Notes: generated from the letters alone by a model not told the origin. A stretch of 52,612 bases of DNA from Acidimicrobiia bacterium (GCA_041576165.1 JBFGLM010000034.1:1-52612), one strand, 5' to 3'; counted from the first letter of the stretch, positions 1 through 52,612 are shown. Program-made: numbers and translations.

Positions 1-203
1 CGGCCAAACAGTGTGACCTCGACCACCGCATCCTCTACTCACATGGAGGGCCGACCACCACCGACAACCTCGGGCCGGTGTGCCCCCACGACCACGACCT
101 CCGCCACCGATACGGCTGGACCTACCAGCCCATCCGAAACGGCGACTACCTCTGGACCAGCCCACTCGGCCACCAATACACCACCAGCGGCAAACCACCA
201 TGA
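1..203 (+). CDS. C-terminal HNH domain of a DUF222/13E12-type HNH endonuclease (5' partial)
   Basis: Not in the ORF track. Frame from nt 3 reads AKQCDLDHRILYSHGGPTTTDNLGPVCPHDHDLRHRYGWTYQPIRNGDYLWTSPLGHQYTTSGKPP, stop TGA 201-203. CDxDH...GGPT..xNL..xC..H..H plus W..P.G..Y tail is typical of this actinobacterial family. Confidence 0.85.
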   Translation, partial: AKQCDLDHRILYSHGGPTTTDNLGPVCPHDHDLRHRYGWTYQPIRNGDYLWTSPLGHQYTTSGKPP

Positions 204-268
204 CCCAGCCGGTCAAAACCGGCCCATCCGCAGCCCGTCCGCCCCCTATGTGCCGATGTTTCGGCCCT

Positions 269-1036
269 TCAGCTTCCCGTGAAATTCGGGTCGCGTTTGT
301 TCAAGAACGCGTCGACGCCCTCGCGTGCGTCGCTGGTATCGAAGCAATCGTCGAACGCCTCACGCTCGATCGCGAGCGCGTCGTCGATCGGTCGGCCCCA
401 CCCTTCATTCATGGCGCGTTTGGCCGCCCCGATCGCAACGGTCGCACCCCGTGCCAGCTCGGCCGCCCACTCCATGGCCTTGTCGAGGAGTGCGTCGGCG
501 GGATAGACTTTGTCGGCCAGACCAATCGCCAGCGCTTCTTCCGCACCAACGAAGCGTCCCGTGTAATTCAATTCCTTCGCCTTCGAGAAACCCACCAGGC
601 GCGAGAGGCGTTGCGTCCCACCGGCACCGGGGATCAGACCCAGCTTGATCTCCGGCTGCCCCACCTGCGCATCTTCCGCCAGGTACCGGAAATCGGCCCC
701 CATCGCCAGTTCCAACCCGCCGCCTAGGGCGTAGCCGTGGACGGCGGCGATCACCGGCTTGGCGAGCTGTTCGATCCGGCGCACGGCCGGTGGGAGCGTG
801 TTGCGCTCGAGCCCGCTCTCACCGGCGTCGAAAGCACTCTGGAATCCCGTGATGTCGGCCCCGGCCGCGAAGTGTGGCCGGCCGGTGATGACCACGGCCC
901 GCACAGCAGGGTCGGACGCCTGCTCCGCCGCGGCGAACAGATCTTCTGCCACCTGCCCGTTGAGCGCGTTGACCGGAGGGCGGTTCAGCTCAAACAGCGC
1001 CACGGCACCGTCGGTCGAATACTTGATGAACTCCAC
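269..1036 (-). CDS. Enoyl-CoA hydratase/isomerase family protein
   Basis: [54 protein letters not shown]; GTG start at 1036 with GAGGAG RBS upstream. Confidence 0.93.
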
Positions 1037-1139
1037 GGGTGACTCCTCGATCGAGAGGAGCCAGCCTAGGACACGGGTCTCGCGGCGGGACACGGGCACC
1101 GGCGGAAATCCTGGTGGCGGATGCGCGCCGGCGGCGCCG

Positions 1140-1413
1140 TCAGCCCATCAGGCCGAGCTGCCCCATCATCCCCAGGTCGTCCCGCACCGCCCAGTGGTCG
1201 GTCGCCAGACCGTCGGCGTTGAGGTGCACAAAATGCATCTGCATCTGGCGAAACTGCTTGCCGGTTGCGGCATGCCCCGGAAACGTGATGGCGATAGTCC
1301 ACGGCAAACAACTCATCGGCCGCAGCCACGTTCCTCTGGTTGAACAGCTCCTCCCACACTCGGTGAGCGAACCTCGCCTGCACGGTGTCGGCGGTCCCCG
1401 TTGCTGTGCTCAT
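1140..1413 (-). pseudogene. SnoaL-like ester cyclase, internally deleted and frameshifted
   Basis: N-part MSTATG...VWEELFNQRNVAAADELFAVDYRHH in one frame; C-part FPGHAATGKQFRQMQMHFVHLNADGLATDHWAVRDDLGMMGQLGLMG* in another frame from ~1285 to the stop at 1140-1142; the central part of the fold is missing. Confidence 0.75.
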
Positions 1414-1461
1414 GGTTCGTCCTGCGTTGCGGGAGTGCGGCCGAACCGGGCGACCAGGGCG

Positions 1462-2406
1462 TCACCCCAGCTGCGCGGCCAGCTTACGGGCGGCCGTCCA
1501 CGGATCCAGCCGCCGCGCCAAGACTTCATCACGCAACTGGCTGAGGAGCTCATCCTCGGACGCCAGCTGAGTCCGCCGGACCAGCTCGGCCACCACCGCC
1601 CGCCGCATGTCTTTCTCCAACCGGTCGCGGCGGCGGGCCTCCAGTTCGCCCGTCTCGACCAGGTGGGCCCGGTGCGCAATGACCGCCTCCCACAGCTCGG
1701 CAACCCCTTCCCCGGTGGTGGCGATGGTGGCGACGATGGGCGGGCGCCACGGGCGGGTGGTGCCCAGGTCGAGCATTTGCTCCAGGTCGCGGATGGTGTC
1801 GCGCACTCCCTCCCGGTCAGCTTTGTTCACCACGAAGATGTCGCCGATCTCGAGCAACCCGGCCTTGTTGGCCTGCACACTGTCACCCCACCCGGGATTC
1901 ACGACGACGACCGCAGTGTCGGAGTTATCGACGATCTCGACCTCAGCTTGGCCGACGCCGACCGTCTCTATGAAAACGTAGGGCTTGCCAACCGCGTCCA
2001 GGACTGCCACCGCTTTGGGAGTGGCGGCTGCCATCCCCCCGAGGTGCCCGCGACTGCCCATCGAGCGGATATACACCCCTTCGTCGCTGATGTGATCCTG
2101 CATGCGGATTCGGTCACCGAGGATGGCACCGCCTGTGAACGGGGACGAAGGATCTACCGCAATGACGGCCACCTCGTTGCCCAACTCTCGCATGTGTGTG
2201 ATGAGGCGGTCGGTGAGGGTGCTCTTGCCGGCTCCCGGTGCACCGGTCAGGCCGACGACATAGGCGCGGCCCGTGCGCGGGAAGAGAAGCGCCATGGCCT
2301 CGTCGGCACCGGGGCGATCCTCCTCGACCATCGAGATCAGCCGAGCGATCGCCCTGCGATCACCCGACGTACCGGCCGCCACAAGTTGGGCGGCATCGCT
2401 GGACAT
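1462..2406 (-). CDS. meaB: Methylmalonyl-CoA mutase-associated GTPase MeaB/ArgK
   Basis: GLTGAPGAGKST, DPSSPFTGGAILGDRIRM, ETVGVGQ, VVNKAD motifs. Confidence 0.93.
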   Translation of the reverse strand: MSSDAAQLVAAGTSGDRRAIARLISMVEEDRPGADEAMALLFPRTGRAYVVGLTGAPGAGKSTLTDRLITHMRELGNEVAVIAVDPSSPFTGGAILGDRIRMQDHISDEGVYIRSMGSRGHLGGMAAATPKAVAVLDAVGKPYVFIETVGVGQAEVEIVDNSDTAVVVVNPGWGDSVQANKAGLLEIGDIFVVNKADREGVRDTIRDLEQMLDLGTTRPWRPPIVATIATTGEGVAELWEAVIAHRAHLVETGELEARRRDRLEKDMRRAVVAELVRRTQLASEDELLSQLRDEVLARRLDPWTAARKLAAQLG

Positions 2407-2468
2407 GCCCGCAGATTAGAAGCAATACGGGCGAGCAGCCGCACGGGTCGGTCGGGACGCTCTACGGA

Positions 2469-3161
2469 CTACACGACTCTGCGGTCCCGCCGCAGCAGCG
2501 TCCGCACCGCCGAGTTCTTCCAGATGTTCCGCATTTCCGACCACTGGCGATGCTTGTCGATCAGCTGTACCCGCATGCTCACTTCCGGCTTGGACTCGCC
2601 GAAGTGTTGCGCCACCTGCTTGAGCGTGTGTATCCATATCTTGTCCTCGAGGCGGCTGGTGTAGAACTTGAAGCTGATTTCGTACAGCGGGTCGTTGGCG
2701 CGCACCATCAGCTGGACCCGCGCGGTTGATCCACCGGAGTCTGCTTCGTAGGCGCTGAACGTGATGATCGCCGCCCACGGATGCCCCTCGGGAGTCATGT
2801 ACGACCAGCTGCGCTCGTCGGCGTAGATGACCCGGACACCGGTCGTGATCTTGGTGGGACCTTTCCCGCCACCGATGATGGCGACCTCACCGGGACTGAT
2901 GCCGGCTGCTGGGGCGTAGAACCTATTGCCCGGATACCAGAACTCGCCGAAGTTGGCCTTCCAGGTGGCGATGACCGCCTCCGGCGCGGCCCCGGGCACC
3001 GCTACCTCGTACACCTTCTCCCACAATTTGCCAAAGCCCTGCAGCGGACCCGTGGGTCGACGGCCTTCGACGTTCCCTTTGACGGCCCCATCGGCGACTT
3101 CGCCGACGTGAAGCACGTCGACCGGTTTTGCCCAGCTGCTTGCGTTCCGCGGCTCTGCCAT
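2469..3161 (-). CDS. Hypothetical protein (possible DUF1990/SRPBCC-like fold), last gene of the STAS/PP2C operon
   Basis: 230-aa ORF with natural composition, GAGGAGG RBS upstream, co-oriented directly after two STAS genes; YMTPEGHP motif. Fold assignment is tentative. Confidence 0.7.
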   Translation of the reverse strand: MAEPRNASSWAKPVDVLHVGEVADGAVKGNVEGRRPTGPLQGFGKLWEKVYEVAVPGAAPEAVIATWKANFGEFWYPGNRFYAPAAGISPGEVAIIGGGKGPTKITTGVRVIYADERSWSYMTPEGHPWAAIITFSAYEADSGGSTARVQLMVRANDPLYEISFKFYTSRLEDKIWIHTLKQVAQHFGESKPEVSMRVQLIDKHRQWSEMRNIWKNSAVRTLLRRDRRVV

Positions 3162-3205
3162 GATCCAGCCTCCTCGGCCCGCGACCGTCTCGTCGCGGTC
3201 CCGGC

Positions 3206-3556
3206 TCAGACCGCCGCCAGGGCGGCCTCCTCACTGTCATAGATGCCGATCGCCTCGTCGAGGCGTGTCAGCGAAAAGATCTCCCGGTAATGGTCCGAGA
3301 GCCCGTACGCAGACAACTTGTGCCCCGAGCGCTGCGCACGGATGAGGGTGGTGACGAGCAACCCGATGCCACCGCTGTTCATGTATTCGAGATCACTGAA
3401 ATTCAGGATCACTGCCCGGGGATGGGCTGCAGCCGCCTTCTCGTGGGCCGCGGCTATCTCTGCCTCACTGAATGCAGTTATCTCGCCGTGGATGTCGATC
3501 GCCGCCACCTGATCCGCGGCATCACGCACGGTCATGGTCACGTTGGCAGTTGGCAA
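3206..3556 (-). CDS. STAS-domain anti-anti-sigma factor-like protein
   Basis: IDIHGEI...VILNFSDLEYMNSGGIGLLV...YREIFSLTRLD; phosphorylatable Ser in YMNS; TTG start with GAAGGAGG RBS. Confidence 0.92.
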   Translation of the reverse strand: MPTANVTMTVRDAADQVAAIDIHGEITAFSEAEIAAAHEKAAAAHPRAVILNFSDLEYMNSGGIGLLVTTLIRAQRSGHKLSAYGLSDHYREIFSLTRLDEAIGIYDSEEAALAAV

Positions 3557-3569
3557 CTTCGTTCCTCCT

Positions 3570-3911
3570 TCAATCGCCCGCCACTACTGCGGGGCGGGCA
3601 TGAATCGTCATGAAATCGGAGAGACGGGTTATCTGGAACAGCTCGCGGTAGTGGTCGCTGAGGCCAAACGCGCCGACCTCTCGATGGTTGGCCCGGGACT
3701 GGGCCAGGATCCCGACAATCAGAGCGATACCGGTCGAGTTGATGTAGTCGACGTCCTCGAAGTCGAGGAGCAGCTGTCCCGGTCCTCGGTTGGCTTCGGC
3801 GTAGGCGTCGGCCAGCCCCTCCTGCGCGGCTCGATTGATGTCCCCGTGAAGTTCGATCAAGGTATCGGGACCGTCGATGTTGACCTTTGCGGCAAACGGT
3901 CTACCCGGCAT
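3570..3911 (-). CDS. STAS-domain anti-anti-sigma factor-like protein
   Basis: IELHGDI...LLLDFEDVDYINSTGIALIV...YRELFQITRL. Confidence 0.92.
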   Translation of the reverse strand: MPGRPFAAKVNIDGPDTLIELHGDINRAAQEGLADAYAEANRGPGQLLLDFEDVDYINSTGIALIVGILAQSRANHREVGAFGLSDHYRELFQITRLSDFMTIHARPAVVAGD

Positions 3912-5502
3912 CTGCGGCTCCTTGCCTGTTGACGATCAGTTCGATCGTGTGTCTCCCGTTCTCGCTGACCGAACTGAACTGGTCGACCATTCGTTCGATG
4001 AGGAACAGACCCCATCCCCGCGGGGTTTGCCGGCCCGACAACTTCGCCTCGATATCCGGGGTGGGAGCGCCGGACAGGTCGATGGCGTCGCCGCTGTCCG
4101 AAACTCGCACGGCGATGGTGGTGGGCGATGCTTCGACCGAAACAGATACTTCGAGGTCAGTTCGATACTGGTTGCCGTGCTCGATGGCGTTCATGACCGT
4201 TTCGCCCACGGCCGTCTTCAGCCGTTCCAGCTGACGGTGCTCCAAGCCCAATTCGGCCACCGCCTCCTCCACCCCGTCGATGGCGATACGTTCGTTGCCC
4301 TCGACCGATGGCACCGTGAAATCGGCCAGTACCCGGCGTGCACCGCCGACCGGATCTATCGGGACTTCCGAAGGATCCATTACCGAGAGCGTGCGGCGCA
4401 CCACCACCAGCGTGATGTCGTCCTCCTGTTGGACCTCGGGACCGGTGTGGGCCTCAACGTCTGTGACGATGGATGTCACCAGTTCGTCGCTCTCCACCAA
4501 GCCCACCCGGCCGAATAGGCGCGCAAACCCGTACATCTCACCGGCCGGGTTGTGAGCCTCGGTGATGCCGTCGGAGCTGAGCACCATGACGTCGCCGTCG
4601 CCGAAATCGAATGTGCGCTCTTCGTAGTGCATGCCCGGCAGCAAGCCCAGCGGCATCCCGGTCGCCCGCAGCTCCACCACCCCGCCACCCGTTCGTATAT
4701 ACGGCAGGTTGTGGCCCGCGTTGGCGAGCGTCATGCGCCCCGCTCCGGTTTCGATGATTGCATACAGACACGTGACGAACATCGCCGGAGGTATCTCATC
4801 GACCAGAATCTCGTTGACGTCGGCCAACACCGCACCCGGCGTGTTGTTCCGGGTGGCCGCGGCCCGCAAGACGGATCGGCACGTAGCCATCACTAGCGCC
4901 GCCGGGACGCCCTTGTCGGTGACGTCACCGATGGCAACCCCTAGCCGGTCTCCCGGCAATTCGATGAAGTCGTAGAAGTCGCCGCCGACCGATCGGGCCG
5001 GCCGGTAGAACGCATCAACGCTCCAGCCCGTGCGTTCAGGAAGCTCCTTGGGCAGCAGCGTCTGCTGTATGAGCGCGGCCACCGCCAGTTCCTGCTGGAT
5101 GCGCTCCCGCTCCTTCGCCTCCGCCTGTTGCTCCCGGACCAGCTGCGCCACCCGCATGGCCGGCGCCACCTGAGACGCCAGGTTCGCCAACAGCTTGCGG
5201 TCGTCGCTCGAATAGGGCTGGTCGGAGAGGCGGGGTCCCAGGTATAGGGCGCCGAGCAGTTCTCCCTGGCCCACCAAAGGAACGATCAGCACAATGCCCG
5301 TCTGGCGCAGCGCCTTCAAAGCCTCGGAGTCCATGTCGAGTCCGGCCGTCTCAACCGGGGCGGCCACGCTGACGAGGTAGGAGTGCAGCGGGTCGTCCTC
5401 GGTTATCGGAATCGCGTCGACGGCGGGAACTTCAGGCGATGCGGGTTCCAGAGCAGCTTCTACCTGCTCGCTCCGCTGGCGACGACGCAGCACAGAGACC
5501 AT
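3901..5502 (-). CDS. SpoIIE/PP2C phosphatase with N-terminal partial GAF domain and C-terminal RsbW-like HATPase domain
   Basis: IVPLVGQGELLGALYLG...YSSDDRKLLANLASQVAPA (GAF second half); VGGDFYD, IGDVTDKGVPAAL, SDGITEA, EDDITL (PP2C); ETVMNAIEHG, VSDSG, RGWGLFLI (HATPase). Confidence 0.92.
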   Translation of the reverse strand: MVSVLRRRQRSEQVEAALEPASPEVPAVDAIPITEDDPLHSYLVSVAAPVETAGLDMDSEALKALRQTGIVLIVPLVGQGELLGALYLGPRLSDQPYSSDDRKLLANLASQVAPAMRVAQLVREQQAEAKERERIQQELAVAALIQQTLLPKELPERTGWSVDAFYRPARSVGGDFYDFIELPGDRLGVAIGDVTDKGVPAALVMATCRSVLRAAATRNNTPGAVLADVNEILVDEIPPAMFVTCLYAIIETGAGRMTLANAGHNLPYIRTGGGVVELRATGMPLGLLPGMHYEERTFDFGDGDVMVLSSDGITEAHNPAGEMYGFARLFGRVGLVESDELVTSIVTDVEAHTGPEVQQEDDITLVVVRRTLSVMDPSEVPIDPVGGARRVLADFTVPSVEGNERIAIDGVEEAVAELGLEHRQLERLKTAVGETVMNAIEHGNQYRTDLEVSVSVEASPTTIAVRVSDSGDAIDLSGAPTPDIEAKLSGRQTPRGWGLFLIERMVDQFSSVSENGRHTIELIVNRQGAADAG

Positions 5503-5523
5503 GAGCGCTTTCTAGCTCTCGAC

Positions 5524-5540
5524 CGTTCCGAATCCGTTAC
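5524..5540 (-). promoter_or_regulatory. GTAACG-N5-GGAACG direct repeat (11-bp period) upstream of the PP2C gene; putative SARP-type operator
   Basis: Plus strand CGTTCC at 5524 and CGTTAC at 5535; same motif at 6100 and 12840. It overlaps the SRPBCC stop codon. Confidence 0.5.
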
Positions 5541-6064
5541 GAGGTGCGGCTGGAGGGCTGGTTGGTCTCCAAATCATCCGTTCCCGGTCCCGACCGAAAC
5601 TCCACCAGCCGCCCGCCCAAGCGCTTGGCCATCTCCGTTGCGCCCTTGCGCATGACGCGGTGATACGCCCACTCGAGCAGAGGACCCGCAATCGGCGCCA
5701 CCAGATTCATCCACGGGCGGGTGGTCGAGACGTTCCAGTTGTACCGGATCCGCGTCCGAGAGCCCTCTTCACTGAGCCGGTACTGACCAATGCCGGCCAC
5801 GTCACCCGTCGCCGTGATGCGGATGAGGGTTGGACGCTCGATCGCAGTCACACTGGTTTCGAACACCATCGAGTAAAGGAGCGGGCTTCGGATCGCATAG
5901 GCAACCCTTGCGCCCAAGCCCGACTTCTCGCCCGGGTCGATCACGGCCGCCCGCTTGACCGAGGGCCACCAGCCGGGAATCTCCTCAAACCGTGCCAGCA
6001 GGTCGAACACAGCCTCGACGGGGGCGTCGACGACCCACCCTGTCTCGAACCGGTAATACGCCAC
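5537..6064 (-). CDS. SRPBCC/polyketide cyclase family protein
   Basis: W.VDAPVEAVFDLL...IPGWWPSV...GDVAGIGQYRL...TRIRYNW pattern; GGAAAGGA RBS. Confidence 0.88.
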   Translation of the reverse strand: MAYYRFETGWVVDAPVEAVFDLLARFEEIPGWWPSVKRAAVIDPGEKSGLGARVAYAIRSPLLYSMVFETSVTAIERPTLIRITATGDVAGIGQYRLSEEGSRTRIRYNWNVSTTRPWMNLVAPIAGPLLEWAYHRVMRKGATEMAKRLGGRLVEFRSGPGTDDLETNQPSSRTS

Positions 6065-6099
6065 GTGAATTCCTTTCCGTCCCCAGTGTCCCGACGAGG

Positions 6100-6116
6100 C
6101 GTTACCAGACCGTTAC
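6100..6116 (-). promoter_or_regulatory. GTAACG-N5-GTAACG perfect direct repeat (11-bp period); putative SARP-type operator
   Basis: Plus strand CGTTAC at 6100 and 6111; on the minus strand GACACT (-10-like) follows 9 nt downstream. Confidence 0.6.
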
Positions 6117-6154
6117 GGTCCGCTGTTTCTGGCCGGCCCGTAACGGGTGCCGGG

Positions 6155-7357
6155 TCATGGCGCCATCCACACCCTGGCCTTGACCGGCCGCAGTGCCGCA
6201 TCCACAGTTGCCATCCAGTCATCGAGGAGCCGGCCAACGTCACTGTCGTCTCGCCACCGATGTGAGAAGGCTTCGGCAATCCGTGCCGAGTCGTAGCGCG
6301 ATCGATAGAAACGGCGATCGACCCACTCCAGGATTCGCCGGCGGACTGGCCGGAACACAGCAGCTGCCGCCAGCGTCGAGGCCGCCACAAACACGGAGGG
6401 GCTCTCGTCAGGCAACATGCTCCCCGGAAGCCACACCGCGCCGCCCACGTAGACAAGCGCAAGGACGCCGGTAACGAGCGCATAAGCAAGGGTGCGGGAG
6501 ATGACGCGGTCGATCTCGTAGAGGCGGTACTTCGTGACGGCGACCGCGATGGCGGTTGGACCACCGATCAAGAGGACAGCGCCGCCCAGTTCGTTGGCCT
6601 GCGCCAGTGGTGGAATCAAGCTCAGAAGCAGCAGGACGGAACCGAGCAGAAGGGCATAGGCGAGCCACTTCATCTGAAGCCGCTCGACACCCGTGCTTCT
6701 GAAGAACCTCACGAGAAGCCGAAGCAGGGCGGTGAGCACCGTGGGAGCGACCAAGAGAAACGCAGTGTCGTTGGCGATGCGCCCGACGCCACCCAGGATC
6801 TCCGAGTCGCGGAAGCTGAGCAGCGGCCCTGCGAGCTCCACGGCAGCCGGCGCGCCACCCGGCATCAGCACCGTACGCCACGTAGCAGGTGCAGTGAACC
6901 ACGACGCAACGAGCGCCGACACCAGTCCCAAGCTCAACAGCCAGGCGAGCGCCCTTGCCAGAAGGGTCCGCATTTCGCCCGATGGAAACAGCAACGCGAG
7001 CCCGCCTAGTGCGGGCAAGACGATTGGATTCGCCAGCCACTGTGCGTGGGCCGCCGCGTCCGCAACCGGCAGTCCAGATCCGAGCGCGGAAGCCAAGGCG
7101 TATTCCGACCCGGCGATATTGAGGGAGAGGGCGGCGGCCAGCGAGAGCATGACCCAACCAACTGCGTTACCGGCACGCGCCCAGACGATGAGCAGCCCCA
7201 CCGTGCTGAAGGCGATCGCCGCCATCGACGGGAGGTACCGTTCGACCGTATCGCCGGCGATCGTGTGACGATTCGCCGCAAGTAGCACGAGGCCGGCGAC
7301 GGCCAGGACTCCGCTGACGAGCCAGAAGGCAACGGCGGCGGCGCGAACGCGTTTCAT
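6155..7357 (-). CDS. Multi-pass membrane sensor-like protein, array paralogue 6 (most distal)
   Basis: Start MKRVRAAAVAFW at 7357 overlaps the upstream stop (ATGA); many TM segments; shared motifs LLFPSG, GVERLQMKW, KYRLYEIDRVISRT, FVAASTL, VDRRFYRSRYD, ends RPVKARVWMAP. Confidence 0.85.
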   Translation of the reverse strand: MKRVRAAAVAFWLVSGVLAVAGLVLLAANRHTIAGDTVERYLPSMAAIAFSTVGLLIVWARAGNAVGWVMLSLAAALSLNIAGSEYALASALGSGLPVADAAAHAQWLANPIVLPALGGLALLFPSGEMRTLLARALAWLLSLGLVSALVASWFTAPATWRTVLMPGGAPAAVELAGPLLSFRDSEILGGVGRIANDTAFLLVAPTVLTALLRLLVRFFRSTGVERLQMKWLAYALLLGSVLLLLSLIPPLAQANELGGAVLLIGGPTAIAVAVTKYRLYEIDRVISRTLAYALVTGVLALVYVGGAVWLPGSMLPDESPSVFVAASTLAAAAVFRPVRRRILEWVDRRFYRSRYDSARIAEAFSHRWRDDSDVGRLLDDWMATVDAALRPVKARVWMAP

Positions 7358-8379
7358 GATCGTGTCCTCACCCACACACCCACCGACGACGGTTGCACGG
7401 TTCTCCAAACGGCCTCGACCCAATCTTGGGTCAGAGGCGCCATGTCGGCCAGGGTGCGGAGCCGGTTCGAGAACGCCTCGGTGACGTGCTCGGCGTTGTA
7501 GCGGGTGCGGTAGAAGCGGCGGTCGACCCATCCGGTGACACGGCGACGCACCGGATTGAACAGGGCCGCGACTGCCAGGGTGGAGGCCGCGACGAATAGC
7601 GGCGAGCTTCGTCCGCTGAGGACCTGCGTCGGAAGCCACACCGCGCCGGCCGCATATACCAGACCGAGCAGCCCGATCACCAGTGTGTAGCTGACGGTGC
7701 GGGAAATGATGCGATCGAGCTCGTAGAGGCGGTATTTGAGAATCGCGACGCCGATGGCCGTCGGGATGAGGACCAGCCCTCCGGTCAACCCAATGCTCGC
7801 GACAACCGAGTCCTGCCACCCTCCGAACTCTGCCAGCGCACCTATCCCGAAAACCATGAAAGGTGCGATCAGCCACTTCAGCTGCTGCCGCTCCACTCCG
7901 GCCGACCGCACCCAACGGACGACGAGCGAGGCGATCGCGCACATGATGGCGGCCAGGGTCAACGCGTTGCCGGCGAGCATCACGCATGCGCCGGGGCTCA
8001 CGCAGGAGTCGATCGTTTCCAACGCCTCTCGTCCCTCGATGAAGCTGTAGATGCCGGCGCCGGTCAAGAGCGTGGCAGGAGCCACCACGCCCAACCAGCC
8101 GACCCATCGCCATCCCAGGGTTGGAGGTGCGCCCGTGGGGAACCACAGCGGCACGAACACGCCAAAACCGGGAAGGACCAGCGCAAACAGCGCGACGCCA
8201 CTCACCGCTCCCTCCGGACCATCGGCCAGCAGGGGGCTGAGGCTCATTACGAGGAAGCCGACGGTGACGGCCAGCAACACCCACGACACACGGTTGTGTG
8301 GTACACGGATCACCAACACCCCTGCGATCGTCCCAATCGTGGCGACCGCCGCAATGAACACGATGACGTCGGCGGTCAT
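7354..8379 (-). CDS. Multi-pass membrane sensor-like protein, array paralogue 5
   Basis: Start MTADVIVF at 8379; WFPTG, GVERQQLKW, KYRLYELDRIISRT, VDRRFYRTRYNA, RTVQPSSVGVWVR. Confidence 0.85.
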   Translation of the reverse strand: MTADVIVFIAAVATIGTIAGVLVIRVPHNRVSWVLLAVTVGFLVMSLSPLLADGPEGAVSGVALFALVLPGFGVFVPLWFPTGAPPTLGWRWVGWLGVVAPATLLTGAGIYSFIEGREALETIDSCVSPGACVMLAGNALTLAAIMCAIASLVVRWVRSAGVERQQLKWLIAPFMVFGIGALAEFGGWQDSVVASIGLTGGLVLIPTAIGVAILKYRLYELDRIISRTVSYTLVIGLLGLVYAAGAVWLPTQVLSGRSSPLFVAASTLAVAALFNPVRRRVTGWVDRRFYRTRYNAEHVTEAFSNRLRTLADMAPLTQDWVEAVWRTVQPSSVGVWVRTRS

Positions 8380-8435
8380 CGCCCGGAACGAGCGGTCTGG
8401 ACTGGTGCGTTCACCCACAAATCGAGCGAGTTCAT
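8376..8435 (-). pseudogene. 19-aa remnant ORF MNSLDLWVNAPVQTARSGR, probable scar of a deleted array paralogue
   Basis: Start overlaps the upstream stop (TGATG) and stop overlaps the downstream start (ATGA); SLDLWV resembles the paralogue C-terminal SLGLWV, also at DNA level. Confidence 0.55.
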
Positions 8436-9283
8436 CAGCTGCGGACCCACATGGCGATGAGTGACGGCTGAACCGTCCGCTGAACCGAATCACCGAGAAT
8501 CTCGGACACTTGGCGAGCGTCCACCTGGCTGCGGAGTCGCAGGTCGGCGACCGGATGCTCGAGATCGCCCAACAGCAATCCAAAACCAGCACTCATGAGG
8601 GCGGCCAACACGAATGCGAACAGCGGCAGGACCACCAGCTTGAGTTGTTGGCGCTCGAAGGCTTCGCTGCGTCGCCAGCGTCCGACCAGCGATCGGAGCG
8701 CTAGCAGAGCCAGCATCGCCACGCCCCAGCCGGCGGCCACTTCGAGAGCGGAATCGCGCAACGGACGCAGCAGATCCCCGCCGACAGGGTTGAGGATCTC
8801 GGTCGATCCCAGCTGTCCTGGCCGCACGAGGTAGTAAGTGGTCAGGACCGCTGCAAACAGCAGAACGATTCGTTCTGCGACGATCCAGCGCCCGGTCGCA
8901 ACGCGCCCCGTCGGATACCACAGGATCCAGAGCGGTATCAGTGCTATCCCTGCCACAACGGCCGCTTCGGTGATAACAATCAGCGGTCCAGCGGGCCAGC
9001 CTGACCGTACCGCCGCCAGCTGGCCGGCTGCACCACCAGGAACCAGGATGCCGATCCCGGCGAGGAGCCAACTCAGCCGGTTGTCAGGCCTGCGCACCAC
9101 CAGGAAAGCGCCGACGAGCGGAAACCCGAGCCACGACAAGAGCCAGATGGCATCAAATCCGCGTACGTCATCCGCGCTCGCGAGCCAGAGAACGATCAAG
9201 AGCGCGGTTGTGGCGGCCAGTGCTGCAACCGGCCAACGCACCCGGTGCCAACGCAAGCGATCGGACCTGGCCTGAAACGTCAT
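8435..9283 (-). CDS. Multi-pass membrane sensor-like protein, array paralogue 4, with in-frame internal deletion (possible pseudogene)
   Basis: Start MTFQARS at 9283 (ATGA overlap); has RRPDNR, WYPTG, ERQQLK and the RTVQP..IAMWVR tail, but lacks the RYRLYEIDR...RRFYRxRYD block found in the other five. Confidence 0.75.
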   Translation of the reverse strand: MTFQARSDRLRWHRVRWPVAALAATTALLIVLWLASADDVRGFDAIWLLSWLGFPLVGAFLVVRRPDNRLSWLLAGIGILVPGGAAGQLAAVRSGWPAGPLIVITEAAVVAGIALIPLWILWYPTGRVATGRWIVAERIVLLFAAVLTTYYLVRPGQLGSTEILNPVGGDLLRPLRDSALEVAAGWGVAMLALLALRSLVGRWRRSEAFERQQLKLVVLPLFAFVLAALMSAGFGLLLGDLEHPVADLRLRSQVDARQVSEILGDSVQRTVQPSLIAMWVRS

Positions 9284-10452
9284 GCCCGCACCCACAAACC
9301 CAGCGAGGCGGGCTGCACCGTACGCCGCACTGCCCCTACCCAGCCGTCGGTGAGCCGCCGGGAGTCGACCTCGTCCCGGAGTAGTGCCGCAAACGCCTCA
9401 GCAACGAGATCGGCGTCGTACCGGGCACGATAGAAGCGGCGGTCGGTCCAGCTGACCACGCGCCGCCTGAGCGGGTTGAACAGCGCCGCCACCACCAGCG
9501 TTGAGGCGGCAACAAACAGCGGCGGTGCGTCTTGGGCCACCAGCGAACTGGGCAGCCACACCGCACCCACCGTGTAGACCAAGCCCAAGATCCCAACCAC
9601 CAGCGCATACGCGGCAGTGCGCGACGCGATCCGGTCGATCTCATATAGGCGATATCGCAGGATGGCTACGGCGGTCGTGATCGGGATCGCGAGAACGAAT
9701 ATCGCCCAGAGCCAGTTCCAGTTGGGGATGATGTCTTGGAGCAGAGTCGCCTCGAGCACCGACAGGCTCACGAGCGCGGTCATGGTGTACAGCAACCATT
9801 TGAGCTGCTGGTGCTCGACCCCCCGCGACCGGAAGAAGCGCACGGCCAGGCTGAGCACCGAACTCAGCACGAACACGACTACGATCCAGGTCACGAACGG
9901 TTCCAGCCATCCGAACTCAGGGTGCGGGATCCAGCTGAAGCCGATCGGATTCTTCACCCATTGCTCGCAGAACCCCGCGCGAGCGTCCATGCAGAGCTCA
10001 CTGGAGAATGTGTAGCCGATCAACACAAGAGCAGTTCCGGCGAATCCGAGCCACTCGACCCAGCGCCACCGCGGGGTCAACAAGCGGCCGGTCGGGAACC
10101 ACAGCAGGGCGAAACCGGTCAGGAAGAACGCTGTGGACCATGCGGCCGAGGTCAGAACGGACCCGAATGCGGTATTCGGCGCGATCGTGTCACCGGCCGC
10201 AATCAGCAGGAACCCGATGGCGATGAACGCCCAGCCGACCCTATGTCCCGCGAGCCTGGTCGCGATCAGCGCCCCCACGGCCACGAACGCCAGATCGACA
10301 AACCCGAAAATGACGTCGGTCGCGGCCTCATCCAGGCCGGCCTGTCCATTCCATTCGGTGGTGACGGCCTGCGCGATCACCAGCCCCATCGCCACCGCCA
10401 GGACAATGAGGGGCAGCCGGGGAGGGCGCCGCAGGCTCGATTGGGCGATCAC
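9280..10452 (-). CDS. Multi-pass membrane sensor-like protein, array paralogue 3
   Basis: GTG start at 10452 overlaps the upstream stop (GTGA); GHRVGW, WFPTG, NPIG, GVEHQQLKW, RYRLYEIDR, RRTVQPASLGLWVRA. Confidence 0.85.
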   Translation of the reverse strand: MIAQSSLRRPPRLPLIVLAVAMGLVIAQAVTTEWNGQAGLDEAATDVIFGFVDLAFVAVGALIATRLAGHRVGWAFIAIGFLLIAAGDTIAPNTAFGSVLTSAAWSTAFFLTGFALLWFPTGRLLTPRWRWVEWLGFAGTALVLIGYTFSSELCMDARAGFCEQWVKNPIGFSWIPHPEFGWLEPFVTWIVVVFVLSSVLSLAVRFFRSRGVEHQQLKWLLYTMTALVSLSVLEATLLQDIIPNWNWLWAIFVLAIPITTAVAILRYRLYEIDRIASRTAAYALVVGILGLVYTVGAVWLPSSLVAQDAPPLFVAASTLVVAALFNPLRRRVVSWTDRRFYRARYDADLVAEAFAALLRDEVDSRRLTDGWVGAVRRTVQPASLGLWVRA

Positions 10453-11627
10453 CGTCGGACCCACAAACCCAGCGAGGCCGGCTGGACCGTGCGCCGGACC
10501 GCCCACACCCAGTCCCCGGTCAGTTGGCATACCTCGGTCTGGTCACGTAGCCGGCTCGACAGCGACTCAGCCACCTGCGTGGCGTCGTACCGGGACCGGT
10601 AGAACCGCCGGTCCATCCACCACATCACGCGGCGGCGCAGCGGGTTGAACAGCGCTGCCACCGCCAATGTGGATGCAGCCACGAACAGCGGAGGCGATTC
10701 CTCTGCCACCAGGCTGCTGGGCAGCCACACCGCCCCGGTCGCATACACGAGTGCCAGTAGTGCGATCAGGAGCCCGTACCCGAAAGTGCGCGACACGATC
10801 CGATCGATCTCATACAGCCGGTACCGGAGGATGGCGATCGCCGCGGCGACCGGCATTGCCAGGCTCAACATTGCGAGAATTGCACCGATCAGGGCGTCGG
10901 AGATGACGTTCCGAAGCAGCCACTCGCTGACGACCGTGGCTGTCACAAGGGCGGTCGTTGCGTACACGAGCCAGGACAACTGCTTCCGCTCCATGCCCTG
11001 AGAGCGCACAAACCGGATCACCAACGACCCGGCCGCAGTCAGCACAAAGCCGGCCGTGAGGGGTAAAAGAAGCTTCTCGAGCCCACTGACTTCGGGGTTC
11101 GGAATCCAGCTGACACCGATCGGGTTGGTGGTGTACCCGACACACTGTTCGCCGACGAAGTGCGTACAAATCTCAGCCGCGAAGAGATGACCGAGCACGC
11201 TGACGGCACCGGCGCCATAGCCCACCCACTCGAGCCACTGCCATCTGGATGACAGCGGCCTGCCGGACGGGAACCAGAGCATCACGAATCCGATCAGGAA
11301 GACCCACGAGATATACAGAGCGTTGCCAATCGCATCGCTGACGATGCTCCCAGGCAACAGGTGTTTCGCTCCGTTCACCAGCAGTGCGAGCCCAGTCACG
11401 ACGAAGACCCACCCGATCCGGTGTCCACTGGTTCGATGAATGATCAACGAGCCGATCGCTGCATAGATAAGACTTGCAAACATGAGCGGGAGTTCGACCA
11501 CCAGCTCTTCCGTCGGCCGCTCGTTCAACAAAAGCAACGCGACGCCCGTGCCAAACAGCAAGCTGGCCACGAGAAAGATCACAAAGGGGAACTTCCAGGG
11601 GCGCAGAGCTGTGGGTGCGTGCTTCAC
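10449..11627 (-). CDS. Multi-pass membrane sensor-like protein, array paralogue 2
   Basis: GTG start at 11627 (GTGA overlap); GHRIGW, WFPSG, NPIG, RYRLYEIDR, RRTVQPASLGLWVRR. Confidence 0.85.
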   Translation of the reverse strand: MKHAPTALRPWKFPFVIFLVASLLFGTGVALLLLNERPTEELVVELPLMFASLIYAAIGSLIIHRTSGHRIGWVFVVTGLALLVNGAKHLLPGSIVSDAIGNALYISWVFLIGFVMLWFPSGRPLSSRWQWLEWVGYGAGAVSVLGHLFAAEICTHFVGEQCVGYTTNPIGVSWIPNPEVSGLEKLLLPLTAGFVLTAAGSLVIRFVRSQGMERKQLSWLVYATTALVTATVVSEWLLRNVISDALIGAILAMLSLAMPVAAAIAILRYRLYEIDRIVSRTFGYGLLIALLALVYATGAVWLPSSLVAEESPPLFVAASTLAVAALFNPLRRRVMWWMDRRFYRSRYDATQVAESLSSRLRDQTEVCQLTGDWVWAVRRTVQPASLGLWVRR

Positions 11628-12784
11628 GTCCGCACCCACAGCATCATTCCCGTCGGTTGGACCGTACGGCGTACGGCCCATACCCAGTGAGCCGTCAGCT
11701 GAGTCACCTCGGTCTGCTCACGCAGGCGGCTCGCCAGCGAGTTCGCCACCTGCTCCGCGTCGTACCGAGAGCGGTAGAACCGCCGGTCCATCCAGCGGAT
11801 GACCCGTCTGCGTACCGGGTTGAACAGCGCTGCGACCGCCAGGGTCGACGCAGCCACGAACGGCGGGGTCGCTTCTTCACCCAGGAGCTCGGCAGGTAGC
11901 CAGATCGCCCCAGTCGCATACACCAAACCCAACAACGCGATCAGAAGCCCGTACCCGAACGTGCGCGACACGATTCGATCGATGTCGTACAGCCGGTACC
12001 GCAGGACGGCCACTCCGATTGTCAGAGGGATTGCCCAGGCGGCGACGAACCACACGTATTCGCCCGGTCCTTCCGGGAGCACCTGGCCGGCCGAAATCGT
12101 GATCAGGAACGTCGCGGCACCCCACAACACCCATCGGAACTGTTGCCGCTCAACACCATGGCTGTGGCGCCATCGCCGGACCAAGGCTGCCAACGCCACC
12201 CCCACGATGAGCAACATGGCGTGAAAGCCCGAAGCGCCCGAGTCCCTGGTGATGAACTCCGAAATCCCGGACATCGGGGCGAACGCGAGCGGGCTGGGTT
12301 TGCCCGTGTATTCCATCGGCGTACTCGATACGGCAAAGGCGGCCAGCACCACCGCCAGGTAAACCAGCAGGATACGGGCCGTCAGCCGCTCGGCCCGGCC
12401 GGCATAGGCGCCGCTGGGAAAAACCAGCAACACCCAGATGATCATGAACCAGGGGACCACCCCGGCCAGAACGTTGCCCAGCTCGAGCCAAGCCGCAGCC
12501 CGTCCCAGTGGGATCTCAGCTGCGGCCTGGGAGAGGATGAAGCCGGTTCCCCACCAGAACCCGATCGCCAGCAGGGCGTTGCCCACCCGATTGTCGGGTC
12601 GCCGCCGGACGATCACGTAGCCCACCGGGGCCCACAGGATCCAGACAAGCGGCCATGTGAAGTCTGGGCCCAACAGGCCGCCGAACGTGCCGATGCCAAT
12701 GCCGCCGGTTGCAACCGCGAGAGCGAACAACCTGAGAGCCGATCGCCACCTAGGTTCAACCCCGACAGGAGCCTGGACGCGCAC
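11624..12784 (-). CDS. Multi-pass membrane sensor-like protein, array paralogue 1 (promoter-proximal)
   Basis: RRPDNRVG, VFPSG, GVERQQFRW, RYRLYDIDR, RRTVQPTGMMLWVRT; start uncertain (GTG at 12784 chosen). Confidence 0.82.
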   Translation of the reverse strand: MRVQAPVGVEPRWRSALRLFALAVATGGIGIGTFGGLLGPDFTWPLVWILWAPVGYVIVRRRPDNRVGNALLAIGFWWGTGFILSQAAAEIPLGRAAAWLELGNVLAGVVPWFMIIWVLLVFPSGAYAGRAERLTARILLVYLAVVLAAFAVSSTPMEYTGKPSPLAFAPMSGISEFITRDSGASGFHAMLLIVGVALAALVRRWRHSHGVERQQFRWVLWGAATFLITISAGQVLPEGPGEYVWFVAAWAIPLTIGVAVLRYRLYDIDRIVSRTFGYGLLIALLGLVYATGAIWLPAELLGEEATPPFVAASTLAVAALFNPVRRRVIRWMDRRFYRSRYDAEQVANSLASRLREQTEVTQLTAHWVWAVRRTVQPTGMMLWVRT

Positions 12785-12839
12785 GAGTGGTCTTCTCGAT
12801 CTCGTCAGCCGATTCGTGCCGCACACATAGGACGAAGGA

Positions 12840-12856
12840 CGTCACGGAACCGTTAC
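12840..12856 (-). promoter_or_regulatory. GTAACG-N5-GTGACG direct repeat (11-bp period) between the array and the divergent BTAD regulator
   Basis: Plus strand CGTCAC at 12840 and CGTTAC at 12851. Confidence 0.6.
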
Positions 12857-12938
12857 GAAACGGCGGAATGAACCCATTGTCGCGCCATACCGCCGGGCGT
12901 ATGCTCCGCGCGATGAGAGGGGCTGCCGAACGCTCGAT

Positions 12939-15641
12939 GTGAAGCTCTTCGGGAACCCGAGCTTCACGCTCGACGGAACGGCGGTGACCGCCGACACCCG
13001 TAAGGCGAGCGCGCTCCTGGCATATCTCGTGGTGGAAGGACCTTCCGCCAGGGACGTGCTGGCGGCCCTGCTGTGGCCGGAATCTCCCCATTCACGAGCT
13101 CGGGCCACGCTGCGGCGCACGCTCTCAGCCATAAGGTCCGCGATGGGGCCCAACGTGCTGCTCGCGGATCGCAACCATGTGCGACTCCACGCCGGCGTGC
13201 GGGCCGACGTGACCACCTTCGAAAAGTCACTGGCGGCGGCGGATCAACACAGCCACATTGACCGTGAGTTGTGTCCCGCATGCACGGCAAGCCTCCAAGC
13301 CGCGGTCGACGCATATTGCGGAGATTTCCTGGCGGGCTTCTATCTGCGGGACTCTCCCGAGTTCGACGACTGGACCCGCCAGACCGCAGAGTCCTACCGG
13401 CTCGCCTGCGAGCGCGCCTATGAGCGTCTATCGATCGCCTTCGCCGCTCAAGGGGACTACCGGAGGGCGATCGACGCCGCTCACCAGTGGTTGGAGCTCG
13501 ACCGGCTGCGGGAGCCTGCCTATCGCCAGCTAATGCTGCTCAACGCCTGGGCCGGCGACCGCGCCGCTGCCGCAGAGACGTACCGCCGGTGTTTGACGAC
13601 ACTCAACCGGGAACTCGGAGTGGATCCGCTTGCCGAAACAACCGAGCTGTACGACGCCGTGCTGGACGACGACCTTCCACCATCGCCGGGACCGCGACGG
13701 CCGGCCGTGCCCCAACCCTCCCTCCGGCCATCGCCTCCACCGGATCTCGTCGACCGCCGCCACGAGCTCGAAGTTCTGGCTCGTGCCATGACGGACCAAC
13801 CTGGCGGGACGGTGATACGGCTCGTTGGGGAGGCCTGGATGGGCAAGACCCGCTTGATCGAGGAGGCGCGATCCCTCGCGGAAGAACAAGGACGACCGGT
13901 CGTTGCGGTGCGGGGATACCGAGCAGAACGGCAGCTCCCGTTTGGCGTCGTAGCGCAGGCGCTCGGAGCCTTGACCAACCTCCCCGATTGGAAGGCGACC
14001 CGGGGAACCGTTCCAGCCTGGGCGCGGCGGGAGACAGCCCGCATCTACCCAGACCTGGGACCCGGCCCTGCCACGGGCTCCGACACCTTCGCAGAAACCA
14101 GGCTATACGACGCATTGCTGCGGGTTCTGACGGCTGGACCCATCGTCTATCTGGTCGACGACACGCATTGGGTCGACGAATCATCGCTGGCTGTCTTGAC
14201 CTACCTGGTCAACCGGATCACGTCGACGGGCACGCTGGTGGTCTTCGCTCACCGCCCCGAAGAAGACCGGAACCTCGGTTCGCTGGTCGAAGCGGCCGCG
14301 ATGCACGGACCGCCGCTCGTACTCGAGCCGCTGACGCCCGCCGCGATCCCGGACACCGACGACGCTGACTCGATCATCGCCAGAACCGGCGGTATTCCCG
14401 TACTGGTGGCTGAGGCCCTGGCAGGGGGCGGAGGTGCGACGCCCACTCCCGGCGTGCGCCGGTTCATGAAAGTGCGATTGGCGGATCTCGACGAGCTGAG
14501 CCGCCAGGTGCTGGCGGCGGCTTCTGTGCTCAGCGGTAGCAGCGACTTCGATCTCCTGCGGGAGGTCAGCGGACGCAGCGAGGAAGAGGTGATCGCGGCG
14601 GCCGAAGCACTCACGGCTCGACGCATCCTCACGACGAGCGGCGACGGCGAGCTCGACTTCTCGCTGGCAACCATGAAACAGCTCGTATACGAAGAGACGA
14701 GCTTGATCCGGCGCCGGCTGCTCCACCGCCGGGCCGCCGAAACCTTGGACACCAGGCCGCGAGCCCAGACCGATGCCGTGCTGGCGACAGCGATCGCCCA
14801 GCATCATCAGCGAGGCGGACAGGATGAACGAGCCGCCGAGTGGTACGTCCGGGCCGGCCGATTGGCCAGGGAAGTGTTCGCTCCGGCTGAAGCCATACGG
14901 TCGTTCCAGACGGCGCTCGCGTTGGGCCGCTCTGACGAGGCCGAAGTGCGAATCGATCTGGGCGACACCCTCCTGTTCATGGGTCGATTCAGTCGGGCTG
15001 TCACTGAATTCGAGATTGCTGCTTCTCTCACCGAAGGACCAGCGCGCGCTGTCGCCGGACACCGCATCGGGGAAGCGAACCGCCGGCTGGGGCGCCTCGA
15101 CGTGGCGCTCGAGCGCTTCGCCCTAGCCGAGCGGGACCATCCTGATCCCGTTTCGCTCTATTGCGATTGGGCCCTCGCTCTCCTTCGGCGAGGGGAGCGC
15201 AAGGCTGCCCGCGAGAAGGCCGATCGGGCCGTCGTGGCATCAGAAAAGGCCGGTGCCGCCGGACGCTCGCGGGCGCTGGCCGTGCTGGGGATCGTCAGCG
15301 GCCATCGGGCCGAGGCACGCCGGTCGCTGATGGCCGCTCTGGAACTTGCCGGCAACGATCCAATCCTGCGTATGGCGGCCCTCAATGCCTTGGCACATTC
15401 CCATGCTCAGTCCGACGAGCATTCGGATGCGCTCATGCTGGTCGACGAGGCACTCCGACTGGCCGCTGCCATCGGAGACCGCCACCGTCAAGCGGCGCTC
15501 TACAACCACTTGGCAGATCTGTACCACCGCATGGGCCGGGACGCCGACAGCGAGGCCGCGTTGAAGGAAGCCGTCAAACTCTTCGTCGAGGTCGAACCGG
15601 GGGCATGGGAACCGGAGGTATGGTTGCTGACCTGGTGGTAG
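12939..15641 (+). CDS. AfsR/SARP-like regulator: winged HTH + BTAD + AAA/STAND ATPase + TPR repeats
   Basis: KASALLAYL...LAALLWPE...ARATLRRTLS (wHTH); GDFLAGF...FDDW, LDRLREPAYRQLM, ELGVDPLAET (BTAD); GEAWMGKT and LVDDTHWVD (Walker A/B); TGGIP; helical repeats. Exact start uncertain. Confidence 0.92.
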   Translation: MKLFGNPSFTLDGTAVTADTRKASALLAYLVVEGPSARDVLAALLWPESPHSRARATLRRTLSAIRSAMGPNVLLADRNHVRLHAGVRADVTTFEKSLAAADQHSHIDRELCPACTASLQAAVDAYCGDFLAGFYLRDSPEFDDWTRQTAESYRLACERAYERLSIAFAAQGDYRRAIDAAHQWLELDRLREPAYRQLMLLNAWAGDRAAAAETYRRCLTTLNRELGVDPLAETTELYDAVLDDDLPPSPGPRRPAVPQPSLRPSPPPDLVDRRHELEVLARAMTDQPGGTVIRLVGEAWMGKTRLIEEARSLAEEQGRPVVAVRGYRAERQLPFGVVAQALGALTNLPDWKATRGTVPAWARRETARIYPDLGPGPATGSDTFAETRLYDALLRVLTAGPIVYLVDDTHWVDESSLAVLTYLVNRITSTGTLVVFAHRPEEDRNLGSLVEAAAMHGPPLVLEPLTPAAIPDTDDADSIIARTGGIPVLVAEALAGGGGATPTPGVRRFMKVRLADLDELSRQVLAAASVLSGSSDFDLLREVSGRSEEEVIAAAEALTARRILTTSGDGELDFSLATMKQLVYEETSLIRRRLLHRRAAETLDTRPRAQTDAVLATAIAQHHQRGGQDERAAEWYVRAGRLAREVFAPAEAIRSFQTALALGRSDEAEVRIDLGDTLLFMGRFSRAVTEFEIAASLTEGPARAVAGHRIGEANRRLGRLDVALERFALAERDHPDPVSLYCDWALALLRRGERKAAREKADRAVVASEKAGAAGRSRALAVLGIVSGHRAEARRSLMAALELAGNDPILRMAALNALAHSHAQSDEHSDALMLVDEALRLAAAIGDRHRQAALYNHLADLYHRMGRDADSEAALKEAVKLFVEVEPGAWEPEVWLLTWW

Positions 15642-15656
15642 CGGATCGGGCCCGTC

Positions 15657-15956
15657 TCAGGTCGCGACGACCTCACGGACGCCCGGGACCCGGTCGGACA
15701 GGATCCGCTCGATACCCGCCTTGAGCGTCATGATCGACATGGGACAGCCGCCGCAGGCGCCGACCATCTGGAGGTTGACCACGCCGTCCTCAACGCCGAG
15801 CAGCACTAGATCGCCGCCGTCGGCCTGCAGAGCCGGGCGGATGTAGTCGAGCGTGGCCTCGAGCATCGCCATGTCCACCTCGGCCGGGGCCTCGGTGTCG
15901 GAGTTGTCGAGCCGCCGCGCCGGACGCTCGATGGTTACGGGGGTCTCTTCTGCCAT
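15657..15956 (-). CDS. NifU C-terminal domain (Nfu-type) Fe-S carrier protein
   Basis: IRPALQADGGDL...GACGGCPMSIMTLKAGIER; ATG at 15956. Confidence 0.92.
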   Translation of the reverse strand: MAEETPVTIERPARRLDNSDTEAPAEVDMAMLEATLDYIRPALQADGGDLVLLGVEDGVVNLQMVGACGGCPMSIMTLKAGIERILSDRVPGVREVVAT

Positions 15957-16033
15957 ACCGTTCTCAATAACCACTACGGTCGTGTGACATATTCCATGGT
16001 AGCCCGCCCACCGGGGACAGAAACCTGGAGTAC

Positions 16034-17602
16034 TCAGGGGACGATGACAACGGTGGTGACGGCCGAGCCGCTGCCATCTTCCGACCGGGCAGAGAGCACC
16101 ACCCGGTACGGTCCGAGCGGAGCGATCTCGCCGTCCACGGTCGCGTCCCACACAAAGGACACAGGCCCGGCTTCGCGGACATCCCATTCGGTCTGACCCA
16201 CCACTTCTGCGCCGCGGAAGACCGTGATGCGGGTCTCGGAAGGAGCGGACAGCTCCGCCCCGATCCGCACGACCACGCCTGATCGATGCTCGGTGCGGGG
16301 TTCGACGTTGCGGATCACTGGCGGGAAGCCCTGCCCGCCGGGCGGTATGACCGCTACGTTGTCACCATCGGCCTGGAACTCCCAGGTGCCGAGGGCGGCC
16401 TCGGCCAGCAGCTCACCATCTGCTGCAACCTCGAACGGGCCGTCGGCACTCAACGACAGGACCGGTTCACCCCACGTGAGGCCAACTTCGACGGTCGCGG
16501 GAAGCACTTCCGCCCCGGACCTTGGCTCCAACCCGCCGTAGTAGTGCGCCAGGATCTCGCCGTACTCAGCCCCGGCACTTGCCATCGCCTGCGCACCATA
16601 CTGGCTCATTCCGACCAGATGGCCCCACCCGTTGCCCTCGATCCGGTAGATCGGGGTCGCAGTGATGTAGCCGAACGTGAAGTCCTGGCCGATCTCCCAG
16701 TCGCGCGTGACGTCAAATGTCGGCGACAGGATGACTTGCGGATAACGCCGACCGTCAGGACGATTCGCCGGCAGCAGGTCGGGCAGCACCCGCGGCCCCG
16801 AGCGGTTCATCGCTCGCCGGAACTGCCAGGTTGACAGCAACTCCGAGGCTCCGCTCGACTCAATCTCGACCCTCCAGGGACCGGCCCCGTCCGCCGTCCT
16901 GGTCACCGACACGTCGCGTAGGCGACCCACGGCCAGCTCGGCATCCTGGAGCACCCGCTCGAGCTGTGGCCCGGTCAGCTCCACCGTCCATTCCACAAAC
17001 GGTGATGCTTCGTTGGGTGATTCGACCGCCCGGAGATACGGAACAGGTCGCGTCCCGAACACGTCCTGCACATCGCGGGTCCGTCCACCGGAGGTCGAGC
17101 TGTAGAGGGCCTGCGCGGGGCGGTCGTTGAACAGCAACACTTCGTTGGCGGTTTGCTCGACGGCGGCGGCCCAGCGTCCCCCTTCAATCCCTTCGACCTG
17201 ATCTATCCCTCCATACACTTGGCATTGGTCAGTCGCGCAGATGTCAAACCCGTACGTAGCACCCGCTCCGTTACGTCCCAGACTGAGCGTCCAGGCCAGG
17301 TAGGTCCGGGCTGCCACCGCCTGGGCCTTGAGCGCATCAGGCTCCCATGAGAACGGAACTTCTTGGATTCCGAGCAAGTAGTCGTCAACGGAGAGAGTCT
17401 CGACCAAGACCAGACCTCCGTCGACAGCCCGGATTTCCATCACCCCTGCGTATCTCGTGCCGTTCCAGTCGAGGGCAGCGCCATCCGCCGGCTGGAGCGT
17501 CACCACGTCGTACACCGACAAGCCCTCTGGTTCCTCCTGGGCAAAGGCCGGCGGTGCTATGAGAAGCAAGGAGATCAGCACGGGCACAAGACGCGGAAGC
17601 AC
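16034..17602 (-). CDS. Secreted SpoIID/LytB-domain protein (lytic transglycosylase-like)
   Basis: Signal peptide; YLLGIQEVPFSW..ALKAQAVAARTY, DICATDQCQVYGG, GWGHLVGMSQYGA, ILAHYY; FlgD-Ig-like C-terminus. Confidence 0.9.
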   Translation of the reverse strand: MLPRLVPVLISLLLIAPPAFAQEEPEGLSVYDVVTLQPADGAALDWNGTRYAGVMEIRAVDGGLVLVETLSVDDYLLGIQEVPFSWEPDALKAQAVAARTYLAWTLSLGRNGAGATYGFDICATDQCQVYGGIDQVEGIEGGRWAAAVEQTANEVLLFNDRPAQALYSSTSGGRTRDVQDVFGTRPVPYLRAVESPNEASPFVEWTVELTGPQLERVLQDAELAVGRLRDVSVTRTADGAGPWRVEIESSGASELLSTWQFRRAMNRSGPRVLPDLLPANRPDGRRYPQVILSPTFDVTRDWEIGQDFTFGYITATPIYRIEGNGWGHLVGMSQYGAQAMASAGAEYGEILAHYYGGLEPRSGAEVLPATVEVGLTWGEPVLSLSADGPFEVAADGELLAEAALGTWEFQADGDNVAVIPPGGQGFPPVIRNVEPRTEHRSGVVVRIGAELSAPSETRITVFRGAEVVGQTEWDVREAGPVSFVWDATVDGEIAPLGPYRVVLSARSEDGSGSAVTTVVIVP

Positions 17603-17688
17603 GGTCCGAGATTAGGTGGGCCGGGACATCTGCGGGTTGGCGGATCGGCAGCGAGCCGCCACCCAGCCAAAGGGGCTCCCGACGCCGC

Positions 17689-18408
17689 TCAGCGCTGCTT
17701 GGCGACGACGACCGATTCGATCAGCGCTTCGGGGTCGAGCCCAGCCCCGCTGGGTCCAACCAGCGGACGCAGTGTGGCCGCGACCTCATCTGCCAGCTCT
17801 CGTCGCCGTTTGTGGTCGAGCCCGGAACGCCGGGCGAGGAACTGGCGAGCCAACGTGAGGTGATCGTCGGTCACAGCAGTGACGTCGAATCCCGCCGGCA
17901 ATTCACGGGCGACAGCCTGGGGAAGATCGGTCTGGGCGGTGACGCTCCGCTCACGCACCACCAACGTACCGGCCGCCAGATCGCCCAGCCGCTGATTCTT
18001 CTCGGTGGTGAGCACCGAGATCGAACCGATCCCGTAGGGCCCGGGGAGGATGTCGATGATCCGCATCAGATTGCGGACCGCCGATCGAAAGAAGCCGACC
18101 GGCCCCCCGTCCGCAGCCACGACGCGGATGCTCGCCGCCCGCTTGCCGATCGTTCGGCCGGCCCACAACATCTCAAAGACGATGTCGTACACGAACAAGG
18201 CGCCGAACGTGCTCAGGATCAGGATCGCCTGGAGTAAGAACCCGGATCCACCCACGGCGCTTATCAGCGCTGCGATGGCGAGGATGGCGAAGCCCTTGAC
18301 CACCCAGTCGACCAGCTGCCCGATGCAACGCGAGCCAAGGCCGGCCAGCGTCAGCTCTAGGGCGAGGCCCTCAGGCGTATCGATCTGGGTGGTGTCTTCG
18401 AACTTCAC
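17689..18408 (-). CDS. RDD family membrane protein
   Basis: TPEGLAL..LAGLGSR, GRTIGKR, RNLMRIID, NQRLGDLAAGTLVV. Confidence 0.92.
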   Translation of the reverse strand: MKFEDTTQIDTPEGLALELTLAGLGSRCIGQLVDWVVKGFAILAIAALISAVGGSGFLLQAILILSTFGALFVYDIVFEMLWAGRTIGKRAASIRVVAADGGPVGFFRSAVRNLMRIIDILPGPYGIGSISVLTTEKNQRLGDLAAGTLVVRERSVTAQTDLPQAVARELPAGFDVTAVTDDHLTLARQFLARRSGLDHKRRRELADEVAATLRPLVGPSGAGLDPEALIESVVVAKQR

Positions 18409-18477
18409 GCTGGAACCACGTTTTTGTCCCCGGCCCACGAGAATGGCGCACGTACATCTTGATCGGTTGGACGTTGG

Positions 18478-19476
18478 ATGACACTGGAGCGGTTTCGATC
18501 CGAGCGTAAGGCTACATGGGACCAGCTCGAGCGACTGGTCCGTCGAGCCGGATCGCGCCCGGCGGCACTAGGTGGTGATGAGATCCGCCGTCTCGGGAGC
18601 CTGTATCGCAGCACCGCGGCGGACCTGGCTCAGATCCGGCAGCGCTTCCCCCACGATCCGATCGCAGTCGAACTCGATGAGTTGGTTCGGCGGGCGCAGG
18701 CCCTGGTCTACGGTCGCGCTTCACGGGATGGAAGGCTCACCTTTCGGGAGTTCTTCGCGACCGAGTACTGGCGGACCCTCATGGAGCGTCCGGGGTTGTT
18801 GTTACTGGCGGCGTTGATGCTGGTGGGTCCAGGCGTCACCGGCCTGGTGCTGGCGCTGTCCGATCCCGTCACGACCGCCGCACTCGTTCCCGGTGACTTC
18901 CTGTGGGTTGCCGAATCCCGGCAGGCGTCGACCGACATCGGCGCGGATGCCGAGGGTTTGGCGGCGTTCTCGACTGCAGTGCTCGTCAACAACATCCAAG
19001 TGACCGTGCTGGCGTTTGCACTCGGGATAACCTTCGGGATCGGGACGGGCTTGGTCACCGCCTACAACGGGTTCATCCTGGGAGCGGTCGTAGGGCTCGG
19101 AGCGGAAGCCGACAACGGTGCCCTGCTCGTCGAAGCGGTCGCCGCACACGGGATTCTGGAGCTGAGCTGCGTGGTGGTGGCCGCACTCGCCGGGCTACGG
19201 CTGGCCTCGGGTCTGGTCAGCCCTGGACTCCGCCCCCGGCGAATAGCGTTACGGGAGGAGTCCGTGGCGGCAGTCAAGCTCGTGGTCGGCACTGCCCCCT
19301 GGCTGGTGCTCGCCGGCTTTGTTGAGGGCTTTGTCTCGCGAACTGGGACGACTGCTGGTCCGGCCGTCGTTACCGGCGTGCTCCTGGGCGGGGCGTACTG
19401 GTGGCTCGCGGCCGCTCGCGGCACGGGCCCACCCGAACCTGGTCAAAACCGGGCCAGAGATTTGGCCCGCAGGTAG
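18478..19476 (+). CDS. Stage II sporulation protein M (DUF95) family membrane protein
   Basis: LYRSTAADLA, NNIQV, NGFILG, HGILEL, AGFVEGFVS; typical context with RDD/DUF58/MoxR. Confidence 0.9.
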   Translation: MTLERFRSERKATWDQLERLVRRAGSRPAALGGDEIRRLGSLYRSTAADLAQIRQRFPHDPIAVELDELVRRAQALVYGRASRDGRLTFREFFATEYWRTLMERPGLLLLAALMLVGPGVTGLVLALSDPVTTAALVPGDFLWVAESRQASTDIGADAEGLAAFSTAVLVNNIQVTVLAFALGITFGIGTGLVTAYNGFILGAVVGLGAEADNGALLVEAVAAHGILELSCVVVAALAGLRLASGLVSPGLRPRRIALREESVAAVKLVVGTAPWLVLAGFVEGFVSRTGTTAGPAVVTGVLLGGAYWWLAAARGTGPPEPGQNRARDLARR

Positions 19477-20687
19477 GCGGCCACCACGCCGGCGCTGAGT
19501 TCCGAGGGAGGCGATTCGATCACTACCGCCCCGTGACGCCGGAGGCCCGCAACGACCTGGCGGCGGCTGCCCAGCACATCCAGCGCCACGGCCGCGCGAG
19601 CGACATCTTCGAGATTGCCGACCTCACCCCCCAGCGCTTCGGCGAGGTCCGGATCGCGGACGCTGCCAACCACCACTGAATGGCGGCGGGCCAGCACGCC
19701 AATGGCGTCCGACAGCGGCCGGGCGGCCGACTCATCGAGGATGTCGGTGAGCACCACTACCAGCGCTCGTTTGCGCGAGGCAACGTGCTGGAAGGCCAAG
19801 AGATAGTCCGACTCGACCGGTGCCGGCTCAACGTCGAAGATCGCCTCCGCCACCGCGGTCCCCGCCCGGTGCGAAGGCGGCAGACTTCGCTCGATCTCGT
19901 TTCGGAACACGACCACGCCCGCCCGGTCTCCGACCACATCCGCCACCGCAGCAACCGCAGCGGCGACATCCACCGCGGCGTCCATGCGGGTGCGATCCCC
20001 GATTGGAGCGGCCATCAGCCGCCCGGCGTCGACCAAACAGATGACGTCGCGATCCTGCTCCAGGCGCCATTGATTGACCATCGGCTGATCGGACCGAGCG
20101 GTCGCAGCCCAGTTCACCTGGCGGATGTCGTCCCCCGGCACATAAGCCCTGATCGACTCGAACTCGGTCCCGAGGCCGATCGGCCCCCGGCGCCGGCGCC
20201 CCTCCAGGGCAAACGTCCCATGCTGTACGAGCGATGCCAGCCGGCGGGCAGCGACCATGTCGGGAAACACGGAAACCTCGCCCGCCTCCCCGGCACGATG
20301 GAGCGACTGGCCCAGCCGCAACGGCCCCACCGAGCGCACGGCGAAAGGGTCCAGCGTGTGACGGCCCCGGCGTAGCGCGGTGAGCGTGCCATCCAGACCA
20401 CCCCCTTGTTCAGGAGGAGCGGCCCGCAAGTCTGGCGGCGTAGGCTGGCGCACCCAGATCCGACTGGACGGACGATCGGGCACGATTCGAACCGGCGCCG
20501 GCACGCCCCGCGACAGCACGTCGGGGACTGTTCTCGACAGGGCCGGCAAGCCGCGCGACACCCATGCATCGATGCCGGTTGAGATCGCCAGGGCCGCGAT
20601 GGCCGCTGCCACGACCGGCGCCGGAAGCAGCAGCGCACTGAAACCGATCCCGAGCAGCATTGCGGCTGCCCGACGGGTGGGCGCCAT
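19443..20687 (-). CDS. DUF58 (vWA-like) protein
   Basis: GTEFESIRAYVPGDDIRQVNWAATAR, VDAGRLM, DRAG; adjacent to MoxR. Confidence 0.92.
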   Translation of the reverse strand: MAPTRRAAAMLLGIGFSALLLPAPVVAAAIAALAISTGIDAWVSRGLPALSRTVPDVLSRGVPAPVRIVPDRPSSRIWVRQPTPPDLRAAPPEQGGGLDGTLTALRRGRHTLDPFAVRSVGPLRLGQSLHRAGEAGEVSVFPDMVAARRLASLVQHGTFALEGRRRRGPIGLGTEFESIRAYVPGDDIRQVNWAATARSDQPMVNQWRLEQDRDVICLVDAGRLMAAPIGDRTRMDAAVDVAAAVAAVADVVGDRAGVVVFRNEIERSLPPSHRAGTAVAEAIFDVEPAPVESDYLLAFQHVASRKRALVVVLTDILDESAARPLSDAIGVLARRHSVVVGSVRDPDLAEALGGEVGNLEDVARAAVALDVLGSRRQVVAGLRRHGAVVIESPPSELSAGVVAAYLRAKSLARF

Positions 20688-21616
20688 CAGCGGGGAACCG
20701 GCACGGCGTTGAGGGCCGCTTTGACCGCGTCGTCTGGCCGGTACCGCTCAATCTCGGCTTCTGGTCTGAGGACGAGACGGTGCCGAAGGACGAGAGGCGC
20801 CACCGACGCGATGTCGTCGGGTGTCACAAAATCGCGCCCGGCCATGCGGGCCGTGACCCGAGCCACGGACAGTAGGTGGACTCCGGCTCGGGGAGAGGCC
20901 CCCACTTCCACAGCCGGCAGGGTCCGGGTGACTCGTACCAGCTCAGATGCGTAGCGGACGACGTCATCGGCCACCGCAGTCTGATCGACCAGCGACCGCA
21001 CGCCGGCGATCTCGTCGGTGGTGGTGATGGCCGACACCTCATGCAGGGTGGTAGGCGTGACGCCTCTGCGCTCCAGCTTGAGCATGGAGATTTCGTCTTC
21101 GCCGGACGGATACGCGACGTCAACCTTCATGACGAACCGATCGAGCTGTGCCTCCGGCAATGCATACGTGCCTTCGTATTCGATCGGGTTCTGGGTGGCG
21201 ACAACCAGGAAAGGGTCCGGCAACGGATGGCTCTTGGCGTCGACCGTGACCTGGCCCTCCTGCATTGCCTCCAACAACGCGGCCTGGGTTTTGGGCGGCG
21301 TGCGGTTGATCTCATCGCCCAATAGCACGTTCGTGAAGATGGGACCCGCTCGAAACTCCAGGCCTGCACCCCGTATGACCACCGTTCCGGTCACATCAGC
21401 CGGGAGCATGTCGGGCGTAAATTGGATCCGCCCAAAGGCCAGTCCGGTGGCCCGGGCGAAAGCGCGGGCCACCAGGGTCTTGGCGACGCCAGGCACGCCT
21501 TCGAGGAGAGCGTGGCCGCCGACCATCAACGCGGCGAGCAAGGCGTCCACGGTGTTGCGCTGACCGATCACCACCTTCTCGACCTCACCGATCAGCCGGC
21601 GTCGTAGTTCATTCAT
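20687..21616 (-). CDS. moxR: MoxR-family AAA+ ATPase
   Basis: LLEGVPGVAKT, RIQFTPDMLPAD, DEINRTPPKTQAALLEAM, ATQNPIEYEGTY.LPEAQLDRF; start MNELRRR at 21616. Confidence 0.94.
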   Translation of the reverse strand: MNELRRRLIGEVEKVVIGQRNTVDALLAALMVGGHALLEGVPGVAKTLVARAFARATGLAFGRIQFTPDMLPADVTGTVVIRGAGLEFRAGPIFTNVLLGDEINRTPPKTQAALLEAMQEGQVTVDAKSHPLPDPFLVVATQNPIEYEGTYALPEAQLDRFVMKVDVAYPSGEDEISMLKLERRGVTPTTLHEVSAITTTDEIAGVRSLVDQTAVADDVVRYASELVRVTRTLPAVEVGASPRAGVHLLSVARVTARMAGRDFVTPDDIASVAPLVLRHRLVLRPEAEIERYRPDDAVKAALNAVPVPR

Positions 21617-22767
21617 CACGCGTCCTTTCCGACCGAATAGGCCTGCAGCTTGGTGACCGCCGCTCCCACCAACACAGCATCCTCGGCCGATGCCACCGGC
21701 TGGCGCAGGGCCGCCAGTTCCTGGCCGGTGACCCGGGCCCGGGCCGCCACTGCGTCCGCCTGCCGGCCGGCTGCCTCCCGGGAACCACTCATCCGGGCCA
21801 GCAGATCGAGACCATGCCGGCGCAGCTCGCCATAGGCGCGCTCGTCCGGATGTGAGCGGGCGAGCGTGGCGCCCAGCGACCGCACAAACTCGCTGCGGGC
21901 CGGAGGAAACGCCCGCCCCGCCTGTTCCGGTGTACCCAAGCGCCGGGCCACAGCCCAAATCCAGACCACCGCCCCCACCAGGATCACGCCGGCCGCCAAC
22001 GCCAGATTGTCGGGAAGCGCCGACGCGCCCTGGTCAAGTCCGTAGCCGTGCAGGTATTCGTCAAATACGACGTTGCGGCCGCCGGTCACGGCCACGGCGA
22101 ACGCGGCGTTGTCGGAGACCGCCAGCAACCGGTTCGTAACCGCCGACTTCTCGGAAATCATCACCACCCGGCCTTCCCCCACGACCGCCGCGAGAGCTGC
22201 GTGTTGGCCATCTGCGCTGGTGAGAAGCGGCACTCCGGGACCGGTGTCCTCGAAGAACAGATCACCATCGAAGGTGACTACGTCGACGCCCTCGGTTTCT
22301 GCTGCGGGGAGCAGCGGGCGCGTGTCACCGATCGTGCCGTTGGCGAGCCTCGACTCCGCCAGCAGCCGGCTGGCGATCGGATTTCCCGATGTGATGACCA
22401 GGTGGCCTCCCTCGCGGACGAACCGCTCCACTGCGTCGGCGTAGGCCCCATCCAGATACGCCGCTTCGGGCTGGATGACGACCAAGGCGACCGTGTCTCG
22501 GTCCAGGTCGGCGCCAGCAACTCGCTCGCGGAGACGGACCGTGTCGCGACCCAAGTGCTGCAGCAGCTCACGCCAGCCTGCCACGCCGTCGGCTTCGGTC
22601 ACGAACGACGAGCCGGCCGGCCCCTCAACGGAGGGCTCGAAGATGGCGCTGCCCACGGTGACCGCCACATTGAGGACGACAACAAGCGCGACGAACCAGG
22701 CCACATTCCTCCATACCCGGCGGCGATCCACCCGCTCCGTGTAGTCGCGGTCGAGCCCAAACGTCAT
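21616..22767 (-). CDS. DUF4350-domain membrane protein
   Basis: N-terminal TM helix, FVREGGHLVI, VVFDEYLHG, C-terminal TM plus RRLG; standard MoxR-cluster position. Confidence 0.8.
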   Translation of the reverse strand: MTFGLDRDYTERVDRRRVWRNVAWFVALVVVLNVAVTVGSAIFEPSVEGPAGSSFVTEADGVAGWRELLQHLGRDTVRLRERVAGADLDRDTVALVVIQPEAAYLDGAYADAVERFVREGGHLVITSGNPIASRLLAESRLANGTIGDTRPLLPAAETEGVDVVTFDGDLFFEDTGPGVPLLTSADGQHAALAAVVGEGRVVMISEKSAVTNRLLAVSDNAAFAVAVTGGRNVVFDEYLHGYGLDQGASALPDNLALAAGVILVGAVVWIWAVARRLGTPEQAGRAFPPARSEFVRSLGATLARSHPDERAYGELRRHGLDLLARMSGSREAAGRQADAVAARARVTGQELAALRQPVASAEDAVLVGAAVTKLQAYSVGKDA

Positions 22768-23690
22768 GGCCCCACCCGGATACCGAGGATGGAATCCCAG
22801 GCTGCGTTATGAGCCACCGCATCGTCGGCCGTGGCCGCCCGGGGCGAATATGCGGCGCATTCGAACAGCTCGGCCGCCCGGTCGAAATCGTCCGAGTCCA
22901 TCTGTTCCCGCAGCTCCATCAACCGGCTGGACGGCCAAAAGCGGATACGGTCGGCTTCGTCGAGACGCAACAGGCCGGCCAGAAACCGGTACCGGACGGC
23001 GTCAGAGTACGCCCCGCGCGCCTCGGCGCTTCGGGCCTCGTCCTCCAATGCGGCCCGGGACCGCAACCCCTCGTCAACGCCTTCGAACCACCGATCCTGA
23101 TCGCGTTCGAACCGTCGCGAGCGGCGCACAGTCACCATGGTCAGGATCGCGGCGCCGGCCGCCACGATGAGTATCAGCGGCACGCCGTAGGAACGCCGAT
23201 TGAGATCGGCTTGGCCCGGGTCGCGCTCACCATCCGACAAAGAGAAACGCTCCATGATCCAGCGGACGATGCGGTCCCAGGTCTCGCGCAGCCAACGCGT
23301 CACCGGGTTCTCGGTCAACCATCGCCGCCAAATGCTCTCCGGCTGGCCCGTGTAGGCGGGCTCGGACACGATCTGCTCGGCGCGCCGGCGCAGCTCATCC
23401 GCCGGAGGTTGGTCGAAGCGACGGCCGCCCAGGGCAGCTGCCGCTCGGGCAGCCTGGTCCGGTCCAGTTCCGAGCAGTGAGGTGTCGACGGCCCGGCCGT
23501 CCACCGTGACGGCAATAGGGGGCGGACCGCCTTTGACGGTGTCGGCCAACCGGGCTTCCCACTCCGGCGTTGTCAGGTCCTGGGCCAGGACGGGTGGAGC
23601 GACAAGAACGGTCGCCACACAAAATGTGGCTGCGGCAGCGAGCCGCCGACCGGGAAACCCAGAGGTCAGATGTCGCTGGACGGAGGCCAC
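22764..23690 (-). CDS. DUF4129-domain protein
   Basis: TM helix followed by ARGAYSDAVRYRFLAGLLRL...FECAAY; MoxR-cluster context. Confidence 0.78.
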   Translation of the reverse strand: MASVQRHLTSGFPGRRLAAAATFCVATVLVAPPVLAQDLTTPEWEARLADTVKGGPPPIAVTVDGRAVDTSLLGTGPDQAARAAAALGGRRFDQPPADELRRRAEQIVSEPAYTGQPESIWRRWLTENPVTRWLRETWDRIVRWIMERFSLSDGERDPGQADLNRRSYGVPLILIVAAGAAILTMVTVRRSRRFERDQDRWFEGVDEGLRSRAALEDEARSAEARGAYSDAVRYRFLAGLLRLDEADRIRFWPSSRLMELREQMDSDDFDRAAELFECAAYSPRAATADDAVAHNAAWDSILGIRVGP

Positions 23691-24589
23691 GCGCTCCCTG
23701 GATCCTCGGGCGGCGGCGGAGGCGACGGCGGGGGTTCGGCGGGACCGGGCGGATCCATCATCGGCGGCGGCTGTTCACCGACCGCGTTGGCCAATAGCGT
23801 CACATCGAAGGCCTCTTTGCGCACCCGCAAATCGAAATAGATGACAACCGTGGCGATGGCCAGCAGCGGCGCGGTCAGTACCTGGGTGATGATGTTGAGG
23901 ATGATGTTCCCGAAGTTGAAGGCGCCACCCGAGCCCGCTGCCAGCAGCCCGCTCAGGATCAACCCGATGATGAAGCTGGCGACCGCGACGATGATGTAGA
24001 GGATCACGAACGCTCCGAACACTGGCCAGCGCCGCCCTTTGATCAGCTCCCACGATCGTCCCAAGCCACCCGGCCCAGATGCGCCCTCCACGACCACCGC
24101 CGGGGCGAATACGGCCCACGACACGGCCAGGAAGATGCCCGGGATGAAGAGGAAGATGAACCCGACTCCCACACCCAGCGCGAACAGAAACGAACCAAGC
24201 AACAGCGGACCCAGCCGCGTGAAAGCGAATTGGATGGAGGGCTGCCATTCCGGGTCGCGGCCCAGATAGGTGTCCGACACGGCCTTGACCACGGCGCCTG
24301 ATGCCAGCGCAGATGCCGCCCAGACGAACAGGTTGATGATCAGCGTTCCGACGATCGCTCCGGCGTTGAATACGTCGCCGAAGTCGACCGCCTGACCCGA
24401 CTCGAGACTCTCGACGTCCGTGATCATGTCGTTCACGAAGCTGAGTTGGAGAAGACCGGACACGAGCAGGATCGGTACCAGGATCACGGCCGCGATCGTG
24501 ATCAACGTCACGAACTGGGACCGGTAGATGGTGAAGACAGCGTCGATCGTCTCACCCACGGACAGTGGACGCAGTTGTTGGCGCTTCAT
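23666..24589 (-). CDS. Conserved integral membrane protein of the MoxR cluster (GDPD membrane-domain-like)
   Basis: LRPLSVGETID, LGRSWELIKG, IYFDLRVRKEAFD; Pro-rich tail. Confidence 0.8.
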   Translation of the reverse strand: MKRQQLRPLSVGETIDAVFTIYRSQFVTLITIAAVILVPILLVSGLLQLSFVNDMITDVESLESGQAVDFGDVFNAGAIVGTLIINLFVWAASALASGAVVKAVSDTYLGRDPEWQPSIQFAFTRLGPLLLGSFLFALGVGVGFIFLFIPGIFLAVSWAVFAPAVVVEGASGPGGLGRSWELIKGRRWPVFGAFVILYIIVAVASFIIGLILSGLLAAGSGGAFNFGNIILNIITQVLTAPLLAIATVVIYFDLRVRKEAFDVTLLANAVGEQPPPMMDPPGPAEPPPSPPPPPEDPGSAWPPSSDI

Positions 24590-24671
24590 GGCGCAGGAGC
24601 CTAGTGATGGATCGCGACGCTGTGTCGGTTCTCCGACAGGCCGGTGAGGTTCCGCCTGGGTGCCGACCCGG

Positions 24672-25928
24672 TCAGCTCCGCTCGATCACGGCTCCCAGTG
24701 CGGCCAAACGACCAACGAAGTCCTCGTATCCTCGGTCGATGTGGTGCACCTCCGAGATCGCGGTGATGCCCTCCGCCCGCAGCCCCGCCAGCACGAGCGA
24801 CGCCCCGGCCCGAATGTCTGGGGCAATGACGGGACAGCCGGAGAGTGCTTCTACCCCGTTGATCACCGCATGTTGCCATTCGGTGGTGATGTCTGCGCCC
24901 ATCCGGGCGAGCTCGCCGACGTAGCGGAACCGCGCATCGTATAGGTTCTCGGTGATGACCGACGTTCCCTCGGCAACCGAGAGGAGCGCCACGAACTGGG
25001 GATGCATGTCGGTGTGGAAGCCGGGGAACGGCAGAGTGGCGAAATCGACCGCTTTGGGCCGGGCGACGCCTTCGACTGCGAACCAGTCTTCTCCCCGGTC
25101 GACGTGATAGCCGCATTCTTCCAGTTTGCGCAGCTCCATGCGCAGGTGGCCGGGTACACAGTCAACAACCCGTACCCGTCCGCCGGTGATCGCGCCCGCT
25201 ACCGCGAACGTGCCGGCTTCGAGTCGGTCGGGTACGACGTTGTGCTGGGCGGGCTGAAGTTCGTCAACACCCTCGATCGTGATGATCGATGTCCCGGCGC
25301 CCTCGATCTTGGCACCCATCTTGGTGAGCTGGAGTGCCAGGTCCTCGATCTCCGGCTCACGGGCGGCGTTCGAGAGCACGGTCGTGCCGTGGGCCATAAC
25401 CGCCCCGAGCAAGATGTTTTCGGTCGCGCCGACCGAGGGAAACTCCAAGTCGAAGCTGGCGCCACGGAGCCGGCCGCCGGGAACCGATCCCATCAACACC
25501 CCGTGCTCCAGATAAAACTCCGCGCCCATCTTGCGCAACCCGTCGATGTGCCAGTCAATGGGGCGAGCACCCAGGTCGTCGCCGCCGGGAAATGCCACCC
25601 GGGCCTCGCCACACCGGGCGAGCAGCGGGCCCAGCACGATGATCGAGGCTCGCATCTGGCGGACCAGCTCGAGCGGTGCCTCGGCCCGGAGGTGCTGCGG
25701 GATCTCGATAGTGAGGTCGTGACCGTCGACCTGGCAGATGGCACCCATGTGCTCGAGGACCATCTGCATCAGGCGCACATCCAGGATTCCGGGCACGTTG
25801 GCGAGGCGGTGCACGCCGGGCGCCAGCACGGTGGCCACCATTTGCTTGAGCACGGCGTTCTTGGCCCCGAACACAGACACGTCGCCGTCGAGCCCACGAC
25901 CACCGGTTACGAGAATCTGCTCTCCCAC
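24672..25928 (-). CDS. murA: UDP-N-acetylglucosamine 1-carboxyvinyltransferase
   Basis: GAKNA, MRASI.VLGPLLAR, PGGDDLGARPID, SVGATEN, NAAREPEI, PFPGFHTDM, DIRAGASL, HIDRGYE. Confidence 0.96.
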   Translation of the reverse strand: MGEQILVTGGRGLDGDVSVFGAKNAVLKQMVATVLAPGVHRLANVPGILDVRLMQMVLEHMGAICQVDGHDLTIEIPQHLRAEAPLELVRQMRASIIVLGPLLARCGEARVAFPGGDDLGARPIDWHIDGLRKMGAEFYLEHGVLMGSVPGGRLRGASFDLEFPSVGATENILLGAVMAHGTTVLSNAAREPEIEDLALQLTKMGAKIEGAGTSIITIEGVDELQPAQHNVVPDRLEAGTFAVAGAITGGRVRVVDCVPGHLRMELRKLEECGYHVDRGEDWFAVEGVARPKAVDFATLPFPGFHTDMHPQFVALLSVAEGTSVITENLYDARFRYVGELARMGADITTEWQHAVINGVEALSGCPVIAPDIRAGASLVLAGLRAEGITAISEVHHIDRGYEDFVGRLAALGAVIERS

Positions 25929-26054
25929 GACCGGGGACTGTACCGGCTGAAATCCGTTTGTGGCGGATCAGGCGAGCGCCCGACTGGAATGCATTTCCGA
26001 GCGTCGTGCTTCAGTGTCCTACCCTCAATTGCATCCGATGCCGGAGGGACAGTG

Positions 26055-26270
26055 ATGACGGGACAGGAATGGGTGGCCGCCTTCGCCGAGCTGCTGGACG
26101 TGGCACCACCCAGCAAGGGGACATTCGACACCCTGCTCGAGCTCGCCGGGGTAGCCGCCCACGGATCCGAGCGGATCGCGGCGCCGATCGCGTGTTACCT
26201 CGTGGGACAGCGCGGCCTGGGCGCAGCCGAAGCGCTGGAACTGGCACGCCAGGTCGGGACGTCCCGGTAA
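26055..26270 (+). CDS. Small DUF6457-like protein
   Basis: MTGQEWVAAFAELL...LLELAGVAAHGSERIAAPIACYLVG; GGAGG RBS at ~26043. Confidence 0.7.
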   Translation: MTGQEWVAAFAELLDVAPPSKGTFDTLLELAGVAAHGSERIAAPIACYLVGQRGLGAAEALELARQVGTSR

Positions 26271-26318
26271 CTCGGGTTGCAACCCCGGATCGGGCTGCCG
26301 CAGTAGCGTGGAGCTGTC

Positions 26319-26746
26319 ATGGCTCACACCAAGGTCCCCAAACGGTTCACCCAGCTAGGCACGGTCCTGCACCGCAGTCTCTACCGGCTGTCGGGGGGGC
26401 CTCGCGCATGTTCGACATGGATGTCGTGCTGCTCACGACGAAGGGTCGGCGCAGCGGCAAGGAGCGGACGGTGCCGCTGTTTGCGGTTGAGCACGGAGAT
26501 GGGTGGGCGGTGGTGGCATCGAACAGCGGGCACGATCAACATCCGGCCTGGTACCTCAATCTGACCGCCGCCGGTGAGGGCACGGTCACGCTCGGGTCTA
26601 CCAAGACTCGGGTGCGGCCGCGTGGAGCCGACGACGCCGAGCGGGAAGAACTGTGGAAGCAGTTCGTGGACCGGTACAGCGGGTATGCCGAGTATCAGCG
26701 GGTTACGGATCGGGCCATCCCGGTGGTGGTCCTGGAACCCGTGTAG
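26319..26746 (+). pseudogene. F420-dependent (Ddn-like) nitroreductase with a frameshift at a G7 tract
   Basis: MAHTK...LHRSLYRLSGG continues in another frame as ASRMFDMDVVLLTTKGRRSGKERTVPL...VASNSGHDQHPAWYLNL...YQRVTDRAIPVVVL; G7 at 26393-26399, and G8 would restore the frame. Confidence 0.8.
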
Positions 26747-26761
26747 CCGGTCCCGTCGCGC

Positions 26762-28801
26762 TCACAGCGCCAGGCACAGCCGCCGGGCGTCGTAGATGGC
26801 AGCATGGATGTTGCGGCTTGCGACCGCGTCGCCGATGCGGAACAGCTGGTACGAGCCGTTCGGGTTGGCCACCAAGTCCTGGGGCCGTAGGTCGATGAGG
26901 GCGTCGACATCCACCTCGCCGAGATTGGCCGAACTCTCGATCAATTCGAAGTAGATGTTGGCGTTTGGCTCGGTGCCGTGCTCCACCAACACCTGGTCGA
27001 CCTGGCGATCAGAAAGGCCACCGGTGTATTCGTTCTGCAGGCTGGCTACCAGTTTCCCGCTCTGGCGCATCACACGTACGAGCCGGTGATCCGGTGTCAT
27101 TGTGACCCCGTGGGCGTACAGAAGCTGCAGGTATTCGGGGTACGCCGTCCCGATCAGTTCGTGGCCGACGTGCCGGTCGGGGGTCGCAACCTCCACTGTT
27201 GCCCCCGACTCCAGCAGCCGTTCCACTGCCGAGATCGCCTCGTAGTTGCCATGGTCGTCGTAGACGAGAACCGACTCGGCCGGCCGGACGTCGCCGCTCA
27301 ATACGTCCCATGCGGAGTGGGTGAACTCCACACCAACGAACTCGGGTGCCCGCGGCCAGCCGCCGGTGGCCACGATGACGACGTCAGGGGCGAGGCCGGC
27401 GACCGTGGCCGCATCGGCGATCGTGTTGAGCCGCACCTCGACGCGCGCGTGTTTGACCTCGGATGCGAGCCAGTCGGCGATCCCCCGCAGCTCGCGGCGC
27501 CGGTTGGAAGCCCGGGCCGCCAGCAAGACCTGGCCACCCAGCTCGTGGGATGCCTCGAACAGGGTGACCTGATGCCCCCGGGCGGCGGACACCCTGGCTG
27601 CTTCCAGCCCCGCCACTCCCCCGCCGATCACAACCACCCGGCGGGAGGGCCGAGTCGGAGCCGGCACCAGCTGCGGAATCGTTGCCTCCCGCCCCGTCGC
27701 CGGGTTGTGGACACACAGGGCATCCTGGCCCAGATACAGCCGGTTGATGCAGTAGGACGCGCCGACGCACGGGCGGATCCGGGCCGCGTCGCCGGCCTCG
27801 AGCTTGCGGACGATGTGGGGATCGGCCATATGGGCCCTGGTCATGCCCACCATGTCGACGTACCCGGCTTCGATGGCATGGCGGGCGGTCTCGAGGTCCG
27901 TGACGCGGGCCGCTTGAAATACGGGGATGTCGACGGCGTCTTTGATCGCGCCGGCAAACGCCAGGTGCGGACCGAGCGGGGTGCCCAGCCCGGGTATGAC
28001 GCGAGCGATCGCCTCGTCGGTGGCGATCCAGCCTTTGATGACGTTGACGAAGTCGATCATGCCGGTGCGGACCAGGCCGCGGGCAATGGCGATCCCGTCC
28101 TCCGCGGTCAGCCCACCTTCCCGGTCCTCATCGCATGTCATGCGGATGCCGACGATGAAGTCGTCCCCAACCTGTTCTCGGATTTCAGCCAGCACCTCGA
28201 GGCTGAACCGCATCCGGTTTTCCAAGCTGCCTCCATAGCGGTCGAAGCGCCGGTTGGTGAGCGGCGACCAGAACTGGTCCAACAGGTGGCCGTACGCGAT
28301 CACTTCGCAGCCGTCGAGATTTCCGTCTCTGGCCCGCCGCGCTGCCTGGCCGTAGGCCTTGATTATCCGGCGAATGTCGAACTCTTCCAGCTCTTTGGGG
28401 AAGCTGCGATGGGCGGGCTCGCGCACCGACGAGGGAGCGACCGTCGGGAGCCAGTCGCCGTCGTCAAACACGGTGCGGCGGCCCATGTGTGTGAGCTGCA
28501 CCATGGTGGCGGCCCCATGGCGATGTATCCGCTCGGCCATCTCCCGGAAGTACGGAATGATCGAATCATCACCTGCATACAGCTGTCCGAAGACCGGCGG
28601 TGAGTCCGGGGCGATGTTGGTCGAGCCGCCGAACATCGTGAGGGCCAGCCCACCCTTGGCCTTTTCCTCGTGGTAGAGCTGGTAGCGCAGCTTGGGCTTG
28701 GCGTCTTCGGCATAGGCCGGCTCATGGCTGGTGGACATGATCCGGTTGCGCAGTCGCAGATATTTCAGCTGGAACGGTTGGAGCAGCGGGTCGGAGGCCA
28801 C
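26762..28801 (-). CDS. NADH:flavin oxidoreductase (OYE family with Fe-S/FAD), N-methylproline demethylase (HpbA/StcD)-like
   Basis: DPLLQPFQLK.LRLRNRIMSTSHEPAY, NRRFDRYGGSLENRMRF, IRPCVGASYC, C.HNPATGRE, GGGVAGLEAAR, RIGDAVASRNIHAAIYDA. Substrate is inferred. Confidence 0.85.
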   Translation of the reverse strand: MASDPLLQPFQLKYLRLRNRIMSTSHEPAYAEDAKPKLRYQLYHEEKAKGGLALTMFGGSTNIAPDSPPVFGQLYAGDDSIIPYFREMAERIHRHGAATMVQLTHMGRRTVFDDGDWLPTVAPSSVREPAHRSFPKELEEFDIRRIIKAYGQAARRARDGNLDGCEVIAYGHLLDQFWSPLTNRRFDRYGGSLENRMRFSLEVLAEIREQVGDDFIVGIRMTCDEDREGGLTAEDGIAIARGLVRTGMIDFVNVIKGWIATDEAIARVIPGLGTPLGPHLAFAGAIKDAVDIPVFQAARVTDLETARHAIEAGYVDMVGMTRAHMADPHIVRKLEAGDAARIRPCVGASYCINRLYLGQDALCVHNPATGREATIPQLVPAPTRPSRRVVVIGGGVAGLEAARVSAARGHQVTLFEASHELGGQVLLAARASNRRRELRGIADWLASEVKHARVEVRLNTIADAATVAGLAPDVVIVATGGWPRAPEFVGVEFTHSAWDVLSGDVRPAESVLVYDDHGNYEAISAVERLLESGATVEVATPDRHVGHELIGTAYPEYLQLLYAHGVTMTPDHRLVRVMRQSGKLVASLQNEYTGGLSDRQVDQVLVEHGTEPNANIYFELIESSANLGEVDVDALIDLRPQDLVANPNGSYQLFRIGDAVASRNIHAAIYDARRLCLAL

Positions 28802-28811
28802 GCCGTGCCTC

Positions 28812-29648
28812 TCAGCTGCGGGCCGCAGCCAATGTGTTGGCCATCAGCATGGCCCGGGTCATGGGGCCGACCCCTCCTGGGACCGGGGTGATGGCCCCGG
28901 CTACCTCGGTGGCGGATGCGAAATCGACGTCACCGACGAGCTTGCCACCGACCCGGTTGATGCCGATGTCGATGACGATGGCCCCCGGCTTGATCATCTC
29001 CCCGCTGATCATTCTCGGAACTCCAACCGCAGCCACGACAATGTCGGCTTCCCTCACCTGTGCCGCCAAGTCCGGCGTGCGGGAGTGAGCGATGGTGACC
29101 GTCGAGTCGACACCCCGGGCGGACAGCATGAGAGCCATCGGCCGGCCCACCAGAAATGAGCGGCCGACCACGATGCTTTTGGTGCCACTCGTCTCAAGAC
29201 CGTAATGCTCGAGAATCTGCATCACCCCGGATGGTGTGCAGGGCCGCAATCCGGGCCGGTCGAGGAGGAGTAGCCCCAGGTTGTACGGGTGGAGTCCATC
29301 GACGTCCTTGCCCGGTGCGATGCGCTCGGTGATGGCCTCACTGTTCAGGCCGGACGGAAGCGGCAGCTGCACGAGGATGCCGTGTACGTCAGTATCTTCA
29401 TTGAGGGAGTCGACCAGTCGTTCGATGCTTCGCTGATCGGTGTCGGCCGGCAGCTCGTGGTGAAACGACCGCATGCCGCACTCTTCGGCGTCCTTGCGCT
29501 TGCCTCGCACGTAGGTGTGCGAGGCCGGGTCATCCCCGACCAGCACCGTGGCCAGGCCGGGCGGCCGGTCCAGCTTCGCCACCTGGACCGCTACCTCGGC
29601 TTTGACGGCGGCCGCCACTGCTTTTCCATCCAGAATCGTCGCTCCCAA
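28812..29648 (-). CDS. folD: Bifunctional methylene-THF dehydrogenase/cyclohydrolase
   Basis: LDGKAVA, LVGDDPASHTYV, GILVQLPLP, KDVDGLHP, PCTPSG, ITPVPGGVGPMT; start 29648 (TTG) or 29654 (GTG). Confidence 0.95.
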   Translation of the reverse strand: MGATILDGKAVAAAVKAEVAVQVAKLDRPPGLATVLVGDDPASHTYVRGKRKDAEECGMRSFHHELPADTDQRSIERLVDSLNEDTDVHGILVQLPLPSGLNSEAITERIAPGKDVDGLHPYNLGLLLLDRPGLRPCTPSGVMQILEHYGLETSGTKSIVVGRSFLVGRPMALMLSARGVDSTVTIAHSRTPDLAAQVREADIVVAAVGVPRMISGEMIKPGAIVIDIGINRVGGKLVGDVDFASATEVAGAITPVPGGVGPMTRAMLMANTLAAARS

Positions 29649-29680
29649 TGCCACCCCTCTCGGCGTGAAGGTCGAGCCGT

Positions 29681-30529
29681 CTACAGCGCGGCCAGGTATT
29701 CCCGGCGCCAGCGTTCGGTCGTGTCTACCTGATTGAAGGTATAGATGTGCACACCGACGATGTTGGCCCACCCGGCCGCCAGGGTGTCTGCCATGTCTTC
29801 GAGCAGCTCATCGGCTGAATAGCCACCGGGCTGCACAAACGTCCGGATCAGACGTTTGTTGTGCGCCAGGAACCGAGCCGATTGCCCGACGCCGATCCGG
29901 GCCGCGATCTTCATGAGCCTGAGGCGCTCGGCGACTCCCGGGATCCCCAGATAGGCAGGCATTTCGATACCCTCCGCCCGGATCATCTTCAGCCAATCAG
30001 TGATTGCGTCCCCGTCGAAGCACATCTGGGTGGTGAGAGACGTCGCGTATCGCTGCTTGGCATGGAGAGCGGCCATGGCGGTGGCATCGTCGAAGACGTG
30101 GTGGCCCTCGGGATAGCTACCGATCCCGATTTCGCCAATGGCGTGACCGATCTCGGCCATTGCATCGAGGAGTGATTCGGCGTCGTAGAACTCGCCGGTG
30201 AACTCGGCGTCACCACCCACAACGAATGCCCGGTCGATGCCCAGATGTGCGATCCGCTCCATCACGGATTCGAGGTGAGCCCGGTCCCGGGTCATCCGGG
30301 CAGACAGATGCGGGATCGTCACGAACCCGAGGCGCTGCAGCTCCTCCGCCAGGTCCAGGGTGTCCTCCAATGTCTTGGCCGGTGAGGCAGTAATCGAGAC
30401 GGTGGCGCCGGCCGGGAGGAACTCGGCTTGATCCAGTACGTTCTTGAGCGGGATCAGCTCGAACACCGGGTCTTCCAGCACCCGCCGGATGGCAGCACGT
30501 TGGGCTTCCGTCAGCGTTTCGGTTTTCAT
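29681..30529 (-). CDS. metF: Methylenetetrahydrofolate reductase (short type)
   Basis: PHLSAR, FVVGGD, IGSYPEGH, TTQMCFD, HIYTFNQ. Confidence 0.88.
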   Translation of the reverse strand: MKTETLTEAQRAAIRRVLEDPVFELIPLKNVLDQAEFLPAGATVSITASPAKTLEDTLDLAEELQRLGFVTIPHLSARMTRDRAHLESVMERIAHLGIDRAFVVGGDAEFTGEFYDAESLLDAMAEIGHAIGEIGIGSYPEGHHVFDDATAMAALHAKQRYATSLTTQMCFDGDAITDWLKMIRAEGIEMPAYLGIPGVAERLRLMKIAARIGVGQSARFLAHNKRLIRTFVQPGGYSADELLEDMADTLAAGWANIVGVHIYTFNQVDTTERWRREYLAAL

Positions 30530-30532
30530 GAC

Positions 30533-32083
30533 TCACACATCCGAATCCGGGAACGATGCCTTGCGAGCAGCCACCCAGGAGTCCAACTCTTCGAGCATCG
30601 CCTCATCGATCGGTGGTGGCTCGTACTCTGCCAGCATTTGCTTCCAGCGGCGACTGGCCCGCACGACGATATCCTCCGCGCCCTCCTGTTCCCATTGCTC
30701 GAAGCTGTTGTTGTCGGCCAGGTCCGACCGCCAAAACGCAGTCTCGAAATTGGCCATGGTGTGCTCAGTGCCCAAAAAATGCTGGCCGGGCCCGGTGTCG
30801 AGCATCGTCTGCAACGCAAGGCCATTGTCCGAAAGATCCACCCCGTTGACCCATGCCGCCATCATCGACGCCTGGTCGGCGTCTATGACGAACTTCTCGT
30901 ATCCCATGGTGAGGCCTCCCTCGAGCCAGCCCGCCGTATGGAGCAGGAAGTTGACCCCGGCCTGGATCGCCGGCAGGAAGCTGATCGCACTCTCGTACGC
31001 CGCTTGCGCGTCGGGCAGCTTCGATGCAGTGAAGTTCCCGCCCGACCGAAAGGGCACACCGACCCGGCGGGCCAGCTGCGCCATCAGATAGAGCACGAGC
31101 TGCGGCTCGGGCGTGCCGAACGTCGGCGCGCCCGACTGCATCGACATCGACGAGGCGAAGGACCCGAAGATCACGGGGGCCCCCGGGTTGACGATCTGCG
31201 TGAAGGCCATACCGGCCAGCGCCTCAGCGAGGGTCTGGGTGGCGGCCGCGGCCACAGTTACCGGCGACATCGCCCCCGCCAGGATGAAGGGTGTGATCAG
31301 CGTGGCCTGGTTGTTCTCGGCATACACCTTGGCCGAGCCCAGCATGTTGAAATCCCAGGCCATTGGCGAGTTGGCGTTGCAGAGTCCGATGACGGCTGCC
31401 TGCTCACCGAGGGTGTCCTCCCCAAACACGATCTTGCACATGTCCACCGTGTCCTGGGCCCGGCTGGGGTGCGTCACCGACCCCATGAACGGCTTGTCCG
31501 AGTAGCGGATGTGGGCATGAACCATGTCGAGATGGCGCTTGTTGACCGGAAGATCGACCGGCTCGCACAGCGTTCCCCCGTTGTGGTGGAGGGCCGGTGA
31601 CATGTACGTCAGTTTGGCGAAGTTGTTGAAATCCTCGATCGTGGCATAGCGCCGGCCCCCGTCGAGATCGCGCACGAAGGGCGAGCCGTAGGCCGGGACG
31701 AGCACGGTGTGGGGATCGCCGATCACCACCGAGTGCTCCTGGTTCCGGGCGAGCTGTGTGAATGAACGGGGTGCAGTGGCCTGGATCAGCTCCCGGCACA
31801 TGCCGCGCGGAAAGCGGACGCGATCATCATCGACCTCGGCGCCGGCCCGGCGAAAGATCTCGATTCCCTCCGGGTAGTTGACCACGTCCACACCCACCTG
31901 CGCGAGCAGCGTTTCCGCGTTGTGCTCGATCAGCTCGAGCCCTTCCTCCGATACCACCTCGATCGGGTCCAGCCGGCGGGTGAGGAATGGCTGTCGTTCA
32001 ATGTGCTGGCGGGTCCGGGCGGCCTGGCGGGCTGCCCGCCCACCGGATCTGCGCCCGCCCCTCCGGGTTTGGGTCTCACTCAT
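30533..32083 (-). CDS. MttB-superfamily (non-pyrrolysine) quaternary-amine:corrinoid methyltransferase
   Basis: DRVRFPRG, PAYGSPFV, YSDKPFMGSVT, PFILAGAMSPVT, SGAPTFGTPE, SKLPDAQAAYE, HTAGWLEGGL, GPGQHFLG; no in-frame amber codon. Confidence 0.93.
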   Translation of the reverse strand: MSETQTRRGGRRSGGRAARQAARTRQHIERQPFLTRRLDPIEVVSEEGLELIEHNAETLLAQVGVDVVNYPEGIEIFRRAGAEVDDDRVRFPRGMCRELIQATAPRSFTQLARNQEHSVVIGDPHTVLVPAYGSPFVRDLDGGRRYATIEDFNNFAKLTYMSPALHHNGGTLCEPVDLPVNKRHLDMVHAHIRYSDKPFMGSVTHPSRAQDTVDMCKIVFGEDTLGEQAAVIGLCNANSPMAWDFNMLGSAKVYAENNQATLITPFILAGAMSPVTVAAAATQTLAEALAGMAFTQIVNPGAPVIFGSFASSMSMQSGAPTFGTPEPQLVLYLMAQLARRVGVPFRSGGNFTASKLPDAQAAYESAISFLPAIQAGVNFLLHTAGWLEGGLTMGYEKFVIDADQASMMAAWVNGVDLSDNGLALQTMLDTGPGQHFLGTEHTMANFETAFWRSDLADNNSFEQWEQEGAEDIVVRASRRWKQMLAEYEPPPIDEAMLEELDSWVAARKASFPDSDV

Positions 32084-32105
32084 TGGTGCCTCCGTATCGT
32101 TCTAT

Positions 32106-34085
32106 TCACGCCCGTCTCCGATTCCGCCGCCGCCTGGTTTCCGGCGGATCCGCTGAGGCGGTGGGCAGGTCCAGCACCGACGCCAGATGGGGAAACTGGT
32201 GGTCCGAATGGGGAATCCCCATTGCGCCGACGAAGTGGTCCTGGAATCGAGGCTCGACGGCGGTTTCGATCTTCTCGACCTCCCGCACCAACTGCTCGAC
32301 GTCCCGGCGGGCGCGCCCGCTCAGCAACGCAATGATGGCACCGCTACCCGCTGCGTTGCCCGCCGCGTGCACCCGGGTGAGATCACAATCGGGAATCATG
32401 CCGAGCGCCATGGCATAGGTGGGATCGATGTGACTGCCGAACGCTCCGGCCAGCCGGATTTCATCGACTGCCTGCACGTCGAGATGGTCCATCAGGAGGC
32501 GCACTCCGGCGTATAGGGCGGCTTTAGCCAGCTGAATAGCGCGCACGTCGGCCTGGGTGATTTGGATCGGCGGATCGCCGTCAAGGAGTGTGTAGGAGAA
32601 CGTGCGGCCATCGGGACTGATCCGCGGTGTCCGGTTTGCCCCGGTGATCCCACCGTCGGGGCCGACGAGGCCGGCCAAGTACAGTTCCGCGACGGCCTCG
32701 ATGATCCCCGAACCACAGATCCCGGTCACTCCAAACGCCGAGACCGATTCGTCGAATCCGGCCTCGTCCGACCACAGATCTGACCCGATGACCTTGAAGC
32801 GCGGTTCCAGGGTGTCCCGATCAACCCGAACTCTTTCGACAGCGCCGGGAGCCGCGCGCTGGCCGCTCGATATCTGCGCACCCTCGAAGGCAGGGCCGGT
32901 CGGACTCGAAGCAGCCAGCAACCGATCCTTGCTGCCCAGCATGATCTCGGCGTTGGTGCCGACGTCAACCAGCAACTGGATCTCGGAGCCCCGATGCGGT
33001 GTCTCCGACAAGGCGGCAGCCGCCGCGTCCGCCCCGACGTGACCGGCGATGCAGGGCAGCACATAGACACGGGCACCGGGATGGGCATCGAGGCCGAGGA
33101 CTCGCGCAGGGATTCGTACGGCCGCGTCTACCGCCAGGGCGAATGGGGCCGTGCCCAGCTCTCGGGGGTCGATTCCCAACAGCAGATGGTGCATGATCGG
33201 GTTACCGACGAACGTCAACTCGAGAATGTCGCTCGTTGCGACGCCCGCCTCCTCCGCCAGCTGCTCGAGGAGACTGCCGACTGCGGACCGGATGGCAGCA
33301 GTCATCTCGTCGGCGCCGGCCGGGTTCATCATGGAGTAGGACACCCGGCTCATCAGGTCCTCGCCGAAGCGAATCTGTGGGTTCATCATTCCGCTCGAAG
33401 CAATGACCTCGCCGCTGGCCAGGTCGAGCAGGTGGCCGGCCACCGTCGTGCTGCCGACGTCGAATGCCGCTCCCAGCATCAAATCGCGGAACCCAGGCCA
33501 GATGCCCGTGACGGCCTGATCGTCATGCACGGCCACGGTTACGGCCCATTTGCCCTGACGCAGAACCGGTTGCAGGTGCGGCAACAGCTCAGGCTCGATC
33601 ACCAGTTCGGCGTATTTCGGATCCCATTGCTCGGCGAGCGCCTCCAGCAAGCGCAGGGAGTCCGAGGATTGCCGGTGCATGTCGGGCTCGGACACTTCGA
33701 CGTAGTAGAGCCGCACGACCGGATCGACCTCGATGTCCACGACCTCGGCTCGCTTACGCACCACCTGGCGGTGCACCTGGCTCGATGGCGGGACGTCGAC
33801 CATGAGGTCGGTCAGCGCCTCCACTTGGCAGGCCAGGCGGCACCCTGCGGCCAGCGCGCGGCGCGGTCGGTAATCGGTTGTCTCGCTGGGCCCCGGTGGA
33901 GATGCCGACGGGCCCGGTCCACGGCCGGCAACAGATACCTGGCAGCGCCCGCAAATCGCGCGCCCGCCGCAGACGGAGTCTATGTCGACGCCCAGCATTC
34001 GGGCTGCATCGAGCACATTGGTGCCCACCGGCACCGTGCCCCGGCGGCCCGACGGTGAGAACACGATGTCGAGCGTCGCCGCCAC
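32106..34085 (-). CDS. ASKHA-type reductive activator of corrinoid protein (RACo/RamA-like, DUF4445) with N-terminal 2Fe-2S domain
   Basis: CGGRAICGRC...RLACQ, DVGSTT, NPQIRFGEDLMSR, DVGTNAEI, GPAFEG, GICGSG, LAGAFG, GNAAG. Confidence 0.92.
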   Translation of the reverse strand: MAATLDIVFSPSGRRGTVPVGTNVLDAARMLGVDIDSVCGGRAICGRCQVSVAGRGPGPSASPPGPSETTDYRPRRALAAGCRLACQVEALTDLMVDVPPSSQVHRQVVRKRAEVVDIEVDPVVRLYYVEVSEPDMHRQSSDSLRLLEALAEQWDPKYAELVIEPELLPHLQPVLRQGKWAVTVAVHDDQAVTGIWPGFRDLMLGAAFDVGSTTVAGHLLDLASGEVIASSGMMNPQIRFGEDLMSRVSYSMMNPAGADEMTAAIRSAVGSLLEQLAEEAGVATSDILELTFVGNPIMHHLLLGIDPRELGTAPFALAVDAAVRIPARVLGLDAHPGARVYVLPCIAGHVGADAAAAALSETPHRGSEIQLLVDVGTNAEIMLGSKDRLLAASSPTGPAFEGAQISSGQRAAPGAVERVRVDRDTLEPRFKVIGSDLWSDEAGFDESVSAFGVTGICGSGIIEAVAELYLAGLVGPDGGITGANRTPRISPDGRTFSYTLLDGDPPIQITQADVRAIQLAKAALYAGVRLLMDHLDVQAVDEIRLAGAFGSHIDPTYAMALGMIPDCDLTRVHAAGNAAGSGAIIALLSGRARRDVEQLVREVEKIETAVEPRFQDHFVGAMGIPHSDHQFPHLASVLDLPTASADPPETRRRRNRRRA

Positions 34086-34094
34086 GGTCGGCGT

Positions 34095-34994
34095 TCAGCT
34101 CGCCTGCGACGCGCGGCGGCGGTTGCTACGCCGGCGCCCGTTCTCCGAGTCGGGCTGGCGGTAGGTGCTGATCCAGTTGACGCAGTCCCGGTCGTGGCCG
34201 GCCAACACGTCGGCGGCCCGGACCGCTTGCATGATCTCGGCTTCGAGCGGATTGGTGATGGCCGAAGTCAACCCGGCACCGATCGCCATCGCCAGAAAGG
34301 CAGCGTTGATGCCTGCCCGGTTGGGGAGGCCAAAACTGATGTTCGAGGCCCCACACGTCGTATTGACCTTCAACTCCTCGCGGAGGCGGCGCACGAGGTG
34401 GAGGACCTGTCGCCCGGCCGTTGCCATCGCCCCGATGGGCATCACCAGCGGATCGACGACGATGTCGCAGGAGTCGATGCCGTGATCAGCGGCGCGGTGA
34501 ACGATCTTTTCGGCCACCTGAAATCGCACGTCCGGATCCTCTGAGATTCCCGTCTCGTCGTTGGTGATCGCCACAACGGCAGCACCGTGCTTCGCAACGA
34601 GGGGCAGTACTCGCTCGAGGGACTCGTCTTCCCCGGTGACCGAGTTCACCAGCGCCTTGCCTTTGTATACAGCTAGCCCGGCCTGCAGCGCCTCGATGAT
34701 GGATGAGTCGATCGACAGCGGAACGTCTGCCAATGACTGGACCAGCTGGACGGCCTCGGCCAGGATGGCCGGCTCATCCGCCAGAGGAATGCCGGCGTTG
34801 ACGTCGAGGAGATGCGCCCCGGCCGCAACCTGGGCGAGGGCGTCGGCCTCGACCCGGGAGTAGTCCCCATGCTTCATCTCTTCGGCGAGCAGTTTGCGAC
34901 CGGTCGGGTTGATCCGCTCGCCGATGACAACAAAGGGCCGGTCGAAACCGATCACGACTTCCTTCGCTGCCGATCCAACAACGGTGTCTGTCAT
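34095..34994 (-). CDS. Pterin-binding methyl-THF:corrinoid methyltransferase (stand-alone MetH folate module)
   Basis: IGERINPTGRK, LDVNAG, PLSIDSS, LVNSVTGE, VDPLVMP, GASNISFGLP; ATG at 34994 overlaps the upstream stop. Confidence 0.92.
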   Translation of the reverse strand: MTDTVVGSAAKEVVIGFDRPFVVIGERINPTGRKLLAEEMKHGDYSRVEADALAQVAAGAHLLDVNAGIPLADEPAILAEAVQLVQSLADVPLSIDSSIIEALQAGLAVYKGKALVNSVTGEDESLERVLPLVAKHGAAVVAITNDETGISEDPDVRFQVAEKIVHRAADHGIDSCDIVVDPLVMPIGAMATAGRQVLHLVRRLREELKVNTTCGASNISFGLPNRAGINAAFLAMAIGAGLTSAITNPLEAEIMQAVRAADVLAGHDRDCVNWISTYRQPDSENGRRRSNRRRASQAS

Positions 34995-35311
34995 GTATCG
35001 GCTCCTTCCTGTTCTGGCGCGATTCCGCCGCGGGCGACGAGTTGTTCCAGCGCCTCGTCTGTGTAGTCGGACTCCAGCCGGGCCGCCGCTTCGTCGACAG
35101 CCGCCTGGAGGTCTGAGTCGCAAGGTCGAGCAACCCGGCGCCACTCCTCGAGATAGTCGTTTGTGGTGTGCTTTCCGGCGCGAACCGCGGCGCGGTCGAT
35201 GGCGATCTGAAACCTGTCGGTCAGTTGCACACTGGCCTTGGACCGACCGCTGCGGGCCGTCACCTGCGCCGGGATGTCGCGCCAGTAGATTGTGATGAGC
35301 TGCCCACTCAT
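34991..35311 (-). CDS. Small 'virulence factor' family protein associated with corrinoid methyltransferase clusters
   Basis: IYWRDIPAQV...RFQIAIDRAA...YLEEWRR. Confidence 0.8.
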   Translation of the reverse strand: MSGQLITIYWRDIPAQVTARSGRSKASVQLTDRFQIAIDRAAVRAGKHTTNDYLEEWRRVARPCDSDLQAAVDEAAARLESDYTDEALEQLVARGGIAPEQEGADT

Positions 35312-35363
35312 TCGTGAGTTTCTCCCATCGCGTCGGTAACCGCGCACGCCCGCACCTGCCTCA

Positions 35364-35975
35364 TCACGTCGCCGCCGCGACGAACTGGACCAGCGACTTC
35401 CCTAGATCTCCATACCCGACATGGCGATGCTCGAAGGTCAAGCCGATGCGGTCTGCCGCCCGGCGGGCAGATTCGACCAGCCCGTCGTCTTCGACCTGGG
35501 ACAAGTACACGAGGCGTCGATAGTTCCCGAAATAGGCCTCGAGCAGTTCGGGGTGCCGGTCGATCCCCAGCCCGCCGATGATCAGTCGCTCGAAATGGCG
35601 GGCCAGGTAGTCGGTCAGGTAGAAGGTCCCCGGCTCGGCGTCGTGCATTCCCGCAAAGGTCGGGCCCGTCGCAAAGAACTCGTAGCAGTGGGCACCCGGC
35701 AACCGCTCAACCCCTCGCGCCTCCAGCACCCGGTCCAGCAGTCCACCGGTTCCACAGTCGGCGTAGCCCACGAAGATGTGGTCATACCGGGATGCCGCTA
35801 TGTCGAGTCGGGCGGCAACCGCCTCGGGAATGTGGTCGGGGGTGTTGTGGAGTGCGGCCGGAAGACATTCGACGGATACGTTGGTCCACCCGTTCCAAGC
35901 CACCAGATCCAGCAGCTCCCGGGCTAGCGCACCGCACGCCAGGATGAGGACCGTCGGCGGCTTCTGCTCAGGCAT
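35364..35975 (-). CDS. DUF1638 protein
   Basis: ACGALARE, CLPAALHNTP, YADCGTGG, PGAHCYEFF, GTFYLTDYL, YFGNY. Confidence 0.88.
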   Translation of the reverse strand: MPEQKPPTVLILACGALARELLDLVAWNGWTNVSVECLPAALHNTPDHIPEAVAARLDIAASRYDHIFVGYADCGTGGLLDRVLEARGVERLPGAHCYEFFATGPTFAGMHDAEPGTFYLTDYLARHFERLIIGGLGIDRHPELLEAYFGNYRRLVYLSQVEDDGLVESARRAADRIGLTFEHRHVGYGDLGKSLVQFVAAAT

Positions 35976-36669
35976 CTTCAGACGCCAGGATGCGCTTCTT
36001 GAGCACCAGGTCTTTGGCCACCTCTGACGCCACTGCCGCGTCGCGACAGTACGCGTCGGCCCCGACTGCCGCCCCGAACTCCTCGTTCAGCGGGGCGCCG
36101 CCTACGAGCACGATGTAATCGTCGCGGATGCCCTTCTCGACCATCGTGTCGATCACGACCTTCATGTAGGGCATCGTCGTGGTGAGCAGCGCCGACATGC
36201 CGAGGATGTCGGGCTGGTGTTCTTTCAGCGCGTCGAGATACTCGTCGACGTCGGTGTTGATGCCGAGGTCGATCACCTCGAATCCAGCACCTTCGAGCAT
36301 CATCGCCACCAGGTTCTTGCCGATGTCGTGGATGTCGCCTTTCACCGTCCCGATCACCACTTTGCCGATCTGCTCGGCCCCGGTCTCGGCCAGCAGAGGC
36401 CGTAGGAGGGCCATGCCCGCTTTCATGGCATTGGCGGCGAGCAACACCTCAGGAACGAAGAGAATGCCGTCCCGAAAGTCGATGCCGACGATGCGCATTC
36501 CCTCCACCAATGCGTCGTTGAGAACCCGCTGGGCCTCCCACCCGCGATCGAGCAGGATGGTGGTGCCTTCAGCGATCTCGTCGGCGAGGCCGTCGTAGAG
36601 GTCGTCGTGCATCTGCTCGACGAGCTCGTCGTCCGGCAGGGTTGAAAGGTCGAGCTCTTCCTCGGTCAT
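35968..36669 (-). CDS. Cobalamin-binding corrinoid protein (MetH cap + B12 domains)
   Basis: GTVKGDIHDIGKNLV (DxHxxG), MSALLTTTM, VGGAP, FVPEVL; ATG at 36669. Confidence 0.94.
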   Translation of the reverse strand: MTEEELDLSTLPDDELVEQMHDDLYDGLADEIAEGTTILLDRGWEAQRVLNDALVEGMRIVGIDFRDGILFVPEVLLAANAMKAGMALLRPLLAETGAEQIGKVVIGTVKGDIHDIGKNLVAMMLEGAGFEVIDLGINTDVDEYLDALKEHQPDILGMSALLTTTMPYMKVVIDTMVEKGIRDDYIVLVGGAPLNEEFGAAVGADAYCRDAAVASEVAKDLVLKKRILASEDA

Positions 36670-36770
36670 GTCCACCAAGCCTGTGTGCTGTGCGGCGGCA
36701 TAAAGCCGGTCAAATGTGGTTGTGGCCACGCGGCAGGAGCCGCAGTGACGCAGTTGGGCCCGCAAGTCCG

Positions 36771-36920
36771 TTACCACATCGTGGAACGGTGCTACAGAGC
36801 GGAACTTTACCGCACGAGCGGCGAAATCGCCAGCAAAACCGGGGGGCGCGGCACGTGCATCGCGAGCTGGAAGTCGGTAGGCTCAGTTCCACATTGCAGC
36901 ATGGTGCCGCATCGTGGAAC
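36771..36920. promoter_or_regulatory. Divergent promoter region with four 17-bp palindromic operator-like sites (GTTCCAC-N3-GTGGAAC consensus)
   Basis: TTACCAC-ATC-GTGGAAC 36771, GTGCTAC-AGA-GCGGAAC 36789, GTTCCAC-ATT-GCAGCAT 36886, GTGCCGC-ATC-GTGGAAC 36904; -10-like TAAAGT (minus, 36809-36804) and TAGGCT (plus, 36878-36883). Confidence 0.65.
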
Positions 36921-36991
36921 CCGTTCCTCCAGGCCGGGGTTGGGGCGGCGCATCCGCTCGGTCGTCGGTACCCGTGGAAAAAGGAACTCCC

Positions 36992-39502
36992 ATGAGCGAC
37001 CTCCCTTCAGCCGCCAACGTCGTTGTCATCGGCGCCGGCATCGTCGGCAACTCGGTAGTGCACCATCTAGCCGAGCTTGGCTGGACCGGCATCGTCCAGA
37101 TCGACAAGGGTCCCCTCCCCAACCCCGGTGGTTCGACCGGCCACGCCTCGAACTTCATCTTCCCGGTCGACCACAACAAAGAGATGACCCATCTCACGCA
37201 CGACAGCCAGGAGCAGTACGAGGAGATGGGCGTCAACACGGTTTGCGGCGGCATCGAGGTCGCACGGACCGAAGAACGCATGGAGGAACTGCGCCGCCGC
37301 ATGACGTCGGCCAAGACCTGGGGTATCGAGGCCCGGATGCTCACGCCGGCCGAGGTCAAAGAGATGGTTCCCTATGTCGAGGAGGACCTGATCCTCGGCG
37401 GCTTTTACACCCCGTCCGTGTCGGTGGTCGATTCGCTACGGGCCGGCACGATCATGCGAGAGCGGGCAATGGAGCGCCACGCGCTGACTGTTTCGCCGAA
37501 CACAGAGGTCACGGACATTGACGTGACCGACGGCAAGATCAGCGGGGTGCGGACCGACAAAGGCGACATATCGTGCGACTACGTCGTGATCGCCTGCGGC
37601 GTGTGGAGCCCGCGACTCGCCGAGATGGCCGGTGCCAGCATCCCGCTGGCCCCGGCGGTCCACCAGATGATCGACGTCGGGCCGTTGGACATCCTGCAGG
37701 CCACCAACAGCGAGATCGGCTACCCGATCATCCGCGACATGGATACGTTCTGTTACGAGCGCCAAACCGGCGGGTCGATGGAGGTTGGCTCCTACGCCCA
37801 CCGGCCGATTTTCCATCATCCTGACACCATCCCCTCGATCGAGGAATCTCGTCTATCGCCTACCGAGCTGCCGCTGACCATGGACGACTTCGATCCCCAA
37901 CTCGAGCAGGCCGTCGAGCTCATGCCGATGCTGGGCGACGCGGAGATCAAGTACGGCATCAACGGCCTGCTGTCGCTCACCCCTGACGCCATGCCGCTGG
38001 TAGGGGAAACACCCGAGGTCAAGAACCTGTGGTCATGCGCCGCGATCTGGATCAAAGAGGGACCCGGCACCGGCCGGGCCGTGGCCGAGTGGATGACCTA
38101 TGGATACCCGCGGGTTGATCCGCATGCGTCCGACGTGGCGCGGTACTACGACTATCAGCGCACGGAGGAACACATCCTCGCCCGCTGCAGTGAACACTTC
38201 AACAAGACCTACGGGATCGTCCACCCGCGCGAGCAGTGGGATTCGGAGCGCAATAGCCGTGTGAGCTCGCTCCATCCGCAGACATCTGCTCTCGGTGCCG
38301 TGTATTTCGAAGCGGGCGGCTGGGAACGGCCCCACTGGTATGAGTCGAACGCACCACTGCTCGAGGAGTACCGGGACGAAATCCCCGAGCGGCCCCACGA
38401 ATGGGATCGACGGTGGTGGTCGCCCATCCAGAACGCCGAGCATCTGGCGTTGCGGGAGCGCGTCGGGATGGTGGACTTGACCGCCTTCGCCATATTCGAC
38501 ATAACCGGCCCGGGCGTCGTCGATTACATCCAGATGATGGCTGTCAACCAAGTCGACCGTCCGGTCGGCAGCGCGGTCTATACACCGCTGCTCACACCCG
38601 AGGGCGGGTTCCGTTCGGACCTGACGATCATGCGCTTGGCCGAAGATCATTACCGAGTCGTCACCGGCGGGTTCGACGGCGGACGCGACCGCTACTGGTT
38701 CCGGAAATGGCTCCCCGAGGACCGCTCGGTCACCTTCACCGATGTCACATCGGCGTACACGACAATCGGGGTGTGGGGCCCGAGGGCCCGGGACCTCGTG
38801 TCGCAGGTCACCAAAGATGACATTTCCCACGAGGGTTTTCCGTACGGAACGGTGAAACGGGCGACGATCGGGTCGATCCCCGTGCTGATGTTTCGCATCT
38901 CCTACGTGGGCGATCTGGGATGGGAGATCTACACGGCAATGGAGCATGGACCGCGACTGTGGGATGCGCTGTGGGAGACAGGCCACGATCTCGGCGTTGT
39001 GCCGGTCGGCGCGGGCGTCTACGGCACCACCGGACGGCTCGAGAAGGGTTACCGATTGATGGGCGCCGAGCTCGAATCTGAGTACAACCCGGTCGAGGCC
39101 GGGTTGGCGCGCCCCAAGGTCAAGAGCGCCGACTTCATCGGCAAGGAGGCCTACCTCCAGGCACGTGAAGAGGACCCGGCCGCCGTGTGCTGCACACTCA
39201 CGATCGAGAATCACGTCTCGGAGTCGGGCGTCGCTCGTTTCCCGATGGGTGGCAATGAACCGATCTTGACTCTGGACGGCGAGCGCATCGTGGACTCTAA
39301 GGGAAGGGTGTCGCGGGTCACCAGCGCCGGCGCCGGCCCGTCGCTGGGCAAGTTCCTGTTGCTCGGATACCTGCCGCCCGAGCACGCGGTGGAGGGGGCC
39401 GACCTGCAGGTCATGTACCAGAATGAGCTGTTCCCGGTGAAGGTGGCCCGGGTCGGGAGCCAGCCGTTGTTCGACCCCGACGACAAGCGGATGAAGTCGT
39501 GA
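36992..39502 (+). CDS. GcvT-fused FAD-dependent oxidoreductase (dimethylglycine/sarcosine dehydrogenase family)
   Basis: VIGAGIVG, GGSTGHAS, TPDAMPLVG, GWERPHWY, RISYVGDLGWEIY, RLEKGYRL; AAGGA RBS. Confidence 0.93.
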   Translation: MSDLPSAANVVVIGAGIVGNSVVHHLAELGWTGIVQIDKGPLPNPGGSTGHASNFIFPVDHNKEMTHLTHDSQEQYEEMGVNTVCGGIEVARTEERMEELRRRMTSAKTWGIEARMLTPAEVKEMVPYVEEDLILGGFYTPSVSVVDSLRAGTIMRERAMERHALTVSPNTEVTDIDVTDGKISGVRTDKGDISCDYVVIACGVWSPRLAEMAGASIPLAPAVHQMIDVGPLDILQATNSEIGYPIIRDMDTFCYERQTGGSMEVGSYAHRPIFHHPDTIPSIEESRLSPTELPLTMDDFDPQLEQAVELMPMLGDAEIKYGINGLLSLTPDAMPLVGETPEVKNLWSCAAIWIKEGPGTGRAVAEWMTYGYPRVDPHASDVARYYDYQRTEEHILARCSEHFNKTYGIVHPREQWDSERNSRVSSLHPQTSALGAVYFEAGGWERPHWYESNAPLLEEYRDEIPERPHEWDRRWWSPIQNAEHLALRERVGMVDLTAFAIFDITGPGVVDYIQMMAVNQVDRPVGSAVYTPLLTPEGGFRSDLTIMRLAEDHYRVVTGGFDGGRDRYWFRKWLPEDRSVTFTDVTSAYTTIGVWGPRARDLVSQVTKDDISHEGFPYGTVKRATIGSIPVLMFRISYVGDLGWEIYTAMEHGPRLWDALWETGHDLGVVPVGAGVYGTTGRLEKGYRLMGAELESEYNPVEAGLARPKVKSADFIGKEAYLQAREEDPAAVCCTLTIENHVSESGVARFPMGGNEPILTLDGERIVDSKGRVSRVTSAGAGPSLGKFLLLGYLPPEHAVEGADLQVMYQNELFPVKVARVGSQPLFDPDDKRMKS

Positions 39503-39568
39503 ACGCAAGCAGCGGGAACGCGGACCTTGCGATCCGGTTGGGCCCAGCGTTGGTGAGGTGACAAAGCA

Positions 39569-40333
39569 ATGAGAGTTCTCGTTTGCGTCAAGCGGGTCCC
39601 GGCCCCGGGCGCCCGGATCGTGCTCACGCCTGACGCCCAAGAGATCGACGCCAACATGTTGGGCTTCACAATCAGCCCCCACGAAGAATGCGCCGTCGAG
39701 GAGGCGGTACAGATCGTCGAGCGGGAGGGCGGGGCGGCGACGGTGCTCACCCTGGGCCCCTCAGAGGCCGAGGAGCAGCTCCGGACGGCTGTCTCGGTGG
39801 GCGCAGACGATGCCGTGCTGTTGGAGACCGACGGCGCTGACTGGGATCCGATGGCCACGGCGGCTGCGCTCACGAGCGCCATCAGCGACCTGGAAACCGC
39901 CAACGGCACGTTCGATCTGATCCTGTTCGGCAACGAGTCGGCTGACTCCGGCGGGTATCAGGTCGGCATCCGGGTGGCGCGAGCCCTGGGGCGGCCCATC
40001 GTCGGCGGCATCAAAGGTATCGACATCAAGAACGGCTCGATCGAGGCGCGCCGGGAAACGCCGACCGGTTCAGAGGTCTACCAGCTCCCGTTGCCCGCGG
40101 TTGTGGCCGTGCGCGAGGGCATCAACCTGCCCCGCTATCCCACCCTCAAAGGGAGGATGGCTGCAAAGAAAGTGGAGGTCTCCCGACTCTCGCCGTCCCA
40201 TATGGCCGGCGGGCAGTCGAAAGTCCAGCTGGTGAGCCCGCCCCAGTCGGGTTCACAGGTTGAGATCCTTGGCACCGGCGCCGCCGCCGCCGCGGCGGCG
40301 GTCGACAAGATCGAGGAGCTGGGGTTGCTGTGA
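39569..40333 (+). CDS. etfB: Electron transfer flavoprotein beta subunit
   Basis: VLVCVKRVP, AVEEAVQ, LILFGNESAD, INLPRYPTL. Confidence 0.92.
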   Translation: MRVLVCVKRVPAPGARIVLTPDAQEIDANMLGFTISPHEECAVEEAVQIVEREGGAATVLTLGPSEAEEQLRTAVSVGADDAVLLETDGADWDPMATAAALTSAISDLETANGTFDLILFGNESADSGGYQVGIRVARALGRPIVGGIKGIDIKNGSIEARRETPTGSEVYQLPLPAVVAVREGINLPRYPTLKGRMAAKKVEVSRLSPSHMAGGQSKVQLVSPPQSGSQVEILGTGAAAAAAAVDKIEELGLL

Positions 40334-41307
40334 GCGTGCACGTGTTTCTGGTCGAACACGATCGGGGCGAGCTGGCCGATACCACGCTGGGCGGCCTGAC
40401 GGCGGCCCGCCGGTTGGCCGACGCAGCAGGCGCGCCGTTGCATGCCGCGCTTGTCGGCGAAAAGGCCGATCCTCTCACGCCCATGCTCGGTGACTATGGG
40501 GTAACGGCAGTCCATCAGATCCACCACGAGGTTCTCACCGATTACGGGCCCGACGCATGGGCAGCGTCGCTCGCACAACTGGCCGACTCATTGGATGCCG
40601 GAGCCATCACCACCACCGGTACCGAGCGCGGGAACGAAGTGCTGGCTCACGTCGCCGCTATGGCGAATCTGGCGATGGTTGCGAACTGTCTCGTAGTCGA
40701 GCCCTCCCCGGACGACTGGGAGATGACACGGATCCGCTGGGGCGGCAGCCTCCACGAACGAGCCCGGCTGCGCGCACCGCGCAAACTCCTGACCTTTGCC
40801 CCGCACACCACCGAACCGGAGCCCGCCGCGGCTCCCGGCTCTGGCGAACCGGCGGTCTTCACGCCGCAGCTGGATGACGCTGCCGCGCTCACGATGGTCC
40901 ACGATCGCGTCACCACCTCCGAAGGCATCACCCTCGCCACCGCCCCTGTCGTCGTCAGCGGCGGGCGCGGAGTGGGGAGCGCCGAAAGGTTCGACATCAT
41001 CGAAGAGCTCGCGGCTGAGCTGGGCGGCGTCGTCGGGTGCTCCCGCGTGGTGACCAACAACGGCTGGAAGAACCACAAATTCCAGGTGGGCCAGACCGGT
41101 ACCGTTGTAGCGCCGGACCTCTACATAGCGTGCGGCATCTCGGGCGCGATCCAGCATTGGGTCGGCATGATGAACTCGAAGCACATCTTGGCCATCAATA
41201 CCGACAAGGATGCACCGATGGTCACCAAAGCGACGTGGGCAGTGGTCGGAGACCTGCACGAGATCGTCCCCGCCATCACCGCCGAGCTCAAGCGGCGACG
41301 TAGCTGA
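40330..41307 (+). CDS. etfA: Electron transfer flavoprotein alpha subunit
   Basis: [42 protein letters not shown]. Confidence 0.94.
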
Positions 41308-41365
41308 CCGCGGGAGTGGCTGATGTCCCAGACCGGGCGTGGTAGCCTGCGTTTCGACAAGACAC

Positions 41366-41420
41366 CGCGCCAGATTTGATCGTCAGCTTGCGGGCGCTAA
41401 AGAAATGCAGCTAAAGCGAC
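41366..41420 (+). ncRNA. SAM-II (SAM-alpha)-like riboswitch aptamer
   Basis: CGCGCCAGATTTGATCGTCAGCTTGCGGGCGCTAAAGAAATGCAGCTAAAGCGAC: P1 GCGCC/GGCGC, conserved GAUUU, pseudoknot CUUGC/GCAG and GCUAAA; preceded by -10-like TAGCCT (41343) and upstream of a homocysteine methyltransferase. Confidence 0.8.
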
Positions 41421-41504
41421 CCGACAGGGCCAGCTAGAGAGCCAGCCACAAGGACCGGCCACCCGGCACAGTTCCTGATCGGAAGCGACTGGAGCAGATG
41501 CACC

Positions 41505-41536
41505 AACGCCGTTGCTTTACTGCAGCGGCGTTTCTC
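41505..41536 (+). terminator. Intrinsic terminator-like hairpin in the riboswitch leader
   Basis: AACGCCGTTGC-TTTACT-GCAGCGGCGTT then TCTC: 11-bp stem with one G-U pair. Confidence 0.6.
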
Positions 41537-41600
41537 GTGAACCCGCCGCCTTCCCGACCGCAGGTCCGATCGGCGCTCCGCCATGGAAGGGATTGCCGAT

Positions 41601-42587
41601 ATGAATACGTTCGAGCGGCTGCTTGCCACTCGCTCCGTGGTGGTGGCCGATGGAGGGATGGGAACGTCACTGTTCGCCCTCGGTTTGGCCAACGGCGAGA
41701 GCCCGGAGCTCCTCAACATCGAGCAACCGTCGATGGTCGAGACCGCCCACCGCGGGTTTCTCGACGGTGGCGCCGACATCATCCTCACCAATACCTTTGG
41801 GGGCACGCACCGGCGTTTGGCGCTACACAAGTTGGAGGATCGGGTTGCCGAGCTGAACAAGGCGGCAGTGGACGTGGCGCGATCCGCCGCCAACGGCATC
41901 GACCGCCCGATCGCAGTTGGTGGCAGCATCGGGCCTACCGGCGACCTGCTCGAGCCGCTGGGTCCCCTGTCGTTCGACGACGCAGTGGTGGCCTTCCGTG
42001 AGCAGGTGGGCGCGCTGGTCGAGGGCGGCGTCGACGTGCTGTGGATCGAGACCATGTCCTCGATGGACGAGTTGCAGGCTGCGTTCACCGCGGCGCAGCC
42101 GGCCGGCCTGCCGGTGGTCACCACCATGAGTTTCGACACCAACGGCAAGACGATGATGGGGGTGGCCCCGCGCCAGCTGGCCGAATGGTCTGTCACGTCC
42201 GGCGCGAACGCGATGGGCGGCAACTGCGGTATCGGCCTCGGCGATGTCGTGCTGGCGGTCCACGAGATCACCGAGACGGTGCCCGACGCGGTAGTGGTGG
42301 CGAAGGCCAACGCCGGGATCCCTGCGTACACGGCCGATGGCGGCCTGACCTATCCGGCCCAGCCGCTGGACATGTCGGCCTATGCGGCGTTGTCGGTGCG
42401 GGCCGGCGCCCGGATCGTCGGGGCGTGCTGCGGTTCGACTCCCGCCCACCTCACCGAGATCCGTCGCACGATCGACGACCTCGAAGGCGCCCGGCCCGGC
42501 ATCGAAGAGATCGTGAAGCGGCTTGGCGCTACCACCCCACCGGTCGTGTCCTCCCGCGGACGGGAGCGCCGCCGGCGCCGTAACTAG
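41601..42587 (+). CDS. bmt: Homocysteine S-methyltransferase (stand-alone MetH Hcy module, Bmt-like)
   Basis: ADGGMGT, GADIILTNTFG, GSIGPTG, IETMS, GGNCG, KANAGIP, GACCG (Zn ligands). Confidence 0.9.
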   Translation: MNTFERLLATRSVVVADGGMGTSLFALGLANGESPELLNIEQPSMVETAHRGFLDGGADIILTNTFGGTHRRLALHKLEDRVAELNKAAVDVARSAANGIDRPIAVGGSIGPTGDLLEPLGPLSFDDAVVAFREQVGALVEGGVDVLWIETMSSMDELQAAFTAAQPAGLPVVTTMSFDTNGKTMMGVAPRQLAEWSVTSGANAMGGNCGIGLGDVVLAVHEITETVPDAVVVAKANAGIPAYTADGGLTYPAQPLDMSAYAALSVRAGARIVGACCGSTPAHLTEIRRTIDDLEGARPGIEEIVKRLGATTPPVVSSRGRERRRRRN

Positions 42588-42634
42588 CGGCCCGGCCGAC
42601 TTGCCGGGCGCGGCCGAGAGGTACCCTGGGGACG

Positions 42635-43069
42635 GTGGCTGAGACTGAAGCCGAACTGATCGAAGCACTGCGCGCGGCCGGCTACCGGGTCACCATGCAG
42701 CGCCGACTCATCTGCCAGGTGCTCGCCGGCGCGCAGGGAGAGCATTTGAGCGCGGCCGACATCGTGGATCGGGCCGGCGAGCCCGCCGGAGCGCTCGATC
42801 TCTCGACCGTCTACCGAACGCTGGACGTGTTCGAGGAACTCGGCATGCTCCATCACGTCCACCTCGGTCACGGACCCGGCATCTACCACCTGAGCGAGCG
42901 GTCGGATCATCATCACCTGATGTGCGAGAAGTGCGGGCGGGTCGTCGACCTGCCGCTCGATGCGCTCGAGGCGAGTTTCACCGAGATCATTCGCGACTAC
43001 CAGTTCGTCCCCGACGGGATTCATTTCGCCATCCTCGGTCGCCACCTGGACTGCGCGACTGCGCCCTGA
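42635..43069 (+). CDS. Fur-family regulator, probably Zur
   Basis: GYRVTMQR, HLSA, STVYRTL, HHHLMCEKCG; precedes a metal ABC transporter. Confidence 0.9.
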   Translation: MAETEAELIEALRAAGYRVTMQRRLICQVLAGAQGEHLSAADIVDRAGEPAGALDLSTVYRTLDVFEELGMLHHVHLGHGPGIYHLSERSDHHHLMCEKCGRVVDLPLDALEASFTEIIRDYQFVPDGIHFAILGRHLDCATAP

Positions 43070-43111
43070 GGGGTCGCCGTGCGCCAAATCACCAATTGCC
43101 GTTGCTTCTTC

Positions 43112-43150
43112 AATTGCATATCCTTTGCGATTGATAATGACTCGCATGAA
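43112..43150 (+). promoter_or_regulatory. Fur/Zur box(es) overlapping a probably leaderless promoter
   Basis: AT-rich AATTGCATATCCTTTGCGATTGATAATGACTCGCAT; TGATAAT-G-ACTCGCA resembles a 7-1-7 Zur box; GATAAT lies 7 nt before ATG 43146. Confidence 0.6.
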
Positions 43151-44141
43151 GAGGGCCTTACCGCCGCATTGGGTGATGGTTGGCGGGCTGGCACTCCTGG
43201 CCGCGTGCGGCGGACAAGCCGGGGACGACACCGGAGCCGGGCTGCTGGTGGTGACCACGGTCTCGCCGATCACGAACCTGGCGGCAAACATCGTGTGCGA
43301 CCGGGCAGAGGTGGTGGGCATGGTCCCCGAGGGGGTCAATTCCCATACCTTCGCTCCCGTTCCCTCCGATGCTGCGACCCTGGCCGATGCCGACGTCGTG
43401 TTCGTCAACGGCCTCAATCTGGAGCTCCCGACCATCGAGCTGGCCGAAACCAACCTCGCGCCCGGAGTCGACATCATCTCGCTGGGGGAGGCCGCGCTGG
43501 ATCCGGCCGACTACATCTTCGATTTCTCCTTTCCGGAGGAGGCCGGCGATCCCAATCCCCATCTGTGGACCAATCCGCGCCATGCGCTCACGTATGCAGA
43601 AGTCATCACTGCCACGATGGCCGAACTCGATCCTGGGGGGGAATCCGCCTACCGCAACAACCTCGAGCAGCTGGGAGACCGGATCGAACAGCTCGACGCA
43701 GCCATCAGGGAGGCGACCGCCAGCATCCCGCCGGAGCGCCGCCGCCTGCTCACTTATCACGACTCGTTCCCGTACTTTGCCCGTGAATACGGCTGGGAGG
43801 TGATCGGCGCTATTCAGCCGTCGGATTTCGCGGAGCCGACGGCGCGGGAGGTGGCCGGCCTCATCGACCAGATCCGGGCAGAACACGTCCCGGCGATCTT
43901 CGGCTCCGAAGTCTTCCCCAGCCCAGTCCTGTCGCAGATCGCCGCCGAAACCGGGGTTCGGTACGTCGACGAGCTGCGAGACGACGACCTCCCGGGTGAA
44001 CCTGGCGATCCGGACCACTCCTACCTGGGCCTCATGGTGTTTGATCTGCGGACCATGGTGGACGCCCTGGACGGCGATTCCTCTCCGCTCGATCGGGTGC
44101 CCACCGACAACCTCTGTGACCAGGCGAGTTATGGAACCTGA
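43146..44141 (+). CDS. znuA: Zn/Mn ABC transporter substrate-binding lipoprotein
   Basis: Lipobox LAAC; NSHTF, NGLNLE, PNPHLW, TYHDSFPYFA. Start 43137 or 43146; metal specificity inferred. Confidence 0.87.
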   Translation: MKRALPPHWVMVGGLALLAACGGQAGDDTGAGLLVVTTVSPITNLAANIVCDRAEVVGMVPEGVNSHTFAPVPSDAATLADADVVFVNGLNLELPTIELAETNLAPGVDIISLGEAALDPADYIFDFSFPEEAGDPNPHLWTNPRHALTYAEVITATMAELDPGGESAYRNNLEQLGDRIEQLDAAIREATASIPPERRRLLTYHDSFPYFAREYGWEVIGAIQPSDFAEPTAREVAGLIDQIRAEHVPAIFGSEVFPSPVLSQIAAETGVRYVDELRDDDLPGEPGDPDHSYLGLMVFDLRTMVDALDGDSSPLDRVPTDNLCDQASYGT

Positions 44142-44931
44142 CACCGCCCCCCTCGTCTCACTGTCGACCATTGGCTTCGCCTACGACCAGGAGGCGGTGC
44201 TGTCGGACGTGACACTGGAAGTCCGCGCCGGTGAGCTGACCGGCATCGTCGGCCCGAGTGGTTCGGGCAAGACGACGCTCCTGAAGCTGATGGCTGGGGC
44301 GTTGACGCCGACAGTCGGAGTGGCGGAACGCCCGCCCGGTCTGCGGCTGGGCTACGTGCCGCAGGTGGAGACGGTGAACTGGTATTTCCCGGTGACGGTC
44401 GACGAAGTCGTCCTGATGGGCAGCCCCGCCCGGCGGCTGGGGATGGGCTACACCCGGGGCGAGCGGCACCGGGCGCACAACCTGCTGCACGATCTGGGCA
44501 TCGGGCACCTCGAGCACCGGCACATCCGCGAGCTGTCGGGCGGTCAGCAACAGCGCGTGTTCCTCGCGCGCGCCCTCATGGCGGATCCCCAACTGGTGCT
44601 GCTCGACGAGCCGATGTCGGGGGTGGACGTCAAGACCCGCCAGGACGTCCTGGTCACGCTGCAGGCGCTGGCCGGCCTCGGGGTGGCGGTGGTCTTGACC
44701 ACCCACGACCTGAACGGGGTCGCCGCCCACCTGCCGTACGTCATGTGTGTCAACCAGCGGATCGTCGCCCAGGGCCCGCCCGCCACCACCCTGGTTCCGG
44801 ACGTCCTGTTCGAGACGTTCGGCGCCGAGATGGAGTTGATCGAGCACGAAGGCCACCCAATCGTGATCGACAAGCACCCGGAGTCGGTGATCATCCCTCT
44901 CAAGAGGAGCTTCGATGGACATCCTGGCTGA
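44131..44931 (+). CDS. znuC: Metal ABC transporter ATP-binding protein
   Basis: GPSGSGKTT, GYVPQ, LSGGQQQRV, LLDEP, THDL. Confidence 0.88.
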   Translation: MEPDTAPLVSLSTIGFAYDQEAVLSDVTLEVRAGELTGIVGPSGSGKTTLLKLMAGALTPTVGVAERPPGLRLGYVPQVETVNWYFPVTVDEVVLMGSPARRLGMGYTRGERHRAHNLLHDLGIGHLEHRHIRELSGGQQQRVFLARALMADPQLVLLDEPMSGVDVKTRQDVLVTLQALAGLGVAVVLTTHDLNGVAAHLPYVMCVNQRIVAQGPPATTLVPDVLFETFGAEMELIEHEGHPIVIDKHPESVIIPLKRSFDGHPG

Positions 44932-45763
44932 GCCGTTCCGGTTCGAGTTCTTTCGCAACGGTCTCCTCGTCGCTGCCATCGCCGGAGGCCTGTGTGCCCT
45001 GATCGGAACATATGTGGTCCTGCGAAACATGAGCTACATCGGCCACGGGCTGAGCCATGCCATCTTCGGCGGTGCCGTCGCCAGCTTTCTCGCCGGCGTC
45101 AACTTCTACCTCGGCGCAGGAGCGTGGGGCCTGGCCTCTGCCCTGATGGTCAACCGCGTCGCCCGCCGCCGCACCATCGGAGCCGACGCCGCGATCGGCG
45201 TGATCACCACCGCCAGCTTCGCCCTCGGGGTGGCGCTGATCTCACGCACCAGCGGGTTCACCCGCAACTTCGAAGCGGCTCTGTTCGGCAACGTACTCGG
45301 CGTCGAGCAGACCGATCTGTGGGTCGTCGGCGGGGTGGCCGCCGGAGTGGCGCTGGTGATCGTGGCGCTCTACCGCCCGCTCCTCTTCCTGACGTTCGAC
45401 CCCGAGGTGGCCGAAGTCTTCGGTGTACCGACCGCCCGCCTCGACGCCTTGTTCGCAGTGTTGCTGGCCGCCTCGGTCATCGCCACTATGCAGGTGCTGG
45501 GCGTAACCCTGATCGCGGCGGCACTCGTCATCCCTCCCGTGATCGCCCGCCTGCTCACCGACCAGTTCCGGACGATGCTGGCGTTGTCGGTCATGACCGG
45601 TGTCGTCTCCGGGTTCACCGGCATGTACTTGTCGTTCTATCTCGACATCGCATCCGGGGCGGCGATCGTGCTCACTCAGGGCGTCGCCTTTGCAATCGTC
45701 TATGCACTCACCACCAACCGTCGCCTGGGCCGCCAGCGGCTCGCCTCCGTCACGGCCCATTGA
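44915..45763 (+). CDS. znuB: Metal ABC transporter permease
   Basis: VVLRNMSYIGHGLSHA, DAAIG, LFGNVL, TFDPEVA. Confidence 0.88.
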   Translation: MDILAEPFRFEFFRNGLLVAAIAGGLCALIGTYVVLRNMSYIGHGLSHAIFGGAVASFLAGVNFYLGAGAWGLASALMVNRVARRRTIGADAAIGVITTASFALGVALISRTSGFTRNFEAALFGNVLGVEQTDLWVVGGVAAGVALVIVALYRPLLFLTFDPEVAEVFGVPTARLDALFAVLLAASVIATMQVLGVTLIAAALVIPPVIARLLTDQFRTMLALSVMTGVVSGFTGMYLSFYLDIASGAAIVLTQGVAFAIVYALTTNRRLGRQRLASVTAH

Positions 45764-45796
45764 GCGGCGCCCCGTCGGCGAAATCGGACTGGGGCG

Positions 45797-46255
45797 TCAA
45801 TGGCCGTGTGGGCGGGGTGCGTGATGGATCTCGGCCGCTACGTCCTCGCCGGTGGTCACTCCGCCGGTGATGGTCTGGCAGCGGTTCGGGTCAGTGCAGT
45901 CCGCCGGATCCAGCGCTGCCGCCCGAGCGGTGAGCGTAGCCAGCTGCGTCCGGGTCTTCTGCAAATTGGCGATGTGCCGATCCAGTTCGTCGAGATGGCG
46001 CTCCAGGAGATGCGTGACGTGTTCGCACGTCGATGCACCCTGCTCGCGCAATTCCAGGATCGAGGCGATCTCGGTGAGCGCGAGACCGCTCGCCTGAGCA
46101 TCGCGAATGAACCGGAGCCGATCCACGGTGGATGCGTCATATGAGCGGTAACCGTTGGGCGCACGACCCGGCTCTGGTAGGACGCCGATAGATTCGTAGT
46201 AGCGAATGGTTTTGGTCGAAACACCGGTTTCGTGGGCGATTTCACCGATCTGCAT
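45797..46255 (-). CDS. MerR-family heavy-metal-responsive regulator
   Basis: MQIGEIA..TGVSTKTIRYYESIG, NGYRSY, RLRFIRDAQ; Cys in STCEH and DCTDPNRC; His-rich tail. Confidence 0.93.
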   Translation of the reverse strand: MQIGEIAHETGVSTKTIRYYESIGVLPEPGRAPNGYRSYDASTVDRLRFIRDAQASGLALTEIASILELREQGASTCEHVTHLLERHLDELDRHIANLQKTRTQLATLTARAAALDPADCTDPNRCQTITGGVTTGEDVAAEIHHAPRPHGH

Positions 46256-46271
46256 GCCGTCAGCCTACCGC

Positions 46272-46303
46272 TTGACATTCCAGTCGGATGGAAGGTGTAG
46301 AAC
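46272..46303 (+). promoter_or_regulatory. MerR-type promoter/operator
   Basis: -35 TTGACA (46272-77), 20-nt spacer, -10-like TAGAAC (46298-303); dyad ACATTCCA-N6-TGGAAGGT; divergent TAGGCT 6 nt before the merR ATG (leaderless). Confidence 0.8.
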
Positions 46304-46341
46304 AGGCACGACACGGGTATCGCCCACCAAGGAGTCACACC

Positions 46342-48402
46342 ATGCTCGATCATCTGCATAATTCCACTTCTTCCGCACCCCCCGACGAAGTCAGTCAGGC
46401 GGAACACGGTGGGCAGGGCGCCGGCCACGACAAGCACGAGGGTCATAGTCCCGAGATGTTCCGCGACCGGCTGTGGATCAGCCTGATCCTCACCGTTCCG
46501 ATCATCTACTTCTCAGAGCAGATCCAGGAGTGGTTCGGGTACGAGGCAGTCACGTTCCCGGGCGTGGAATGGGTCAGTCCGATCCTCTCCACCGTGCTCT
46601 TCTTCTACGCCGGTGCGGTATTCCTGCTGGGCGGTTACCGGGAGCTCGAGCACCGTCAGCCCGGCATGATGACACTGATCTCCCTCGCCATCTCCGTCGC
46701 GTATTTCTACAGCCTGTCCGTGTCGCTCGGCGTCGACGGCATGCCATTCTATTGGGAGCTCGCGACGCTGCTCGACGTCATGCTGCTGGGCCACTGGATG
46801 GAGATGCGGTCGGTCCAGTCTGCGTCAAAAGCTCTGGAGCACCTGGCTGCCATGGTGCCGACGGTGGCGCACCGGATTGACGCCGACGGCAACATCGAAG
46901 ACGTCGACGTTTTCAGCCTCGCCGACGGCGACCGGATACTCATTCGACCCGGTGAGCAGGTCCCGTCCGACGGGGACATCATCGATGGGGCTTCGAGTAT
47001 GAACGAAGCCTTTCTGACCGGCGAGTCGCGCCCGGTCTCCAAGAAGGTCGGCGACGAGGTGATCGCCGGTGCCGTGAATGGCGAAGGCGCCGTCACAGTG
47101 CAGATCACCCGAACGGGCGATGAAACGACTCTGAGCCAGATCATGCGACTCGTCGAAGAAGCACAGGCGTCGCGCTCCCGGTTCCAGGCCCTGGCCGACC
47201 GTGCCGCATTCTGGCTGACCATCATCGCCATCGCGGTTGCGACGCCAACTCTCATCGCATGGGCTGTATTTGGTGACAGCGGGATCAACTTCGCGGTGGC
47301 CCGGGCCGTCACGGTGCTGGTCATCGCCTGCCCGCATGCTTTGGGACTCGCCATTCCTCTCGTGACCATGAACGCCACCGGGATCTCGGCTCGCAACGGG
47401 ATACTCGTTCGGAACCGAGAAGCCTTTGAGCGTGGTCGGAACATCCACTTTGTGGCGTTCGACAAAACCGGCACCCTCACCGAGGGGCGATTCGTCGTCT
47501 CCCAGATTGCCACGGCCGGCAGGGATCGCAACGAGGTGTTGGCGCTTGCCGCCGCCCTCGAACGTTCATCGGAACATCCGCTGGCGGCGGCGATCGTGCA
47601 GGCCGCCGACGAGGCAGGCGTCGATCCACCGGTGGCCGACGACGTCACCGCGGTGCCCGGCCAAGGCCTCGAAGGCAAAGTGGGCGACCGCCTTCTGCGG
47701 GTCGGGCGTCCAGAGTGGGCAGTCGAGCTGGGTGTAGCGATGCCGGACGGCCTCGCCAGGGCGCTCTCCGAGGCCGATCAGCGCGGGGAGAGCGCCGTCG
47801 TAGTCATGGACGACGGCTCGGCGCTGGCGGTGATCGCTCTGGCCGACAAAGTTCGCGACAGCGCCCGCACAACCATGGAGTTGCTCCACGAGCTCGATGT
47901 GCAGCCGGTGATGATCACCGGCGACGCCCACGCAGTGGCTGCCACCGTCGCGCAGCAACTGGGAATCGAACGCTTCTACGCCCGGGTGCTTCCGGCCGAG
48001 AAGGCGCGCATAGTCGAAGAACTGAAACGGGAAAGCGCAACTGCGTTCGTCGGAGATGGGATCAACGACGCGCCGGCGCTACTCGCAGCCGACCTGGGAA
48101 TTGCGATCGGCGCCGGTACGAACGTGGCCATCGAGTCCGCCGACCTCGTGCTGGTTGATGACGACCCAGCGGACGTAGCACGGGCTCTGAAGCTGTCCCG
48201 GGCGACCCATCGCAAGATGATTCAGAACCTGGCCTGGGCCACCGGCTACAACACGATCGCTATTCCGCTGGCCGCGGGAGTGGCGGTGGGGGCAGGCATT
48301 CTCCTCTCCCCCGCCATCGGCGCCCTGTTCATGAGCCTGTCGACTGTGATCGTGGCCATCAACGCCATGCTCTTGCGCCGGACAGACCTGGCGACCAACT
48401 GA
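46342..48402 (+). CDS. copB: P1B-3 (CopB-type) copper-translocating P-type ATPase
   Basis: His-rich N-terminus, LTGES, IACPHALGLAIP, FDKTGTLT, SEHPL, GDGINDAPAL, GYN, MSLST; AAGGAG RBS. Confidence 0.92.
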   Translation: MLDHLHNSTSSAPPDEVSQAEHGGQGAGHDKHEGHSPEMFRDRLWISLILTVPIIYFSEQIQEWFGYEAVTFPGVEWVSPILSTVLFFYAGAVFLLGGYRELEHRQPGMMTLISLAISVAYFYSLSVSLGVDGMPFYWELATLLDVMLLGHWMEMRSVQSASKALEHLAAMVPTVAHRIDADGNIEDVDVFSLADGDRILIRPGEQVPSDGDIIDGASSMNEAFLTGESRPVSKKVGDEVIAGAVNGEGAVTVQITRTGDETTLSQIMRLVEEAQASRSRFQALADRAAFWLTIIAIAVATPTLIAWAVFGDSGINFAVARAVTVLVIACPHALGLAIPLVTMNATGISARNGILVRNREAFERGRNIHFVAFDKTGTLTEGRFVVSQIATAGRDRNEVLALAAALERSSEHPLAAAIVQAADEAGVDPPVADDVTAVPGQGLEGKVGDRLLRVGRPEWAVELGVAMPDGLARALSEADQRGESAVVVMDDGSALAVIALADKVRDSARTTMELLHELDVQPVMITGDAHAVAATVAQQLGIERFYARVLPAEKARIVEELKRESATAFVGDGINDAPALLAADLGIAIGAGTNVAIESADLVLVDDDPADVARALKLSRATHRKMIQNLAWATGYNTIAIPLAAGVAVGAGILLSPAIGALFMSLSTVIVAINAMLLRRTDLATN

Positions 48403-48416
48403 CCCCGTCCGGCGGG

Positions 48417-49559
48417 TCAGCCCATGGTCTGAGCGTCGAACGGCAGCGGCACCACAGTTGCCGTTCGTCGCTCACCTTCGGCATCGATCGCAAGCACGGT
48501 CCCAGGTTCGTTGGCCGGGACGTCAACGAAGGCTATGCCGAGGTTGCGTTGATACCTGGGGGAATAGGCGGCCGCGCGAACCGTCCCGACCGGCTTCCCG
48601 TCTGCTTCCGCCGGCCATGGCCTGATCGCCGGAGGTGCCGCCGCTCCCTCGATGATCAGCCCTACCAGCTCCCTGGTCAGGCCGATGCGGCGCTTCTCCT
48701 CCAGCGCTTTGCGCCCGATGAACTCGACATCGCCGTCGAGGTCGACCCATTTGCCGAGCCCGACCTCATAGGGGTCGGCATCGTCCGGAGCGTCGGTGCG
48801 CAGAGAAAAGAGGCCACTCTCCATACGTTCGATGGAATTCGGGCAGCCGGGCCCAGCGCCGAACGACGCGCCGGCGGCCATCACCGCGTGCCACAGTTCC
48901 GTCCCCCGGGACGGGTCGAGCAGGTAGAGCTCGAAGCCACCCTGCTTTGACCACCCCGACCGTCCTACCAGCATCTGAATCTCGTCGACGCTGAAAGCCT
49001 GGAATCGAAAGAATCCGACCTTGCGGACGGCCTCCCCCAACAGTGCGGCGACCACGTCTTCCGCCCGAGGACCCTGCACGGCCAGCGGTGCGACATCCAG
49101 TTCGGTCACTTCGACGTCGCATCCACGCTCGTAGGCAACCGCCCGAGCCCAAAGCAGGACGTCGTTGTCGGCGATCGAGAACCAGTAGGCGTCCTCGGCT
49201 GCCCGCAACAGCAGCGGGTCGTTGACCAGCCGTCCGTGGTGGTCGCACATAGGGACGTACTTGCCCTGACCAATGGACATCCGGCCGATGTCCCGTGTGG
49301 CCAAGAGTTGGGCGAGTGGGGCGGCGTCGGGGCCGGCTAGCTCGATCTGACGTTGCGCCGCCACGTCCCACACGGCCGCGGTCTCCGTCAAACGTCGGTA
49401 CTCCGCCTTGGGATCGCCGTACCCGAGCGGCAGCAGCATGTGGTTATAGACGGTGAAGTGCGTGACGCCGGCCTGCACAGTCGCATCGAAGTACGGGGAG
49501 GTCCGGACCCGGGCACCGAGGCCGAGTCCGAAGTCGAAACCGGTGGTCCACCTCGCCAT
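48417..49559 (-). CDS. GcvT-family THF-dependent aminomethyltransferase/demethylase, DmdA-like
   Basis: FTVYNHMLLP, VWDVAAQRQIE..GPDA, NDPLL, LAVQGP, RSGWSKQGGFELYL, IERMESGL. Substrate not established. Confidence 0.85.
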   Translation of the reverse strand: MARWTTGFDFGLGLGARVRTSPYFDATVQAGVTHFTVYNHMLLPLGYGDPKAEYRRLTETAAVWDVAAQRQIELAGPDAAPLAQLLATRDIGRMSIGQGKYVPMCDHHGRLVNDPLLLRAAEDAYWFSIADNDVLLWARAVAYERGCDVEVTELDVAPLAVQGPRAEDVVAALLGEAVRKVGFFRFQAFSVDEIQMLVGRSGWSKQGGFELYLLDPSRGTELWHAVMAAGASFGAGPGCPNSIERMESGLFSLRTDAPDDADPYEVGLGKWVDLDGDVEFIGRKALEEKRRIGLTRELVGLIIEGAAAPPAIRPWPAEADGKPVGTVRAAAYSPRYQRNLGIAFVDVPANEPGTVLAIDAEGERRTATVVPLPFDAQTMG

Positions 49560-49571
49560 GCAATGTTCCTA

Positions 49572-50744
49572 TCAGATGATCCGGCCGGCGTGCTCGAACA
49601 CCGGATGCTCGTCGATGATGCGTTGGGGCCCGAGGCGGCCGAGGTCCAGCGTCACCGGTAGGTCGAGGATGAGCTCGGCCAGATACCGACCCACCGCATG
49701 ACACTGCTGGAATCCGTGTCCACTGAAGCCGTTAGCCAGGTAGAAGCCGCGCAGCTCAGGCCATTCACCGAGGATGGCGTTGCCGTCAAGCGTGTTGACT
49801 GCGTAGAGACCTGCCCAGCCTCCCATCACATTGAGCCGGTCGAACTCCGGCAAGTGCGACACGATCTCTGGCCACACTGTGTCGTAGAAGCCGGCGCGCG
49901 AGAATGTGAAGTCGTAACCCACCGGGTCGGACTGGCGCGACCATGACATGAGGAAGGTCCGGGGGCCCTCGGGCAGCACGTACGCACCCGAGGGCAGGAA
50001 GATGCTCGGCAGGGCGACCTCTGGGGCCGTTGGGGTTTCCACAGTGAACACGGTGCGCATCACCGGCTCCACCGGCAGATCGACCCCAACGGTTTCGGCC
50101 AGCCCGGCCGCCCAGGCTCCTGCCGCATTGACGACGACCTCGCTTTGCAGGCGATCACCGGAGGCCAGCGTGACCCCCCGAACGGCCCCGCCGGAGGCCT
50201 CGATCCGGCTCACGGTCCCTTCGATGAAGCGGGCACCCAGAGCCGCAGATCTGCGCCGGTATCCCTGCAACACTGCAGTCGGATCGACCGACCCGTCATC
50301 CTGGCCAAAGGTGCCGCCCTCGAGGCCTGTCGTCCGGTACAACGGAAACCTCTCGGCGATCTCCTGGGCGGAGAGCCACTCGACGTTGCAGCCCAGCCGC
50401 CGCTGCAACTGCAGGCCCGCTTCTGCCTCCGCCCGCGTCGCGGCGTCGACCGTGAACAGGTTGCCCTGCCGGCGGCAGGCCGGTTCGGGCCGGACGCCGT
50501 CGACTTCAAAGTCATCCGCGAAGGACGCGAGGACCTCCATTGCGTATTGCGACATGCGGATGTTCTCTTCGAGGTTGAACTGGATCCGCACGTTGCCATC
50601 CGAGAGCGTTGTGGAGGCGTAGCGATAGGTCGGGTCCCGCTCAACGACCGCAACGGACAGCCCCGGGTCGCGGGCCAGCAGGTGGTAGGCGGTGGCGCAT
50701 CCCATGACGGCCCCGCCCGCGATCACAACGTCGTGGTTCACCAC
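49572..50744 (-). CDS. DAO-family FAD-dependent oxidoreductase
   Basis: IAGGAVMG, VERDPTY, VVNAAGAWA, WAGLY, ANGFSGHGFQQ. Confidence 0.9.
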   Translation of the reverse strand: MVNHDVVIAGGAVMGCATAYHLLARDPGLSVAVVERDPTYRYASTTLSDGNVRIQFNLEENIRMSQYAMEVLASFADDFEVDGVRPEPACRRQGNLFTVDAATRAEAEAGLQLQRRLGCNVEWLSAQEIAERFPLYRTTGLEGGTFGQDDGSVDPTAVLQGYRRRSAALGARFIEGTVSRIEASGGAVRGVTLASGDRLQSEVVVNAAGAWAAGLAETVGVDLPVEPVMRTVFTVETPTAPEVALPSIFLPSGAYVLPEGPRTFLMSWSRQSDPVGYDFTFSRAGFYDTVWPEIVSHLPEFDRLNVMGGWAGLYAVNTLDGNAILGEWPELRGFYLANGFSGHGFQQCHAVGRYLAELILDLPVTLDLGRLGPQRIIDEHPVFEHAGRII

Positions 50745-51445
50745 TACACCGCGCGGGTGATCCCGCCGTCCACCCGAATGTTCTGACCCGTGATGTAGGA
50801 CGCGTCATCCGACAGCAGAAAGGCGACTGCGGCGGCAACCTCATCGGTCCGCCCGTAACGCCCGGTCGGGATGGCCGCCACATTCTCAGGGGACTCCGGA
50901 AAGCTGTCGATGAAACCAGGCAACACGTTGTTCATCCGAATGCCCGCCGCCGCATATTGATCGGCGTAGAGCTTCGTAAAGCCGGCCAGCGCGGCTCGCA
51001 GACTCGACGACACCGGGAAAACCGGACTCGGCTCGAACGCGGCGAACGTCGATATGTTCACGATCACACCTCCGCCTTCCGCCTCCATTCCGGGCGTGAC
51101 CAGGCGGGCCATGCGAACCACGTTGAGAACCGTCAGGTCGAGCCCCACATGCCATGCATCGTCGGGGATCTCCAGCAGCGGGCCCTTGGGAGGGTGCCCC
51201 GTATTGTTCACAACCGCATCGATCCGTCCGAAGGCGCCGCGAGCGGCGTCCACCAGCCGCGCGAGATCATCGGGCTCCGTCACCGACCCGGTGACGCCGA
51301 CGGCGTCAATCTCATCGGCGAGAGCCTCAGCCCCGCCCGAATTGGACATGAGTGCCAGCTGATAGCCGTCCTTGTACAGCCGTCGTGCGATCGCCGCCCC
51401 CATCCCCTGGCCGGCGGCGGTGACGATGGCAGCCCGCCCGCTCAT
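50744..51445 (-). CDS. SDR family oxidoreductase
   Basis: VTAAGQGMG, VNNTG, VNIST, NNVLPG, YITGQNIRVDGG; ATG 51445 overlaps the upstream stop. Confidence 0.92.
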   Translation of the reverse strand: MSGRAAIVTAAGQGMGAAIARRLYKDGYQLALMSNSGGAEALADEIDAVGVTGSVTEPDDLARLVDAARGAFGRIDAVVNNTGHPPKGPLLEIPDDAWHVGLDLTVLNVVRMARLVTPGMEAEGGGVIVNISTFAAFEPSPVFPVSSSLRAALAGFTKLYADQYAAAGIRMNNVLPGFIDSFPESPENVAAIPTGRYGRTDEVAAAVAFLLSDDASYITGQNIRVDGGITRAV

Positions 51446-51990
51446 CGGTGCATGGGGTTGCGAATCAGAAGCACGTCGACGGGTGCCTGGCGCACGAGCT
51501 TGGTTCCGGTTGATCCCAGCAGGCCGTCGAATCGTCCGTGCCCATGGCTCCCGATGATGAGCAGCTCGCACTCCTTCTGGTCGATGGTCTGCAAGATCGT
51601 GCGGGCGGTCTGGTTCTCGGTGGTTCTCCAGATGCCCTCAGCATCAATACCTCGCGATGCGAGCAGGTCAACCAGGGGCCGGGTGCGCGCGGTAGCGGTC
51701 GACGCCAGCGCATGCAGGACCGGTGTGTCACCCGGCGCCGGATCGCTGACCGCCCGGATCGGAACCAACCGTTCCGCGGCTCGATCACCGCTCGCCATCG
51801 GATGGCCTGCCTCGTGGGCTATCTCAGCGGCTGCCTTGACACCGCTGCTCCCGAGGCGGTGGAGGAACTCGGCTGGGACGTTGAGCGCGGTCATGATGTA
51901 CACCCGGTCGCCGGGTCGCAGGCAGCGTTCGACGGCGTCGGCGGCCCGCTCGGGATTGAGCGCACCATCCGTTGCCACCATGATGTTCAT
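51442..51990 (-). CDS. Universal stress protein
   Basis: IMVATDG...LLIIGSHGHG...LLGSTGTKLVRQAPVDVLLI. Confidence 0.88.
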   Translation of the reverse strand: MNIMVATDGALNPERAADAVERCLRPGDRVYIMTALNVPAEFLHRLGSSGVKAAAEIAHEAGHPMASGDRAAERLVPIRAVSDPAPGDTPVLHALASTATARTRPLVDLLASRGIDAEGIWRTTENQTARTILQTIDQKECELLIIGSHGHGRFDGLLGSTGTKLVRQAPVDVLLIRNPMHR

Positions 51991-52071
51991 AAACGTCCCT
52001 TCTTCGCCGGCGCATGGTAGGGGCAGGCTCAGCAGGTTGCACTGCGAGCAGGACTGAGCTGCGACCTGTGA

Positions 52072-52612
52072 CTATCCCTGTCGGGCAGCTGCCAGCACCT
52101 CGTCGATCGGCGTTGTGGCCAGGTCGCCCAACTCCTGTACGTACTCATATCCGAAGCGCCCCTTGATGCAGAGGTGCCCCAGAGTGACCGAGTGGTCGAT
52201 TGGCGACGTGACCTTGACGATCCGGTTGTCCTGTACGTGGAGTTCGAGGTTGCAGCCCACGCCGCAATACGAACACACGGTGCGGGTCATCGACTGCTCT
52301 TGTTCGTTCCAGAGATCCGCCTGCCGCAGCTCGAACTCGCTGCGGAACATCAACGCCCCGGTCGGGCAGACGCCGATGCAGTTTCCGCAGAACACACAGG
52401 CAGAGTCGGTCAGCAACGCGTCGAACTCGGTGGAGATCCTTGCGTCGAATCCCCGGCCCGCCACTGCAATTGCGAAGGTGTTCTGGGCATCCTCCCCGCA
52501 CGCCTCGACGCACTTGTAACAGAGGATGCAGCGACCGTAGTCGCGCACGTACAGGTGGTTGTCCACTTTCACGGGTTGATGCACACTCTCGGCACGGGAC
52601 GGATCGGGGGGC
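52072..52612 (-). CDS. Fe-S subunit resembling the N-terminal region of formate dehydrogenase alpha (5' partial)
   Basis: CILCYKCVEAC, CVFCGNCIGVCPTGAL, TVCSYCGVGC...LCIKGRFG; the frame stays open to the window edge and ends before any molybdopterin catalytic domain. Confidence 0.85.
   Translation of the reverse strand, partial: PPDPSRAESVHQPVKVDNHLYVRDYGRCILCYKCVEACGEDAQNTFAIAVAGRGFDARISTEFDALLTDSACVFCGNCIGVCPTGALMFRSEFELRQADLWNEQEQSMTRTVCSYCGVGCNLELHVQDNRIVKVTSPIDHSVTLGHLCIKGRFGYEYVQELGDLATTPIDEVLAAARQG

Follow-up and report, generated by a model that had tools for sequence, protein, structure and literature searches.

Receptors and output enzymes are usually joined covalently, or are connected via docking domains or phosphotransfer, and in the stressosome several RsbR paralogues feed one RsbT/RsbU output. 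A strand or fragment from another polypeptide completes a fold in the donor-strand complementation of pili and in split inteins. The partner-switching modules RsbU/RsbV/RsbW, SpoIIE/SpoIIAA/SpoIIAB, and M. tuberculosis Rv1364c have in common with the locus described here a PP2C phosphatase, an RsbW/SpoIIAB-like HATPase_c_2 domain, and a STAS protein with a serine. Single-chain membrane-GAF-PP2C(-HATPase_c_2) proteins (P0019 and the forms at loci L050/L051) share its membrane part, an RRFYRxRYD-type motif, a compact GAF, and the output, and membrane-GAF-HisKA_3 kinases share the membrane part, the RRFYRxRYD-type motif, and the GAF. Compared with these single-chain forms, the chain here is cut after the first strand (beta1) of the GAF and the receptor part has been amplified against one enzyme.

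The locus lies in a stretch of 52,612 nucleotides from an Acidimicrobiia bacterium (JBFGLM010000034.1 of GCA_041576165.1), here called the window. A first-pass annotation of the window proposed that the tails of several membrane receptors and the N-terminus of a separate enzyme assemble a GAF domain, an interpretation that is supported computationally by the analyses below.

Gene content of the locus

An ORF listing of the window confirmed the underlying observation, with six tandem receptor ORFs (R1 to R6) on the minus strand and an enzyme with a headless GAF present as described (Table 1). The true start of R5 is probably internal, near 8316, and that of R6, as read from the translation, would be the ATG overlapping the R5 stop (ATGA). 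A complete GAF fold (Pfam PF01590/PF13185/PF13492), with its N-terminal helix, central sheet including beta1, and C-terminal helix, is found in neither gene, the enzyme having a partial profile match and the receptors no Pfam GAF match. Within its own genome, a profile of the tail matched exactly eight ORFs, every one ending at the tail, with six copies in the operon and two elsewhere in the genome, versus one enzyme, the only full match of a profile of the enzyme N-terminus. The pattern is far beyond chance.

Table 1. Coordinates of genes and sub-features at the receptor and enzyme locus, counted along the window
Feature	Coordinates	Strand	Length or residues	Description
STAS protein 2	3206..3556	-	116 aa	Pfam STAS
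STAS protein 1	3570..3911	-	113 aa	Anti-sigma-antagonist type; overlaps enzyme stop
Output enzyme	3901..5502	-	533 aa	Headless GAF, long linker helix, SpoIIE-type PP2C, HATPase_c_2
Headless GAF of enzyme	5128..5427	-	residues ~26-125	Without helix alpha1 and strand beta1
SRPBCC/polyketide_cyc2 protein	5537..6064	-	175 aa	PF10604 1.9e-13; between R6 and enzyme
Receptor R6	6155..~7357	-	about 400 aa	Tail more divergent (..ALRPVKARVWMAP)
Receptor R5	7354..8592	-	412 aa	Length by longest ORF
Receptor R4	8435..9295	-	286 aa	In-frame internal deletion
Receptor R3	9280..10530	-	416 aa	Public record 408 aa, start 8 codons later
R3 cytoplasmic tail	9283..9483	-	residues 350-416	RRFYRARYD juxtamembrane helix, GAF alpha1, beta1 (TVQPASLGLWVR)
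Receptor R2	10449..11681	-	410 aa	ORF and tail profile
Receptor R1	11624..12826	-	400 aa	Length by longest ORF; polytopic membrane protein, half-GAF tail; tail-profile E 4e-28
SARP/STAND protein	12939..15641	+	900 aa	BTAD, AAA_16, TPR; divergent to operon

The neighbouring genes were also as first annotated, and Pfam identified the two STAS genes and the SARP/STAND gene. Several parts of a partner-switching system are present, namely the SpoIIE-type PP2C, the HATPase_c_2 kinase, and two STAS proteins with a candidate phosphorylatable serine: in STAS2 (..YMNSGG..) it aligns with the conserved serine of TM1442 (..YMDSAG..; 1sbo), and STAS1 carries ..INSTG... Neither the ORF list nor the Pfam scans of the named genes revealed a sigma factor or other switched target in the operon. 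The SARP/STAND protein matches BTAD (1.6e-16), AAA_16 (5.4e-15), and TPR_12 (1.6e-13), with AfsR and BagI/FevR models matching far below their cut-offs, and the winged-helix DNA-binding domain Trans_reg_C was not found in it at E<=0.001. No repeat pattern was evident in the 112-bp divergent intergenic region beside this gene, which is syntenic with the operon in relatives.

Receptors and their tails

With R3 as the query for most searches, the receptor family comprises 2368 representatives (E<=1e-30), whose annotation is either ‘hypothetical protein’ or, where they have been given a name, the erroneous ‘MFS family permease’. About nine hydrophobic segments are present in R3, and the receptors are divergent in the N-terminal half and conserved in the C-terminal half. 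Consistent with the claim that the receptors carry no catalytic domain, no Pfam family was matched in the six at E<=0.1, the sole exception being a sub-threshold match to DUF6332 in R6. HisKA_7TM (PF16927) had no Pfam match in the receptors of the window, while precomputed matches occur in two of the best 120 homologues and in one fused kinase (P0025).

In the tails of R1, R2, R3, R5, and R6, DRRFYRxRY(D/N) is separated by about 40 residues from (T)VQP or ALRP, and a tryptophan comes after five more residues. The reported order of motif, helix, strand, and tryptophan stands for five of the six receptors, but the stop does not directly follow the tryptophan as had been stated, with two to five more residues in between (WVRT, WVRR, WVRA, WVRTRS, WMAP). 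The deleted sixth receptor, R4, does keep the last part of the tail (..VQRTVQPSLIAMWVRS; partial tail-profile match, positions 34-67) and, as read from the alignment, has lost roughly three membrane helices together with the RRFYR motif and the greater part of alpha1 while keeping the last strand. Amongst the best 150 homologues the median length is 396 aa and the end of the R3 query maps to the C-terminus. Of the 112 top matches in which the motif pattern was found, 107 end 41-60 residues past it, a count that excludes the 38 of 150 top matches where the pattern is absent. Three tail residues (T404, P407, and W413) are at least 90% conserved across 100 receptors.

The output enzyme

The enzyme matches SpoIIE/PP2C (PF07228, 3.4e-50) and HATPase_c_2 (PF13581, 3.9e-19), while its GAF_3 match (residues 7-116) covers only positions 28-127 of the 129 in the profile and the PDB GAF domain 4mn7_A aligns with it only from 4mn7_A residue 46. 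The predicted lack of a TM segment was borne out, as the top hydrophobic 19-residue window (70-88, score 1.85) is the GAF hairpin. Across 63 homologues, D193, D311, D361, and D362 of the PP2C, which we take to be its metal ligands, are invariant, as are the positions that we take to bind ATP in the kinase domain. Amongst solved structures, Rv1364c (3ke6, E 1.8e-21) is the top match, ahead of SpoIIE and then SpoIIAB (1.2e-12) and RsbW (2e-10). Enzyme length is 500-570 aa in 115 of the best 120 homologues, and the N-terminus is strongly conserved (MVQLMRRR-like).

Fused relatives and the position of the cut

Natural TM-GAF-PP2C(-HATPase_c_2) fusions exist, and R3 and the enzyme tile one of them, P0019 (932 aa), end to end. 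Residues 214-415 of R3 align to P0019 188-424 (E 1e-30) and residues 21-525 of the enzyme to P0019 432-929 (51% identity, E 7e-163), with a gap of seven residues between the two alignments. Fused forms (945/946 aa) occur at the same locus in relatives, between the SARP and STAS genes (genomes G065 and G047, loci L050/L051). In the terms of the Rosetta-stone criteria, the two genes tile one protein, have a common locus, and co-occur. Amongst 57 longer R3 homologues, the same membrane part and GAF are followed by PP2C in six and by HisKA_3 in 34. A PP2C-core tree groups 61 of 63 split enzymes in a single clade (support 100/96), separate from the fused proteins, a topology that does not prove the direction of change.

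A whole-profile Pfam GAF match was present in only two of 15 fused relatives (P0040 and P0050), and both matches begin at the equivalent of the second helix of the tail, in agreement with the claim that receptor tails align to the start of a GAF. The tail had been equated with GAF alpha1-alpha2-beta1; the second helix and last strand do correspond to alpha1 and beta1, whereas the first helix is juxtamembrane and not part of the core.

Structure prediction and the completeness of the GAF

The AF2 model of the GAF segment of a fused relative (pLDDT 91.1, pTM 0.80) has the tail-equivalent residues as a helix (39-54) and a strand (59-63). GAF domains alone make up the top PDB matches of this model (Z 12-14.6), amongst them 3jab_B (Z 14.6, rmsd 3.4, 150 of 161 aligned) and 3cit_A (Z 12.8, 140 of 155 aligned). 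On this fold, the gene fission cut the input GAF at the loop after its first strand. Modelled alone, the N-terminus of the enzyme does not come out as a complete domain, in line with the proposal. Residues 1-24 have pLDDT <50, the 10-residue blocks over 71-120 have pLDDT 71, 48, 54, 64, and 70, and a helix (79-86) takes the place of strands that the fused model contains at pLDDT 90-97. A poor AF2 fit of this N-terminus expresses model uncertainty and is no measure of instability.

Receptor tail and enzyme together correspond to one GAF in silico. The complex prediction scored 0.64, compared to 0.01 for the best of three controls, and passed a mark that was attained for 58 of 80 solved complexes and for two of 110 mismatched pairs, calibration counts that are approximate because our own alignments were used. 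Three runs share at least 80% of contacts, with partner pLDDT at least 59, and the contacts of lowest error lie between enzyme residues 83-91 and receptor residues 407-414 and between enzyme residue 105 and receptor residue 401. The predicted contacts are strand-strand and helix-helix, as in an intact GAF, and the predicted partner of the last receptor strand is enzyme strand 81-91 (ELLGALYLGPR). The pass may come from likeness to solved intact GAF folds, as it tends to for the halves of split genes.

The halves might instead have stayed one functional system, co-regulated and perhaps interacting, in which the GAF is not rebuilt and the headless GAF is a self-sufficient degenerate module. Coupling might then run via the basic N-terminal peptide of the enzyme, cytoplasmic loops of the receptors, or the SRPBCC protein. 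The MVQLMRRR-like N-terminus is conserved and outside the confident predicted interface with the receptor; the SRPBCC gene comes before the enzyme at three loci, those of the window, L034, and L035, and P0128 is a fusion of the two; a regression over 45 genome pairs found no covariation between tail and enzyme GAF beyond phylogeny (coefficient 0.06); and the complex pass may be a memory of GAF folds, all of which would fit such a module. We nevertheless regard it as unlikely, since across 100 diverse receptors the tail keeps the features of GAF alpha1 and beta1, including the conserved T, P, and W, and the receptors stop at a set distance past the motif, while the beta4-beta5 region is poorly formed in the enzyme-alone model and the complex is predicted to have the contacts of an intact GAF.

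Synteny and co-occurrence

In 14 of 16 split-enzyme loci, one to about ten receptor genes lie directly upstream of the enzyme on the same strand (13 of 14 if two loci of unpublished genomes are left out), the exceptions being L037, with receptors beyond the SARP gene, and L045, with no receptor in the locus. A genome usually has a single enzyme, against as many as ten or more receptors. The co-occurrence anticipated in the first-pass annotation was found in a class sample of 301 genomes, in which truncated receptors are present in all 24 genomes with a split enzyme versus one of the 276 without an enzyme match. Strong truncated-receptor matches account for 22 of the 24, and in the other two (G287 and G253) a receptor adjoins the operon by reading of the locus. 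In an order sample (101 genomes; counts from reading the matches listed), both genes are present in 16 genomes, in G099 the enzyme is accompanied by part of a receptor at the end of a contig, and in G098 there are receptors only. At a membrane-part identity of 0.3-0.4, tails from the same genome are 58% identical (n = 17 pairs) compared to 49% for tails from different genomes (n = 413), an effect matched by none of 500 label shuffles.

The lone genome of the class sample with truncated receptors and no enzyme match, G279 (93% complete), has four such receptors and a best enzyme match that is 31% identical and no orthologue. Such a genome would be expected if receptors became uncoupled from the enzyme after fission and now serve another membrane function alone or work with other partners, with the tail a relic or a dimerisation element and the enzyme under some other control. 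Many receptors are likewise dispersed from the operon amongst unrelated neighbours, with no consistent neighbour or headless GAF near these orphans in the three loci examined, and tandem receptor-receptor fusions without enzyme occur (P0002 and P0004). The co-occurrence, the upstream position in nearly all loci, the greater likeness of tails within genomes than between them, and the complex prediction make uncoupling quite improbable.

An origin of the split as an artefact, in which a fused gene was broken by misassembly, a frameshift, or pseudogenisation in a metagenome-derived genome that is fragmented (161 contigs, 7.5% contamination) and has relatives with frameshifted copies in some assemblies (L039, L040, L042, and L053), is effectively refuted, as the same cut point recurs in hundreds of independent, length-stable sequences of both the receptor and enzyme families with a conserved start, six receptor genes and the SRPBCC gene stand before the enzyme in the window, and several sequencing runs, which may include the source sample, contain 94-96% of the words sampled from the window.

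Discussion

The locus is, in our judgement, likely to be a partner-switching-type operon in which the input GAF was split by fission and a receptor tail docks on the enzyme and completes the GAF, regulating the phosphatase/kinase. In the docked state, the last strand of the receptor would pair antiparallel with enzyme strand 81-91 and the tail helix would pack against the last GAF helix of the enzyme, completing the fold and holding the enzyme at the membrane. The state of the receptor would then pass along the linker helix and set how far phosphatase or kinase activity prevails towards the two STAS proteins. These would in turn act on a target, the conserved SARP/STAND neighbour being one candidate. 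We infer that receptor and enzyme bind in the cell and that the STAS proteins are the substrates, with the direction of regulation and the output similarly putative. Several receptors would share the one enzyme or compete for it; the dispersed receptors may use it as well, the sensors may be interchangeable, and the SARP/STAND protein may have a role in the response.

The arrangement suggests plug-in wiring of many sensors to one output. A ‘socket and plug’ is possible, though short of probable, in which the incomplete GAF of the enzyme would be the socket and the helix and strand of any of up to ten or more different receptors per genome, in the operon or dispersed, the plug. If so, a docked receptor would complete the fold and impose its state on the enzyme, sensors could be gained, lost, duplicated, and exchanged without touching the output, and a ligand-binding sensor domain would have been turned into a reversible protein-protein coupling device. 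A natural split GAF, or a principle of split-domain coupling in bacterial signal transduction, was not found described in the literature searched.

The findings favour a natural fission within a folded domain that has been stable over evolutionary time. It left a central strand on one protein and the remainder of the sheet on a second, and was followed by amplification of the strand-bearing half. Reassembly of the halves would explain how many membrane sensors are wired to a single partner-switching output in one Acidimicrobiia lineage, give a large unnamed receptor family a name and a testable function, and offer a natural template for split-domain biosensors and the engineering of interchangeable inputs. 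A further caution would be that ‘partial domain’ matches at the ends of proteins may be signs of split systems as well as annotation noise.

Gene fission that leaves fragments able to reassemble has been described for Split-Doa10 (PMC3464245). In that case and the examples above, strand donation and split proteins build fibres, splice, or rebuild one enzyme, and none couples interchangeable receptors to a signalling enzyme through a GAF. Unlike in the partner-switching modules, phosphatase and kinase form one chain here, the input GAF is without its first helix and strand, and no sigma factor was identified amongst the operon genes. The likeness to the stressosome is that many paralogous sensors converge on one PP2C output; whereas the stressosome couples them via a STAS scaffold and a kinase, coupling here would be by completion of a domain fold from another chain.

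Organization of the operon and its receptors

Six tandem receptor genes (R1-R6), an SRPBCC/polyketide_cyc2 gene, the gene for a PP2C/HATPase_c_2 enzyme and two STAS genes follow one another on the minus strand, with a SARP/STAND gene diverging from them. The R5 stop and inferred R6 start overlap as ATGA (7354-7357), and the end of the enzyme gene is overlapped by STAS1 over 11 bases (3901-3911), which suggests translational coupling inside the operon. Sequencing runs matched to the stretch are DNA metagenomes, with no RNA run among those listed. A 709-aa ORF (6155-8284, minus strand) is R6 prolonged upstream through the R5 region in another frame, owing to the high G+C content. AT skew is positive over 6-14 kb of the window, fitting T-rich membrane-protein codons on the minus strand. 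The flanking genes, for a MeaB-type GTPase and a SpoIID-domain protein, are ordinary (1462-2406 and 16034-17602, both minus), and a 230-aa ORF at 2469-3161 matched no family in Pfam or NCBIfam.

Features of the receptor-enzyme operon and its divergent neighbour
Feature	Position	Strand	Basis or remark
STAS2 gene	3206-3556	minus	downstream of enzyme
STAS1 gene	3570-3911	minus	downstream of enzyme
Enzyme, 533 aa	3901-5502	minus	ORF and Pfam
Conserved enzyme N-terminus, residues 1-8	5479-5502	minus	split-enzyme conservation
SRPBCC/polyketide_cyc2 gene	5537-6064	minus	between last receptor and enzyme
Receptor R6	6155-~7357	minus	ORF, start inferred
Receptor R5	7354-8592	minus	ORF
Receptor R4	8435-9295	minus	ORF, in-frame internal deletion
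Receptor R3	9280-10530	minus	ORF
Receptor R2	10449-11681	minus	ORF
Receptor R1	11624-12826	minus	ORF
SARP/STAND gene, 900 aa	12939-15641	plus	divergent from operon

The receptors can be aligned along their length and, as the first-pass annotation had read from the sequence, five of them (R1, R2, R3, R5 and R6) share a C-terminal tail and none has a catalytic domain, a Pfam scan finding a family in none of the six. The tail consists of DRRFYRxRY(D/N), approximately 40 residues, a (T)VQP-like turn and a hydrophobic strand with a tryptophan, which is followed by 2-5 further residues and not directly by the stop, a small correction to that annotation. R3 has approximately nine hydrophobic segments, and identity among the five full paralogues is 24% in the N-terminal half, 52% in the C-terminal membrane part and 54% in the tail. 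The deleted receptor, R4, does retain the last part of the tail: on reading of the alignment, the deletion takes away approximately three membrane helices together with the RRFYR motif and the greater part of helix alpha1, while the last strand is well conserved. Losing an odd number of helices would place the tail across the membrane from its proper side; the gene may be decaying, or its product may serve a different role.

Relatives of R3 are numerous (17321 representatives at E<=1e-3, 2368 at E<=1e-30), and the best 150, of median length 396 aa, share R3's C-terminal end; any names given by their sources are 'hypothetical protein' or, in two cases, 'MFS family permease'. Profile searches of the window's own genome returned eight tail-bearing ORFs, every one ending at the tail, and one GAF domain of the headless kind found in the enzyme. 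Two of these ORFs are dispersed copies with unrelated neighbours, at C37:8408-9505 (plus; beside a periplasmic-binding-protein-like and a luciferase-like gene) and C41:25641-26921 (minus; beside an OmpR-type two-component pair and a CHAT protein), as is a copy in genome G279 (L058, 8232-9485; beside a cNMP-binding protein and a cyclase-TPR protein). The metagenomic proteins P0002 (1005 aa) and P0004 (817 aa) contain two or three receptor units head to tail, each ending in the half-GAF tail, and no enzyme domain; these are either genuine fusions or the product of gene calling that ran on from one tandem gene into the next.

A GAF domain divided between receptors and enzyme

The enzyme matches SpoIIE/PP2C (3.4e-50) and HATPase_c_2 (3.9e-19) in Pfam, and its GAF_3 match is limited to profile positions 28-127 of 129; alignment to the solved GAF 4mn7_A (149 aa) likewise begins only at residue 46 of the latter. 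No transmembrane segment is present, in agreement with the initial reading, and the stretch of highest hydrophobicity is the hairpin of the GAF and not a membrane helix. A search with the enzyme N-terminus returned 747 proteins, and lengths fall within 500-570 aa for 115 of the best 120. An assembly artefact or a pseudogene as the source of the split is rejected by these recurrent, length-stable homologues of both halves.

Single-chain forms show how the halves correspond. Among 57 longer R3 relatives, the membrane part seen in R3 is joined to GAF and PP2C in six, and to GAF and a HisKA_3 kinase in 34. The annotation had proposed a search for natural fusions matching the separate genes, and P0019 (932 aa; membrane part, GAF, PP2C and HATPase_c_2) is tiled by R3 and the enzyme: R3 residues 214-415 align with 188-424 (E 1e-30) and enzyme residues 21-525 with 432-929 (51% identity, E 7e-163), with a gap of seven residues between them. 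A whole-profile Pfam GAF was found in two of 15 fused proteins (P0040 and P0050), starting at a helix equal to the tail's second helix; among ten fused kinases, P0050 alone had the whole profile and the others its C-terminal part only. A profile of 23 fused kinases also matched GAF domains of the PDB mostly in their C-terminal part, and 6oap_A (E 4e-4) matched profile positions 383-494, starting, by an estimated offset, roughly after the juxtamembrane motif. A merged MAFFT alignment intended for a PDB profile search set the enzyme N-termini on the tail columns and was dropped as unusable.

The AF2 model of a natural fused segment from a related genome (L049, 179 aa, 24-row alignment; pLDDT 91.1, pTM 0.80) has a long juxtamembrane helix (2-33), a helix (39-54), a strand (59-63) and the remainder of the domain. 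In its numbering the receptors end at approximately 64-66 and enzyme homology starts at approximately 69, and its best PDB matches are GAF domains only: 3jab_B (Z 14.6, rmsd 3.4, 150 of 161 aligned, model 17-172), 3cit_A (Z 12.8, rmsd 3.3, 140 of 155, model 11-162) and 4qpr (Z 12.2, rmsd 3.5, 131 of 142, model 22-159). It follows that the receptor tail is equivalent to the opening helix and strand of this fold. The earlier assignment of the tail to GAF alpha1-alpha2-beta1 thus holds for the first GAF helix and strand and fails for the first tail helix, which is juxtamembrane.

When the enzyme was modelled alone (63-row alignment), the PP2C and kinase domains exceeded a pLDDT of 90, residues 1-24 fell below 50, and ten-residue blocks over 71-120 gave 71, 48, 54, 64 and 70, with a helix drawn at the place of the fused model's two long strands. 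A complete domain is not drawn at the enzyme N-terminus, where the poor prediction is an uncertainty of the model and no measurement.

The annotation had also suggested predicting the complex of tail and enzyme, and enzyme residues 1-135 and R3 residues 350-416, each with its own alignment, scored 0.64, 0.64 and 0.65 in three runs (best of three controls, 0.01). In calibration, 58 of 80 solved complexes and two of 110 mismatched pairs scored as high as 0.64; these counts apply only roughly here, as the alignments were our own. Contact agreement was at least 80% and partner pLDDT at least 59. In the contacts of lowest error, enzyme 83-91 runs antiparallel to receptor 407-414 and enzyme 105 meets receptor 401; as modelled, strand packs on strand and helix on helix as they do in an intact GAF. 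Halves of split genes tend to pass such predictions through likeness to solved folds, and the prediction shows compatibility of the halves, not proof of binding.

The extreme enzyme N-terminus, M-V-Q-L-M-R-R-R-K, is strongly conserved (R7 in 96/115), with the best homologues opening on an MVQLMRRR-like peptide, and is missing from the fused forms. It has low model confidence and lies outside the confident predicted interface, which begins at enzyme residue 26, leaving the idea that it is a strand beta2 pairing with the receptor strand unsupported.

Distribution, synteny and origin of the split

Across 301 genomes of the class, 24 have the split enzyme (one, G317, flagged as unpublished) and one a fused form. 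Strong truncated-receptor matches (best E<=1e-29) occur in 22 of the 24 and, on reading of the locus, a receptor stands beside the operon in the other two, so that the co-occurrence anticipated by the annotation is present in 24/24 split-enzyme genomes, against 1/276 genomes without any enzyme match (G279, 93% complete, in which the orthologous enzyme was not found); these are counts and not a test because related genomes are not independent. Other receptor-like matches among the genomes listed are fused proteins of 680-820 aa. In the order sample, 16 genomes among the matches listed have both halves; in G099 the enzyme is accompanied by a receptor fragment where a contig ends, and G098 (88% complete) has receptors only. 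In the class sample, 23 of the 25 genomes with any enzyme match have a single one, and five genomes have at least ten receptors, many on other contigs.

Within the order, 22 of 101 genomes contain relatives of the enzyme's N-terminal 150 residues, and twenty loci were compared. One to approximately ten receptor genes lie directly upstream on the same strand in 14 of 16 split-enzyme loci (13/14 after leaving out L044 and L045, from genomes flagged as unpublished); in the exceptions, receptors lie beyond the SARP gene (L037) or are absent from the locus (L045). Two STAS genes lie after the enzyme gene wherever the contig continues, and the SARP gene is inside the compared stretch in nine split-enzyme loci. 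Fused genes of 945/946 aa in G065 and G047 occupy the same place, between the SARP and STAS genes, and three more loci (in G287, G253, of another order, and G338) fit the pattern.

In a tree built on the PP2C core, one clade (support 100/96) takes in 61 of the 63 split enzymes, and the nine fused and two divergent split forms branch outside it in no firm order. Fission from a fused ancestor appears likely from this tree, whose root is placed by one long outgroup branch. The related genome G041 carries a split system (L038, on C7; three receptors and the enzyme) and a separate fused gene (L049, on C49; membrane-GAF-PP2C, 866 aa, without a kinase domain), and the two forms can therefore coexist.

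At equal membrane-part identity (0.3-0.4 bin), tails are more alike within a genome (0.58, n = 17 pairs) than between genomes (0.49, n = 413), with a regression term of +0.05 reached by none of 500 label shuffles (38 receptors, 16 genomes). This likeness fits co-adaptation to a shared partner, and gene conversion at 3' ends would give an equal pattern. A regression of tail against enzyme GAF covariation over 45 genome pairs (10 genomes) found no effect beyond phylogeny (coefficient 0.06). A natural and widespread fission inside the GAF domain is well supported. It would couple an amplified membrane receptor family to one PP2C/kinase enzyme, most likely by reassembly of the GAF from the two polypeptides, a mechanism that we consider probable.

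Possible inputs, proposed output and relation to known systems

The SRPBCC gene between the last receptor and the enzyme recurs at L034 (9424-9885) and L035 (10576-11049), and in the metagenomic protein P0128 (676 aa) SRPBCC is fused in frame to the enzyme in place of the MVQL..RRR leader. In plants, START-type PYR/PYL receptors regulate PP2C; an SRPBCC protein beside or fused to a PP2C enzyme recalls that arrangement. The protein may be a second, soluble input.

Among solved structures the enzyme comes closest to Rv1364c (3ke6), with SpoIIE, SpoIIAB and RsbW next. All 63 homologues compared share the residues that we take to be PP2C metal ligands and kinase ATP-binding motifs, and a STAS2 serine aligns with the conserved serine of TM1442. 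By analogy with its family, we infer that the enzyme would phosphorylate and dephosphorylate STAS1 and STAS2, which would switch a target. No sigma factor gene appears among the operon's ORFs and Pfam matches. The SARP/STAND protein is a conserved neighbour, and a search of the 112-bp divergent intergenic region of the window for SARP-type direct repeats gave nothing convincing.

The literature searched on split, partial or truncated GAF, fission, strand complementation, partner-switching and Acidimicrobiia gave no account of a natural split GAF; a passage in PMC8707292 concerns split inteins. We regard the system as a variant of the known partner-switching and membrane-GAF sensors in which the GAF is divided between receptors and enzyme.
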